A stretch of 63,906 nucleotides of DNA, counting the filler, from Stramenopiles sp. TOSAG23-2 (taxonomy: Eukaryota): the NCBI GenBank assembly GCA_900128395.1. It is 3 parts of 3 records of this genome, joined end to end, with 100 filler letters (N's around TTAATTAATTAA, not from the genome) between each part and the next. Parts side by side here need not be neighbours in the genome. Positions count along the whole stretch, not along the records: positions 45,191 to 63,906 come from LT649600.1; 2 more parts are not named here. The stretch is one strand, 5' to 3'. The position numbers and the translations under genes are program-made. The notes under the pieces are model-generated. The model saw only the letters and a program-made list of their open reading frames with translations. It was not told the origin of the DNA and did not search any database. Shown piece after piece: positions 1 through 63,906 of this stretch (its first letter is position 1; each line of letters opens with the position of its first letter).

Positions 1-2
1 GT

Positions 3-3000
3 ACACACGATGCACCATCACCATTGAGTATTAAAGATGGTATGGATGATGATACGTTGGATGTTGTGAAAAAGCATGTGAAAAAAGATGTAAACATGTT
101 TAAACATGTGATGAATGAAAGGTACGGTGGGGTGCAAGCAGTATCTTCAATGAAAAAGCAATCAATAGGTTCTAAAGATGCTGAAAGAAAACGTATTACC
201 AACATGGTAAAAATACATCAAGCAAAAGAAGATGCAATGTTGAAATGGAACATGAAGCAATCCTTGATTCGTACAACGAATGATGTTTCTGCTAAATTAA
301 AAGCAGTACGTTTTGCAACTGCAGTGGTGGCCAAGTTAGATGCCAAGATATTGGCAGATCGTTTAGCAATGGAAGATTCATTGAGCAAAGCGAATGAAGT
401 TGGTATGCGCGATAATAATGAGGAAAGTAGTGATGTCGTTGTTGATGAATACAAACTTCAATCACGATTTGCAAAAATTGATTTGTTGAAATTGGAAAAA
501 GAGTTAAAAGTGAAAGAAGGTAAACGTAAGGAGTTGATGGGACTTTATATCGTGGCAGCCAAAAGGTTGTATGAATTGCGCAGGAATGTACCATCTTGGT
601 ATGTTTTAGTTAATGAAAAATTAAAGAGACCACATGGAATGGTATGGTTGCGAGATCATAAAGGTCCAATCATTACTGGGAAAAATATGATTGGTCATAT
701 TGGTACGGGTGGTACAGGTATGTCTTCCGGTATGTCGGGTATGTCGGGTATGACTGGTGTTGGTGGTGGATCTACTGGACCAACTGGTATGATTGGTGGT
801 GGAATTGCAATGACAGCATCAACAGGACCAACCGGGATGACGGCATCTACAGGTGCAACTGGTAGTTCAAATACGGGGGTAACAGGCGGTCGTTATGTTG
901 ATCCATACGATACCGATGAGGTGAATATCGGTGATGCACAGACTGGTGTAAGTGAAAATGGATATACTGATGTTGGTACTACTGGTGGTGCTACTGGCGT
1001 GATGGTTGATGGTGAAGATGGTACAGGTAGTAATACTGGTTCCAGTGGAAGTACAGGTGTAGTTGGAGGTACTGCTAGTACAACAGGTTCCAGTGGAAGT
1101 ACAGGTGCAACCGGCGGTTTAGCATCAACAGGTAGTGCAACTGGTCTTGGTGCTACTGCATCGACAGGTTCGTCATCCAGCAGTGGAAGTACTGGTGCAA
1201 CTGGTCTTGGTGCTACTGCATCAACCGGTATGGCATCATCAACGGGTCTTGGTGCTACTGCATCGACAGGTTCGTCATCCAGCAGTGGAAGTACTGGTGC
1301 AACTGGTCTTGGTGCTACTGCATCAACCGGTATGGCATCATCAACGGGTCTTGGTGCTACTGCATCGACAGGTTCGTCATCCAGCAGTGGAAGTACTGGT
1401 GCAACTGGCATTGGTGCAACTGCATCTACAGGACCAACAGGCATTGGTGCAACTGGTTTAATCACTGGTCTTGGTTCCAGTGGAAGTACAGGTGCAACTG
1501 GTCTTGCGCTGAAAAAAAGGTGGTTTAAGAAGAAGCGAAGAAGACGAAAGAAGTTGGTAGCCGGTGCAACGTTTGCTACGGGTAGTAGTACTGGAACTGC
1601 ATCGACGGGTACTACGGGTATTGCTGCTACGGCATCCACTGGTGCAACTAGTATGGCAGGCATTGGTGCAACTGCATTTAAAGGTGCAATAGCAACCAAG
1701 GTAAGCGGATCTACAAGTGCAAGTACTGGTGGCGCAACGTTTGGTACTGGAAGTACAGGTGCAAGTGGAAGTACTGGTGGCGCAACGTTTGGTACAGGAA
1801 GTACAGGTGCAAGTGGATCTACAGGTGCAAGTGGTATTAAAGGTGCAAGATCCACAGGTGCAAGCGGATCCACAGGTGCAAGTGGTATTAGCGGTGCAAG
1901 TGGTATTAGCGGTGCAAGTGGCGCAGAGCAATTAGCAATGAAAGCTATTGCATCCATTCCTGGTGCTTCGAGTAGTACGGGAAGTGCAAAAGTATTAAGT
2001 TTAATACTTCGCAAGATTGGCGGTAGTACCGAAACTGGTGCAGGTTCACCAATGGCGGCTCTTGTGAATGATATTAGTGCAACTGGTGCAAGTGGTTCTA
2101 CAGGTGCAAGTGGTTCTACAGGTGCTAGTGGATCTACAGGTGCAACAGGAAGTAGTTCAACTGGTAGTAGCCAAACTGGAAGTACAGGAAGTAGCACAGG
2201 TGCTACTGGCGGAAGTACAGGTACTACTGAACAACGTATTGCAAAGAAAGCGAAGGCGGATCTAATTGCGAAGGAGGAAGCAATCGGATCGGAAATGCAG
2301 AAGTTGGCGGTGTTGAGGGAAAAGGCAAAGGAGGAGGATACGCCGGAGTTGGAGGCTGCAGTAAGGCAGCAACAGACAAAGGTTAAGAACGACGAAGCAG
2401 CAATGCAACTAGATATCCAAAAAGTTGCAAAGGTACGTAAGCTTGCAGAGGAGCAAGGTGTATCGGAAGCTGAGTTTTTAGCTGCAACTTCGGGAACAGG
2501 TGCATCTGGCGCAACTGGAGGAAAAACTGGCGCGACTGGAGGAAAGACAGGCGCGACTGGAATTGGTTCTTTGGCGACGGCATCAACTGGATCAACTGGA
2601 TCAACTGGGCCATCTGCAACTGCATCGACAGGTCCATCTGCAACTGCATCAACTGGGCCAGCAGCAATAGCAAAAGAATTGGCTGAGGAGAAGAAGCTTC
2701 TATTAGCTGATAAATCGTTTGCTGGTCTTGGTAATTTAATACCAAAAGACACGTTGGCCGCGCCAACCAGTACAGGTGGTACTGGAAGTACTGGAAGTAC
2801 TGGAAGTGCGTCTGGTGCAAAAGCAGCGGTGGATAATATAGCAACGGCTATGTTGCACAAATTAGAAGCTTTGAAAGCTTCCGAAGGGGCAAAGGAAACC
2901 GCAAAGGCGAAAAAAGAAGTTGCTGCGGAAAAAGCGATGGCGGAGAAGGAAAAAGATCTTGCTCGTAAGGACGAGGAGAAGGCGGAGGAAGCTAGGGAGT

Positions 3001-5444
3001 TAGCTGAGCAATCTCCAACGAAGGAGAACGAGGAAGCAGCGGATAAAGCGGAGCAGAAAGCTTTGGAGGTGGAAGATAAAGCCACCTCCCTGAAAGCAAA
3101 AGCTGATGCGGCAAAAAAGAAGGAACTTGCCGTGGAAAAAGCAATGGCTACAGGAAGTAGTACAGGTGGGGCAAGTCCACTTAAAAAATTGCTGAGCTTG
3201 TTAAGTGCCTCCGCGACAGGGCCAAGTGCAGGTATGGCTACGAAATTCCTGAAGGAGGAAGAGAAAGCGACTGGCATTAGCGGTATTACCGGTATTAGTG
3301 GGGCGTCTGGTATTAGTGGGGCTTCTGGATTAAGTGGTGCATCTGGTATGTCAGGCATGACAGGTTCAGCGGAAACCGGTTTGGAGATGGATCCAAAGGT
3401 AATGGAAGCGAAAGCTAAAGTTACCAATGGAAAGAAAAAGTTGGAGGAACTTGAAAAGGTCTTGGATAAAGATCTACCATCTGAAGCTCGGGAGAAGTTG
3501 GAGCAGGAGAAGGAAGCTCTGAACCGGACAGTTGCAGAGGAGGAAGCTGAAGTCAACGTGACCAAAGCGAAGAGGAAGGCGGCAAAGGACGAAGATAAAC
3601 TTCGTCTTTTGAAGGATGCGGCTCGGAACGAGAGCAATCCTATTAAGAAAAAGCTGTTGCAGAAGATTGCTGCGCAACAGCAAAACTTAACCGACATTGC
3701 GGAAGCTGAAACCAAGAAGGTGGAAGCAGAAGACGCATTACGTAAACTAATGGCTGCGACGGGCGGTATTAGTAAGAAGTTGTTGATGGAACAACAATTG
3801 GCGGTAGTAAATGCAACGCAAGCATTGAATAAGACCGTCAAGGAGGAAAAACCAAAGGTGTTGGACTTGGATGGTAGGTCGGAAGTGGCAGTACTTCATC
3901 CAGATGAAGGCGGCCCAAAGTCTGGTGTTGAAGTGGTAAAACACTTCAAAAAAAGGGACATGGGGGAAATGGTGAATGTTTCGGTTGCAAAGGTAGATAC
4001 ATCGTTGCCTGCAAAACCACCGGTAAAGAAAGTGGTAGCACCGAAAAAAGCACCGTGCGTGGGGTGTAAAGTGGTGAACAAGACAACTCTTGCAGCGAAG
4101 TTGGCATTGACAAAGACCACCAATATGGCGGTCAAGCAAATGCAAGCGGTAACCAACCATGCGTTGGAAGCCGTTGGGCATATGTTTGACAATGCTGAAA
4201 CCGGTTTGGATTCCCGATGGGATGAAACTGGTATGGCGGAGACTGGTGCTTCGGAAACTGGTACGATTGGTGGTGTGATTGCGCTTGGCTCGGATGAAAC
4301 GGGTGCAAGCGAAGCTACAAGATCAACCGCATCGACAGCTTCAACTGGTGCAAGTGGATCGACGGGAAGTGGAACTGGATTGACTGGTGCTAGTGGATCG
4401 ACGGGAAGTGGTACTGGAATGACTGGTGCCAGTGGATCTACGTCTACGGGAAGCGCTACTGGTCCAAGTAAATTGGATGTGGCTTTAGAAAAAGCAACCA
4501 AAACATCGCGTGGTTCGGTACGTCGTGCTGCCGGCATGGATATATTAAAAAACATTCATACCGCAGCAGAAGCTGAAGCAACGAGTGCTGAAGATGAATT
4601 AAATGCTGTTCTTCTGAAGGAGAAGAAAGCACGGGATACGAAAGCAGCGGCAGCGCAAGGAAGGATAATTAAGAACTTGCTTGCATTGAAGAAGGTGCAA
4701 ATGGCGCAAGCGGCCTTGGAGAAGGCAAAGTTGGCGAATGCAACAACGGTTGCAAAACGCATTGTTGAGTTGGACAACAGTCTGAAACAACAAGTCTCTG
4801 ACGGGGAGAAGTCGTTGGCCTTTGCCAAAGAGAAGGGGCAAAAGGTAGGCACGGAAGATGAGAGGATAGTTGCCTCGTTGAAGCTACGTGAAACTAACGC
4901 CTCGCGTGTTTTAGTAGCTGCGGAAACGGCGGTAAATAAAAGCGCAACAAGTTACCTTGTGATGAAAAACGCGGTAAATGCAACGGAGAAAGAATTGGAA
5001 GCACTTTTAGGTGTTGACGGTACAGGTGGTACTGGTTTTAGCGGGTCAACAGGTATTTCAGGTGCAACTGGAACAGATGAAGTACGTGGACCAACTGGTG
5101 TACAGGAAAGTGGAGCAACATCTGCAACTGGTCCGAAACGTGATGCTGTTAGACGTGATGCTGTTAAACATGATGCTGTTAGCAGCGCAACAAGTGAACA
5201 AGATGCTGCAACTGGTAGTATTAGTGGTGCAAGTGGCGGAACGAGTGGAACTGGTGGAACTGGCGGAACAGGCGCAACTGGTAACGATATACCAGACAAT
5301 ATTGCACCAACCGGTGCTATTGAAGCAACAGCCGGTGCGCATTCAGCTACGGGCTTTTCAAAAGAGCATAGCCCATTATCGTTAACGGAACAACACCAAC
5401 GTATGGTGCTGATGGGAGGAGAAGGTGGTGGAAAAAAAAAATAA
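3..5444 (+). CDS. Large low-complexity protein with interrupted Gly-X-Y (GAT/GST/GAS/GIS) repeats alternating with Lys/Glu/Ala coiled-coil segments; 5'-partial
   Basis: The frame is open from base 3 (the track's start at 24 is a TTG) to TAA at 5442-5444, followed by a sharp switch to AT-rich non-coding DNA. It contains runs such as GASGSTGASGISGASGISGASG and charged helical blocks such as AEKEKDLARKDEEKAEEARELAE. Confidence 0.8.
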   Translation, partial: THDAPSPLSIKDGMDDDTLDVVKKHVKKDVNMFKHVMNERYGGVQAVSSMKKQSIGSKDAERKRITNMVKIHQAKEDAMLKWNMKQSLIRTTNDVSAKLKAVRFATAVVAKLDAKILADRLAMEDSLSKANEVGMRDNNEESSDVVVDEYKLQSRFAKIDLLKLEKELKVKEGKRKELMGLYIVAAKRLYELRRNVPSWYVLVNEKLKRPHGMVWLRDHKGPIITGKNMIGHIGTGGTGMSSGMSGMSGMTGVGGGSTGPTGMIGGGIAMTASTGPTGMTASTGATGSSNTGVTGGRYVDPYDTDEVNIGDAQTGVSENGYTDVGTTGGATGVMVDGEDGTGSNTGSSGSTGVVGGTASTTGSSGSTGATGGLASTGSATGLGATASTGSSSSSGSTGATGLGATASTGMASSTGLGATASTGSSSSSGSTGATGLGATASTGMASSTGLGATASTGSSSSSGSTGATGIGATASTGPTGIGATGLITGLGSSGSTGATGLALKKRWFKKKRRRRKKLVAGATFATGSSTGTASTGTTGIAATASTGATSMAGIGATAFKGAIATKVSGSTSASTGGATFGTGSTGASGSTGGATFGTGSTGASGSTGASGIKGARSTGASGSTGASGISGASGISGASGAEQLAMKAIASIPGASSSTGSAKVLSLILRKIGGSTETGAGSPMAALVNDISATGASGSTGASGSTGASGSTGATGSSSTGSSQTGSTGSSTGATGGSTGTTEQRIAKKAKADLIAKEEAIGSEMQKLAVLREKAKEEDTPELEAAVRQQQTKVKNDEAAMQLDIQKVAKVRKLAEEQGVSEAEFLAATSGTGASGATGGKTGATGGKTGATGIGSLATASTGSTGSTGPSATASTGPSATASTGPAAIAKELAEEKKLLLADKSFAGLGNLIPKDTLAAPTSTGGTGSTGSTGSASGAKAAVDNIATAMLHKLEALKASEGAKETAKAKKEVAAEKAMAEKEKDLARKDEEKAEEARELAEQSPTKENEEAADKAEQKALEVEDKATSLKAKADAAKKKELAVEKAMATGSSTGGASPLKKLLSLLSASATGPSAGMATKFLKEEEKATGISGITGISGASGISGASGLSGASGMSGMTGSAETGLEMDPKVMEAKAKVTNGKKKLEELEKVLDKDLPSEAREKLEQEKEALNRTVAEEEAEVNVTKAKRKAAKDEDKLRLLKDAARNESNPIKKKLLQKIAAQQQNLTDIAEAETKKVEAEDALRKLMAATGGISKKLLMEQQLAVVNATQALNKTVKEEKPKVLDLDGRSEVAVLHPDEGGPKSGVEVVKHFKKRDMGEMVNVSVAKVDTSLPAKPPVKKVVAPKKAPCVGCKVVNKTTLAAKLALTKTTNMAVKQMQAVTNHALEAVGHMFDNAETGLDSRWDETGMAETGASETGTIGGVIALGSDETGASEATRSTASTASTGASGSTGSGTGLTGASGSTGSGTGMTGASGSTSTGSATGPSKLDVALEKATKTSRGSVRRAAGMDILKNIHTAAEAEATSAEDELNAVLLKEKKARDTKAAAAQGRIIKNLLALKKVQMAQAALEKAKLANATTVAKRIVELDNSLKQQVSDGEKSLAFAKEKGQKVGTEDERIVASLKLRETNASRVLVAAETAVNKSATSYLVMKNAVNATEKELEALLGVDGTGGTGFSGSTGISGATGTDEVRGPTGVQESGATSATGPKRDAVRRDAVKHDAVSSATSEQDAATGSISGASGGTSGTGGTGGTGATGNDIPDNIAPTGAIEATAGAHSATGFSKEHSPLSLTEQHQRMVLMGGEGGGKKK
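1143..1408 (+). repeat. Coding tandem repeat, 102-bp unit (34 aa, GLGATASTGSSSSSGSTGATGLGATASTGMASST), about 2.6 copies
   Basis: Identical units begin at 1143, 1245 and 1347. Confidence 0.9.
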
Positions 5445-5804
5445 AAGAGCGTAAATTGAAATTTAAAATTTATTATAAAAAAATATATCAAGATATAAAT
5501 TTATTTAAAAATAATGATATATCATATCATATATGTGTATTATTTTAGAGGATATGATATTGTATTATATATATTGATATGGATACATATCATATATGTA
5601 CATCATACAAGTAAAATTATATCGATATATATATACTTTATACACACGAATTTATCGCACATATGTCATATATTAATATTCAAAATATTTTTACTTTTTA
5701 TTTATTAACCTACTACTCTGCTCTTCCCACTCTTTTTTTAATCTTCTTCTTTCTTTTGCATGTTTTTTTTTAGGGTTTTTGTTTGTAATGCTGTGTCCTT
5801 TACC

Positions 5805-6320
5805 AAAGTTATAATAGTTTTACTTCCTCTCTTCCTCATGTGGTAAATAATAATGTTCAAGATACTCAATCTCGAGAATAAATATTCTATCCTATACTAT
5901 AGTGAAGCTAATGCATGTCAGCAAACTATCATAATATGATGACATACTCCAAAATTAAAATAAAAACAATATATATCTATCATAGAGAATATATTTAATA
6001 TAATATATAATACTCGTGTATATATATAATATATAGAGAGAGTGGGATAATGTATCATAAATTATGTGTGTTCAAAGTTATAATAGTTTTACTTCCTCTC
6101 TTCCTCATGTGGTAAATAATAATGTTCAATACTCAATCTCGAGAATAAATATTCTATCCTATTATAGTGAAGCTAATGCATGTCAGCAAACTAATACTCC
6201 AAAATTAAAATAAAAACAATATATCTAGAGAATATATTTAATACGATAATATATAATACTCGTGTATATATATATAATATATAGAGAGAGTGGGATAATG
6301 TATCATAAATTATGTGTGTT
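5805..6320. repeat. Imperfect two-copy tandem duplication (~270 bp) differing by small indels
   Basis: The block aaagttataatagttttacttcctctc...aattatgtgtgttca starts at 5805 and again at 6074; the second copy lacks several short segments. Confidence 0.85.
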
Positions 6321-6861
6321 CATTTTTCTTTTTTATATAAATTAATTGACTCATCTTGCCTCACTCTCTCTTTTTCTTCTTCTTCTTTCTCATTTCAAGT
6401 CCATGTTGCGTTGTTGGTAATATAAAAAATTTAACTTTTTTAACTTGGTGAAATTTTTTTGTTTTTTTTTATTATAAAATAGCATATAAATAGCATTAAT
6501 AAATATTGTCGGAAAAAATAAAATAATGGAAAACAATATCATAACAAGTAATACCAGAATAACCATATGCGCATATCTAGCCTCAACAAAATCTATATCA
6601 TAATACACTCCACATCCACACAAACAAACAACGAGGATGTTACAAAAAATCGGATATTCTTAGTTTATTCATCAAAATAACTATTGGCTGTTTTTGGATT
6701 TTTTGTAATATCCAATACCTCTCTATCAAATATACATAAATTAGTATACTAAATTAGTACTTAAATTAAGTGCCATTTTGAAATCCTTCTCATTTACAAG
6801 GCATACGATACGCTTCACATTTCATCACACAAAAAGTTCTTTTTGCTACACACGCCTCCCT

Positions 6862-7125
6862 CAGCCTCAACAAAATCTATATCATAATACACTCCACATC
6901 CACACAAACAAACAACGGTGTAGAAAATCACACACACATACATCCACACACAAAACACCGGTCTATATATATATATATATATATACAAAATTACAGCCTC
7001 AACAAAATCTATATCATAATACACTCCACATCCACACAAACAAACAACGGTGTAGAAAATCACACACACATACATCCACACACAAAACACCGGTCTATAT
7101 ATATATATATATATATACAAAATTA
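6862..7125. repeat. Exact 132-bp tandem duplication upstream of TRM7
   Basis: 6862-6993 equals 6994-7125; a partial third copy lies near 6580-6632. Confidence 0.9.
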
Positions 7126-7131
7126 CACAAC

Positions 7132-7818
7132 ATGGGCCGCTTCTCCAAAGATAAACGTGATATATATTATAGAAAAGCAAAAGAAGTTGGTTTTCGTGCA
7201 CGTAGTGCATTTAAATTATTACAATTAAACGAACAATTCTCACTCTTTAACAACGTCATACGAGCTGTAGATTTATGTGCTGCACCTGGTTCATGGTCAC
7301 AAGTATTGAGTCGAGAATTAAAAAAGAATTGTGCATTATTGAATAATAATACCAATAATAATAATAATGTACAATTAATAGCAGTAGATCTGCAAGAAAT
7401 GGCACCTATATCTGGTGTACATTGTATCCAAGGTGATATAACATCATCCAAAACTGCGACGGAAATTGTATCGTATTTTAAAGGTGAACTAGCTGATTTA
7501 GTTGTATGCGATGGTGCGCCAGATGTTACTGGGTTGCATGATATAGATGAATATGTACAAGCGCAATTATTATTAGCTGCATTAAATATAACAACACACG
7601 TATTACGTCCAGGTGGTAATTTTGTCGCTAAAATTTTTCGTGGAAAAGATGTGACATTATTATTTTCACAATTAAAAGTATTTTTTAAACGTGTTTCTTG
7701 TTGTAAACCAAAAAGTAGTCGTAATTCAAGTTTAGAAGCATTTGTTGTATGTGAAGATTTTTCTCCACCAAATAATTTCAAACCATTAACGTTAACAAAT
7801 CCATTATTGGATTATCAT

Positions 7819-7853
<35 letters not shown>

Positions 7854-8226
7854 AAAGAAGAGAAAAAAAGACCATAAGACTAGAATGACAAAAAATAATG
7901 ATGATGATAATAATAATAACACAATACATGATGATGATGACGACGAATTAGTTGGTATAAATCGAATGATTGTTCCATTTATAGCATGTGGTGATTTAAA
8001 TGGTTTTGATTCAGATCAATCGTATCCATTAAACATTACAAATGATAATGATGGAAAACAAAAAGTATCATATCATGAAGCTGTACAACAACCAATTAAT
8101 CCACCATATCAAGAATATTTGAATTTAAAAGCAGGTAAAGCATCATTAGAAGTTACGTTACGTAGTAGTGTTGTTGATGATGATTGTAATACAGTTAGTA
8201 TTAAGAAGAAGAAAAGAAAAAAATGA
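7132..8226 (+). CDS. TRM7: tRNA (cytidine32/guanosine34-2'-O)-methyltransferase, FtsJ/RrmJ family
   Basis: N-terminus [34 protein letters not shown] motif [12 protein letters not shown], and the K-D-K-E tetrad in RSAFKL, CDGAPD, VAKIFRG and SLEAFVV. True start is the ATG at 7132. Confidence 0.96.
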
Positions 8227-8610
8227 AAATATATGGTGTACACAGGGGAAAGATTTTGTACTATGTGTGTAACATTGGTATTACATATATAATTAAATAT
8301 ATCAATATATGCATACACATCATACTTCTTGTACATTTAGTACTTAAAAAAAATAATTACGACGTAGTTTATATCATTGGAGAGAGAATAATTAAATGCA
8401 TCTGTTATATATGTATTAACTTTAAAATATGCATATCATACGTATTTTTTAATTTTTACTATTACCGTATATTTATGCATATATTTATCATTTATACATT
8501 AAATATATTAATATATATATATATATATATACGTATATTTTTATTTTTTATAATAATTTTACTCGTACGTACATTTGATATAAAAATTAATTTACTCACA
8601 AAAAGTGAAA

Positions 8611-9250
8611 ACCGAATTCCGATACCCCTGACCCTAACTAACTAATCGTTTAAAACAAACTTGATGCACGCTTTTCAAATGAAACCTAAAAGGCATTAAC
8701 CGATTGGCTCCATTATATTTGTTGCAGAGATATCATGTTACGTTTTCTTTATTAATTAATTAAAAACCGAATTCCGATACCCCTAACCCTAACTAACTAT
8801 CGTTTAAAACAAACACGAGGCAGGCTTTTTTTTTTTTAGTGAAACCTAAAGGCATGACCGATTGGCTCCCATGAAATTGTTGCCAGAGATATCATGATAC
8901 GTTTTCTTTTTTAATTAATTAAAAACCGAATTCCGCTACCCCTAACCCTAACTAACTATCGTTTAAAACAAACATGGTGCAGGATTTTACCGAATTACGC
9001 TACCCATGTGACCCTAATTAACTTTCATTTAAACAAACATGGTGCAGGATTTTACTCCACAAACAATTAAAAACCGAATTACGCTACCCCTGACCCTAAC
9101 TAACTTTCGTTTAAACAAACACGGTGCAGGATATTACTCCACAAACACGGTGCAGGATTTTTAACCGAATTCCGCTACCCCTAACCCTAACTAACTATCG
9201 TTTAAAACAAACATGAGGCAGGCTTTTTTTCAATGAAACCTAAAGGCAAG
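8611..9250. repeat. Diverged satellite-like array with CCCTAA (TTAGGG-type) hexamers in each unit
   Basis: Six copies of a core resembling accgaatt(c/a)cg(a/c)tacccct(a/g)accctaactaac...gtttaaa(a)caaac at about 8611, 8766, 8925, 8989, 9073 and 9165, with variable spacers. Confidence 0.85.
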
Positions 9251-9344
9251 CTTTTCATATTACACGAACGTACTTCGTATATTATTTTATATCATTTAAT
9301 ATAAAATCATGCTAACAATTTGCTATTTTCATACGCTGCGCTCC

Positions 9345-9770
9345 GATGTAACTTGAACACAGACATTGCCATACACTTCGTTCATAATTGAAATTTCGCA
9401 CTTTTTTTTTAAATTTCGTACAAGGTTTCATAACCCTATCATACCAATACCACACAAAGTATGACAAACATGGTGATCGATCTACAAGCTCCACAAATAT
9501 GGTGATCTATACATCATACGCGATGTAACTTGAACACAGACATTGCCATATATACACTTCGTTCCTAATTTACACATCATATACGCTTCGCTCGACAAAC
9601 ACGGTGTGATTTAAACTAATGGTGATCTAACTAATAGTTACATCTGAACACAGACATTGCCATATATACACTTCGTTCCTAATTGTGGTGATCTATACAA
9701 GCTCCACAAACATGGTGATTTACACATCATACGCTTCGCTCGACAAACACGGTGTGATTTAAACTAATGG
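9345..9770. repeat. Mosaic of short shuffled repeats immediately 3' of the myotubularin stop
   Basis: tgaacacagacattgccata occurs 3 times, tacgcttcgctcgacaaacacggtgtgatttaaactaatgg twice and tacaagctccacaaa twice. Confidence 0.8.
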
Positions 9771-10462
9771 TTACATCTGATAATGCTCAAATCTCCTGCA
9801 ATAAAACTCTTCCCATAACTTAATATTTCTACTATTGATACGAGGGATCAAACAGCTTGAATCTGCTGCATAATTTTTATTAGTAAATAAACCGAGCTTT
9901 CGTTTTATATCAGTCCATACGCTAACGGTTTCTTCAAAAACATTATATGCCAAACGATCCATTTCCGTATTAAATAAAAATGTACCATACAAGCATGACA
10001 TATGTACATCTGCTAATAATAAAAGAAATGCCGCATTAAATTCAAATGCATTTGGATATTGCTGCAATAATTGCCATACACAATCTAAAAATTGTAAAAA
10101 TATTGGACTTCGCTCCACTGATTTTGAATTTCCATCACCATGTCCACATCGATCATGGAATTTATAACCAAAACTACACCAATGTTTTTCTACTAAAATA
10201 GCAAATCCATCTACCGTTCGATAATATGGATCTAATAACAATTCCGTTAACGCACTTAATTGTGCCGTACGATCCCATCCATCGCTACAATGTATAACAA
10301 CGGACATGCCTTGTTCTACAATATATGCTGCATCTTTAGCACCTATCAAAACTAATGCTACGTGTCGTAACCATCCAGTCTGTTCAATTTGCGTGTACCA
10401 ATTTTCACATCCTGATGCAATTGATGTTGGTTCGCATAAATCTAAAATAAACAAATTTATAT

Positions 10463-10494
<32 letters not shown>

Positions 10495-12702
10495 TAGTTT
10501 ATTATCATGTCAGACAAGTAATATATATGTGTGTGTGTGTATGTAGAGAGAGAGAGAGAGAGAGAGATGCAGAATATATATATATATATATCAGTGTAGA
10601 GGATACGAGCGTAGGACTCCACAAACATGGTGCAGGTATCAACATAGTGCAAGTATCAACATAGGGCAGGGTATCAACACAGTGCAGGTATCAACATAGG
10701 TATCAACATAGTGCAGGTATCAGTCATACATACCAATCAACAGATTTAACGATTCGCGCATGGTGTGGATATTCCCTATATTGCAATACAATTTCTCAGA
10801 ATTTTCATAATGTTGTAAATTTTCTGTTCCTTTTCCCATGGCACGATTTCCCATTGCTGCAATTTCTGCTCTTGCATCTATTATGTAAAGTTTCGTTTTA
10901 TTTTTCGATAATTCCCTGATTGTTTTAATGAAAAATTCATCTTGGGCACATCGTTTATCTTTTGCACCTCTCATTGGTTGTGCGCAACGTACGATCATGC
11001 CTCTTGATTTGCTATGAATCCATGTTACCGCTGGTATCCTAGCTTTGCTTCTGTATTTTGCAATCTCTTTAAGCATTGCATCATCAATCTTGGATGGTAC
11101 AACAAATTTTGCTGGATACGTTGGGCTTAATTTGTAATTATTTGTATATACACGAAATGGTGTAGGGCGTTGGCCCTCTTTAGCAATTAATCCAATACGA
11201 CGGTAATCCTGAACTGCATCGTACATATATGTCATATCAATAGTAGCTGTAACTGTTCCTAGAGGTGATGGTGGTGGAGACATAGTTGTAGTTTCTTTCT
11301 CATTTGATTTGTTTGATAAAGGAGTAGTAGTAGTAGATGAATTGCCATCTTTCTCTTTTAAATTTGTATCATCGTCATCATCATTTTTATCACCATTATC
11401 ATCCTCATCGCTAACTTTTTTAAACGCCGTTTTATCATCATTTTTCTTCTCAACATCATTTTTCTTCTTTTTCTTGATATTTAAAGTAGCATTTACTATT
11501 TCATCATCGTCATCACCATCCTCTTCAATAGTTACGATAGTTGTGGCATATGCATTTCTATAATTATATGCTATGAATAATTTTGGTGGGCATGGTTTAT
11601 TGATATATGCAAGACTTTCTAATTTTAATAAAAATTCTTTACAGTTTGCAACATCTGTGAATATAAATTGTGGAGTAAATCCAGAATGTTTAATTATCAA
11701 CGATATTGATGTTTCATTGATTTTTTTTATATCACTAATCATAAATAAAGGATATTCAATATCATCGGTACTATGTGTTTCATATGCATTAAATAATAAT
11801 CGATAATTAGATAATATTAATTCACCGCGTAATGGTAACGATTTTGGTGTGACAAATGACAATGTACGATCGCGTTTATTGACACGATCACGATACAATA
11901 CATACGTAGTTTGATCGAACAATTGCTCTGCTGTTTCTCCGACATAGAAAGGTACACCCCATGTGTCCACATAATCGTTAATTGTAGCATTTAAATTTCC
12001 TTCCCCTTTAAATCTACCTATATCGATAGAACGTTTATATGTCAACATAGACCATATAAATTTCCGTTCCATTAAGGATCGCGTACTTGAGCTATTTTCA
12101 TCAAATACTTTTGTCAATGTTTCTTGAGATTGCGTATATGAACGGAACGATTCAGCATGATTTAAACCGTCTGATTCGTCCAATGATAATCTTGAACGTG
12201 CTTTATTTGCCATCGATAAATTTGAACCTTGCACTAAATTAACAAACTCTTCACGTTGTCCCGGATCAATAAATACAAATTTTTTCACTTTTCCTTTTCC
12301 AGAATGGGAACCGTCAGATATTGTCAATGATAATGATGATGTACTATACGATTCAAATTTCGTAAACGCTGAGCATGGAAAAATTTTCGCACTCTCATCA
12401 CCAGTTCTTCTTTCCTTATCTGAACGTGCTTTAAATATTTTCACAACATTTTTATCCATATCTACTTCGACGGTGGCATGGCTCTTTCTACCAAGCCTCA
12501 ATACTTGTTGCACATAAAATGTCACGATATCACTATCTAAATCATCCCCAACTTCGTTTTCTTCTAGAAACATCATTGTATCTTCAAAATCTTTATTTAA
12601 TGTTGTACTTAAAACATCACCTTTGCTTTTAACTTTTTTTGCTACTAATAATTTTTTTCTTCCTCCTTCTAGTGGTGAATTATTATTTACTATTGACGTC
12701 AT
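9771..12702 (-). CDS. Myotubularin-family phosphoinositide 3-phosphatase, catalytically intact; exons 12702-10734 and 10441-9771
   Basis: Motifs SPTYPAKFVVP, YRSKARIP, RCAQP, IIDAR, NRAMGKGTE and IGNIHTMRESL; catalytic HCSDGWDRT; then WCSFGYKFHDR, SPIFLQFLDCVWQL and YGTFLFN. Splicing the GTATGT...TTTTAG intron joins the two track ORFs in frame (LLI-D-LCEP). Confidence 0.95.
10442..10733 (-). other. Spliceosomal intron (292 nt) of the myotubularin gene
   Basis: On the minus strand the donor GTATGT is at 10733 and the acceptor TTTTAG ends at 10442. This phase-1 junction restores the frame. The intron contains dinucleotide microsatellites and ggtatcaacatag-type repeats. Confidence 0.9.
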
Positions 12703-12822
12703 TTATATATGAAGATTATATATACTTTATATATATTATATATATATATATATACTAATTAATAAATAATAATAATAGTCTAATAATAATTTTGTACTAT
12801 TTGTTTTTAGGTTTCGATAATA

Positions 12823-12853
<31 letters not shown>

Positions 12854-13507
12854 ATATTATATATTAATTTGGTGGGAGGGGTGTATTAAATAATTATATG
12901 TGCGATAGATTGTATATATATAATATATCTATAAATAATGTATATAAAATGTAATATCTGAAGAGGTTAGTTATCTTCTTCTTCATCTTGTTGGATTTAT
13001 ATTTAATATATGTTAGGTTGCTTAGTATTATTTTTGGATTTTTTTTACCACCATCAATATTTATTACATTTATTTTGGATCTTTTTTTATTATATGTGTG
13101 GATTATTCGAACTGCACTACTATCTGGTAATACTGTTTGCATGATGTATAATACTGGATCCTCGTATTTCATGAGGAGTTGATAAATATGGTGTGTTTAT
13201 GCTATTATATGTGCGTGGTCCAGGTGTGGTGGTGTGCTCTTCATGAGATTTGCATTTTAGGCTAATATTCTAATTCCCAGCATCTTCTGGCCTTCTTCTT
13301 TTTTTTTTTTTTCTAAGTAAGAAGAATATTAGAAGAGTATATATTACATTAATATTTACAAAACATACCCGCATCATGCAAAAATATAAATTCACACAAT
13401 AACTAAATATAATAAAATAATTTATCTCATAAACATTATATCCATAGTATAATATCAATTTACAAATCAACAACAATAACATTATTATATATATATATAT
13501 ATATAAT

Positions 13508-15955
13508 ATGACGAGTGTTATTTCTAAACAAGAATATGAAATGAAAGCAAATAATAATTTGCGTGTATCTTCAACAATTGTAAATGCGGCAAGAGATATC
13601 ATAAATAATATCGACAATACAGTAGTAACAGAAGAAACGTTTTGGTCAACATTATACGAAACTTTGAGTTCATTTGGCAATTTAAATCGTTCGTTATTAA
13701 ATCAACGCAATGATATACAAGAAAAAATTGATCAATGGCATAAAGATAACAATAATAATAGTAATGAAAACGGGACATTTGATATGAAGGCATATATATC
13801 GTTTTTAAAAGACATTGGATATTTAAGACAAGAAAATGAGGAGAAAGTGAATATTGTGACTGAAAACGTTGATCCAGAAATTTCCCTTGTAGCTGGGCCT
13901 CAATTAGTAGTCCCGGCAGACAATGCTAGATATGCATTAAATGCTGCTAATGCTAGATGGGGGAATTTATTCGATGCATTATATGGGACAAATATTATCA
14001 ACAGTAAACCACCGCAAAGTAAAATATATGATAATAGTAGAGGTCAAAAAGTTTTTAAATATTGCAATGCACTTTTAAATGAAATAGTACCATTAGCATC
14101 CAATGTGAAATACGATGATGTTGTTGAATTTCAAGTAGAAAAAAATTCGGATAATAATGATTTTGAATTAAAATGTATAACAACAGGCAATAACAACAAC
14201 TCAACAACAGCATATCTTGCAAATTCAGCTCAATTCATTGGTTTTAAAAAAAATAAAGAACTTCTTCTTGAATCTATTTTATTAAAAAATAATGGGTTGC
14301 ATATTATTATTAATATTGATAAAAACGATACAATTGGAAAAACTCACAATGCAGGGATCAAATCGATTGTTTTAGAAGCAGCAGTTTCTACTATTATTGA
14401 TTTTGAGGATAGCGTTGCTGCCGTTGATGCTGAAGATAAAGCTAATATTTATCGAAATTATGCGGGTTTAATGAAAGGAGATTTAAGTGCAAAAGTTAGA
14501 GATTTTACACGTACTTTAAAAGGTGATAAAACATTTACCTCATCTTCCACTAATGATGGTGTTATTCGTTTAAAAGGCCGTTCATTGCTTCTATGCCGTA
14601 ACGTTGGTATACATATGTATACAAATGCAGTAGAATGGAAAGATGAAAATGGTAATTATACGCAAATACCTGAAGGAGTTTTAGATCTTTGGTTTACATG
14701 CCTTGGTGGATTAAATGATTTGCAAAAAAATGGACAAGGAAATTGCAATAGTAAATGCGGTTCTATTTACATTGTAAAGCCAAAAATGCATGGTCCGGAC
14801 GAAGTGAAATTTGTTATTGATTTATTTGAAACTGCAGAGAAAGCATTTAAAATACCACAAAATACATTGAAAATTGGTATTATGGACGAGGAAAGACGAA
14901 CTACGGTAAATTTAAAAGAATGTTTACGCCATGCAAGTGAACGAGTTGTATTTATCAATACTGGATTTTTAGATCGAACTGGGGATGAGATTCATACTTC
15001 CATGGAAGCTGGTATCATGCTGCCAAAAGGACAAATAGCTGTCGCCACATGGCGTAAAGCATATGAGGCGTGGAATGTAGACGTTGGTATTGAAACTAAT
15101 TTAGTTGGTAAAGGTCAAATTGGTAAAGGTATGTGGGCTGAACCTGATAATTTATTAGGTTTGTTAAAAACGAAACATGTTCATCCGCTATCAGGTGCGA
15201 TATGTGCTTGGGTTCCTAGTCCAACTGGAGCTACCATACATGCAATACATTACCATGTAAACAACGTATTTGCCATCGTAGATCGAATAAGCGTTTTGCG
15301 AGAAAGAAATGATCGAAATTTAATGGATATTTTAACGCCTCCATTAGTATCTGGTAGTAACAATGAATTGTCTCAACGGACAATCGAGAAAGAAATTAAT
15401 ACTGCTGTACAAGCAATTTTAGGATATGTTTCTCGTTGGGTTGGGCAAGGTGTTGGTTGTAGTAAAGTTCCTGATTTGAACAATATTGGAAAAATGGAAG
15501 ATAGAGCTACATTGCGCATATCCAGTCAATTATTAGCGAATTGGTTACATCATAAAGTTTGTAGTGAAGATCAAATTAAAAAAGCATTTGAATATTGGGC
15601 AACAATCGTTGATGAACAAAATATTAAAGATAATAATTATGTGAAAATGAGTGGTGTGAAAAATAGCAATGCGTACATGTAAGTATCGATGGCCTTTATA
15701 TTTAAATCTTTCTCTAACATTATTAAATACTATTACACCCACATATGATAATATATTATTATGATATATATATATATGATACATAAAATATGATAAAAAC
15801 TGTATATATCGATGTAAATATCTGAATACAAATATATTGAATAATAATACAGGGCTGGATTAGAGCTAGTATTCAATGGCCGATTAGAATTTAATGGATA
15901 TACTGAAAATATTTTAACAAAATGGCGTTTGAAACAAAAAAGCGAGAGAAAGTAA
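13508..15955 (+). CDS. glcB: Malate synthase G; exons 13508-15678 and 15853-15955
   Basis: MSG-type motifs GPQLVVP, ARYALNAANARWG, DFEDSVAAVD, RNVG, YIVKPKMHGP, GIMDEERRTTVNL, INTGFLDRTGDEIHT, GKGMWA, WVPSPT, GCSKVPD and MEDRATLRISSQ. Exon 2 encodes the expected C-terminus, AGLELVFNGRLEFNGYTENILTKWRL. Confidence 0.95.
15679..15852 (+). other. Spliceosomal intron (174 nt) in malate synthase G
   Basis: Donor GTAAGT at 15679 and acceptor TACAG ending at 15852. The phase-2 junction restores the conserved NGYTE C-terminus. Confidence 0.9.
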
Positions 15956-16201
15956 TATCTTTTGCACCACACATTATACGAAGTCGTACCGTGTACCATA
16001 ATGTAATATTATATCATACGTCGTACGTCTCGTTAACGTTGTATGATACACGAAATTACGGTGTTTTTATTATAAAAAATTATTAAAAAATATTTTTTAA
16101 AAACAAAAATTTTACGAGTACGTATTTTATAAAAATCAGAAAAAATATACATACTCCGTACGACGTATTTATTTTTACATCTCTGGGTTCCATATTTCTC
16201 T

Positions 16202-17482
16202 TTACAAGCGATAATTCATATTGGTATTTGTATTTGCATTATTTGTTGTGGTGCTTGTTCCACTACTACCACTATTTCCACTACCACTAGTAGTAGTTGA
16301 AGTACTACTACCACTATTTGATACAATACATTTTGAAATTGTCACATTCATCAATTGCCATGATGTTGCATTTGCATATGTAATATTTTGTAAAACTGTT
16401 ACGTTAACCATTTGGCCTGGACAATTATTTTCATCTAAAATTTTTTGGCATTTTAAATCAGTAACATTTTTTAATGTCATGATCCCATTTACAGTTACAT
16501 TTTTTAATGTTGTCTGGTTGTAACAAACAGATTGTTGTTGACAATACAAAGTTGTTGAATTAACGGTAACATTAACCAGTTGCCATGAAGTTGAATTGAT
16601 TGTTTTGTTCACTAGAATTTGTTTATATGTAGTAATATTTGTACATAATTGAGTAGTTGGGTTCTGTTCATTTCTTCTGGTAATCAAACGTGTACGTTCA
16701 TCCGTTACACCCCATATACCACTGTACTGACGCTGTGGATTCCACAAATTGACACCCTCCGTAGCAGTTTCAAACGGACGAATTTGTGGATACACGATAA
16801 ATTTGTTACACAAACGACGATCACCAAAACAGGGATATCTACTTTGCACCGCACCTTTTCTTATCCATGCTGCGCGTTTTTTCACCAATTCAAAATTGTC
16901 ATAATATTCTTGACTCATACTTAAATATGGAGAATGTGCATATGACTCGGGGCATCCTTCTTTTGTACCATTAAATTTTAACATGTGTCTATCATTTGTA
17001 TTATTGTCAATCTTGTCTTGTTCGTCTACGTTGTATGAATAATTGCAGTCCTTTAATACTGATATTGTCTTTTGTAACTCCATTTTATTATCTACAATTA
17101 CATCAATATCGATAACCGATGTAGATTTTTCAATATCATGCAAGGCATGAACTTCATATTTACTATTAATGACCTTATCTAGATGTTTTACAAGTTTGTT
17201 ACGTATTAAGTTTATTCTATTCATCAAAGTTTTCTTCTTATGATTATTTAGATTATCTGCGGTATAATTATCATCTTTTTTCTTTGTATTATTATCATCC
17301 CCCCTTTCCTTTGGTTTAGCCACCTCACTATTACTTGTTAAACGAATAACAGATAAACCTGATAGTGATGCATTAGTCACGGCTTCATTGAAATTTGAAT
17401 TAGTATCATCCCAACCAGCGAATATTTTAGAATATAAATCTTCATTATTTGTTGTTAGACTCGTCATATTTTTATTGTACAT
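16202..17482 (-). CDS. Hypothetical protein with a Cys-containing, N-sequon-rich C-terminal region and a Ser/Thr/Gly/Asn tail
   Basis: A 426-codon ORF in very AT-rich DNA. No family was recognised. Confidence 0.6.
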   Translation of the reverse strand: MYNKNMTSLTTNNEDLYSKIFAGWDDTNSNFNEAVTNASLSGLSVIRLTSNSEVAKPKERGDDNNTKKKDDNYTADNLNNHKKKTLMNRINLIRNKLVKHLDKVINSKYEVHALHDIEKSTSVIDIDVIVDNKMELQKTISVLKDCNYSYNVDEQDKIDNNTNDRHMLKFNGTKEGCPESYAHSPYLSMSQEYYDNFELVKKRAAWIRKGAVQSRYPCFGDRRLCNKFIVYPQIRPFETATEGVNLWNPQRQYSGIWGVTDERTRLITRRNEQNPTTQLCTNITTYKQILVNKTINSTSWQLVNVTVNSTTLYCQQQSVCYNQTTLKNVTVNGIMTLKNVTDLKCQKILDENNCPGQMVNVTVLQNITYANATSWQLMNVTISKCIVSNSGSSTSTTTSGSGNSGSSGTSTTTNNANTNTNMNYRL

Positions 17483-17683
17483 TCGTTCTTATAATAAAAA
17501 ATGCTTTTTGGGGTTCTTGCAAATAAATATAATGCTTGGTGTAATCATCAAACGTGTCCAAAAGGAATCACATTGAGTGAAAATTAATTAATTTGCATTG
17601 CCAATTGTCAGGTTGAGTTTCGTTACTATTTTACCACACATATATACACATATACATACCGATATACACATATATAATCAACG

Positions 17684-17820
17684 AAAAAGCCAAATCCCCC
17701 TAATTTTAAAATATATTAAGTATGTGTTTTGGTATACTAATATTACGATCAAGGTGATTTTTGGTTAAATAGGAATATTAGTATACAAAATACATACTTA
17801 ATGGGGGATTTGGCTGTTTT
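17684..17820. repeat. Intergenic inverted repeat (MITE-like hairpin)
   Basis: agccaaatccccc (17688-17700) pairs with gggggatttggct (17803-17815). ttaagtatgtgttttggtatactaatatt (17716-17744) pairs almost perfectly with aatattagtatacaaaatacatacttaa (17774-17801). Confidence 0.8.
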
Positions 17821-18183
17821 CTCCTTGCAAGCCTTAGCAAGCCTTAGCAAGCGGGCAAGCATTATCTGCAATCCGCAATGGCAATGCCATGCCAAGTGGT
17901 TGGTTTTCTATACCAGGTACACCAGGTATTAATACCAATAATTGAAATAATACCTACTGTAGGTAACGAACTACAGTGAATCAATTTAAAATATTTTGAT
18001 CTCATGTTATAATTGAAATAATACCTACTGTAGGTAACGAACTACAGTGAATCAATTTAAAATATTTTGATCTCATGTTTTTTTAAAAAAAAATAAAATA
18101 TAAAAACATATGCTTAGTTACACACACATCAAAACACTCTGCTGATCGATACAAATCATGTAGTTTTAAAATTAAATCCATCT

Positions 18184-19737
18184 TTACTTCATTTTAATGA
18201 CATTTACAATACTTGCAAATGTACATACAATACTTAATCCAACACCAACAACAAACAAAAATGCTGCTGGTAATTTTCTTCGATTGCATATGGATCCTTT
18301 TGTTAACTTCAAATAAAATAATGCAGGCAATACGTATGCAACTATAATTGCATCTGTAGACCCAGTTAACGTCCATACAACCGTGATATTCGGAACAAAA
18401 ATTGCTATTAAATATGATGAAACTGATATTAAAGTGCTGATAAAAATACTACGACAACTAGATGCTTCCCAAAATTTATCAAACAATAAAACTTCTATCG
18501 TTGCACGGCATGGGTGCGTTAATAATGGAAAACTGAGCAATAATGTAGATACAAGTCCAGCACGTCCCATTGTAATTACAATATCACCTTTGCTATACAT
18601 ATTTAATATGTTTCCACCATTTTTACCTAACAACATTTGGAAAAAACTTAAATATCCAGCTACGGCTACAAGCAAATACAATGTTGCTGCTAAACCCATG
18701 GTCCAATATATTACTTTTTTCATGCGTTGACGTGTTGGTCTACGTAACTCTAAATGTACTGGCAATACATTAAAATGACACATGAAGGAACATGATAATA
18801 TTGGTATAGCTAATAAAAAATCGAAATCAAATCGCACCCATTTTATACAATCAAATCGCGAAGTTGCTTTTGCTAAGCATGGATCTTCAACTGGTAAAAA
18901 TTTATGCGATGGTGGCATTGGCGCATCATGATGTGCAGAAGTATTGGTTGGGATAAAATTTTCATTAATTCGAATTGATTTATCAATAATTGCACCTGCA
19001 AGAAACATAATTGCAAGAACGCTAACAAAACTTGTAATACGCAATGCAGATAAATTCCGTAACAACGTTACAGGATATATAACTACAACGCAGCTTCCCA
19101 TCATAGCAACACGATTCAGCCAATCATCAGATGGAAATATTGGTGGAATTAATTGTGTCAATAAATCGCCCATTAATACTATATAACCTATACATGCTAA
19201 ATATACGAGCAAAAAAACTAAGAAATTTACAATTGTTCCACCTGTACGGCCATAGATATAAATTGCAATATCTTCATAGTTTTTTCCACCACATCGTCTT
19301 GCGCATGACAATAATAAATATGCACTATACGCACTAGCTGAAGACATAACTAGCAACATGATAACTCCCACCGCTAGTCCAGTACATGCAAATGCATATG
19401 GAATCGATAAGCAGCCTCCGCCAATAATAGTCGATGTCAAATTAAATACAGATGCTTTTGTCGAGCCTTCTGGTACTTTGTTCGAAGTTATCACTTCTTT
19501 CCAAGTTGGTGATAACGGTGTATTGGGACCGCCACCTTCTGGACTATCAATTAAAGTATTATAATTTGCCGGGCCATTATTGCCAGTTTGTATTAACGGC
19601 CAGGTACGATCTTGCATTGGGGATTCCTCCAATGATGAATCTAAGTAACCATCATCTAATAAACCATTTGTTGAGTTATCATATGCTTCAGACGGACCTG
19701 TTGCAATTTCTTCAGCAGTCCTGTTATTATGTTGCAT
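18184..19737 (-). CDS. Amino acid transporter, Aa_trans (SLC38/AVT-like) family
   Basis: Motifs SVFNLTSTIIGGGCLSIPYAF, YEDIA, LLRNLSALRITS, SFMCHFNVLPV and AGYLSF, with about 11 hydrophobic segments. Confidence 0.92.
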   Translation of the reverse strand: MQHNNRTAEEIATGPSEAYDNSTNGLLDDGYLDSSLEESPMQDRTWPLIQTGNNGPANYNTLIDSPEGGGPNTPLSPTWKEVITSNKVPEGSTKASVFNLTSTIIGGGCLSIPYAFACTGLAVGVIMLLVMSSASAYSAYLLLSCARRCGGKNYEDIAIYIYGRTGGTIVNFLVFLLVYLACIGYIVLMGDLLTQLIPPIFPSDDWLNRVAMMGSCVVVIYPVTLLRNLSALRITSFVSVLAIMFLAGAIIDKSIRINENFIPTNTSAHHDAPMPPSHKFLPVEDPCLAKATSRFDCIKWVRFDFDFLLAIPILSCSFMCHFNVLPVHLELRRPTRQRMKKVIYWTMGLAATLYLLVAVAGYLSFFQMLLGKNGGNILNMYSKGDIVITMGRAGLVSTLLLSFPLLTHPCRATIEVLLFDKFWEASSCRSIFISTLISVSSYLIAIFVPNITVVWTLTGSTDAIIVAYVLPALFYLKLTKGSICNRRKLPAAFLFVVGVGLSIVCTFASIVNVIKMK

Positions 19738-20635
19738 ATTATTTTTTAATATAATTTGAAAAATTGCTTACAATATAACGGTAATAATAATAAAATATCT
19801 TTTATATTTGAAAAGATGGTCCACTAATATTTAGAAAAATGAAATGATGTGGAGTAATAAATATGGATATGGAATATGATTTGAATGAATACTTTGTATT
19901 ACTGATGTGTATGTGTTTTTGTGGTTCAAATATATGGTCCGATATACATATTGTATTATTATATCAAGATATAATAGCACTATAGTAGCTATTATTGTAT
20001 GCTGGTGTCTAGCATTGAAATAGCTCCTTGTATGACATTGGTACAAGAATGCAACGCATCAGCATCACATCTTCAATTACTATTACGTCACTAACACTAT
20101 AATACTGGTGGTTATATTCTGTTGTGGGCGTGTGGGGTCTCCAGCTCTGATGTTATTACTACTATTAATATTATACGTAGACGACTTAGATATTACGTCA
20201 CTAACACTATAATACTGGTGGTTATATTCTGTTGTGGGCGTGTGGGGTCTCCAGCTCTGATGTTATTACTACTATTAATATTATACGTAGACGACTTAGA
20301 CTATAAATAATTTTTTTACAGTACTAATCCAGAGGTAATGTTGGTGTCTTTTATTTAGACTATTCAAAAAAAATATAATATCATTATTATTTCAATTATC
20401 CTCCATGCATGCCAGCTGGGCCAGCATGCACCCATCCGGATATTATATCTAGAATATATATATACCTGTGGTATAATATCATATATTATTGAAATTATTT
20501 TAATTTATAATAATAATAAATGTATAGATAATACTACAAAATATATATATACAAATAGAATTTGAATAAGATCCTACATACAAAACAGATATAGAAAATA
20601 TTTCAAAGACAACGAAAATAAATTAACACAGAAAT

Positions 20636-22201
20636 ATGGCAACAATTATTGAACAAGAACAGATTGTACGTAAATATACAATAGTAAGATGGGATGAAAC
20701 TATTCATGAAGAGAAAATACCATTAATTACAAAAGATAATAATAATAATAATAATAACAACAACAAAAACGAACCAATATTTAAATGTATGCCAGCTTTA
20801 AATAAACAAATAGTATTACTGAAACACGATATATGTGAATTAGAAGTTGATGTTATTGTGCATTCAACAAATGAACAATTAAACGACGTCAATAGTCCTG
20901 TAGCATTAAGAATATTAGATATTGGTGGAGATGACTTATTACGTGAAATAACACATGAAGCGCCAAATGGCTGTAAAACTGGCGAAGCACTTATGACGAA
21001 AGCATGTAACTTGCCGGCAAGACGAATGATTCATACGGTTGGGCCGAGATACAATGAAAAATATCAAAATGCCGCAGAGAATGCATTACACGGGTGTTAT
21101 CGTCAATGTTTAAGTATATTGATTGAAAATAAATTACGTAGTATAGCTTTTCCATGTGTATATACAAAAGGCAAAGGCTATCCACGGGAAGAAGGTGCAC
21201 ATATTGCATTAAGAACTGTTAGGAGATATTTAGAACATTTTTCAGATCGAATAGATACGATTATTTTTACAATGGAAAATGAAAGTGATTATTTAACATA
21301 TTGCAAGTTGATGCCATTGTATTTTCCACGTACGGAGAAAGAAGAATTAATTACTAGATCAATGTTGCCAGAAAACGTTGGTAATGAATGGGGTGAAACG
21401 ATAATTCAAGAAAGATCTATACGCATTATGTCATTGCCAAAACCAAAAGAAAGTGGTAGTGGTGGTGGAACAAACAATGAGAACAACAGTAGTAATAGTA
21501 GCAATAAAAAGACGGCAAGTAAACGGTCGTCATTTTCGAGTTTCAGTCCATTTAATAGTGACAATGGAGGTGATTTTACAATGATGGTTGAGGATATAGA
21601 TAAAAAGCGTTTACGTGAATTGGAAGAACAACGAGAAGCAATGACGCAAGAGGAATTAAATGAAGAGCAAGTTGCTGAAATATATCAACAATATTTAGAA
21701 GAAGCGGAAAATGAAGATTTATCAGATATACGGAAATTACAAGTTTTATATAAACCTGGATGTGATGCATACGGTAGACCAGCATTTGTTGCATTGTTGA
21801 AACATTTGCCTGCTACAGTTATTGATATGAAACGTATTTTATTGTATATGATACAACAAATGGATCAAACTGTCGATGAAGATTATGTAATTGTTTTAGT
21901 TTTAAGCTTGTCAACTAGCGCAAATCAACCTGATTTTAGTTGGTTACAACATTTATATTATATATTTGAAAATAAATATAGAAAAAATATGAAGACATTT
22001 TATGTCGTACATCCAAGTATTTGGTTTCGTTTAGCTGTATGGTTTATGAGCCCATTTTTAAGCTCTGGTTTTTGGAAGAAGATTGTATATATTAACAATT
22101 TACGTGATTTATTTCAACATTTTGATGCTAACCAATTATTATTGCCAGAATATGTATTTAGATATGATCGTCAAATTAATGGTGAAGCATATGTACAATA
22201 A
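20636..22201 (+). CDS. GDAP2: GDAP2-like protein (macro domain plus CRAL-TRIO/BCH domain)
   Basis: Macro-domain motifs DVIVHSTNE, CKTGEA, IHTVGPRYNEKYQNAAENALHGCY and AHIALRTVRRYLE, then LYFPR and GNEWGE. The C-terminal CRAL-TRIO-like region includes KYRKNMKTFYVVHPS and FWKKIVYI. Confidence 0.93.
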   Translation: MATIIEQEQIVRKYTIVRWDETIHEEKIPLITKDNNNNNNNNNKNEPIFKCMPALNKQIVLLKHDICELEVDVIVHSTNEQLNDVNSPVALRILDIGGDDLLREITHEAPNGCKTGEALMTKACNLPARRMIHTVGPRYNEKYQNAAENALHGCYRQCLSILIENKLRSIAFPCVYTKGKGYPREEGAHIALRTVRRYLEHFSDRIDTIIFTMENESDYLTYCKLMPLYFPRTEKEELITRSMLPENVGNEWGETIIQERSIRIMSLPKPKESGSGGGTNNENNSSNSSNKKTASKRSSFSSFSPFNSDNGGDFTMMVEDIDKKRLRELEEQREAMTQEELNEEQVAEIYQQYLEEAENEDLSDIRKLQVLYKPGCDAYGRPAFVALLKHLPATVIDMKRILLYMIQQMDQTVDEDYVIVLVLSLSTSANQPDFSWLQHLYYIFENKYRKNMKTFYVVHPSIWFRLAVWFMSPFLSSGFWKKIVYINNLRDLFQHFDANQLLLPEYVFRYDRQINGEAYVQ

Positions 22202-22535
22202 AGAGAACAAAAGGCGGAGAGAACCCTGGGAGATGTCGTTTTTAAAAGTAAAAGAAAAAAAATATACGTATAAAAAAATATACGAACGTACGAGTATTTG
22301 CAAAATAGAAGATGCCACACACCGTGTATTAAATTTCGTGTGTTGTGTACTCCGTACTACATATTTTTTCGACTGTTTGTGTGTGTGTTCTTCTCTTTTT
22401 TCTAAAATATATGATGCATTAAATATCATATATATAACCGTATGATAATATTTAAAATAATATTATTTTATATATAAATATATTTACCTTCATTGGTATT
22501 TTCGATTATGAGAATATCAACACACTTGTGTGAGT

Positions 22536-22635
22536 NNNNNNNNNNNNNNNNNNNNNNNNNNNNNNNNNNNNNNNNNNNNTTAATTAATTAANNNNNNNNN
22601 NNNNNNNNNNNNNNNNNNNNNNNNNNNNNNNNNNN
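22536..22635. other. Artificial contig-joining linker
   Basis: 44 N, then TTAATTAATTAA (stop codons in all six frames), then 44 N. Confidence 0.97.
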
Positions 22636-22860
22636 GCATATTACTTAACACGAGAAGTGTAAAATTATTATAACTTAGATTTTAACCGTCGTTTTATACA
22701 AGGGGTAATAATATATATTTTATCATCTTTTTTTTTACATTCTCTCTCTATTTTAGTTCTATCTCTCTATATAGTGCTCTATATTTTTTTTACACATATT
22801 TTCTTAAAATTTAATAATACTTCGGTGTATATAATATACCTTTTTATTATAAAATAAGTT

Positions 22861-25746
22861 TTACATCAACAAAAAATCATCGTTCTTTCGATTTGGATGG
22901 AATTTATGTGCTGGCTCACCTTGCAATTCATCTGCTAAATCTAATAACGTTTCCTCGAAATGATTTCTTGTCCAATTGACTTGTGAAAACATACGTCGTG
23001 GTGGTGGTACAGGACCATTTTTTAAACTTGATCTTGTACTGCTTGTACGTTGACTTGTACCAGCTTTAAATACTCTTGTACGCTCAGGTGTTAATACTGC
23101 TCGTATTTGTGTTTCTAAATTTCTATTTGATCTAGTAGTCTTATTAGACTTTCTAGAATTATTATTGTTATTACTTGAATTGTATAAACGGCTACGTTTA
23201 TCATCAATACCAAGTTCTGATGCTGAATATCGCTCTTGTTGCCATGGCAAAATACCATTTCCAGGTTCAACATATTTCCCTTGATTTTTTAAAAATTGTT
23301 GATAATCATCATCTTCTAATCGTTCTAATTCTTTTACTTTTACCGCAGTATTCGTAGCAGTAGTTTGCAATGCTTTCATCCAACGTCTAGATAAATTTTT
23401 CTTTGTTCTCATTTCAGATACAGGACCTAAAACAGGAGCAGGTCGTAAACGTATATATTGATTTACATCAACATTTTGACAAATATCATATAAATCATCT
23501 GCAAATAATGGATCCGTCCCAATTAATTCAATCGCATAATCAATATCGCCAGCAGTCTCAGCAATCGCACAAAATGCTGCCTCTGCAGATATAGCTGGAT
23601 GTGCTTTTTGAATATATCCTATTTTCATCCTCATCTCCAGCCGATCTGAAAATAAATGTTCTGATTGTTCTAAACGTTTCATCCAATGACGATAATGACC
23701 AGGTGTACCTTTTGGAAACCCTGATCTTCCAGTAGGGATTAATTGTGGCTCAATATTTGTTAATACTACTCTACGACGAGTTAAAAATCCACGAGCAGCC
23801 GCTTGAATATCAATTGCAGCCCATTGACGATGCAATGCCAAACGTAATCTAAATCCACGAAAGGTCGCTTGAACTTTAATTGCCATGATACGTCTTCTTT
23901 CATTGATTCGTTTCATTAAAATAGCTCGTTGTCGCAATGCTTTCATTCTACCAAACATTCCCCGGATACCAGCTTGTATTATAATAGCTGATTTAATTTT
24001 TAATATTAAATGTGATCTGTCTAAAAACATTCGCACAGTCGCTTGTACTTTTAACAAGGACGTTTCTCTCTTTTTCATTTGACGATCATATCGAGCTTTT
24101 AACACTTTCCATATTTTTAAAAAGCGTCTACGTGCTCTCATACCACGAAATCGTCGTTGAATTTTGATCACAGTTTCCGTTTCAAATTTTCTTTTTTTTC
24201 TAGCAAATGATCTACCACGATTACCTCGAAATACTTTTTGCATTTTCAATGCAAATCGTTCTTCTACATCAAAATAATGTGTCCACTTTTCTTTAATTGC
24301 TGGATCTACGTTTTTTTCTATCATCAATTTACGAATGATATGATCATATGGTTGAGCACTATGTGCAGAATCCAATGCAGCTAATTTTTTCGCTAAATAT
24401 TGTTGTGATAATTCTTTGTTATCATTTGAATTCATTCCTTCTAAAACATCGTAACATGTATATAAATCATACCATAAATCCTTTAACTTTTCCCGATCAT
24501 AATCTTCAATTCCAAATTGTGCATCTATATCAATAGCTTTATCAATTGCAACATCTAATAAATCAATTGCTTGATGCCAAAAACCTCGTTCAATATGTAA
24601 CTTGGCGACAGTTGTCCATGTATCTGGTGTATTTACAAATTGACGTATTGTTTTTATTTCAAATGGTATATAATTTTTTTTTCTACTTTCTTGGAAAACT
24701 TCAGAAAATGCCATACTAGCATCTTGCATTTTCCCTAATTTTTGGTACATCCGAGCACATATGAAAATGATATGCCGACCAGCATATGGTTTTGGTGCAT
24801 TTTCTAATATATGTTCCCAGTATTTAATACTTTCCTCGTACAATTCTAATCTCCATAAACATGCTGCATTTAATAACATAACTTCATTCATTTGTTTATA
24901 CAATGGCACTTCCATCATGATATTTGATAACATTTTCAATGCACCTTCAAAAGATCCATAATAAAAATAAACTCTTGCTAATTCATATAATACATCCGCT
25001 TGAAAAGCATCATCAAACGTCCCAGCGGTTTTTGCCATAATGCGACAGCATTGTTCATAATATTTATGTGCATTGACTAAATATTTTTCTTCTCTTTGAT
25101 TTCGTTTCCACATTTCAAAATTTGCACCTGCAATAGCTCTAAAAACTTGTGGACTTTTCGAGCCTAAATCAATAGCTTTTGTTAAAACTTCAATACATTT
25201 ATCAATATCTTCCGTACCGACTAAAAATACACCTAAATGTTCTAATGCTTCTAAATCTTCCGGATTTGCTTTCAATGCTTGTTCATACCTACCAACAATA
25301 ACTGGTCTTTCTTTATCACCTTCGCCATCTTCTACATCTAACATACCCATCGATGAATTTCTACGTACAGGGGTTAACGATGATACTTTATAAAAACTAT
25401 TTTTTCTACGTTTCTTTTTTTCTTCTTTCGTATGATGTAATGCAGCTGCAACTCGTTGAAATCCAGGTGTTAAACTATCTAATAAACTATGTTTTTTTGA
25501 ACCTTCTTTTTTATGATGAATGGAATGAATATCTTCCTCTTTACTTTTTTTCTGCGTCAAACGAGAGAAAAAAGATCGTCTTTTCGTAACACTTTTCATA
25601 ATTTTTTTCTTCTCGCTTTTACTTAACTTTTTTGTACTATTGTCACGTTTTAATTTAAGTGCTTCCACTTCCTCTTCTTCTATAGTTTTCTCTTGCTTTT
25701 TTTTACTTTTAAATGTCACCATGGATCTTAATCTTGAAAACGACAT
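22861..25746 (-). CDS. TPR-repeat protein with multiple IQ calmodulin-binding motifs and a possible UBA-like segment
   Basis: TPR-like helices (YEQALKANPEDLEALEHLG; VLYELARVYFYYGSFEGAL). IQ motifs MQKVFRGNRGR, IQRRFRGMRAR, IQAGIRGMFGR, VQATFRGFRLR and IQAAARGFLTR. UBA-like PAISAEAAFCAIAETAGDIDYAIELI. Confidence 0.82.
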   Translation of the reverse strand: MSFSRLRSMVTFKSKKKQEKTIEEEEVEALKLKRDNSTKKLSKSEKKKIMKSVTKRRSFFSRLTQKKSKEEDIHSIHHKKEGSKKHSLLDSLTPGFQRVAAALHHTKEEKKKRRKNSFYKVSSLTPVRRNSSMGMLDVEDGEGDKERPVIVGRYEQALKANPEDLEALEHLGVFLVGTEDIDKCIEVLTKAIDLGSKSPQVFRAIAGANFEMWKRNQREEKYLVNAHKYYEQCCRIMAKTAGTFDDAFQADVLYELARVYFYYGSFEGALKMLSNIMMEVPLYKQMNEVMLLNAACLWRLELYEESIKYWEHILENAPKPYAGRHIIFICARMYQKLGKMQDASMAFSEVFQESRKKNYIPFEIKTIRQFVNTPDTWTTVAKLHIERGFWHQAIDLLDVAIDKAIDIDAQFGIEDYDREKLKDLWYDLYTCYDVLEGMNSNDNKELSQQYLAKKLAALDSAHSAQPYDHIIRKLMIEKNVDPAIKEKWTHYFDVEERFALKMQKVFRGNRGRSFARKKRKFETETVIKIQRRFRGMRARRRFLKIWKVLKARYDRQMKKRETSLLKVQATVRMFLDRSHLILKIKSAIIIQAGIRGMFGRMKALRQRAILMKRINERRRIMAIKVQATFRGFRLRLALHRQWAAIDIQAAARGFLTRRRVVLTNIEPQLIPTGRSGFPKGTPGHYRHWMKRLEQSEHLFSDRLEMRMKIGYIQKAHPAISAEAAFCAIAETAGDIDYAIELIGTDPLFADDLYDICQNVDVNQYIRLRPAPVLGPVSEMRTKKNLSRRWMKALQTTATNTAVKVKELERLEDDDYQQFLKNQGKYVEPGNGILPWQQERYSASELGIDDKRSRLYNSSNNNNNSRKSNKTTRSNRNLETQIRAVLTPERTRVFKAGTSQRTSSTRSSLKNGPVPPPRRMFSQVNWTRNHFEETLLDLADELQGEPAHKFHPNRKNDDFLLM

Positions 25747-27011
25747 GGTGATAAATGAATGATATTATGATGATGGACAATGACAATGTTTTATTATTTT
25801 TTTGTTTTGTTTTACAATATTGGTATTGGTTATTATAATTATAATAAACAAGAAAAGTCTTTCAATAAATATGATCTATTTTTGTTATTATTATGATGTA
25901 TATAATATATACAATTGATTTATATAATATAATTATGAAGACGTGGTTAGAATTATTATATATTGTTTATATAATAATAATTCCTCTATATTCTATTCCC
26001 ACGTATCACAATGATCTATAATATTTTAAGCGAATATGTATTGCAGTTTTCTACGTTCTGTTTGTGTTTCTTCTTTTCCCCAATTGCCCAATTCTACCAA
26101 TACATAGGTGTGTATATAAATTATTAAAGCGAAAAATGAAAAAACGCATCTATTTTCTGCTGCTGATGTAGCTGCTGCTTTTTTTTGCATGCCCGGCATG
26201 CCTTTTCCTCCAGCCTTTATAATACCTTATAAGGCCAGCTTCTTCTTTTCCGTGATGATATGTTTGAATGTGCTATTTACATGCTATTTATTATTAGTTG
26301 CGTTTCTATTTTCCACACTCAGAGGCACACACCATCACAAGCATCCCAGCATTTTTTGTGTGATAATATTATCCTGGCAATACCAGGAATACAATCCTTT
26401 GTTATTTTTTTCCAAAATCCTTCCCTCGTAATCCTGTGCCATTTTAAAGCTTTATTACAGTATCAGGATAGTATACAACGATATCACAAATCAGAAAGAA
26501 TTTCCAAAAGAATTTCCAACAGTAAAAATACCGCATGCCTTAGCATGCTATGGCATTGTATTCTTGTATTATATTCCAGTATTCTACAAAACTATGCCAC
26601 TATTGGCTCTTAATGGCACCCTAATCATGTGCCGTTAGAATAATTTGTACGAAAGATTTATAGTAAAATTTGAAATTCATAGGCATAAGATGATGCTACC
26701 ATGCTAAAACATTTTCCACAGTCTAATACAACATAGTAATAATACTATTACTATATAGAGCTTTGCACTAAATAAAAAATGAAAAGAATTAGATTTATAA
26801 TTAACCGTAGGAAAATACTTACTAAACACACACACACACACACAAACACACGTACATTTTCTTTTCACTTCATTTCCAAGAATTTATGCAACGGTTGTAG
26901 ACAACCTATCTTCTGGACTTTAGTACATTTTATTGTGTCAAGCATTAGATAAGGAAAGTTGGTAGATTGTAGATACAGAGGTATAAATAGTGTAAAATAA
27001 AAACGTTTAAA

Positions 27012-30000
27012 ATGGGGAAACCTCAGCTGTTAATACCACTATTGATGACTATAGCAATAACTTTTCCTGATGTAATATACTCATGTAAAGAAGACATGGA
27101 CTGTTCAACTATTTATCCCAGTCAAGGAAGATGTACGACGGGACTTGGCAAGCGCAAAGAGAAAGGTTGCATCTGTTCATGTAGTATTCAAGATATAAAG
27201 AGTGGTATCTGTGACAATCCGAACGGTGTGACTCCAGAGGTTTTACAAGATAGACACAACGAATGGTTTGGTGTGAAAGAAGGAAATGTAGACTCAACTA
27301 CATATGCGTTTCCAAAACCTTTAGGATTTACGGGGGCAACTTGTAACGTACCACTTCCACAATCAGTTCACAGTTGTAGTAGACAGAAAAAACAATTCGG
27401 AGATGGATATTTTGGATCATGTAGAGCCGAAGTAGATGCAGTTGGCCAACGTAATGGAAAAGATAGGACAACAGAAAAGCAAGGGGGAAATGTAACATTT
27501 TATGTGGTTGGGGCAAAAAATTTGCCTGCAAAAGACTCCGAGTTTGCAATTGCAAGTGATCCATATGTAAAAATTACTATTCCAGCACATTGCTCGAATC
27601 CTGATCCGGATTATAATGACAATTTAAACAGCCCTGTATGTACAGAACCAGAGGTTTGTGATTGTGCGAACCCAAGTGGAGATTGTTGTAAAATAGCATG
27701 TGACTGTGAAAACCCAAAAAAAGGAAAAGGGATATTTACACACGTTATGATACGAACTACTGAAGTTATTAGCAACGATGAAAATCCGAAATGGCCAGGA
27801 ATTGGTGAGCCGTTATATTTTGGTGTGCAGGAAAGTGGACAACCATACAATGTTGAAGTCTTTGACGAAGACGCGGGTTTTGAGCTTTTTCCAAATTTAG
27901 CAGACGATCTCCTTGGAAGTGCTACTGATTATATATTCGCTTGCTCTTCCCTAGATGTTCAAACGCCTGCGTTGTTTGTTGATGATAGAGCACCTTATGA
28001 TTATGGAGAAATATGGGCCTACAACAAAAGGTGCGACGGGGATGCAACTACAAGGTGCACATTTAATGATGATTGTCAAAGTAAATTATGCGAAGGGCCT
28101 TATTCCGATATGAATACAATATACAAGCGGGGAATCAAATGTTTAGAAGCAACATGGATACCGTTAATACCAGATGCGGCACCTAATTACTGTGATGGCG
28201 AAGACGCGATTTGTCTTCAAATACGTATGGATATTCTTCCTTTATCTGTTACTAATATAAAAGTAAATGAAGCAGATGCAAATGGAGAAACTTTAAAGAC
28301 AAGAGCATCAGCTGTTATAAATGACGAAGTTTTAACAGGAACAAAATTTTCCATGCCGTATGTCGACGATGCCATAACTCTTATCAATGGTAGAACTTTG
28401 GGTGGTTGGGCAGGGGCAAGAGGAGGAATGATTGTACAAACATTCAAAAACTCCAGAGCCGTAAACAATAAGAGTCCTAATTTTATAACTTTTACTGTCA
28501 ATTTAGATTGCGAAATATTCATTTTTCGCGAAAATGACGCGAATTTTAGAGGAAAATTTGATGGAGATGCAAGACCTTTGGCGTGGATGGAAGCTTATGA
28601 ATTTGAATATGATATTGAATTAGAGGCAAAATTTCCTGGTCAAGCTGATACAGAAGTATGGTCTGGGTGGAGAAAAAAATTTAAAAATGATCCTGATGAT
28701 CCAAGCTCCCCTCAATTTCCTCTTACGTTAACATTTGGGGGCAATAATAATGTCGTTGAAGGGGAGGTAGATATAAATGGAAACCCTGCCGGTGATTCCA
28801 ACCCAGATAGCCATTATATTATTATAATAAAATCTTTAAATACGGAAGGGGACATTATAAGAAACGTCAGGAAAGACTTTAATTTTATGGATGTTTTTTT
28901 CGGGGAATTAGTCAAATTCGGAATTCCAATTGCAATATTTTCATGGATCATCGCATTGTTTTTAGACAAAATTGATTATAGATTAGATAGAATCGAGTGT
29001 TATTTAATAGATATGTTGAAAGAATTCGAAGAAATGGATGAACCATATCTCATTGGAGGTTTGTTTATTGGATTTTCATTAGAGCCTTCGGAGGAGGACC
29101 CTTCGAACTTAAGATTTCGAAGACACTTATATTATGCAGCCACTACTATTCGAATGCTAGTAGCTATTCCTTTCTTGAGTATATTTTGTTTCGGGGCTGT
29201 GTGCATTTATACTGTACAACCACCTGCAATCGGTTTTGCCATAATCTTGGTGCTGTACCCAGTCTTTATTGCATGGGCTGCAAAGAAAAAGTGGGATATG
29301 CTTGGATGGAGATTGTCATACGACGTGTTGAAAATGTTTCAAGTTTCATTTGTTATGCTAATGGTGTATTTGATTCTATCGCCATTAATTGATCCTGCCT
29401 ATTTTAAGCTTCCAGGAGATAATACGACTCGTTTACCGGTCGATACATTCTCCGTGACATGCGTATCAATGGCTTTGAACATGTTGCCGATGATGGTAAT
29501 TGCATTCATCAATGATGAAGAACTATCTAAATCATTTAAACAAATGACGGCGGTTGTTTCAAAAAATCAGAAATTAAGTAGAGCGAAAGACAAGTTAAAA
29601 AAAATTGGAACTTTAGGCTTAAAGCTTCGAATGATGAAAGCCAATCATGAGCAAGCGAATAATACAGGAGTACCAGAGCCTAAAGAAAAAGACCATACAA
29701 TGGCTGATTATTTAGGAGAAGATTATACCATTGATGGGCGTCTATCAGCATTCAACCATTCAGATCCAATGGCTACAGGAATGTTTGCATCTCGCCGTGA
29801 ACGAGTTAAGACCTCACAACGACTATATACCGCTTCTATTGTAGTATTGGCGTTGTATAACCTGATTATGGAAACAGAAGGCGCGGCAAAATATTCTGGG
29901 CAGGCGTTTGGTCTCTCATTAACCGTAGTTGCATTGGACATGTGCTTTTGGCTTCGTTTCCGCGGAAAATGCGAATGGGGACCAGGTTACACGGTAATGC

Positions 30001-33000
30001 TTTTAATTGCGTGTAGAGCATGTTTGGTGATCTTTTGCGGCGACTACTGGCTTATTGGATGTGCCGGTGCCTATTTCGTATTGGGTGTTGCTCTAGGCAA
30101 TGATATTGTCGATTACCGTCTTAAAATTATGAATTCATACGAGATTGGAGCTGTTGCATTTTTTGGCAATGTTGAAAAAGAAAAGAATAACGACATCGCG
30201 GCATCACCGGAGTTTGTTCTTGGGGTGCTTTCGTTTGAATTTCTTGTTTTATTGCTCGGGGCTATTTTTTTGATTTCACCTGAGGCGATGCCAAAATTTT
30301 CAATATTGACACAGCAATGGCCTGTATGGATTTTCGGATTAATGTCTTTTTTTGTCGTTATTTTATACGCGTTAAGCATAACCACATCGCGCTCGTATTA
30401 CCTTCGAGCAAAGGGTCTGTTATCGTCCGAACTATTTTTTTTTCGACGAAACATTAAAGTTCCAGAAGTTCTTGCTGCAGCTACATATGGCTGGTTGCAA
30501 TTGCTTGGTTTGATGATGTATGCCTTGACAGACTCACACTTATTTTTAGAGTTGACCATTCTGTTACCGATTATAACAGGCCTTGGCAGTAGCCTTTTGA
30601 ATGTGTGGCGTAAAAATGATTATGAATTTCTTCCATCATTTACAAAACCAGAGAGGAGAGTTGAGCAAAAAGAGAAAAACGACGATGATGACGACGAGGA
30701 GGAAGATAAAGAAGATTACGAAGGCAAAAGCTCCGCTTTCACTGGGTTTGCCCTACCCCCGTTACAAAAAGGCGATGATGGGGAAAATTCTGGTGGATTT
30801 CTAGGAGGTCTTGGTGGAAATATTAAAATGCCAGCTTTACCAATGCGATCTGCATTTGGAAGTAAACAGCAGGCCGAGGCAAGTCAAAATGGTAGAGATA
30901 GTGGAGGGTATGGGGATAGTGGTAGACAAGCTAGTATGGATATGATGACACAAGGAAAATTCGTGTTGAAAGACCAATGGGAACTTGAAGACCGAAAATT
31001 AATAGATCCTCGCGATATGCTGAGCTTTGAAGCTTTAATGAAAGGAAAGTTATCCCCAAACGATTATTTTATCGTTGCAAATTTACTAGTTTTTCTATTT
31101 GCTATTTTTGTTTTAGGGTTTATCATGACATTAACATTAGAGGATGCCTATAAATGGACAGGATTTGCGTTTACAGGAGGCATGTATTTAATGATATGTA
31201 CAGCTTTCCCAATTATTAAATATTTCAACATATTGAAATGGACATGGGATATGATTGTATGTCTGGTAATAGCAGGCATGATAGATATTGGTGGAGGATT
31301 GTTTTTTTGGTTAGTCATTTTAGGAGACGCAAATCCACGCAAGGGTGAAATTGATATAAATTCAAACATGGCGTTGGCTTGTTTGATTATTACCTTTTAC
31401 TACCCTTTGCTAGTTCTTACCGGGGCAGCTATTTATAAATGGCACGATGATCAATGGCACGATGGTAAATTTGTAAAAATTGTCATGCCAGTTAGTTTTT
31501 TCTTCATAATCATCTTAAATGTCATTTTGTACCTTTGGTCACCAATGCGTCCGCCATACAATATATACCCTGGCCTGGTATTTACACTGGTTTTTGCAAC
31601 TGCATCGACATGTTTGTTTCTTTTACGCATATGGACAAAAAACGATCATTACTTACCACCAAAATATCAAAGACGTTTAAAATCTACCCTCGCGGGAATT
31701 TCAGCAGTGTCATTTGCTGTAGGTATATTTTCTACCACTAACGATACCTTAGTTTTTGCAATGTCAATTGGTTTCCTTTGCTATATTGTCTTATTATTTG
31801 GAGAGGTTCTTGGTTGGCATTTCGCTCGGCCTGCTGTTTCTCCAATGTACGTTGCCCATTGCGTGTTTCCAATGTACACGTATAATCCCGCAACAAACAA
31901 TATAAGGGAAGAAACTGGTATTGGTCTTACAATGTATGCTGGATTTGGTGTTACCTTGATCTGGGGTATTTTCTGCATAATGTTTGTCAATCCCATAGGT
32001 CTAGGAGTTGCAATTACTGCTGGGATGTTGCTCGCATTTACTACAGTCACATTACACTTGATATCATTGACTCCACAATTATTAGGAGAGGCAACGAAAT
32101 GCGTTGACCAAGCTTTATTAGAATTTTCAGGTGGAGAAGCATGTAAATATTTTGAATTACGACGTTCTATGGTGACACCAAAAAGTAGAAAATGGACAAG
32201 AATCGATGAGAAAGAACGCGAGGAGCAAAAAATGCTGAATAGATATGCAGCTAAGAAGAAAGACGAAGATGATGGCCCACGTCAAGAACCGGGGCGTTCA
32301 AAAGCATTTAAAGCCGCACAAGCTGTTGAAAATATAAATTTCAGCATGGAATTCGAAGATTTTGAATCCATGTATTATGGAAAAAGGCGATTTGATGCAA
32401 TTTTTAACTTTTCATCTGCTTTATCTGACTGTTTTCGACATGGTGGTGGTCCACTTGCATTTTTCTGTTGCATGGGACGAATGAGTATTTGTTGTCGAGC
32501 ATTAAGCTGTTGCAAAAAACGTGGACGCAATAAGTACAAAAAGAAGAAGAAGAAGAAAAAGAAAAAACGTGCAGTAATGCCATCAAAATCTGAAGAGGGG
32601 GAGGAAAAAGATGACGAAGAGGAAAAATCACACGAAGAAAGCGATGAAGAAAAGGAAGAAGAGAGTGGGGAGGAAAGTGAGGAAGAAGAAGAGGAAGAAG
32701 AAGAGAAAAAACCTTTGAAAGAAGAACCTAAATTGCCATTACGAAATTATGTCAAATTATTTGGGCAATTGCGAAAATTAGATAGACAACTTAACAAAGA
32801 ATACGAAGAGGAAATACGAATGCTTATACATTTTGAACTCCTAGTAGTAGTAGCAGCAAAATCAAGAATTGAGAAGGAAAGCACGCTGTTCCAAATGTTC
32901 TTGCGAGAAAATAGATTTAAATTATTAGCTAATGGAGTGAAACCGCCTGCTGACATATTCCGTTCAAATAGTTATGCAACAATTGATGTTGGCTTGGTAG

Positions 33001-35219
33001 CAAATTGGTTAGTTCGTTTGACGCCAGAGCAACACGAACGTTTCATGCAATTGAAAGAACGATTTACTGCTGAGCTTGAAAACCGCGAGCTCATTAAGGA
33101 CATGGAAGATCATGCTCATGCTGAAGAGGAAGCAAATGCACAACGTTTAAGGGAACACTACGATTGGGGAAAAGGCCAACTACGATTGGAAGAATTTCAA
33201 AAGCGTCGCGCTGCACGATTGCAAAAAGGTGTCGAAAATCCTGAAGGGCTACCTGAAGATGTTTTGAATGCAAGGGAGGAATTAAAGGAAATTGCTGAAG
33301 GTGCACAAGGTCGATTAGTTAAAGGTTTGTATGGTAGAGACAGGCAATGGTGTGATCCAAATTTTCCACACACCGACGATTCAATTGGCTACTTTGAAGG
33401 CCGATCGTACGTTAAAGGTTGGCGTGCAGCTGCTGGAATTAATGCAGATGCAAAATTATTTGAAGGTGGTACTGATCCAGACGATGTACATCAAGGTATT
33501 TTACATAATGGTTGGTTGTTGAGCGCCATTCAAATATTAGCCGCTTCAGGTGGAGTTGGCGATGATGATGTAGATCCTTTATTAGCCAACATTTTCAAGG
33601 TGCATGAGGATCTTACACACACTACTGATAATGGGGCTTATGCCGTCCGTTTGTTTAAAAACGGTCAATGGGAAGCGGTCATTGTTGATGATTACTTTCC
33701 AGTATTGGACGACAAATATAAAGATTCAAAATCAGCAGGTGCAGCTTTTGCTCATTCAACCCAGATGGAAGAAATTTGGGTTGCTTTGTTGGAGAAAGCG
33801 ATGGCAAAATATTATGGCACGTATTCAGCTTTAGAGACTGGATTTGTCCATTTTGCATTACAAGATTTGACAGGTGGTGAATCAGAGGCAATTTCCATTT
33901 CACAATCCAGCCGTGGCAGCAATAAGCAGTTGTTTTGGACGAAATTAATAAAATATCGTCGCAATAAATACCTTCTGGGAGCAAGCACTGTAAGTTCAGA
34001 CTCTGCGGACCGGGAAATTTTAGATTCTGGCTTAGTTTTTGGAGCTTGCTATACAATTTTGCAAATTTTCGAATTTGATGGCTTGAAATTATTGCAACTT
34101 CGTAATCCACCTGGTGATCATGGAGAATGGAAAGGTGATTGGGGTGATGATTCTCCATTATGGACGAGAAGGATGAAAGCAAAATTGGATTATTCAGATG
34201 ATGAGGATGATGGCTGCTTCTTTATGTCATTTGATGATTTCTGCTCTAATTTCAAAACACTTTACGTCGGACGTTATTATGACCCGGACAAATGGTCTTA
34301 TCAACAATGGACGGATTGGTGGAAAGCAAAAGAAGAGACCGATGCTGGCTTACCAAGTAAACATAATCCAAATTGCGTTGTCGCAAATAATCCACAATTT
34401 GGATTGTTTGTCCCTAGACCGTGTGATCTATGCATCACGTTGTCACAAACGGATGATGGCATGGCCATTGGTGAAACAATTGAATGTGCAATGTATGTAT
34501 TAAGGCCTTCTGATGAAAATGGTCGAATGGCACAAGAAAGTGAGCGTGTCGAATCATTGCCAATGGAGAAAATAGTTGCTCATACGGGTGATCCACAAGA
34601 TTTAAGAGAACAGACGATTTATTGTACATTGGATCCTGGTTATTATACAATATTATGTGCAGCATATAAAAATGGAGAAGAAGGGCCATTCACTATAAAA
34701 GTCCATTCGAATTATGAGGTTACCATGTCTCAAATATGGCCACCATTGTGGAAGAAGAAGGGCTTGGCAGGTCCAGAAAAGACGTTGAAAGAGAAATTGT
34801 TAGAGAAGACAAAGGGTGGTTTAAGCGCCCTTGGTAATGCCGGGGCAAATTTAGCAGCAAAAGCTCATAAAGCAGCTATGGACAAAGTCAAACAGAATAC
34901 GGACTGGGTTAAAGAGAAAACTGCTGATGAATTAGCGGAAGAAAGACTTTTGAACGAGGAAAATAGAATTGATGATGAAATTCAAGAACCAGAGGATGAA
35001 AAGACCCTTCGTATTGGGAAAGAAATGAAAAAGCTTTGGAAAAGAAGAACTGATCCAAGTGGTAAAGATTATTATTATAATAAAGAAACTGGTTTGTCAA
35101 CCTTTGACAAACCTGAAGGTTTCATGGAAAAACGTGAAATTAGAGCATTGGAGAAAAAAGTCGAAACAGAAAAAACTAGAGCCGATGTGCGTGCAAGGGC
35201 TAGAGGTTTAAACAAGTAG
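27012..35219 (+). CDS. Large membrane calpain-like protein: signal peptide, Cys-rich/C2 region, many TM helices, CysPc and domain III with substituted catalytic residues, C-terminal WW
   Basis: Hydrophobic N-terminus. C2 motifs VVGAKNLPAKD...SDPYVKI...NDENPKW...VEVFDED...DDLLG. Roughly 20 hydrophobic segments. Calpain motifs WCDPNFP, GAYAVRLFKNGQWEAVIVDDYFP, WVALLEKAMAKYYGTY, LQDLTGG, EWKGDWGD, FFMSFDDF and NNPQF. WW motif WKRRTDPSGKDYYYNKETGLSTFDKP. Confidence 0.9.
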   Translation: MGKPQLLIPLLMTIAITFPDVIYSCKEDMDCSTIYPSQGRCTTGLGKRKEKGCICSCSIQDIKSGICDNPNGVTPEVLQDRHNEWFGVKEGNVDSTTYAFPKPLGFTGATCNVPLPQSVHSCSRQKKQFGDGYFGSCRAEVDAVGQRNGKDRTTEKQGGNVTFYVVGAKNLPAKDSEFAIASDPYVKITIPAHCSNPDPDYNDNLNSPVCTEPEVCDCANPSGDCCKIACDCENPKKGKGIFTHVMIRTTEVISNDENPKWPGIGEPLYFGVQESGQPYNVEVFDEDAGFELFPNLADDLLGSATDYIFACSSLDVQTPALFVDDRAPYDYGEIWAYNKRCDGDATTRCTFNDDCQSKLCEGPYSDMNTIYKRGIKCLEATWIPLIPDAAPNYCDGEDAICLQIRMDILPLSVTNIKVNEADANGETLKTRASAVINDEVLTGTKFSMPYVDDAITLINGRTLGGWAGARGGMIVQTFKNSRAVNNKSPNFITFTVNLDCEIFIFRENDANFRGKFDGDARPLAWMEAYEFEYDIELEAKFPGQADTEVWSGWRKKFKNDPDDPSSPQFPLTLTFGGNNNVVEGEVDINGNPAGDSNPDSHYIIIIKSLNTEGDIIRNVRKDFNFMDVFFGELVKFGIPIAIFSWIIALFLDKIDYRLDRIECYLIDMLKEFEEMDEPYLIGGLFIGFSLEPSEEDPSNLRFRRHLYYAATTIRMLVAIPFLSIFCFGAVCIYTVQPPAIGFAIILVLYPVFIAWAAKKKWDMLGWRLSYDVLKMFQVSFVMLMVYLILSPLIDPAYFKLPGDNTTRLPVDTFSVTCVSMALNMLPMMVIAFINDEELSKSFKQMTAVVSKNQKLSRAKDKLKKIGTLGLKLRMMKANHEQANNTGVPEPKEKDHTMADYLGEDYTIDGRLSAFNHSDPMATGMFASRRERVKTSQRLYTASIVVLALYNLIMETEGAAKYSGQAFGLSLTVVALDMCFWLRFRGKCEWGPGYTVMLLIACRACLVIFCGDYWLIGCAGAYFVLGVALGNDIVDYRLKIMNSYEIGAVAFFGNVEKEKNNDIAASPEFVLGVLSFEFLVLLLGAIFLISPEAMPKFSILTQQWPVWIFGLMSFFVVILYALSITTSRSYYLRAKGLLSSELFFFRRNIKVPEVLAAATYGWLQLLGLMMYALTDSHLFLELTILLPIITGLGSSLLNVWRKNDYEFLPSFTKPERRVEQKEKNDDDDDEEEDKEDYEGKSSAFTGFALPPLQKGDDGENSGGFLGGLGGNIKMPALPMRSAFGSKQQAEASQNGRDSGGYGDSGRQASMDMMTQGKFVLKDQWELEDRKLIDPRDMLSFEALMKGKLSPNDYFIVANLLVFLFAIFVLGFIMTLTLEDAYKWTGFAFTGGMYLMICTAFPIIKYFNILKWTWDMIVCLVIAGMIDIGGGLFFWLVILGDANPRKGEIDINSNMALACLIITFYYPLLVLTGAAIYKWHDDQWHDGKFVKIVMPVSFFFIIILNVILYLWSPMRPPYNIYPGLVFTLVFATASTCLFLLRIWTKNDHYLPPKYQRRLKSTLAGISAVSFAVGIFSTTNDTLVFAMSIGFLCYIVLLFGEVLGWHFARPAVSPMYVAHCVFPMYTYNPATNNIREETGIGLTMYAGFGVTLIWGIFCIMFVNPIGLGVAITAGMLLAFTTVTLHLISLTPQLLGEATKCVDQALLEFSGGEACKYFELRRSMVTPKSRKWTRIDEKEREEQKMLNRYAAKKKDEDDGPRQEPGRSKAFKAAQAVENINFSMEFEDFESMYYGKRRFDAIFNFSSALSDCFRHGGGPLAFFCCMGRMSICCRALSCCKKRGRNKYKKKKKKKKKKRAVMPSKSEEGEEKDDEEEKSHEESDEEKEEESGEESEEEEEEEEEKKPLKEEPKLPLRNYVKLFGQLRKLDRQLNKEYEEEIRMLIHFELLVVVAAKSRIEKESTLFQMFLRENRFKLLANGVKPPADIFRSNSYATIDVGLVANWLVRLTPEQHERFMQLKERFTAELENRELIKDMEDHAHAEEEANAQRLREHYDWGKGQLRLEEFQKRRAARLQKGVENPEGLPEDVLNAREELKEIAEGAQGRLVKGLYGRDRQWCDPNFPHTDDSIGYFEGRSYVKGWRAAAGINADAKLFEGGTDPDDVHQGILHNGWLLSAIQILAASGGVGDDDVDPLLANIFKVHEDLTHTTDNGAYAVRLFKNGQWEAVIVDDYFPVLDDKYKDSKSAGAAFAHSTQMEEIWVALLEKAMAKYYGTYSALETGFVHFALQDLTGGESEAISISQSSRGSNKQLFWTKLIKYRRNKYLLGASTVSSDSADREILDSGLVFGACYTILQIFEFDGLKLLQLRNPPGDHGEWKGDWGDDSPLWTRRMKAKLDYSDDEDDGCFFMSFDDFCSNFKTLYVGRYYDPDKWSYQQWTDWWKAKEETDAGLPSKHNPNCVVANNPQFGLFVPRPCDLCITLSQTDDGMAIGETIECAMYVLRPSDENGRMAQESERVESLPMEKIVAHTGDPQDLREQTIYCTLDPGYYTILCAAYKNGEEGPFTIKVHSNYEVTMSQIWPPLWKKKGLAGPEKTLKEKLLEKTKGGLSALGNAGANLAAKAHKAAMDKVKQNTDWVKEKTADELAEERLLNEENRIDDEIQEPEDEKTLRIGKEMKKLWKRRTDPSGKDYYYNKETGLSTFDKPEGFMEKREIRALEKKVETEKTRADVRARARGLNK

Positions 35220-35983
35220 TATTAATAATTTTTAGTATATTAATACTATGCATAGATATGATATGATGATATCATATATATGATACGACTATCGAGAGAA
35301 TATCATAATATGCATATAAAAATAATTCTCTTATTTATAATATTTAAAGATTTTATTTACTCATAATCTTATATTCACTATATATGTGTAATTACCAGAA
35401 ATAATTAAATACTACGCGTACGTCGTACGAAGTATTAGTTCGTATTATCTAGACAGAATTGCATAAAATGAAAGAGTGTGGAAGAATTATTTATGTTGTG
35501 TAGATCCCGGGGAATCAAGAGCGGTAACTGCTGGTCGTGGTTGTTTTTGTTTCTTTTTGACTGGTCGTCGTCGCTCTTTAACTCGCGCCGCTATATTTTG
35601 GGAATCTGAAGTATCATTAGTGGGTAAGTGCATAATCTGAGGCAGTATCGATCGCCCATACAATTCCATGGCTACTGTATGACTTTTTGTCTGAATTGCG
35701 TGTGTAGCGCTGAAATGTTGTTTTCTCGATTGCCATGTTCGGCATATATATACTTCGTACGTATGTTATGTAAGAACACTACAATTCCATGGCTACTGTA
35801 TGACTTTTTGTCTGAATTGCGTGTGTAGCGCTGAAATGTTGTTTTCTCGATTGCCATGTTCGGCATATATATACTTCGTACGTATGTTATGTAAGAACAC
35901 TCCGTATTTTGTATTACACTCAGCCCGAAAATGATACTTCTTTGAGTAGGATCTCTCGGTATTCCTCTATTTAATTTCTCATC

Positions 35984-37048
35984 TCACACATTATTGAAAT
36001 TTCGCCTCGACTGTAAACCTGATACATCATCATGATCTAACGCAATTTTCTTCTTCTTCTTTTGTTGTTGTATATAAGAATATAATCCAACACCAATAAA
36101 TGCAAGTATCATACCATTGCGATTTAAAGAAGAAATTTTTTTATCAAAAAGGTATATGGTTACTATGATCGAACATATTCGTTGTACTATTTTTGCAATG
36201 TTTTGTGACAATGGTTGCAAGACAGCCAAACCTTGCCATGCACATAAGCTTGCAACCCACTGTAATGTAGCACCAAAAATAATCTTCTTCAATGGAATGA
36301 GCAATATATCGCCATATAATACTTCTTCTACAAATGCAAGGGGAAAAATGCCAATTGTAGCACATACGGCCAGTTCAAAATGCCCTAGAACGGTTGTCCG
36401 CAAGGAATTCCATAAATCTGTTTCAGGAACTTTTGGCAATATATGTAGCTTTATATAAATTCTTTGAAACGAGCCTAAGCAAGTAGCAACAATAGCTGCT
36501 GCAGCGCCAATAATATTGAATTCGTAATCCCCCGATGCAGCAAGCATCGCACCAGCTAATATTGGTATTAAAGATATGTAGACATTCGTTGGGTATGATT
36601 TATTTAACCACAATTTACTTATAATCACCAATGCAAATGGCGACGTCGCCTTCAGCGTTTGAAAAAGCGAAACAGAAATTAATTTATACGCTAGTAATGA
36701 TAAATATTTGGATGCTATCATACTAACTATTGTTGGAAGCATAATTTTCCATTTTGAATAGACCGTTTTCTTGACTTGTATTAACGATATATCGTTAAAG
36801 GAAAAATTTAAAAGCATGTAATCAAGTATTATTGCTACTAAAAAATTGATAAACCCTAAGGTTAATGGCAATACTTTTTGTCCTTTTTTTAATAAACTTT
36901 TATTTGTTGCGGTAGCAGTTATTTGACAAGTATACCATATAAAAATAATAGAAATAACACGACCATTTCTATTGAAAAAGGATGATGATGTTGTATGGTC
37001 TTTTTTATTCTCATCCTGATTTTTCCCATTCTCTTTTTCTATTTCCAT
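35984..37048 (-). CDS. Triose-phosphate/nucleotide-sugar transporter family protein (SLC35E-like, DMT superfamily)
   Basis: Motifs WY...NKSLL, ISVSLFQTLKATSPF, YISLIPILAGAMLA, EFNIIG, PLSQNIAKIVQR and GVGLYSY. Confidence 0.85.
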   Translation of the reverse strand: MEIEKENGKNQDENKKDHTTSSSFFNRNGRVISIIFIWYTCQITATATNKSLLKKGQKVLPLTLGFINFLVAIILDYMLLNFSFNDISLIQVKKTVYSKWKIMLPTIVSMIASKYLSLLAYKLISVSLFQTLKATSPFALVIISKLWLNKSYPTNVYISLIPILAGAMLAASGDYEFNIIGAAAAIVATCLGSFQRIYIKLHILPKVPETDLWNSLRTTVLGHFELAVCATIGIFPLAFVEEVLYGDILLIPLKKIIFGATLQWVASLCAWQGLAVLQPLSQNIAKIVQRICSIIVTIYLFDKKISSLNRNGMILAFIGVGLYSYIQQQKKKKKIALDHDDVSGLQSRRNFNNV

Positions 37049-38304
37049 TTTGTATTTTTCTCCGTTTTAATTATCTATCTATCTGTCTATCTACATATAT
37101 GTACATATATATCAACCACAATGTTTGTTTCGATCAATTCCTAACACATGAGCTACTCGGTCCCTTCACATTAATGGTGTCTCGTCTTCTACGTCTTGCT
37201 TCTCTCCTTTTAAAATGAAGCAAGGAGCGAAGAGCGAAGCGACGTATAACACATGAGCTACAGTATATATTTCATATATGGCCAGCTGAAATATTATGGA
37301 TTGAGAATGTCTCGTCTTCTACGTCTTGCTTCTCTCCTTTTAAAATGAAGCAAGGAGCGAAGAGCGAAGCGACGTATAACACATGAGCTACAGTATATAT
37401 TTCATATATGGCCAGCTGAAATATTATGGATTGAGAAGATGATTTGCACATTTGCAAATTATTATTATAAAAAAAAAATTGCAGTGCCCTAGTTAATGTC
37501 AAAAGACGTTTAATATATAAAACAATCCTATTCAGTGCTATTTTAAAATATATACTTGATAGACTATAAATTTTGATTGGAAAGCATGAAATGAGGATAA
37601 AAATCAATCATTTTTGCGGAAATATTTACCATTTTCAAGGAAGAAATGTGTGAAAAATGTGAAAATTGGAATTCAGTGCTATTTTAAAATATATACTTGA
37701 TAGACTATAAATTTTGATTGGAAAGCATGAAATGAGGATAAAAATCAATCATTTTTGCGGAAATATTTACCATTTTCAAGGAAGAAATGTGTGAAAAATG
37801 TGAAAATTGGAAATCAATATGAATACCTATCAAAATATCATAAATTATACTTCAACGGGTAATTAGAATACCAAAAATGATAAGGATAAAAATAACACTA
37901 AATAGCATTGTTTTTCCTCAGGGATGATAATATGAGTATTTTTCATCTATTCTTTTTTTGATTTTTGATTTTATCATTCGGCATTTTGGCACTTTGATGA
38001 ACACATGTGCACATCTTATTTTCATAACAATCTTTATATAAAACAATTAGTAGTAGTCGTCATCTAGAATTATTGATAAATGATTAAGTGATTGTAAATA
38101 CATGTGTATGGACAATATAGACGACTGTATGTTTAAAAGATTTTGATAAACTGTTATACTATTCTGGGGACAAGTTTGTATAGATCGTATTTCATACATG
38201 TGTATGGACAATATAGACGACTGTATGTTTAAAAGATTTTGATAAACTGTTATACTATTCTGGGGACAAGTTTGTATAGATCGTATTTCCATTTGATAAA
38301 TAAG

Positions 38305-39102
38305 ATGTTGCCAAAATTACCAAAAATGAAGAGTAAAAACAAACAAAAAAAGAATAATGAAGTTCCAACAATAATGGATGAACATACGAGCGTTATGATA
38401 GAAAAAGAGGAGGAAGATGATGATGTAAGTAATAATGGTGATGATGAAGAAGAAGATTATGATGAGGATGATGTCGATGAAAATGTAAATACATCTGAAG
38501 ATGCAATGGAATTATTTGTTAAATTATACAATATCGTTACAAATGTAAGACGTGTTGCGTTTATACAATTAACAACATTTTTTGTTTTATTAATTGTATC
38601 CGCGACAGTTAGTAAACGTTATGCGTGGACAAAAGCTGTGCATACTGTTACTTTTTTAATTTTCAATCTTGAAACAATATTATGGATCAAAACATTTAGT
38701 AGTATTTATCCTACATTAGTTGGCATATATAGCTGGTATTATGATACATTTCAAAAGCCATGTTTACACATTTCATTGTACCGACATCTTATAATAAGTT
38801 CATTTATTGATTTAATATTCAGTTTATCATTATTTTTCACAACAATTAATGCCTATCATCATAAAATTAAAAGTGTGATGCCCTTTGCATATTTTGCTTT
38901 CTCGTTTTTATTGTCTTTATTTTGTAGCATTGGAAATGGTTACATATTAACAATACGCAAAATATTATTAATATATGATGATGATGAATATGGTGGTGGA
39001 ATATATAGTACAATTAGTCCGGATGATGATGATGAACATATAGCAGATGATATAGACGATATGGTTGAGGATGAATTAGAGACAAATTTTAATACTGTGT
39101 AA
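38305..39102 (+). CDS. Hypothetical membrane protein with about 4 TM segments and acidic termini
   Basis: ATG at 38305; Asp/Glu-rich ends flank several hydrophobic stretches. Confidence 0.65.
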   Translation: MLPKLPKMKSKNKQKKNNEVPTIMDEHTSVMIEKEEEDDDVSNNGDDEEEDYDEDDVDENVNTSEDAMELFVKLYNIVTNVRRVAFIQLTTFFVLLIVSATVSKRYAWTKAVHTVTFLIFNLETILWIKTFSSIYPTLVGIYSWYYDTFQKPCLHISLYRHLIISSFIDLIFSLSLFFTTINAYHHKIKSVMPFAYFAFSFLLSLFCSIGNGYILTIRKILLIYDDDEYGGGIYSTISPDDDDEHIADDIDDMVEDELETNFNTV

Positions 39103-39545
39103 GAATGAAAAAAAACATTTTTTTTTTATTACGGGCTTTTGAGTTATATTTTTAAATAAAAAAATGTGTACTTCATAATAATCTCAACACTTTTATAGAC
39201 GATATGGTTGAGGATGAATTAGAGACAAATTTTAATACTGTGTAAGAATGAAAAAAAACATTTTTTTTTTATTACGGGCTTTTGAGTTATATTTTTAAAT
39301 AAAAAAAATGTGTACTTCATAATAATCTCAACACTTTCATACAAAGTTTCCCCCTTGTCCTTTATGTTTATTTGTTCTCTCTCGATCTCTCTAAAACCCC
39401 CTCTTCCTCACATCGTAAAACCTTTTAAGACATTTAATGCTTTACTTTTCAATCGATCACTACTACGTTTAGGCAAAGATTGCTGCTCGTTTCTACTCAC
39501 ATTATCTTCATGTTCTCTCTCGATCTCTCTAAAACCCCCTCTTCC

Positions 39546-41573
39546 TCACATCGTAAAACCTTTTAAGACATTTAATGCTTTACTTTTCAATCGATCACTA
39601 CTACGTTTAGGCAAAGATTGCTGCTCGTTTCTACTCACATTATCTTCATCGCTCTTCCTACCCCCGGATATACCACCAGTTAACATATTATTATGGCTAC
39701 TATCAGCTACTCTTATTGATGGTTTTGGATGCTCAACATCTACACTATTACTACGTTTAACATTAAATTGTCCAGACCATACCTTTAATAAAGAACCAAA
39801 ATGCAATGCAATATCTTTACTCCAAAATTTTTCTTGTGAACGTTTTAATTGACCAACTAATATCAATTGTTGTTTGTACAACCTTGTGCGTAACAAACTA
39901 TGTTGCTCACATAATTTTTTTAAATGTTTAATCGAATTAATAATCTCCTCCTCCGTCTGTGCTTCTTCAAATAACATTTTACCATGTTCAAAATCATCAA
40001 TAATTTCTGCTTTATTGATTCTATCAATACCATCTTTGCTATTACCAGTGGAACCATAATTTTTTTTTACAACTGTGTTTATGGCATCGTTATTATTATT
40101 ATTATTACCACTTATCGAAGAAGTTGGACGAATATTACTTGATGGAAAGAAACCAGTATTATTACTTTTACTTTTACTGCTTTCATTTTGTCCACCCATT
40201 TCCATTTCTATCCTGCTATTTTTTCTTACTTTTCCAATATCATCTCCATCTGGTAAACGATTGTACATACCACCGCTACCATTACCAGGTTGATGATGAT
40301 GATGGTCATCTTCAAATTTTACTTTTCGCATTGCATCATCTATTGCACGTTTTGAATCTTCCCAATTCACACGATTTTCCACTTTGTATCTTGCTTCACG
40401 ATCATAAATCATCTTTGAACAGACTTGGCATAACCAAATAATTGGCACGGAGATCAATAACAATGGTGCACACGCATATACTGGCGCATATACATACAAT
40501 AATTTATATGGTACTTCTTTCTCAGCTAAAAATGCACCAATAAATTTTGCCATAGTAAGTGTTAAATACAATGACGAGGCAACAAGTGTTTTTGCAACGT
40601 ATGAACCATTACTTCTTTTAATACCACTTTTAAAGTTCACGTAGAAAAAAAGCAATAAAACAAGATCAAGCAAATAGGATGGTATTAAAGTAACAAACCA
40701 TGAATATGGTATAACACCTTGCATTTTCAATGGTAAACCTACAAATAGACTAAACCAACATGTTATTACAATCCAAAACAAAGCTGTATAGCAACGATCT
40801 GTTGCATCAATATCACTGCAACATAACAACAATGTGGTAACTAATAATACTAAAGATGGAAAAATCATCAATGGAACAAAATACATTAATGGTGTTGCAT
40901 CGGTAACATGCATTCCAACTTGTATTGTGAAAAACAAAGGCATAATATGGCATAATGAAAATGTACAAAAAAAACTTGCCCTATCACGTCTATCCGACGT
41001 TGTTTCTTCATCATCTCCTTCACGCCTTACTACTAATTGACATGATTTACACGTTGCAAATGCACATGTACCTAATGCAAATATTAACATAGGAAACCAT
41101 ACCCAATAGGCATCAATATGAAATATATGTGCTGCATCATATACATATAATAATACAAACATTGAGATTAAACAAACAGGTAAAGTCAAAACAATTAATG
41201 TTCTTAAAAACTTCCAATTTTCTCCAGGCAATGAAAAGGTACATGGTATATTATTGTTTTGTATGATATTATTTGTATTTTCATCATCATCTTCAACATT
41301 ATTATTATTAGTAAGCATATCCAAAACAGAAACAGTTTCTTCATATTCACTATCATCATCATCGTCATCATCGTCATCATCTTCACTACTTGTTGACCTG
41401 TTGTAATCATCATCCTCATCGTCTTCTTCAGCATTGTTGTGTGGTGTATTACCCCAATTCCTAACATCTTCATTTTCATCATCATCGTCATCAATATCTA
41501 TCCATTGCTCTTCATTATTTTCATCATTATGGTTTTGAAGTAACCCTTCAGATAGTAAATTATTATTATTCAT
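39546..41573 (-). CDS. Multi-pass membrane protein resembling the TMEM185/FAM11 family, with an acidic N-terminus and a helical C-terminal tail
   Basis: Repeated W/Y-x-x-x-x-x-P TM motifs (DAYWVWFPML; LKMQGVIPYSWFVTLIP; PYKLLYVYAP). Likely ATG at 41573. Confidence 0.6.
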   Translation of the reverse strand: MNNNNLLSEGLLQNHNDENNEEQWIDIDDDDDENEDVRNWGNTPHNNAEEDDEDDDYNRSTSSEDDDDDDDDDDSEYEETVSVLDMLTNNNNVEDDDENTNNIIQNNNIPCTFSLPGENWKFLRTLIVLTLPVCLISMFVLLYVYDAAHIFHIDAYWVWFPMLIFALGTCAFATCKSCQLVVRREGDDEETTSDRRDRASFFCTFSLCHIMPLFFTIQVGMHVTDATPLMYFVPLMIFPSLVLLVTTLLLCCSDIDATDRCYTALFWIVITCWFSLFVGLPLKMQGVIPYSWFVTLIPSYLLDLVLLLFFYVNFKSGIKRSNGSYVAKTLVASSLYLTLTMAKFIGAFLAEKEVPYKLLYVYAPVYACAPLLLISVPIIWLCQVCSKMIYDREARYKVENRVNWEDSKRAIDDAMRKVKFEDDHHHHQPGNGSGGMYNRLPDGDDIGKVRKNSRIEMEMGGQNESSKSKSNNTGFFPSSNIRPTSSISGNNNNNNDAINTVVKKNYGSTGNSKDGIDRINKAEIIDDFEHGKMLFEEAQTEEEIINSIKHLKKLCEQHSLLRTRLYKQQLILVGQLKRSQEKFWSKDIALHFGSLLKVWSGQFNVKRSNSVDVEHPKPSIRVADSSHNNMLTGGISGGRKSDEDNVSRNEQQSLPKRSSDRLKSKALNVLKGFTM

Positions 41574-42308
41574 TCTGTAATACGAAAATAATATACTATT
41601 TGTACTACTATTATATATGTAGTATACAAACACTCAAAACGTTTTTTTATTTTTCTCTCCTGTAATTTATGTGTCCACTATTTGTGCATATACTGTAGAT
41701 AGATGGTTTTGCTTTATTGTTTTGTTTATTCTTCTTACTCTCTACATTATACAACTATTTGTCTTTTTGTTTTAGTTTATTACATCTTCGTATATAATAG
41801 CTCACTATTACATGTTTACCTTTTCCAGCTTTCACACCACGTTTATTCTTCTTACTCTCTACATTATACAACTATTTGTCTTTTTGTTTTAGTTTATTAC
41901 ATCTTCGTATATAATAGCTCACTATTACATGTTTACCTTTTCCAGCTTTCACACCACCTTTCTTCATGTAAATAATTGAAAAATATTATAGAAAAATTAT
42001 AACGTACCACTATTGGATTTTTAGTACGAAAAAAAGAACCTTATATATAAAAATCACATACCAAAGAGAATATCTAGACAAATATCATCTCGTGTAATAA
42101 AAGTTGTTGTTTTTACCAGGTAATGTGAAGACGTAGTCGTCTGGTAGTAGGAAAAAAGCAGCAACTTTTTGAAAAAAGGGAGAAATCCATTATATATATA
42201 TTTATATTGTTCGATTTAAAACCCAATACTATTTTTGTATCAAACTCTTATTCCATAAAATTCTCACTCTCTAAATATCTCTCCCCAATATTTCGTACAA
42301 TACGCTTT

Positions 42309-44126
42309 TTACCACCATTTACCACTTGGTTTACCACCAACACCTTGTGCTTCGTCATAAATAGCCTCTGCAACAATGCTGGCTAGTAAATCAGCTTCAG
42401 TTTGTGTTGCTGCTTCTGCATATACACGGCAAACATCTTCTGTTCCAGATGGACGAGCAAATGCACGTCCATTTTTCACAGATTTAACTGCACTATCGAT
42501 TTTCTGTTGCAATGCACTTGGCTCTGTTAATCTAGTTTCATCAGAAATAGGTTTTAATAAAGTACGATCAGCAACTTTGACTTTTGTTTGACGACTTGGC
42601 AAATCGGTATATAAAGCATCCCAATCTTCTACACTCATGTCTTGCGTTGTTAAAATAGCTTCAACAAATAAAGCATCGCATATAGCATCCCCAACCGCTT
42701 GGTTAAATAATTGCGATGCATAATATAAATTTGTATATGCTTCTTTTTGAACTTTAGGCCTTGGTTGTGCCATTCTTTTTTTAAATTGATCCATAGTTTT
42801 CTCACTAAATAAAACGGTTCCATGCCCATTTGCTTCAAAATAAACACCAATATCATAATCCAATGCTTTGTGATGTAAATATTTTACACCAGTTTTTGCA
42901 TATGGTGCTTCGATATCATCCTGTTTTACTACCATTGATGCAGCTCCATTTGCATATGCAGTTTGTACAATGCCCAAGCGTACGTCGCCTTTTTTATATC
43001 CTGCCAATTTTAATTGTTTATTGATCCATCGTGCAGTCAATACAGCAATTTTATCACCATCTAATAAACGAAAAGCACCAGTTTTATCAAAATAGAAAAA
43101 AACTACACGATCTGCATCACCATCGTAACTAGCAAAACGGATTCCTTTGTCATTTTCACCACTGCAACTTAATGGCGGCAATCTTTTCTTTTGGCAATGC
43201 TCTGCACCACATTTACTATTTAATAGTTCCAAATTACCATTGTTTCTTAATTCAACATTTAAATATCCTTTTAACTTTGGGATCAAAGGTTCCATCCTTG
43301 GGCCACCAACGCCATTTGCACAATCAATTACTAATGAACCGCGTTTTTCACTCGTACCATTCATATCTTTCACATTTCTTAATAAACCTTTGAAATAATA
43401 TTCAACTTTTGCATAAAATCCATCCAATCCATCCCATTTATCAGCACGATTGTTGTTGTAAACACAATGATGCAATTGCGGAGTGGTTACAATACCAATG
43501 TGTTCAACTACGGCGCCTAAACATTCTGCCCCAACTTTACAACATTCTGCTAAGCGTACACTATGTGCCCGTGTATCCATTCCTAAATAAATTTTCGCAT
43601 TTCTTTCTTTTGGAAATTGACGAAATATATAAGGCATTTTTTCCTTTGCAATAATATCGATCAAAACATCATATACATCTTTTGCTTTTGCATTTGCTAG
43701 TTGTGTTGCATAACCTTCCCATGATGCTGTTAACATACCACCATCGCAATCGGTTAATTTCAAACCATTATCTACCGGTCCATTATGTGAAGCAGTTACC
43801 ATTATGCCAACAGGAACTCCAGTTTTTAAACTTCTTAAAGTTGCTAACATTCCCATACGCAAACATGTTGAGTCCAACAATGCTTCATTCATTCTGAAAC
43901 CAGCTGTACCATATCTAAATACAGTGCCAGCTGGTCTTGGATATTCACCAGCAACTTTAGAAACGCTTTCTTTCGTTGCTGATGGCGTTACTGTACTGCT
44001 ACTAAATGAAGAAGATGATGAAGACGATGATGAGGAAGATAATAAATTTGATAAAGTATATCCTAATACAAGTCCAGATGCTACTGCAATAGATACTTTT
44101 GAATCATCCCATTGTATTGACGACAT
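42309..44126 (-). CDS. PGM3: Phosphoacetylglucosamine mutase
   Basis: YGTAGFR, catalytic MVTASHN, DNGLK, TTPQLH, DCANGVG, metal loop DGDADR, GIVQTAYANG, GVYFEANGHGT and RPSGTEDVCRVYAEA. Confidence 0.96.
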   Translation of the reverse strand: MSSIQWDDSKVSIAVASGLVLGYTLSNLLSSSSSSSSSSSFSSSTVTPSATKESVSKVAGEYPRPAGTVFRYGTAGFRMNEALLDSTCLRMGMLATLRSLKTGVPVGIMVTASHNGPVDNGLKLTDCDGGMLTASWEGYATQLANAKAKDVYDVLIDIIAKEKMPYIFRQFPKERNAKIYLGMDTRAHSVRLAECCKVGAECLGAVVEHIGIVTTPQLHHCVYNNNRADKWDGLDGFYAKVEYYFKGLLRNVKDMNGTSEKRGSLVIDCANGVGGPRMEPLIPKLKGYLNVELRNNGNLELLNSKCGAEHCQKKRLPPLSCSGENDKGIRFASYDGDADRVVFFYFDKTGAFRLLDGDKIAVLTARWINKQLKLAGYKKGDVRLGIVQTAYANGAASMVVKQDDIEAPYAKTGVKYLHHKALDYDIGVYFEANGHGTVLFSEKTMDQFKKRMAQPRPKVQKEAYTNLYYASQLFNQAVGDAICDALFVEAILTTQDMSVEDWDALYTDLPSRQTKVKVADRTLLKPISDETRLTEPSALQQKIDSAVKSVKNGRAFARPSGTEDVCRVYAEAATQTEADLLASIVAEAIYDEAQGVGGKPSGKWW

Positions 44127-45090
44127 TGTGTTGTTATTGTTGGATTATTATTTTATTAAATATATTTTTTTTTGTTCAATACTTCTATTACATAGACACG
44201 CGTATTTGCATTTGATCTTTTTATATTAGAAAATGAATATTTATTAATTTTGGATATCCATATATATATCTAATAACAATTCCTTTCTTCATTTTTTTTA
44301 ATACATAATAAATAGGCTTATTATTATTTTTTGTATGCTAATCACCTGCTTTATAATGTGTGGGAAATTTTTGTGGTGTTTTTCGGCTTTTGTGGTATAG
44401 AAGCTAGCTGGGCTAGCTGCTTGCTAGTTAAGTCTAGCAATACTATATAGGTAAATTTATACTTGAAGAGAAATTAGACATTCAGCATTGGCCAGAAATA
44501 TTCAGAGGTGCAGAGCACCATTACCATTTTAATTTTTAATTTGCATTGAGCATTTGTAATGTATAGCATTGTATAGCATTGTACATTGTAGGGCTGAATA
44601 CATTATAATATAGGAATATTATAATTAGAGAGGATCCGAGAGAGTGGAAATGCAATCTCCAATAGCATGCAATAGCACTAGCGGTTCTAACTAGCATTTT
44701 GTTCCAGGGTTGGCCCAAGCAGGCACAAACAGTTTTCCTGAAATTCCAATTTAGTATGGGAATAGCAGTAAAACGTTATAATTTCCTAAAAGTAGTAAAT
44801 TTACACACATATATATACATTGACATAACATATATATTTATACATCTACATATATGTATATTTCCAGAACTTTGAAGTGTTGTACAGGAAGAACCAATTA
44901 AAACGCCAGGTTCCCACTTAATATATTGTTTTTTAAATTATCTCAAAAATATAATCATTTCAGTGGGAACTTGGCGTTCTCATGTTGACATACGTTTCAC
45001 ACATATTTTATGTTCATATCTTTTTACAATTTCTTTGAAAAACTTACCCATAGTAAACGTTAACTAAATGGAAAATATCACATAAAACAC

Positions 45091-45190
45091 NNNNNNNNNN
45101 NNNNNNNNNNNNNNNNNNNNNNNNNNNNNNNNNNTTAATTAATTAANNNNNNNNNNNNNNNNNNNNNNNNNNNNNNNNNNNNNNNNNNNN
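45091..45190. other. Artificial contig-joining linker
   Basis: Same N44-TTAATTAATTAA-N44 structure as the first linker. Confidence 0.97.
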
Positions 45191-45882
45191 CTTCTTTATT
45201 ATATCCAGACTATTTGTTAAAGTAATTTATTAAATACACGTATAATAAAGTATTGCAACTATTTTAAAACTTTTAACTGTTATAGACGACTAGCACACTA
45301 AGCTGATGGAAAGCTGGAAAGACACAGATATTAGAGTCCCGAGAAAAAAAATGGATTTTAATTGGCTTCCTACGCCGTGTTCCCGAGAAAATACACACCA
45401 ACTTAACGTTATACAGGGGCTTAACAGTAGACCGTAGTACGTGCCTGCTAATTATACCAAATTTCAAGACTCCTAAAATAGGTCGCCTTAGCCTTTTTGA
45501 TAGGCTCTTTCTATACTCAATCGTCTCCGAAACCTAAGGTGAATAGCACTACAACAAATAGCTCGCAACAGAAAAGGAAAATTATCCGCATTGATTTTTA
45601 GAAAGGGATATTTCTATAATATGTATTAAAATTTGGATTCCGCCTCGATTTTTAGAATACTATTTAATCCTAATAGGTATGTTTTTATAAAAATAATCAT
45701 AATATGGATAAGAGAAAAATTATGGTTTTTTAAACCCCTCTATTTTTCATACTGTTATCGCCATATAGTTTCCCTTGAAAACGAGCAAAATAGATTTCGA
45801 CGATTTCAAAGATTCAAAAATAATAAAGATTTTGACAAATTTCTCAACACGTATAGACTACCTAACTCGCATAGGGTGATCG

Positions 45883-46018
45883 AAACCTATTTTTTTCGAT
45901 AGGTAATAAACCTATTTTTTTTTATAGGTAATAAACCTATTTTTTTCGGTAGTTAGTAAATCTTTTTTTTTTCGGTAGGTAATTATTATAAACCTATTGT
46001 TTTTCGATAGGCAATAAA
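45883..46018. repeat. Array of about five ~25-bp mini-hairpin units (aaacctat-Tn-cgataggtaat)
   Basis: The best-conserved units have ACCTAT...ATAGGT arms around a T-rich loop; the copies have diverged. Confidence 0.75.
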
Positions 46019-47253
46019 CGTTTGAACTCGTTGAAATTTTAGCTAATGTTGTGAACGGCCTAGCGCGCCCTATGTAAAGTGTACAGGACACACCATAGGC
46101 CATGCCCCAAAGATATTTGTACTTGTTTGTACTCTACCGATCCTATTTAAAATGATCGAGCGATTTTCCGGCCAGATCCTTTTCTGCCGAATCTTATAGG
46201 AATATTCTATTTTTAAATATAATAAAGTAAAATAGTAAAAATTTTTTTACACGCATCTCTCGTATAGTACTCTTGTAAGTATAATTACTTGCGCCTGTTG
46301 AAAAGAAATTAAACATAGTTTACTTTCGACAGGATTTTGTTGTTTGCATGGAGGGGTGATTTGAATAAGGCAAGTATTAAATATTATAATATCAAATTAA
46401 CATAAGGTATTGTCTCGTATAGTACTCTTGTAAGTATAATTACTTGCGCCTGTTGAAAAGAAATTAAACATAGTTTACTTTCGACAGGATTTTGTTGTTT
46501 GCATGGAGGGGTGATTTGAATAAGGCAAGTATTAAATATTATAATATCAAATTAACATAAGGTATTGATTTTTTTATATTTTAAAAGGGGGCCCGTCCTC
46601 TATGAGCATAAAAAAAGATTTTTCACTCGCGGGTAGAACTATTCAATAAATAATGAATAAACCATCAAGTCCATGAATCATTCCAACGCGCGCATCTCTT
46701 TCTCCTTTTTGGATAGATAATTCTGTTCCAGTCGCGCTGGCAATTCTCCCGGCGTTGCGGTGGTCTTTGACCCCTTTGACACCCCTGCGCGAGCATAAAA
46801 AAAGATTTTTCACTCGCGGGTAGAACTATTCAATAAATAATGAATAAACCATCAAGTCCATGAATCATTCCAACGCGCGCATCTCTTTCTCCTTTTTGGA
46901 TAGATAATTCTGTTCCAGTCGCGCTGGCAATTCTCCCGGCGTTGCGGTGGTCTTTGACCCCTTTGACACCCCTGCGCGAGTTGGAAAATCCAAACGGCGT
47001 CTCTGTCACGTGTAGCTGTACGTGATCGCTGGCGGATCCTTTGCGCAAAGATCCAACGCGGACCAGTAGTTGGCTTTTGTGCACATAACACGGTGGTCCG
47101 CGACGCTTTGCTTTGAATATGTCATCTTGGTGGTTTTGTTGAATCGATTGACGTGATGTTGGGTGGTGTACTCTGGTCAGACCGGCAATCTATTTCTTCG
47201 CAATAGTCGTGTAAGAAGGCATACGGGTTTAAAAAATCGATTCTGCACATCAA

Positions 47254-47477
47254 AAGGCGCAAAAGGCTGTTTTGGTCAAAATAGTAAAGCGGGCAGATTT
47301 TTTTCAAGAAGGTGCAAAAGGCGCAAAAGGCTGTTTTGGTCAAAATAGTAACGCGGGCAAATTTTTCTCTAGAAGGACCAGGAGGCGCAAAAGGCTGTTC
47401 TGGTCAAAATAGTAAAGCGGGCAGATTTTTTTCAAGAAGGACCAGAAGGCGCAAAAGGCTCTTCCGATCAAAATAGT
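47254..47477. repeat. 64-bp diverged tandem repeat (3.5 copies), iteron-like, upstream of the TVpol-helicase gene
   Basis: The unit (a/g)aggcgcaaaaggctgtt(t/c)tggtcaaaatagtaa... starts at 47254, 47318, 47382 and 47446, with exact 64-bp spacing. Confidence 0.9.
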
Positions 47478-47652
47478 GTAGAGGTGGGTCTGCCGCAGAA
47501 ACGTGTGCACAAATATGGAATATGCTACGAATAATCTTGGTGACAATGCAGTATCGATGGTCCACTGAGAAATGAGCAACCGCAAATCCGCCCCCATAAA
47601 ATCCATAGGGTCACCAAAATTTGAGTATAAAGGTTACCCCAAAATCTACAAG

Positions 47653-50600
47653 ATGAGTGAAAAACGAAAATTATCAGACTCAAATGAATCCTCGAAAAAG
47701 ACAAAACTACCTATTGACCAATTGACCCTTACAAAAGAAAAAAGTATATTTATAGACAAAACGTTTCGTGAGAAGGTAGACAAAGATAGGTTTATCAACT
47801 TGATGCACAGCAAGCAACTGTTAACCAAAATGCCTCCCGGTGCCAGTGGAAAGTGGGTGGAGATGAAGAAAACTCTGGGTCTAGAGAACGAATTCAAACA
47901 GTTCTTTAAATTGTACAAGAACATGACGCAAGAAAATACCATACGCGTTTATTACAATGCTTCCAAACACGGCTGGGGAAGAGTTTCGCCTGTGAAAGGA
48001 TTGTCTCTAGGCCTGGTTCGATGCGAACCTCGTCACACAGTCGCAAAAGACCTGTATAACGACATTGATATGAAAAATTGTTTTCCATCGGTCTTGCACC
48101 AATTGTGCCTTCGCCACAAGATTGATTGTCCCAAACTGTCGAAATATGTTGCACAACGCGAAGAGTGGTTAAAGCGACTTCAGAATACGCACAATAACAC
48201 GGAAAAAGTGGACGAGCATGGTAACCTACAACCGTGTGAAGAATCCATCTCGCGTGAGGAGGCAAAGAAACTTGTGTTGGAGATTTTACATGGTAAATCA
48301 TATTCCAATTGGAAAAAAGGTTCAATCAAAAAGAAAGATGGCAAATGGGTAAACCCTGTTACAGGAGAAGAGAATACACGATTCAACCCTAAAACGGGCG
48401 ATCTGGACCAAGAAACGATGGCATATGAAAAAGAGATTAAAGGCATTATTAAAGTGATAAAAGAAGCAAACCCTTCAATGTACAAAGAAGTGACAAAAGA
48501 CAAGGCATACAACAAAGATGGTACATTTATGTCCATCTATTTGCAAGAATGGGAGCGTCGGTTACTAGAATGTGCATATACCTTTTTCAAAGAGAAAGAG
48601 ATTATCGACGAATCGAACAACTGTGTCTTATGTTTCGATGGAATCATGGTTTCCAAAGACGCGGTAGAAGATATTCAGGCGTTGTTGATTGATTTGCAGC
48701 AATATATAAAAAATAACTCTGGGTTTGATATAACATTTGATGAGAAACCTATGGATAAAGGCTACGAGCATATTGAAAAAGCCAGACTGCGAAAATTGGA
48801 TATATTCGATTCGAAGTACATGCAATCGTTGGAGAGTTACTATCGAAAGAAGCAATATATCGAAACCTTTGTTGTCAAAATACAACGACCATATCCAAGA
48901 TATGTCTATACCCAACGAGAGTATATCAAAGACAAGTACGGGCTTCGAAGCGTCTTTAAAGTCACGACGTGGACGGAGCATGAGTTGAAATCGCTGTTGG
49001 CTGGTGTCACGTATGAAAAGAAAACTGGCAAAGATACAGAAACAAGGGGGTTTAGCTCGAGATGGCTTACCGATATCGACATCAAAACCGCCAATCGCCT
49101 GGTAAACCAACCATACAATGGTATCCTTGACCCCTCGAAACAAAAAACCAACGTTGGAGGCGAAGTGGTGTTTAACGTATTCCAAGGATACAATCCTTTG
49201 ATTCAAACGGATTGGAAGAAGACGCCTGAATTTTGTAAAGCGAAAGGTCAGAAACAGCCAACTCTGAAAGACATGGTCTCCCCGTTCCTCCGTCTAATGC
49301 GCGTATTGGCCGAAGGCGACAACCCAGACGAAGCAATGCGCGAGAGATGCTTTATCTTTCTAAGAAATTTGATTGCATGCAAGATTCAATTCCCCCAGCG
49401 GAAACTAGGAATATGCATTATTATGGAATCGTTACAAGGCGTTGGTAAAAATGTGTTCTGGGACGCCGGTGGAAGAATCCTAGGGTCTGAACAATACCTC
49501 TGCACCTCACAAGCAGACGACGTGCTGGGCAAGCACGCAGAAGCTGTAGGAAAGCTCTTAATTGCCATGAACGAATGCCAAGTGGGAGGCAACAAAGCAT
49601 ACGAAGGTTTATTAAAGTCGCGAATTACAGAAACACAGCTTCGAGTAAACCCGAAACATACGAGACCATTTGATGTGGAGGATTATGCGATGATTGTTGC
49701 GTTAACCAACAAGTCTAACCCTTTGCCGGTAGACATTTCCAGCATGGACAGACGATTTATCAGCTGGGAATGCGGTACAGAATACCGGAAAAAATCTTCG
49801 AACTGGTGGCAGGGATTCGTAGATTACCTCCACACCCCTGAATTTATTTCGGCTGCCTATGAATACTTTAATTCTGTTAATATCGCAGGATATGACTTTA
49901 AAGCCGAACGAAAAAAAGTTTTAACAAAGAGTTACCAACGATTGGCGGCCGTGAATGTTCCATGCGAGGCGCTTGTCCTTGCCGAAGTCTGCAAGCTGTT
50001 CGCCACATCGACCTATCCCGGGGATGGTATCTATTTCGAGATTCGTGGGTTGCTTCAAAAGACATTTGACAAACCGGAGGAACAAACGACGTTCACATGG
50101 TCACTGAACGAGAACGGCACAGTCACAGACATTCATCTGGATGGCATGTTCGAGGTTCAATTGGACAGCGGAGTGCTCATTCAGGCAAAGAAATCACAAC
50201 TAAAAGGTGATGTCGCAGTGGGGAAGAGGATTGAGCTTGTACATTTGACGCTAGAAAATGTAAAACAGTTTTTTGAAGAGTGTGGGATCAACCGAAGCTG
50301 TGAGTTCCTTGAGTATTATCTACATTCTCAAAGGGACAAATCATTCGAAACATGCGCTGAAGCAAAAACCAAGTTGGTTTATCAATGGATTCAAAAGATT
50401 ATGCACAACGAGGTTGAAATAAAAAAGTCGCAAATGTATAAATTCTACTGCTTGAAGATGGAAGAATGGAAATGTGCATTCGAACGAAGTGCGCGTAGAT
50501 TTTATCCCAAGGTACAAGAGCTACGACTGCCTGTGTCTGAGAAGCAAAAGAAAGGAAACGAACACTATTGTTTCCGTTTACACGACGTCTATTCAGAAAT

Positions 50601-50703
50601 GATTGAACGCAGCATGATTTGTCCTGACTTCGCGCTACCAGGTTACGACGAGGCAGAGACATCCGAAGAAGACACTGCACCATTTAATGTCAATGATTTT
50701 TGA
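47653..50703 (+). CDS. TVpol (family A-related primase-polymerase) fused to a superfamily 3 (D5-like) helicase
   Basis: PolA-like motifs: GWGRV...GLSLG...R, motif A DIDMKNCFP, motif B REEAKKLVLEILHG, then LQEWE and motif C CFDGIMV. SF3 motifs: Walker A SLQGVGKN, Walker B IAMNE, motif C ALTN, then DRRF. The start is probably the ATG at 47653; the alternative is 47572. Confidence 0.85.
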   Translation: MSEKRKLSDSNESSKKTKLPIDQLTLTKEKSIFIDKTFREKVDKDRFINLMHSKQLLTKMPPGASGKWVEMKKTLGLENEFKQFFKLYKNMTQENTIRVYYNASKHGWGRVSPVKGLSLGLVRCEPRHTVAKDLYNDIDMKNCFPSVLHQLCLRHKIDCPKLSKYVAQREEWLKRLQNTHNNTEKVDEHGNLQPCEESISREEAKKLVLEILHGKSYSNWKKGSIKKKDGKWVNPVTGEENTRFNPKTGDLDQETMAYEKEIKGIIKVIKEANPSMYKEVTKDKAYNKDGTFMSIYLQEWERRLLECAYTFFKEKEIIDESNNCVLCFDGIMVSKDAVEDIQALLIDLQQYIKNNSGFDITFDEKPMDKGYEHIEKARLRKLDIFDSKYMQSLESYYRKKQYIETFVVKIQRPYPRYVYTQREYIKDKYGLRSVFKVTTWTEHELKSLLAGVTYEKKTGKDTETRGFSSRWLTDIDIKTANRLVNQPYNGILDPSKQKTNVGGEVVFNVFQGYNPLIQTDWKKTPEFCKAKGQKQPTLKDMVSPFLRLMRVLAEGDNPDEAMRERCFIFLRNLIACKIQFPQRKLGICIIMESLQGVGKNVFWDAGGRILGSEQYLCTSQADDVLGKHAEAVGKLLIAMNECQVGGNKAYEGLLKSRITETQLRVNPKHTRPFDVEDYAMIVALTNKSNPLPVDISSMDRRFISWECGTEYRKKSSNWWQGFVDYLHTPEFISAAYEYFNSVNIAGYDFKAERKKVLTKSYQRLAAVNVPCEALVLAEVCKLFATSTYPGDGIYFEIRGLLQKTFDKPEEQTTFTWSLNENGTVTDIHLDGMFEVQLDSGVLIQAKKSQLKGDVAVGKRIELVHLTLENVKQFFEECGINRSCEFLEYYLHSQRDKSFETCAEAKTKLVYQWIQKIMHNEVEIKKSQMYKFYCLKMEEWKCAFERSARRFYPKVQELRLPVSEKQKKGNEHYCFRLHDVYSEMIERSMICPDFALPGYDEAETSEEDTAPFNVNDF

Positions 50704-50763
50704 CTGAAGGTGGAGAAGGCGCAAAAGGGAGTTTGAGATAAATTAGTGATACATTTTTATATT

Positions 50764-51111
50764 TTAACATACACATTGATATTTATAGATACTTGTTACT
50801 CTCTTATTGACTCTTCGCTGGAATTTCTTATATACAAATGGTATTTTGTAGAGGCGGCAGAGTCTTCTTACAAAGCTAGATACCAACCGGCGGTCTTTTG
50901 ACCGCTTGCCTTCCATCTTCTCCAACGTGTTCGCAATTGTTGGGAACAAGGAGATTAAATCGTGTTTGTTCCCCATAATATATGGATGTACCGATTCAAA
51001 CAACTCGTCTCCCAGAATCCACTTGTCTGGTTTAAATCCCGCAAGCGTCAGGATGTTTTTAGCTAGTTTAAGCCTATGTGCAGCAACGGTTGATATCGAA
51101 TCGAGGGTCAT
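50764..51111 (-). CDS. Small basic protein (115 aa), paralog A
   Basis: Shares AGFK, SFVRRL and RVTSxYxY with the adjacent ORF. Confidence 0.75.
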   Translation of the reverse strand: MTLDSISTVAAHRLKLAKNILTLAGFKPDKWILGDELFESVHPYIMGNKHDLISLFPTIANTLEKMEGKRSKDRRLVSSFVRRLCRLYKIPFVYKKFQRRVNKRVTSIYKYQCVC

Positions 51112-51240
51112 TTATGATTTGCAACCCCCTTTAAATACATTTTTTTGGACGACGATTCGAACATCCATTTGGTGACATTCGTTATTTCTATACAATGTCT
51201 CCCAAACACCCTTTTGAGCCTTCTGGGCCTTCTCCCCCCT

Positions 51241-51591
51241 TCACACTTTCACGACCGCGTAGAGGTATTTCGAGGTCACCCTGTTTTTTATCACCACCGA
51301 CTGCCTTTTCATGATGAGCCCGTTCAAGTAATATTGGCTCAAGCGCCGTACAAAGGATATCACATGCCGCTTCGATGCTTGCTGGCACGAGCTTAGCTTT
51401 GCCAGGGGATGCCCCACACGCTTCGTAAAGGTTGCCATGAACTTGGCTCTTTGGCGCCACAACAATGGATACAAGTTGCGCACGATGGCCTCGGCCGATA
51501 CAAAGACGTGGTAGGTTTTGAATCCAGCTTTTCGCATGAGGAATTTTGCCAGGCCCGCGCGTTTGTTTCTCAAGGAGGCTTTCGTTTTCAT
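51241..51591 (-). CDS. Small basic protein (116 aa), paralog B
   Basis: The ATG at 51591 gives nearly the same length as paralog A. Shared motifs are LAKxxxxxAGFK, SFVRRL and RVTSKYLY. Confidence 0.75.
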   Translation of the reverse strand: MKTKASLRNKRAGLAKFLMRKAGFKTYHVFVSAEAIVRNLYPLLWRQRAKFMATFTKRVGHPLAKLSSCQQASKRHVISFVRRLSQYYLNGLIMKRQSVVIKNRVTSKYLYAVVKV

Positions 51592-51806
51592 TGTGCGTAG
51601 AAGGACACCCACGTTTATAGTTGCCCACGCCACTTTGGGTGTCACTCAGGCGATTGCAAAATTTTTGTCCCTATATAATCGATGTCATGCCCCGTACGAT
51701 TCAAGTGCCGAACTGCATGCAATGTCGCAACGCGCCGGCCTAAGTAGGCCTTTTAGGCATTTGGGCATAAAGTTAAAATGAACGCATAATATAACACAAA
51801 AAAATT

Positions 51807-52370
51807 TCAGAAATCAGTATCAAAAATAGAATCATAATCTGAATTGTAAGGAGTGATATTTCCATGGTTTTCTACCGTAGATGAATTGCTAGTGCTATTT
51901 TCCTCTACTTGTTTCCGTATAAGTTCATCCTTTCGTGCAAATGCCGCTTTGTCATTTTTAAACCATCCGGGTTGCATACTTGTATTACAATACGGACATT
52001 TATACCACAAATTTATGTCTTCATCCAGTTTCGTCATTTTGAGAATACAACCACGGCATACCATCTTGTCTCTACCTTTGCACGTGGTACAATGGTTTTC
52101 CGTGCATTTTTCACCACACCATAATGCACAATCGGAAATTAGGAATTCTTCGACATCGTTTTTTAATTGTAGAAATTCATTTCCGTTTATATGTTGCTTG
52201 TGTTTCTTGAAGGATTTCCATATGCTCTCCATCGAACCGTCTTTAAAGCCCGAATTTACTGTTTGAACGACTTTGGCATATTTTCTGTCGCTGATTTTAT
52301 TGCGTAAGTTATAGTAAATACTATTCATGCAAGCTTGTGTAACTTCGGATTTTGATGTAAATTTGACCAT
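51807..52370 (-). CDS. RING-like zinc-finger protein
   Basis: Cys pattern CALWC...CTTC...VCRGCILKM...YKCPYCN, ending in the RING-typical CPxC. Confidence 0.65.
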   Translation of the reverse strand: MVKFTSKSEVTQACMNSIYYNLRNKISDRKYAKVVQTVNSGFKDGSMESIWKSFKKHKQHINGNEFLQLKNDVEEFLISDCALWCGEKCTENHCTTCKGRDKMVCRGCILKMTKLDEDINLWYKCPYCNTSMQPGWFKNDKAAFARKDELIRKQVEENSTSNSSTVENHGNITPYNSDYDSIFDTDF

Positions 52371-53828
52371 TATTTCTGAAGGTTTTTGATAGGTTTCGTT
52401 TATATACTTAGAGTCTATAATTCGGAGATTGTATACGCAAAGGTATAATGTCGAAATTGTTATTTAATTAATAAAGGGCATGTTGTATCAGAATATTCTT
52501 ATCAAATTCGGACATTTAAATGGTACAATAGCACTGGACAGTGGTGTGCACGGCCTAAAAACAAATGCGAAAACCCTACACTTGTTGATAGCCCCAAACC
52601 GTACTTGGAAATCCTCCACACAATGGGAATTATTCCGTCTGAAAACTTAGGTCGTTTTTTCCGAAACACGTTTTTACTGCGGTTATTTATAATCTCTAAC
52701 TCGCTTTTAGGAATCCTCATCTTTTAATGAACGCTATTCAATGCTACGAGACACGCCGAAAAAAAGACTTAGAAAAGAGGTTTTAGGCGGCTGTTCCGCT
52801 GCTGGAAAGGATGATTTTGAGAGAAATGGAAATTTAGTGCGCGGTAGCGTGAGAATCGATTTTGAGACTATCTGGCTGCTATTCACAACATAGAAATACT
52901 ATTACAGGAGCAAAATTAATTGATGTAGTTACAACAATACCTTAATAATCAGGATTTTTGCTGGGCTTTTTCTATTCGTTTGCATCACACAGCAATGCAA
53001 ACAGGAGAGTCCGAGCTGTTGGTATTTTTACACTGGTTTGTAGCCTCCGAACCTATGTTAAAAGGTATATTTATCGTAGTCTAATGGCCCACTTGGATTG
53101 GGACCTAAATAGGCAAATCCTTTACAAGTTGGGCAGTTTAGCGCACTAGAGATTTAAAAAATGAATAGTCAATAAACGGTGCATCCAACGAAAATTTCTT
53201 TTGCAAGCGTATCATTCTACAAATCATACATAAAATAAAGAAGTGCTATATAGTTGTATTACTAGAGCAAGAATCTACGGACGCATATCTAATCTTTTGT
53301 TTACGTGTATAGATATTTTTTTTATACAGTTGTTTCATCAAAGGTTTTTTGGGATCGCTGATCGTTGGACGGATATATATATATATATTAGGTCTTCGAT
53401 AGTGTTGATCTACTTTTATTTTAGCGGCTTTGGTTGTTTTGTTTGCCCATAGTTGTTTTCGGAAGTATAGTCGCCTTTCAAGCATTCGATTGTAATAACG
53501 CGCTTCTATTCTTTTGGAAACGCGCATAGCTATTGTTTTACGTGGTCGGTTGATTTTTTACAAAATTTTGTTTGGTATCGCTTCGATCGTGAAGCAAATA
53601 ATTTTTTTTAGTAGACTTCTTTTCGAACTGCTGATCTACTGTTTTATTGAGCAACTTTGTTGTTGTATTCGTGAGGTTGTGTTTGTACTGGATTGATTTT
53701 TAGTAATTGCAGTCACGAACTAGTTGCCACGGTTGTTGATTTTTTATTTCGACCCATAACAGTTAAAAAAATCTGTTACTGGCTACTACAGGAACGTTTT
53801 CAACGGCTGGCAAACGGTGACAAACGGT

Positions 53829-55625
53829 ATGACTCGCCAAGCGCTTGCTGTTGTTTGGTGCTGTTTTTTGCTGGTTGCTTCCGTGTATGCGGCGGAGTGG
53901 GATTGTGCGTCTAATGCTGTTGTTACTATTTATAATACTACCATAGATGGTAATTATGGTGGTATGTTTATATATTCCAGTAATGTAACAATGACAAATA
54001 CAATCATATGAAATAATCAAGTTTTTGCTGGTAGTGGAGGTGGCCTCTCTATATGGGGTGAAGATAGTAGTACAGTCATTCTCCGCCAATCATCATTTAT
54101 CAATAATGATGCAAAATATGGTACCAATAATGATCAAATTTATGGTAATGGTGATGAAATATATACAGAATACTCACCAACCATATCATTAATAAATACA
54201 TATTTCAACAATCCAAACTCCAAAAATGCAATCCATGTCACCAAATGTTTCTACGATTGCTGGCGGTGTCATTACAATTGTAAATGGCGAAAATTTTGGC
54301 TCAAGTTCAAATTCTTACATTACGTTTTCCGTTATTGATGTAAATGCAAATAAAGATATTGTATGGAAAGATATTAATTATGTTTCTCCAACTGAGATTA
54401 ATGTTACTTCCGTATTTGGTTTAGGCCAAAACTTGATTGTTCGCTTGATTGTGGATGGTATTGGTAGCACTTTCTTAAATATGTCAGAACAATTTAAATT
54501 CAGTTATTTAGATCCAAAAATCAATGACATAATTTCACCTCCATTGCTTGGAGGTACGTTATAAATCATCGGCGAATCATTTGCACCACAAGCGGAAAGT
54601 TTTACACAGATTTTCATCGTAGAAAATTGTCGTGAGAATTTATGCATTGAACTTGTAATAGTAAGTATATTCTCCGAATAAACCAAAAGTAGAAATCGTC
54701 TTTAACACGTCATTCTTTTTATACGCTACGCTCCAAAGGTATCTTCTGCTAAAATAACATGTCAATATATTGGATTGGATTAGCGAATGTTTGTACAAAT
54801 AAAACAGTTGTTGTACGCACACAATTTGAAAGTAACATTCGTAGTTCAAACGCACAACAATTGTGCTATAATGTAGATCGAGATGAAATATTAAATGTGC
54901 CTACATTAGAGCAAACAATAGAAGAAGTCGATGGCATTGTATCCTATTCTATATTGTTATCCCCAGCAGTTGTTCCGACAAAGGAGGTACGAAATAAAAT
55001 ACAAAGCAAAGCGTATGATTATCTCAACAACCAATTAGATATGCGAGAAGGATATCGATGTTTAACATCAACAACTGTAATTATTGTCACAGGAACCAAT
55101 CATGATATATCTCAATCTGTTATAGTCACACCCGAAGATAATAAAGTTGATGAAGGTACGTTAGAAACCATAGCATATAAATGCCGAGTATTTCATAGTA
55201 TAGAATCGTTAGATAAGCAATATGTAAGTAAATGTTATTCCTCTTTAATATCGTAGATATGCTCTCTAACACTTTCATACGCTACAATCCAAAACTAGAA
55301 TCAATCAAGATATTACGAATCAACGTTCTAAATGATGATAATGCTGATTTAAAGTTACAAATCGAAGATGAAGTAAATCCTAGTATGTTTGATCCAGATA
55401 AAGTAAAATCGATTGGTCCAATGTGTTTAACTGAAATGTCTAATGTTACGTATGGTATTACATTAAGTTCTGAACCAACAGAAAATGTTCAAGTATGCCA
55501 CCAATTACAAAATGTTTATACAGATTCACCATTGCAATTTCAAATATATCCAAATGGTCTGTACCCACGAATGAATGGACTACTGCACAAGAATGTGATC
55601 CGGAGGGAGAATATTTAAACACAAC
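53829..55625 (+). pseudogene. Decayed host-type cell-surface protein gene (signal peptide, beta-helix/Pmp-like repeats, IPT/TIG domains, further beta-rich domains)
   Basis: Signal peptide MTRQALAVVWCCFLLVASVYA. An in-frame TGA at 54009 is followed by NNQVFAGSGGGLSI...SFINNDA. A frameshift leads into IPT-like SMSPNVSTIAGGVITIVNGENFG...FSYLDPKI. Further stops occur at 54562 and 55254, with more frame changes. Confidence 0.7.
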
Positions 55626-55652
55626 ATGTGATTATCCATTCATAATTATTTT

Positions 55653-55925
55653 ATGCTTCTATTCGAAAAGAGGGTAGAGGGAGGTGCGTATCTGAAGGAT
55701 GAAGATTGGACACTTCCCTCCATTGTCAAACAGATTCGCTCCTCTGATGTATTCACTTCTCTTACAAGAAGGGACAAGTATAGCAAAGAATTGACTGCCG
55801 CGGCTATGAAGGAATTCTTCAAAACAAATGCGTTTTACAAAAAAGATGTGAACTACAGCAGCAGCATGAAGAAATTCTCATTAAAAGGATGGAGATTAGT
55901 TGTAGAAGGAGATGCTGATGAATAA
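55653..55925 (+). pseudogene. Protein-like fragment, possibly the C-terminal remnant of a viral-type helicase gene
   Basis: Coding-like stretch SDVFTSLTRRDK...KEFFKTNAFYKK...LKGWRL starts abruptly after the AT-rich pseudogene. The assignment is by impression only. Confidence 0.3.
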
Positions 55926-56273
55926 AAACAAATGTATATATTATGAAATATCAAATGTATATTAAAAAGTAATTTACGGGAAAAATTACAGGGTTTGGGT
56001 AAGCTCCCGTGTGGGGCAAAAGTCATCTGCCACCTGCCGGCAGTTGGCACTTGTAAAATCCCAAGAATCTCGAGCAAGCAAACCCTTGCATTTTTTCCCG
56101 TTTTCCCGCAAGTTTTTGGATGCTAAAATGAAGCAAACAATAGGAATAAAATTATGTATAGATTCGCTTAATTTTTATTTCGCACGCACCACCTGCGCCA
56201 GCACCGAACATGTTGGTTAATCCAATAGACGCAATGGGCGCAATGCACGCATATTGTCTCATAAAGGTTCGCA

Positions 56274-56744
56274 TTATACCTGTTCTTCTAGAATTTTCTC
56301 CAGTTGCCGTATCTCATTCTTCAATTTCGAATTTTCTTCGAAGATATTGAAAAAGGTATGGTTTTGTTCCAAATATTGATCGTGCAAAGTCAACCTTTTT
56401 CTGATAAGGCCTATGCTTTCTGTGAACTGATGATCCAACGTAATCAATCTCTGTATAATGTGCTCGCACGATAATTGCAAAGCAGCTTCTCTTTGCTCCA
56501 ATGCGTTCATTCTTTGGGTTAAAAAATTATCCATGGCAGCAACGGCGTGGAGTGTTTCCAAATCCGGCATAGGTCTTGACTGTGTTGCGCGGTGTCTGTT
56601 ATACTCTGTCATATGTTTGCAAGCTTTGTGCGAAGAATATAAAAAGGCCTTGCACGTACACGAGACAGGCCTCCCGTTCTCTACCACGAGATTGTATTCA
56701 ATGCTTGGGTTGGTTTCCGATTGTATTTTGATAATTGAATTCAT
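56274..56744 (-). CDS. SWIM zinc-finger protein with a C-terminal coiled coil
   Basis: SWIM pattern YxV...CxC-x9-CKH (YNLVVENGRPVSCTCKAFLYSSHKACKHM) followed by heptad-rich helices. Confidence 0.8.
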   Translation of the reverse strand: MNSIIKIQSETNPSIEYNLVVENGRPVSCTCKAFLYSSHKACKHMTEYNRHRATQSRPMPDLETLHAVAAMDNFLTQRMNALEQREAALQLSCEHIIQRLITLDHQFTESIGLIRKRLTLHDQYLEQNHTFFNIFEENSKLKNEIRQLEKILEEQV

Positions 56745-57284
56745 TTTTAAGTGTTGGTATCAATAGCTTTTTTCTTTTTTGATTATGTAAAAAGATATTT
56801 TGTATGTGTGTATATTTATTCATTCAAGTTTTTTTTAGATGAATAGAAAAGTATGGTTTAAAGAAGAAGAGTTGATCAAAGGTGATACTATCATGTCGTT
56901 ATTATTGGATCCTCATCAAGAAGAAAAAAAAGGGGGGATTGGATGCCTCCTTGTCTGCAAAGTCAAAATTAATGGATAGAAAGGCAACTTTAAGCCTATT
57001 ACATGGTAATAGATGCCGAAAAAATTAAACTATTTAAAAGAACTTTTTAAAATACTCTTGGCTGCAATTCAATGCTATCTCATAGTATGGTTGATCGGAT
57101 CCTTGCAATAATACTGCCACAAAACTAAAAGATCGTGTGTAACAAGTGTGCATGTATGAAAAGTGACATATGCAAAAAGAAGTGATATAACCAACATATC
57201 CATTTAGTCATCTACTATACATTGATTTATTTCTCATAATTACATGTTGCGATAAAAAAATAATTTTTTTTGTGTATTTTTACT

Positions 57285-59702
57285 ATGAGTTTTCTCTTCA
57301 ACTTGTTTAGTGGATCCCAACCTGCCGAAGAGGAAAGCGGCGAAGACTTGGACAGTAGTAGTGAAACTGAACAGGATCAAAGCGATAGCCAAGAAGTTCA
57401 TACAAGACCATCTGGCTCCACATTGACACATGAATGTATGAGGAAAGCAAAGAGACAGAAGAAAAATAATGTCGAAGATAACAGTCCAGTTATGAAAGGA
57501 TTCTCTATGCAACATACACAAGCACCTATACAACATATGCAAACGTGGCCTGTGAAAAGGTATGAACCGTCACTGGGCGTCCAAGAGCCATATACCAATA
57601 ACAAACCGGTTTCGCAACCAAACCAACCGTACAGTGACATCATGTCTCCTGTAAGAGGCCAGCAACATTATCCGATGAGCAATTTTATGCAAAATTCTAA
57701 TGCGCAAAATTCCAATGCGCAAAATTCCAACGCTTTCCCGCCACGAATGATGCAACAAGAAAGAAACGCAGCATATCTTTCTCCCCCAAGGTTCTCCAGA
57801 GAAACGCGACAAGTCTATGATCCAAGGTTGTCTAGTCCTAATCGATCGCAGGAACTGGCGTTGAACCCCTACCAATCTCCGCATTATCAATCAGAAAGCG
57901 TTCATTCAAGCTTTCCAATGTTCCACAAGATGGAGGAATCAAACTATCAAACCCCACGCCCTTCCCCGGCACGCGATAATAACTCAACAAGGTTGAACTA
58001 TCACAAAAAACCTGCATGGCCAGTGATAGACCGAGACCGCAACGAGTCAGACGAGTCTGGTGATTTTGCATCTAGTTCTCAAGCAAGTTTGGACAATGAA
58101 GAACAGGCAGAGAAGAACAATAAATGCGCCTTTTGTAAAATGGGAAAAGAGAGTGGCGAGCAAGTGCTTGGACCATATTCAAAAGTTGGCTCTTCAAGAA
58201 AATATTATGTTCATGAAACCTGCGCAAGATGGTGCCCTGATTTGAAAGAATTCTCTCAGTCTACTTTGTACCCACCACCACGAAGGTTTAACGTAGTGTT
58301 GATAAAAGCAATCACGCGTTCTAGTGCATTGAAATGTGCATATTGTAGAGAAAAGGGAGCCGGTATTGGATGCATTGATCACAAATGCAAACATTCCTAC
58401 CATCTACCATGCGCAGTGAAAGATGGTGCGGCCTTTGTTCGTATAGAGAATTTTTTACAGAAGCAAAAGATTGTACCCTTTCTCTGTGGCATTTATTGCC
58501 GAGATTGTAGCCCATTCCATCAGCACATTCCATCCACTCCAAATCACCCAATGAATGTGTACAAAATGCTGCAAAACAATCGGTTTAAACCAGAAGAAAT
58601 GAAAGAAATGGCACGCACATTGTTAATCGTGGATAAAGTGGTGAACGAACGCGAAGGAAAAAAAAAGAAGGAGGTGGAGGTAAAATTCTTTGGTGGAAAC
58701 TATTCACAGTGGGTGCAAGTGGAAGATGTTCCAGATTCATTACTTCGTCATCGTCATTCGAAGATGAAGAAAAGGTCTCCTTTGTACAATGCTACTTCAG
58801 AAGAAGACAACAACGAAGAAGAGGAAGAAGAAGAAGAGGAAGAAGAAGCCGACGAAGAAGTGTGTGATGTATGCAAGGGCGAAAAATCAACCAGTAGGAA
58901 TCCAATAATTTATTGCGATGGAAAAGGTTGTGAAGTAAGTGTCCATAAACGATGTTACGGTATTTCAAGCGTACCCAAAGGAAAGTGGTTGTGTTATCGC
59001 TGTGCTGCTCAAGCACCATTGAATACGAAATGCTCGCGCTGCAATTCCGCAAAAGCTAGTCAAGCAATGACATGCAAATTCTCCGAATGGGTACATGTTA
59101 CATGTCTGAACGAGGATAGGAAGTTTCAAGTGGCAAAAGGGTCCTCCTTTTCTTCTGTGAAAACTCGGCGTGCACTTCAAATGGCAAGAATAACACCTCG
59201 TGATAGGCAAGATATTTGGGAGATTATCCTTCGTGAAGAGACGCATGTAAAATGCCCTGTATGTAGAATCAACCACATCAAAAAGGAGGGTTCGTTTCAA
59301 TGTGCGCATATTGACGCAACAGCGAAGGGTAAAGGGAAAACTGCACAAGAGGAGATATGGAATATGATACCATCTTGTAGTAAATGCAATTTGACATGCA
59401 ATACAAAAAACTTGATTGATTTTATGGATAATTCTATCATGATGCGACCACACATTAAGCCACTCTTGTTTCTAAAGGTAAAATCCATTATACGTAGTCA
59501 AATGGATTGTTGCCCGTTAAGCATCAAAGAAATCCTCAGTGAGAAAAATTTTGTAACAGTAGTCGGAAAACTATACAACCCTAAAAAAATGTCTACAATC
59601 GCTCGCTTGTTGACACTATCGTCAGAGGAACACCATAATTTGTTTGTGGAACCGGACGAACCGGCACCAGTACACTTTTACAATAAATTTCTTAGCAAAT
59701 AG
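57285..59702 (+). CDS. Chromatin-reader/HNH nuclease fusion: disordered N-terminus, extended PHD, chromo-like domain, acidic tract, PHD with Zn-knuckle, HNH endonuclease
   Basis: ePHD: CAFC...VHETCARW...KCAYC..KGAGIGC...CKHSYHLPCA...YCRDC. Chromo-like: IVDKVVNER...EVEVKFFG..YSQW. PHD: CDVC...NPIIYCDGKGCEVSVHKRCYGI..VPKGKWLCYRC. HNH: RQDIW...CPVC...FQCAHI...WNMIPSCSKCN. Confidence 0.85.
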   Translation: MSFLFNLFSGSQPAEEESGEDLDSSSETEQDQSDSQEVHTRPSGSTLTHECMRKAKRQKKNNVEDNSPVMKGFSMQHTQAPIQHMQTWPVKRYEPSLGVQEPYTNNKPVSQPNQPYSDIMSPVRGQQHYPMSNFMQNSNAQNSNAQNSNAFPPRMMQQERNAAYLSPPRFSRETRQVYDPRLSSPNRSQELALNPYQSPHYQSESVHSSFPMFHKMEESNYQTPRPSPARDNNSTRLNYHKKPAWPVIDRDRNESDESGDFASSSQASLDNEEQAEKNNKCAFCKMGKESGEQVLGPYSKVGSSRKYYVHETCARWCPDLKEFSQSTLYPPPRRFNVVLIKAITRSSALKCAYCREKGAGIGCIDHKCKHSYHLPCAVKDGAAFVRIENFLQKQKIVPFLCGIYCRDCSPFHQHIPSTPNHPMNVYKMLQNNRFKPEEMKEMARTLLIVDKVVNEREGKKKKEVEVKFFGGNYSQWVQVEDVPDSLLRHRHSKMKKRSPLYNATSEEDNNEEEEEEEEEEEADEEVCDVCKGEKSTSRNPIIYCDGKGCEVSVHKRCYGISSVPKGKWLCYRCAAQAPLNTKCSRCNSAKASQAMTCKFSEWVHVTCLNEDRKFQVAKGSSFSSVKTRRALQMARITPRDRQDIWEIILREETHVKCPVCRINHIKKEGSFQCAHIDATAKGKGKTAQEEIWNMIPSCSKCNLTCNTKNLIDFMDNSIMMRPHIKPLLFLKVKSIIRSQMDCCPLSIKEILSEKNFVTVVGKLYNPKKMSTIARLLTLSSEEHHNLFVEPDEPAPVHFYNKFLSK

Positions 59703-60015
59703 ATTTGGGTCTATATTCAACCGTTGGTATAGATTGTAAATCGAGTTGATGCGCCTCGACCAGTGTAAATACCACCAAATCTTGACAATTATTGCTAGTG
59801 ATATGCACCGTAATAGTGTCACCATCTTTCTGCAACCGAATGGTAGAGTTACTGCCCAGTTGGGTCAGCAGAATCCTGTTAGCATGATAAGTGCCTAGTT
59901 TACAGAATCGTATAGCAAATGTAGCATTGTTAAAGGGAAGTTTCGCTTGGAGGCTCAAGTAGATAGTGTCGCTAGGAGTAATACGAGCAGTAAACATATG
60001 GTTTAAAATATCCAT
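59692..60015 (-). CDS. Small hypothetical beta-rich protein (107 aa)
   Basis: ATG at 60015. It fills the gap between two large ORFs and its end overlaps the PHD-HNH stop by 11 nt, which is virus-like packing. Confidence 0.45.
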   Translation of the reverse strand: MDILNHMFTARITPSDTIYLSLQAKLPFNNATFAIRFCKLGTYHANRILLTQLGSNSTIRLQKDGDTITVHITSNNCQDLVVFTLVEAHQLDLQSIPTVEYRPKSIC

Positions 60016-60067
60016 TGATGGAATATAAATTATATTTATAGTCAAAAAATATCTGAAAGCTATTCTT

Positions 60068-63049
60068 TTATACGGGCGCATTAGCATATTCATGGACACG
60101 TGGGTTTACTAATGCTTCGCCGTTTCGTTTGCTGCCACTCAAGCGTCTCATCAAGCGTCCACATAGTGAATCGTCGTTCTCCGAATCGTAGTCGGTTGCT
60201 TGCTTGAATTTTTCATTCCAACGTTGTTGCGCCACCTCCATTCTGTTGTCCCATTGTTGTTGGAGCGAGGTCAAATTGTATTTGCAAATAACACGATATA
60301 GTTCCCACACCAATTTAAACCAAAAGATTTGCGCATTCTGCTCCAATGTTGTCAATTTGCACATGTTCACAAATCTGTCTTCGTTAGCACCATTAGAGCC
60401 ATCGTATTCCGCAAAGTGTTTGTATTCTTTCTCCCACGAAGGAGGATGGCTTGGATGCGAGGACATGCGGTCAATAACATAATCTGTAAATTCGAAAAGA
60501 CTGGCTAACTTGCGAAGATTGCATTTGAAAGGCGTATAGCTTTTTTTCACAACGTTTCGAGACACGTGATTTTCTTTCATGCAAATCATCGCGATGTCTT
60601 CATTGATTTTATTCAAAATATCTCCAGAATGACAATTACCTTCCGCTTTTAGATAATCGTATATTTTAATCAATAAAATCGCTGAGCCGTATCTTCCAGC
60701 ATAATCGTATTCCAATTTACAATTCGCTCGAGCTGCAATTTTTAAATGCTCTGGAATTTCACCAGTGTAAACCATTGGGTCAACATTCCCAAACCATTTT
60801 TTTGGTAATACAATTTTACCTGTGCGCACGATGGTTTTCCATAATGTATCCATTTCGGTAATGGATTCTGAAACCCCAGGATTATTCCCTTTCCCTGTAT
60901 TTGGCAATTGCAAGGTATTTGGTGGACGCACCGCACATGTCATGGTTTTTAAAGGTAATTTCATCTCCTCACCATTAATAGTAAATCGAGCAGTCAATTG
61001 AGAAACCTTTTTGCTGTATACATCGTTCTTCCAAACGTTGAGTGCTTTTAAGTCGTTTGGTAAAAGCTGTTCTGGATTGGTTAAGCATTTAATGACTGCA
61101 TCATGTGGTGTATTTTCTGGTACAACAGGTGAAATGAACACTCTTGAACCATACTTGTAGTTTGGCGTTACGAGCGGAAACAGATGAATCTTCGTGCAGG
61201 TATAATTGGAACGGCCTTTTTTTGCACCTTTTGTGATGGCTATTCGTGGTTCTGTGTTGTTGTATAAGACTCGATGTCCAGTACAGTGCTCATATGCATC
61301 CACTAAATCGCAGCAAAAAGCATGCAAACCTTCTTTCTCACCTGTTTCATGGCCATTGATGATAAAATTAAAATCCGTTTTTTTCTTTTGTTTTTTGTCA
61401 TCATCCCGTCTCATTTTTGCCTCTTTTTTAATGATGCGAAATCGATTTCCATGCATTACAACAATGGATAATCCATAGTCAAATTTGGGCAATCCTTCTG
61501 GATAACTAGCTACGCCTGCCGTATCACCATTTGGATTAAACAATTGATAATCTTTTTGCGATTTTATATGAATTTGGATATTGTTCATTTTACGCATACT
61601 AAAACGACAAGAAAATTCGAGGGGAGTTTGCCATTGTGTAAATGTATGGGCATAAGGTGTGTCTTTTAATTGCATCTTCACATGATGAATCATGTCATAC
61701 ACATCTTCCAATGTGTTGCCAAGCAAAGAAGGTGCTTTGTATCGTGTACCAGCATTCTCTGCTTCTTCGTGTGCTACTACTAAGGCGGCAAAATAAAACC
61801 GAACCCACCTTGCACCTTCGTTCGTTTGAACAAGGTATTTAATGAATTTTCTTGGTGTCGTACCATGCAAACCTTTCATATGGCCGTTCATCGAATACAA
61901 ATAAATTAATTCTTTGTAAATGTTTCCAGATACCATATTGTTGTGAAATGTGTCGGTATTTTTTCGAATTTCGGCGAAGTTTTTTTGAAATTTGTGCGCG
62001 TTTTTCACCTCCTGATGGAATTGGAAATCGGTTCTTTTGTCGATGAGGCTCCCCAACGTAATGACGTCAGGCACTTTTGTTTGCATAATAGCGTTTACAA
62101 AATCTTGCTGCATTTTTAAACGTTTGTTTGGTTTTGCATTCTTCTTCTTTTCGATAGTTGCCCCTTTTTTTATTTTTCTCAATCGCACGGCATCGTGGCA
62201 ATGCTCAATTGCATTGTTTTTCGATTCGATATTGTAAAGGTAACATGCTGCTTTTAACCCATTGCCTATTTTACGCCCAGCAGTTGCTACCGATTCACCA
62301 GATAATGTGCCGTTGTTTATCATACAAAAATCTGTTTTAGGTGCAATGTTTTTCACCGTTTCCCATTGATTTGGAATATTCAACAATTTCGCACATTCTC
62401 TTGCTATGGATTCGTCATCATCTTTTTCTTCTTCTGTTTTAAATGCGGTTTTCAACTTGTGGAAGTAGCGAATGGTACGATTCAAGTGAATCAACGGCGC
62501 ATCGTTGTTTCTCAAGGTTTCTTTGCGTGTGTTCACAATAGACAAGATTTTGGATTTACAGCGCAAACCAGACCAAAACTTGGAGGATGTGTTGTCTTCT
62601 TTTGTATATATTAACCAGTCGATAAACGTATTTTGGTGTTTATCGTTTCTGGATAAATTATAGTTTTTCGATGCAGTAATTACTTCGGCGGCATAATCAC
62701 AGTGTTTTATATGATCCAAGATGGAAATAAATTCATCTATCGTATAAACGACAATACAACGAGTAGTGATGCCTTGATGTTTACATATCGCTTTGATTTC
62801 AGCATTCATTGCTTTGTGTGCAGGTGAATTATGTTTCATCTTTAACGTACGGGCTGCTTTGGTTATTAATGATTTTTCAAATTCCGTGTAATTGAAAGCC
62901 GATACCCAGATCTTGACATCTTTTACATAGTAAACTGATTTGAGAGGCGAACCTTTTCTCGCGTCTACGATCTGAACGCTCTCGTATTGTGTCGTTTCTC
63001 TTTGCAAAGGTTCTTCGAAGACTTTTTGATTGCCAATGAAACCAAACAT
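60068..63049 (-). CDS. Large orphan protein (~990 aa)
   Basis: Uninterrupted, high-complexity ORF. The likely start is MFGFIGNQ at 63049; the alternative is 63232. No family was recognised. Confidence 0.75.
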   Translation of the reverse strand: MFGFIGNQKVFEEPLQRETTQYESVQIVDARKGSPLKSVYYVKDVKIWVSAFNYTEFEKSLITKAARTLKMKHNSPAHKAMNAEIKAICKHQGITTRCIVVYTIDEFISILDHIKHCDYAAEVITASKNYNLSRNDKHQNTFIDWLIYTKEDNTSSKFWSGLRCKSKILSIVNTRKETLRNNDAPLIHLNRTIRYFHKLKTAFKTEEEKDDDESIARECAKLLNIPNQWETVKNIAPKTDFCMINNGTLSGESVATAGRKIGNGLKAACYLYNIESKNNAIEHCHDAVRLRKIKKGATIEKKKNAKPNKRLKMQQDFVNAIMQTKVPDVITLGSLIDKRTDFQFHQEVKNAHKFQKNFAEIRKNTDTFHNNMVSGNIYKELIYLYSMNGHMKGLHGTTPRKFIKYLVQTNEGARWVRFYFAALVVAHEEAENAGTRYKAPSLLGNTLEDVYDMIHHVKMQLKDTPYAHTFTQWQTPLEFSCRFSMRKMNNIQIHIKSQKDYQLFNPNGDTAGVASYPEGLPKFDYGLSIVVMHGNRFRIIKKEAKMRRDDDKKQKKKTDFNFIINGHETGEKEGLHAFCCDLVDAYEHCTGHRVLYNNTEPRIAITKGAKKGRSNYTCTKIHLFPLVTPNYKYGSRVFISPVVPENTPHDAVIKCLTNPEQLLPNDLKALNVWKNDVYSKKVSQLTARFTINGEEMKLPLKTMTCAVRPPNTLQLPNTGKGNNPGVSESITEMDTLWKTIVRTGKIVLPKKWFGNVDPMVYTGEIPEHLKIAARANCKLEYDYAGRYGSAILLIKIYDYLKAEGNCHSGDILNKINEDIAMICMKENHVSRNVVKKSYTPFKCNLRKLASLFEFTDYVIDRMSSHPSHPPSWEKEYKHFAEYDGSNGANEDRFVNMCKLTTLEQNAQIFWFKLVWELYRVICKYNLTSLQQQWDNRMEVAQQRWNEKFKQATDYDSENDDSLCGRLMRRLSGSKRNGEALVNPRVHEYANAPV

Positions 63050-63906
63050 GTTTTGTGTTCTTGTTTCGTGTCTTGTCTCGTGTTGAGGGTTGTGGTGTAT
63101 TGTTTTTTTATCTCTGTTGAAATATATGTATGTACGGTTGTTGCATGCACGTGTTGGTTGTGTGCGTGTTGGCGTACATAATTTATTAATAGTGTTATTT
63201 TCATAGTATAAAATATCGTAAAAACAAGCCATATTTTTTTTTTCTCGTTTATTTTCATAAATTGTATGTGCTGCTAGAATATTCTAATAAAATTCCAACA
63301 TTTTTTTAGCACTACACAGGACCCACAAAAACGTGCATATTATTCCCATGCTAATTTACAAAATTGGTCCTTTTTCCAGATGGATTTTCTAATCGAGCGC
63401 TCGAGCTCTCCATTTTGCACGGATTTTGGGTGTTTTTAAGGATGTTGCCGGAAATAGTTGGGATAGTTCAATTTCGACGTTGGGACTTTCCGGTAAAGTT
63501 GAGCCTATGCTGTGTGCTGCTAATTCCAACTTTACGGCGAACTTTGCGGCTTTTTTTATTTTGAATGGTCAAAAATGCCTTGTAATCCCATAGTGACTAT
63601 TTTTCTCGGGATCGCAGGAACTGTACATTGGGAATAGGCCGGTTAGCTTGTGATTAGATTATATAATATGGTATATGCATCCGAAGTTTATAGCTTCCCT
63701 TAATATAATATTAAGGGCGGAGGAGGATCGATTTTGTAGATCTAAAAAAATTGCACCATCAGCTGATCGTCAGCTTCGTGCGGTATTAATAATAAATGTA
63801 TGTCCCCTACATTAGTTGTTACGTCACAGGGTCCTCATTTTAAGGATTATTAACATAAAGTGGTTTAAATTGTTTCTAGTATAAATAGTAATACTGTTGG
63901 AGTAGC

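Follow-up and report, generated by a model that had tools for sequence, protein, structure and literature searches.

Sputnik-type virophages and many PLVs have a single replication protein, TVpol-S3H, the fusion of a TV-Pol polymerase with an SF3 helicase, and to our knowledge no TVpol-S3H from eukaryotic viruses has been biochemically characterised. The virophage V13-type family has been described (PMC2579912, PMC3671162), and the same fusion is reported as the replicase of PLVs, also of those integrated in protist genomes (PMC4642659, PMC12220804). TV-Pol is characterised there by the thumb, palm and fingers of superfamily A, two palm aspartates, an RxxxK motif in the first fingers helix and the absence of a fused nuclease or proof-reading domain, and a significant sequence-profile link to Pol I is reported (Iyer, Abhiman and Aravind 2008, PMC2579912). 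According to a 2020 paper, the only TV-Pol with biochemistry at that time was CCPol of SCCmec, in which D169 and D324 are both required for primer extension and priming (PMC7581432), and priming by CCPol requires a small partner protein (PMC7581432, PMC10061031).

Here we analysed a window of 63,906 nucleotides (the whole stretch, spacers included) from the marine protist Stramenopiles sp. TOSAG23-2 (GCA_900128395.1). The reading that we favour, and hold to be probable, is that it encodes a complete TVpol-S3H replicase, most likely that of a capsid-less PLV/virophage remnant or mini-element, which is still intact and expressed.

Gene model and contig setting

The initial annotation had placed an intact TVpol/SF3 helicase fusion in an ORF of about 1000 codons at 47653..50703. 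We found its end and its intactness to be correct, but the ORF opens 81 nt further upstream, at 47572, with a TGA directly 5' of it at 47566-47568, and it continues for 1043 codons without internal stop, a length whose chance probability, from local base composition, is about 5e-31. Since the ATG at 47653 is the second one in frame (M28, MSEKRK), M1 and M28 are both possible, and the true start is one or the other. Every motif that had been quoted occurs once in this frame, namely DIDMKNC (residues 164-170), CFDG (354-357), QGVGKN (622-627), AMNE (665-668) and TN, the last inside ALTNK (710-714). A gene model of 967 aa (P0002), in which residues 385-460 are taken as an intron, was rejected; an RNA contig (X9 record 28, 48648-49033) is colinear with the genome over the putative intron with 0 differences, and the uninterrupted 1043-codon ORF is therefore preferred.

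The window consists of three contigs with artificial N/TTAATTAATTAA/N spacers between them (Table 1). Owing to the spacer that ends at 45190, the genes left of 45191, host genes that belong to another contig, are not established as neighbours of TVpol-S3H, and linkage of the locus to eukaryote-type genes is known from a single contig (45191-63906) of one assembly, in which it would be integrated in a host chromosome.

Table 1. Features of the TVpol-S3H locus, in window positions
Feature	Position	Strand	Remarks
Artificial contig joint	45091..45190	.	44 N + TTAATTAATTAA + 44 N; left limit of TVpol-S3H contig
155-nt exact tandem duplication	46258..46567	.	
187-nt exact tandem duplication	46604..46980	.	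GC-richer non-coding leader
64-nt tandem repeat	47251..47477	+	3.5 copies, with boundary motif; inside or at 5' end of RNA-covered region
TVpol-S3H ORF	47572..50703	+	1043 aa; alternative start M28 at 47653
N-terminal extension	47572..47694	+	Residues 1-41, pLDDT <50, basic (KRK...KKTK), lineage-specific
TV-Pol domain (predicted)	47695..48774	+	Residues 42-401; R137 hairpin, R154, D164/D166, R228xxxK232, D356-G357
Linker/collar domain	48835..49191	+	Residues 422-540, beta-rich
SF3 D5-like AAA+ core (predicted)	49264..49956	+	Residues 565-795; Walker A G623/G625/K626, Walker B N667-E668, sensor-1 N713, Arg finger R727/R728
Low-confidence insertion	50068..50310	+	Residues 833-913, pLDDT mostly <50
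C-terminal helix/strand domain	50353..50610	+	Residues 928-1013; inside span aligned to NrS-1/D5 C-terminal regions
Acidic tail	50641..50700	+	Aromatic residues at end (...EEDTAPFNVNDF)
Boundary motif	50706..50728	+	GAAGG-N5-AAGGCGCAAAAGG; 3 nt past TVpol-S3H stop codon
orf115	50764..51111	-	Small ORF, paralogue of orf116
Boundary motif	51210..51232	-	Same motif; 9 nt past orf116 stop, about 100 nt upstream of orf115
orf116	51241..51591	-	Paralogue of orf115 (28% identity, E 4e-10)

The polymerase half

The predicted model of residues 1-543 (pLDDT 83.9, pTM 0.75) gave 76 Foldseek matches in the PDB at E<=1e-3, of which the best are without exception family A polymerases, and VIA-align superposed it on Pol theta (Z 14.9, rmsd 3.7, 278 residues aligned) and on Klenow (Z 14.5, 286 residues). 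Among viral models it matched the Zamilon 'DNA replication protein' (E 1.7e-19) and the Qinghai Lake virophage 'helicase/primase/polymerase' (E 1.3e-17). Both methods thus recovered thumb, palm and fingers, the fold on which the initial annotation had staked its claim. The acidic catalytic motifs that it had read, DIDMKNC (D164/D166) and CFDG (D356-G357), are present, with the key aspartates invariant in an alignment of 57 sequences together with R137, R154, R196, K232, E328, G357 and K392 (the invariant aspartates being D166 and D356). In the model, R137 lies at strands 123-130/138-140, D166 on strand 162-167 and D356 at the turn of hairpin 351-361, no one-to-one mapping of the two aspartates to polA D705/D882 having been obtained. 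R228-EEA-K232 opens the fingers helix 228-239 as an RxxxK motif, R228 aligning with R754 and K232 with K758 of the O-helix of E. coli Pol I. Ahead of the polymerase core there are only about 41 disordered residues, and Pfam found no exonuclease family, so that there is no fused nuclease or proof-reading domain.

The profile searches that had been proposed for both halves succeeded for the SF3 half, which matches DUF5906 and NrS-1. For the polymerase half, hhalign against E. coli Pol I, with the window protein alone or with 12 close relatives, was non-significant (E 0.39, 0.82 and 0.58) with a Pol I profile that is shallow (13 sequences, 70-93% identity), and the pairing of R137 with the TGR668 segment of polA comes from an hhalign alignment that is itself non-significant. 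The link to Pol A therefore rests on the structural model and on the analysis in the literature (PMC2579912). tblastn of this half against 50,697 phage records gave no match.

We also weighed whether the N-terminal half could be an AEP primase like those of poxvirus D5 and ASFV C962R. AEP-domain primase-helicase fusions are the commonest architecture, and the DID of DIDMKNC presumably resembles the AEP DxD motif. Against this, VIA ranks 1-17 are filled entirely by DNA polymerases of family A and T7-like RNA polymerases (Z 7.0-14.9) and every other fold stays at Z <=6.7, 8 Z-units below Pol A. The hairpin Arg, the Asp strand, the RxxxK helix and the Asp hairpin also succeed one another as they do in Pol A. 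No clear AEP primase appeared among the best 50 rows, where absence does not exclude a family. We give the AEP assignment hardly any credence; the predicted model supports TV-Pol, a family A-like polymerase, as the identity of the N-terminal half. Such a minimal polymerase (thumb, palm and fingers, without exonuclease) would start and extend DNA chains on exposed single strand.

The basic N-terminal extension is common to the close relatives P0019 and P0023, and P0003 and P0005 (about 30% identity) begin about 50 residues later without it; it might act as a nuclear-localisation signal.

The helicase half

The C-terminal half is, by its predicted model, a D5-type SF3 helicase. The model of residues 544-1043 (pLDDT 77.8) is closest to NrS-1 (Z 22.7 over 293 residues), followed by the SaPI5 primase-helicase (Z 18.0), C962R (Z 17.7) and D5 (Z 15.3), with Rep40 and E1 next at Z 10-11. 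Pfam DUF5906 matched at 56.7 bits against a cutoff of 27.6, the PHROG match is a DNA primase, and sequence and profile searches of the PDB returned the NrS-1 primase-helicase (6.9e-29), poxvirus D5/E5 and ASFV C962R. Walker A, Walker B and motif C, named before from sequence, are there as QGVGKN, AMNE and ALTNK, and so are all helicase residues conserved in at least 90% of the family (G623, G625, K626, E668, N713, R727 and R728); the window protein has all the family-conserved catalytic residues of both halves. Its collar domain resembles the NrS-1 C-terminal region (residues 303-391; Z 6.0, 82 residues aligned), and Pfam D5_N was matched at this position in some relatives. Acidic/aromatic C-terminal tails are frequent among relatives.

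On sequence and model the protein thus appears to be the one-protein replication module of virophages and PLVs, in which the AAA+ domain would form an ATP-driven ring helicase that unwinds DNA. Hexamer formation, 3'-5' unwinding, priming and enzymatic activity at large would be expected of it. The need of CCPol for a small partner in priming counts against this reading.

Relatives and neighbouring genes

The N-terminal half is matched by 2,599 representative proteins at E<=1e-3, and relatives are encoded on 383 viral-contig stretches, those from IMG/VR at no more than 34% identity. At about 30% identity, relatives serve as the replicase of viral contigs of 14-30 kb, many with Sputnik-type capsid genes; a Pfam scan of 8 such loci found the Sputnik major capsid protein in 3, the V18/19 penton in 4 and an A32-type ATPase in 4. 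In a quick tree the window protein falls in a clade of 32 rows (support 100) with one of the 20 capsid-labelled loci, the other 19 lying in a separate clade of 54 rows.

The TVpol-S3H gene itself is not within a recognisable provirus. Pfam searches of 20 large ORFs and 82 stop-to-stop flank frames found no capsid, packaging ATPase, protease or integrase in the window, and tblastn with the 1098 ORFs of 80 related viral loci as queries produced 82 matches, all of them inside the TVpol-S3H ORF, though very divergent PLV capsids may escape both searches. Terminal repeats did not rise above shuffled controls (best boundary alignments 19 and 22, shuffle maximum 33), no inverted repeats flank the locus, and tRNA and Rfam scans returned no tRNA gene and no other hit. 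These results weigh against a complete active PLV/virophage provirus with unrecognisably divergent genes, or an episomal or viral contig, as does the host-like codon preference of the 187-aa Zn-ribbon ORF, the PHD protein and the 1054-aa ORF (correlation 0.85-0.88). Such a provirus would suit the size of the contig, which at 18.7 kb or more is PLV-sized and starts 2.4 kb upstream of TVpol-S3H at a repeat-rich end, and it would suit the neighbours, since the Zn-ribbon ORF, the 1054-aa ORF and others have no convincing family, nor do the two small ORFs orf115 and orf116 match any in family searches. PLV capsid proteins have poor Pfam coverage. In the protein atlas, the clusters closest to the Zn-ribbon ORF consist of viral RING-like proteins, at a score of 0.90 that makes them a lead only, and its relatives lie only on short contigs (44-99% identity). 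On balance we regard an unrecognised provirus as very improbable. Splicing at 54071/54217 was rejected, GT being absent after 54217; paralogues may account for the loose ends there.

Small ORFs, repeats and boundary motif

TVpol-S3H, the two small paralogous ORFs and the upstream repeats make up an island that extends over some 5 kb (about 46.6-51.7 kb) and is foreign in its codon usage. GC3 and correlation to the codon preference of host genes are 0.46 and 0.67 for TVpol-S3H, 0.46 and 0.57 for orf115, and 0.68 and 0.18 for orf116, as against 0.14-0.39 and 0.85-0.97 in ten Pfam-annotated genes. A private boundary motif of about 23 nt occurs 5 times where 0 are expected, always within 47308-51232, and is absent from the 81 loci scanned; across all viral contigs it has 11 single matches, by a rough estimate about the number that chance gives. 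In the leader, the scan for hairpins and inverted repeats found only one 10-nt palindrome, and bacterial promoter and terminator signals were at background level. The upstream repeats could act as origin or promoter.

More specifically, the island could be a capsid-less replicon of the smallest kind, whether still free-living or since domesticated, made of the replicase, two small paralogous partners, iteron-like repeats and motif-marked boundaries, intact and expressed. We think this unlikely; if true, the island would represent a novel kind of minimal DNA element, selfish or co-opted, able to replicate or to interfere with the replication of viruses while never forming particles.

Expression and natural variation

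The gene is transcribed in natural populations. As the initial annotation had suggested checking, we looked for expression, and polyA metatranscriptome contigs of two studies cover the TVpol-S3H ORF, unspliced and at no less than 99% identity, leaving out its non-coding flanks. The aligned RNA contigs (19 from X6 and 23 from X9, with 0-4 differences per listed contig) span about 47050-50725, and depth in 45200-46815 and 51664-53279 is zero in both RNA runs against 7.5-23 in DNA run X4. One RNA contig, from run X6, covers orf116, and 31-mers are shared with two further RNA studies. Such contigs prove neither transcript ends nor strand, and RNA libraries may contain DNA. Within the ORF 9 natural variants are listed, 5 synonymous and 4 not, with 197 further differences over the whole aligned stretch; the 9 are too few for purifying selection to be demonstrable from them.

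These observations bear on domestication, in which a viral replicase would have been kept by the host to prime and unwind DNA in the nucleus or an organelle, or to hinder the replication of giant viruses or virophages. The intact ORF with all its catalytic residues, the polyA RNA contigs and shared 31-mers, the basic extension of the close relatives and the lack of structural genes nearby would all agree with it. However, the codon usage of TVpol-S3H differs greatly from that of the other genes, and long host residence is therefore disfavoured; in P0023 and P0032, both close relatives, similarity breaks off partway, as expected of decayed copies, so that the family also decays; and two metagenome scans for close relatives as DNA (synteny, dN/dS) found none, and no syntenic orthologue either, nor do the few variants speak for selection. 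A domesticated host gene is accordingly an outside candidate, and the favoured reading remains the capsid-less remnant or mini-element. The claim that the element is recent, active or domesticated, taken as a broad either/or, agrees with the intact catalytic residues, the unameliorated codon usage and the polyA RNA contigs. An intact and expressed TVpol-S3H without virion genes offers a handle on host retention (for instance as anti-giant-virus defence) versus persistence as a minimal element, and the window protein is a candidate for expression and assay.

Comparison with known systems

In the helicase half the closest solved folds are NrS-1, poxvirus D5 and ASFV C962R, whose N-terminal priming domains are of AEP/prim-pol type, whereas that of the window protein is predicted to be family A. 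D169 and D324 of CCPol occupy positions comparable to D166 and D356. In the bacterial SCCmec system (CCPol-MP/Cch2), however, polymerase, small OB-fold partner and helicase are separate proteins, while polymerase and helicase are fused here. The virophage V13-type proteins (Sputnik V13, Zamilon, Qinghai Lake) have the same two-domain architecture and conserved residues, and are the best structural matches among viral models, but identity to them is only about 30% and the window gene has no virion genes beside it. The window protein is also about 170-200 residues longer than its relatives P0003-P0007 (835-873 aa), from which it differs by the basic N-terminal extension, insertions in the fingers and the insertion at 833-913. 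The replicases of PLVs (PgVV, PLV-YSL1, PLV-RED1 and integrated cryptophyte PLVs) are the same fusion, but lie inside elements of 14-40 kb with capsid and packaging genes, whereas the window gene stands alone with two small ORFs. The window TVpol-S3H is an ordinary member of its family in an unusual, stripped-down setting.

The replicase open reading frame

An intact TVpol primase-polymerase/SF3 helicase fusion had been proposed at 47653..50703 in the initial annotation. The finding is real and its domain assignment right. The ORF, here TVpol-S3H, is indeed uninterrupted (with the base composition of the region, a run of 1043 codons without a stop would have a probability of ~5e-31), and each of the quoted motifs occurs in it exactly once. 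The start first given, 47653, falls on in-frame ATG number two (M28); the ORF opens at 47572, directly preceded by an in-frame TGA. The publicly available model P0002 (967 aa) treats residues 385-460 as an intron. A polyA-library RNA contig (record 28 of run X9) aligns at 48648-49033 with 0 differences and is colinear with the genome there, and the uninterrupted ORF is therefore the better reading. No splice joints were found inside the ORF in the aligned contigs of RNA runs X6 and X9. The basic N-terminal extension (KRK...KKTK), common to the database proteins P0019 and P0023, may be a nuclear-localisation signal; P0003 and P0005 begin ~50 residues downstream of the TVpol-S3H start. The protein ends in an acidic, aromatic-ended tail, also seen in relatives (32 of 99 by an ad hoc rule), which resembles the polymerase-docking tails of T7 gp4 and gp2.5.

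Features of TVpol-S3H and of the piece that carries it, with codon usage (correlation = codon-preference correlation to host genes)
Feature	Position	Strand	Description	GC3	Correlation
25-nt repeat			5 copies, leader upstream of TVpol-S3H
155-nt and 187-nt duplications	46258-46980		exact (100%) tandem, back to back, same leader
64-nt repeat			3.5 copies, same leader
TVpol-S3H ORF	47572-50703	+	1043 aa, no interruption	0.46	0.67
Thumb	helices 71-116		polymerase-half model
Hairpin Arg	R137		model and alignment
DIDMKNC	residues 164-170		motif
Palm Asp	D166; D356		on strand 162-167; at turn of hairpin 351-361 (model and alignment)
Fingers helix RxxxK	R228-EEA-K232		start of helix 228-239 (model and alignment)
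CFDG	residues 354-357		motif
QGVGKN	residues 622-627		motif
AMNE	residues 665-668		motif
TN within ALTNK	residues 710-714		motif
GAAGG-N5-AAGGCGCAAAAGG, three copies			in the 64-nt repeats
GAAGG-N5-AAGGCGCAAAAGG, one copy			3 nt past TVpol-S3H stop codon
GAAGG-N5-AAGGCGCAAAAGG, one copy		-	9 nt past orf116 stop, ~100 nt upstream of orf115
orf115	50764-51111	-	downstream, paralogue of orf116 (28% identity, E 4e-10)	0.46	0.57
orf116	51241-51591	-	downstream, paralogue of orf115	0.68	0.18
Zn187	51807-52370	-	187-aa Cys-rich Zn-ribbon/RING-like ORF, downstream	0.35-0.37 (with 1054-aa ORF)	0.85-0.88 (with 1054-aa ORF)
ORF pieces	53829-55925	+	different frames, signal-peptide-like start, downstream
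TIG/IPT domain	54196-54561	+	E 7.7e-6, within the ORF pieces
SWIM-like ORF			same piece, downstream
PHD/ePHD-finger protein	57285-59702	+	805 aa	0.39	0.85
1054-aa ORF			same piece, downstream, no known family	as Zn187	as Zn187
10 Pfam-annotated genes			PHD protein included	0.14-0.39	0.85-0.97

Polymerase and helicase halves

Searches of Pfam, PHROG and PDB gave no sequence profile that explains residues 1-560. Of 1.84 billion representative proteins scanned, 2,599 proved related to the N-terminal half at E<=1e-3, mostly with lengths of 750-950 aa; 938 still matched at E<=1e-10, and 43 did so at E<=1e-30; R137, R154, D166, R196, K232, E328, D356, G357 and K392 were invariant in a 57-sequence alignment. 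The model of residues 1-543 (pLDDT 83.9, pTM 0.75) gave 76 Foldseek matches in the PDB at E<=1e-3, the top ones all family A polymerases, led by the apicoplast polymerase (8.4e-6) and followed by Bst, Klenow, Pol theta, Pol nu and T7. When 48,161 chains were searched with VIA-align, positions 1-17 all went to DNA polymerases of family A or to RNA polymerases of the T7 type: Pol theta reached Z 14.9 (rmsd 3.7 over 278 residues), Klenow Z 14.5 (over 286 residues), and both Pol nu and T7 DNA polymerase Z 12.3. The first different fold was family B at Z 6.7. The initial annotation had let its polymerase reading depend on a match to the PolA palm/fingers fold; both structure searches returned the Pol A fold, and the PolA-type assignment of this half thus holds. 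When profiles were compared with E. coli Pol I, significance was not reached (E 0.39, 0.82, 0.58); in these alignments R228/K232 lay opposite polA R754/K758, and the GRV hairpin lay opposite the TGR668 segment. Iyer et al. (PMC2579912) define TV-Pol by a thumb, an Arg in a hairpin, a pair of Asp residues in the palm and a fingers helix with RxxxK; the corresponding elements here are tabulated. Among predicted viral structures the best named matches were a Zamilon 'DNA replication protein' (1.7e-19), a Qinghai Lake virophage 'helicase/primase/polymerase' (1.3e-17) and one protein each from Catovirus and Pyramimonas orientalis virus, ahead of phage Pol A enzymes. In BFVD A0A7M3UP97 of Pyramimonas orientalis virus, a TV-Pol-like domain lies in a 'replication origin-binding protein domain' protein, and P0026 (773 aa) joins the same TV-Pol domain to a different ATPase region.

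The assignment of the other half to the SF3 helicases was borne out by profile, fold and intact motif residues. Pfam DUF5906 matched residues 620-728 (E 4.8e-15, 56.7 bits vs a cutoff of 27.6) and PHROG 1156 'DNA primase' residues 572-741. In the PDB the helicase part of NrS-1 primase was matched by the single sequence (E 3e-8) and by the family profile (6.9e-29), followed in the profile search by poxvirus D5/E5, SaPI5 primase-helicase and ASFV C962R. The model of residues 544-1043 (pLDDT 77.8, with a low-confidence insertion at 833-913) aligned best with NrS-1 (Z 22.7, 293 residues), then with SaPI5 (Z 18.0), C962R (Z 17.7), D5 (Z 15.3) and PriRep1 (Z 14.4), Rep40 and E1 coming next (Z ~10-11). 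Walker A G623/G625/K626, Walker B E668, sensor-1 N713 and R727/R728, at least 90% conserved in 50 sequences, are all present in TVpol-S3H.

Relatives

Relatives are encoded by 383 IMG/VR stretches, the best 80 of which stand at 25-34% identity, mostly on contigs of 4-30 kb. A Pfam scan of 112 ORFs from 8 of these 80 loci found the Sputnik major capsid protein in 3 (L024, L035, L048), the V18/19 penton in 4, an A32-type ATPase in 4, a GIY-YIG nuclease in 3 and collagen repeats in 2; phmmer with two of those capsid proteins labelled 23 of the 80 loci as capsid-bearing. A quick FastTree tree (99 full-length proteins, rooted at the midpoint, with local supports only and capsid labels dependent on partial contigs) puts TVpol-S3H on a long branch (1.07) within a 32-row clade (support 100), together with 22 proteins from databases and with viral loci, 8 of which lack a capsid match in the DNA examined and 1 of which has one; the other large clade holds 19 of the 20 capsid-labelled rows. 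The nearest tree neighbour is P0020 (35% identity). Closer protein relatives are P0019 (77% identity, 370 aa), P0150 (74%), P0023 (70%) and P0032 (69%); in P0023 and P0032 the similarity ends partway, as it would in decayed copies. The helicase partner of the TV-Pol domain seems to have been swapped repeatedly among relatives. On L010, a 23.8-kb IMG/VR contig, the relative has as neighbours the large subunit of ribonucleotide reductase, an exonuclease of RNase T type and a YqaJ recombinase, a richer replication set than virophage-sized contigs usually carry.

Genomic surroundings

The window consists of three joined contigs, as shown by two identical blocks (22536-22635 and 45091-45190) in which TTAATTAATTAA is enclosed by 44 N on either side; the 12-mer, with a stop in all six frames, is a spacer for joining contigs. 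TVpol-S3H therefore belongs to the piece 45191-63906, and adjacency across the blocks is no evidence of linkage. The eukaryotic housekeeping genes left of 45191 (FtsJ, myotubularin, malate synthase, amino-acid transporter, calpain, TPT and phosphoacetylglucosamine mutase) are on other sequence and are not established neighbours of TVpol-S3H.

TVpol-S3H, orf115 and orf116 are set apart by codon usage, and that of Zn187 is host-like. The motif GAAGG-N5-AAGGCGCAAAAGG (<=2 mismatches) occurs 5 times in the window vs 0 expected, and the placement of its copies ties these three genes into one unit; it may act as a promoter, a terminator or an origin element. The 155-nt and 187-nt duplications of the leader may be recent or may be artefacts of assembly; in DNA contigs from other samples this stretch differs by small insertions (e.g. 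8 nt after 46309).

Zn187 has 11 relatives at 44-99% identity, in every case on short contigs, and its nearest protein-atlas clusters are viral RING-like proteins (score 0.90, weak). Its end, ...SIFDTDF, is an acidic aromatic tail similar to that of the replicase. The ORF pieces further on are a surface-protein gene, either split or frameshifted; RNA contigs align to them partially, with diverging continuations at 54071 and 54217. The PHD protein has, at residues 633-725, a weak match to a family of phage HNH endonucleases (PHROG 2214, E 2.6e-4). Tblastn of viral ORFs against the window, and the flank frames, gave no sign of a capsid, packaging ATPase, protease or integrase: 1098 ORFs from the best 80 viral loci gave 82 matches, 0 of them outside TVpol-S3H, and 82 stop-to-stop flank frames gave just TIG and weak Zn-finger matches. 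Neither terminal repeats above shuffled controls nor any tRNA gene or Rfam match was detected.

Expression and natural variation

Parts of the ORF were present in 20 of the 24 public runs listed; the RNA runs on record number 8 and include polyA metatranscriptomes from four studies. Contigs of RNA runs X6 and X9 (two studies) and of DNA metagenomes X4 and X7 were aligned on 45200-57300. RNA contigs, each with 0-4 differences, together cover ~47050-50725, and one X6 contig covers the orf116 region at 51232-51554. Depth in both X6 and X9 is zero at 45200-46815 and 51664-53279, where DNA run X4 has 7.5-23. Because these data are contigs, transcript ends, strand and level are not readable from them. 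In DNA contigs that are 90-99% identical, 9 nt are inserted in frame at 49030, and 1 nt is missing two codons ahead of the TVpol-S3H stop. Substitutions listed inside the ORF (n=9) fall on the third codon position in 6 cases and are synonymous in 5, and 197 further differences lie over the whole stretch.

Comparison with known systems

By homology, the SF3 domain would form a ring helicase from which single-stranded DNA passes to the minimal polymerase of family A fused to it. This polymerase has no nuclease domain and would both start and extend DNA chains. According to PMC7581432 and PMC10061031, SCCmec CCPol is the only TV-Pol with biochemistry: it extends primers unaided, primes, with dNTPs, only alongside a small OB-fold partner, MP, and depends on two catalytic Asp residues. 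A narrow search of the open-access literature turned up no report of an expressed TVpol-S3H gene standing alone. The same type of fusion is described as the primase-helicase of Sputnik, OLV and YSLV1 (PMC3671162), and has been reported from PLVs, among them PgVV (PMC4642659) and those integrated in cryptophytes (PMC12220804). TVpol-S3H is a divergent new member of the well-known virophage/PLV family, unusual in being a solitary gene from which virion genes are absent, in being intact and transcribed, and in lying in a small island of foreign composition with its own boundary motif.
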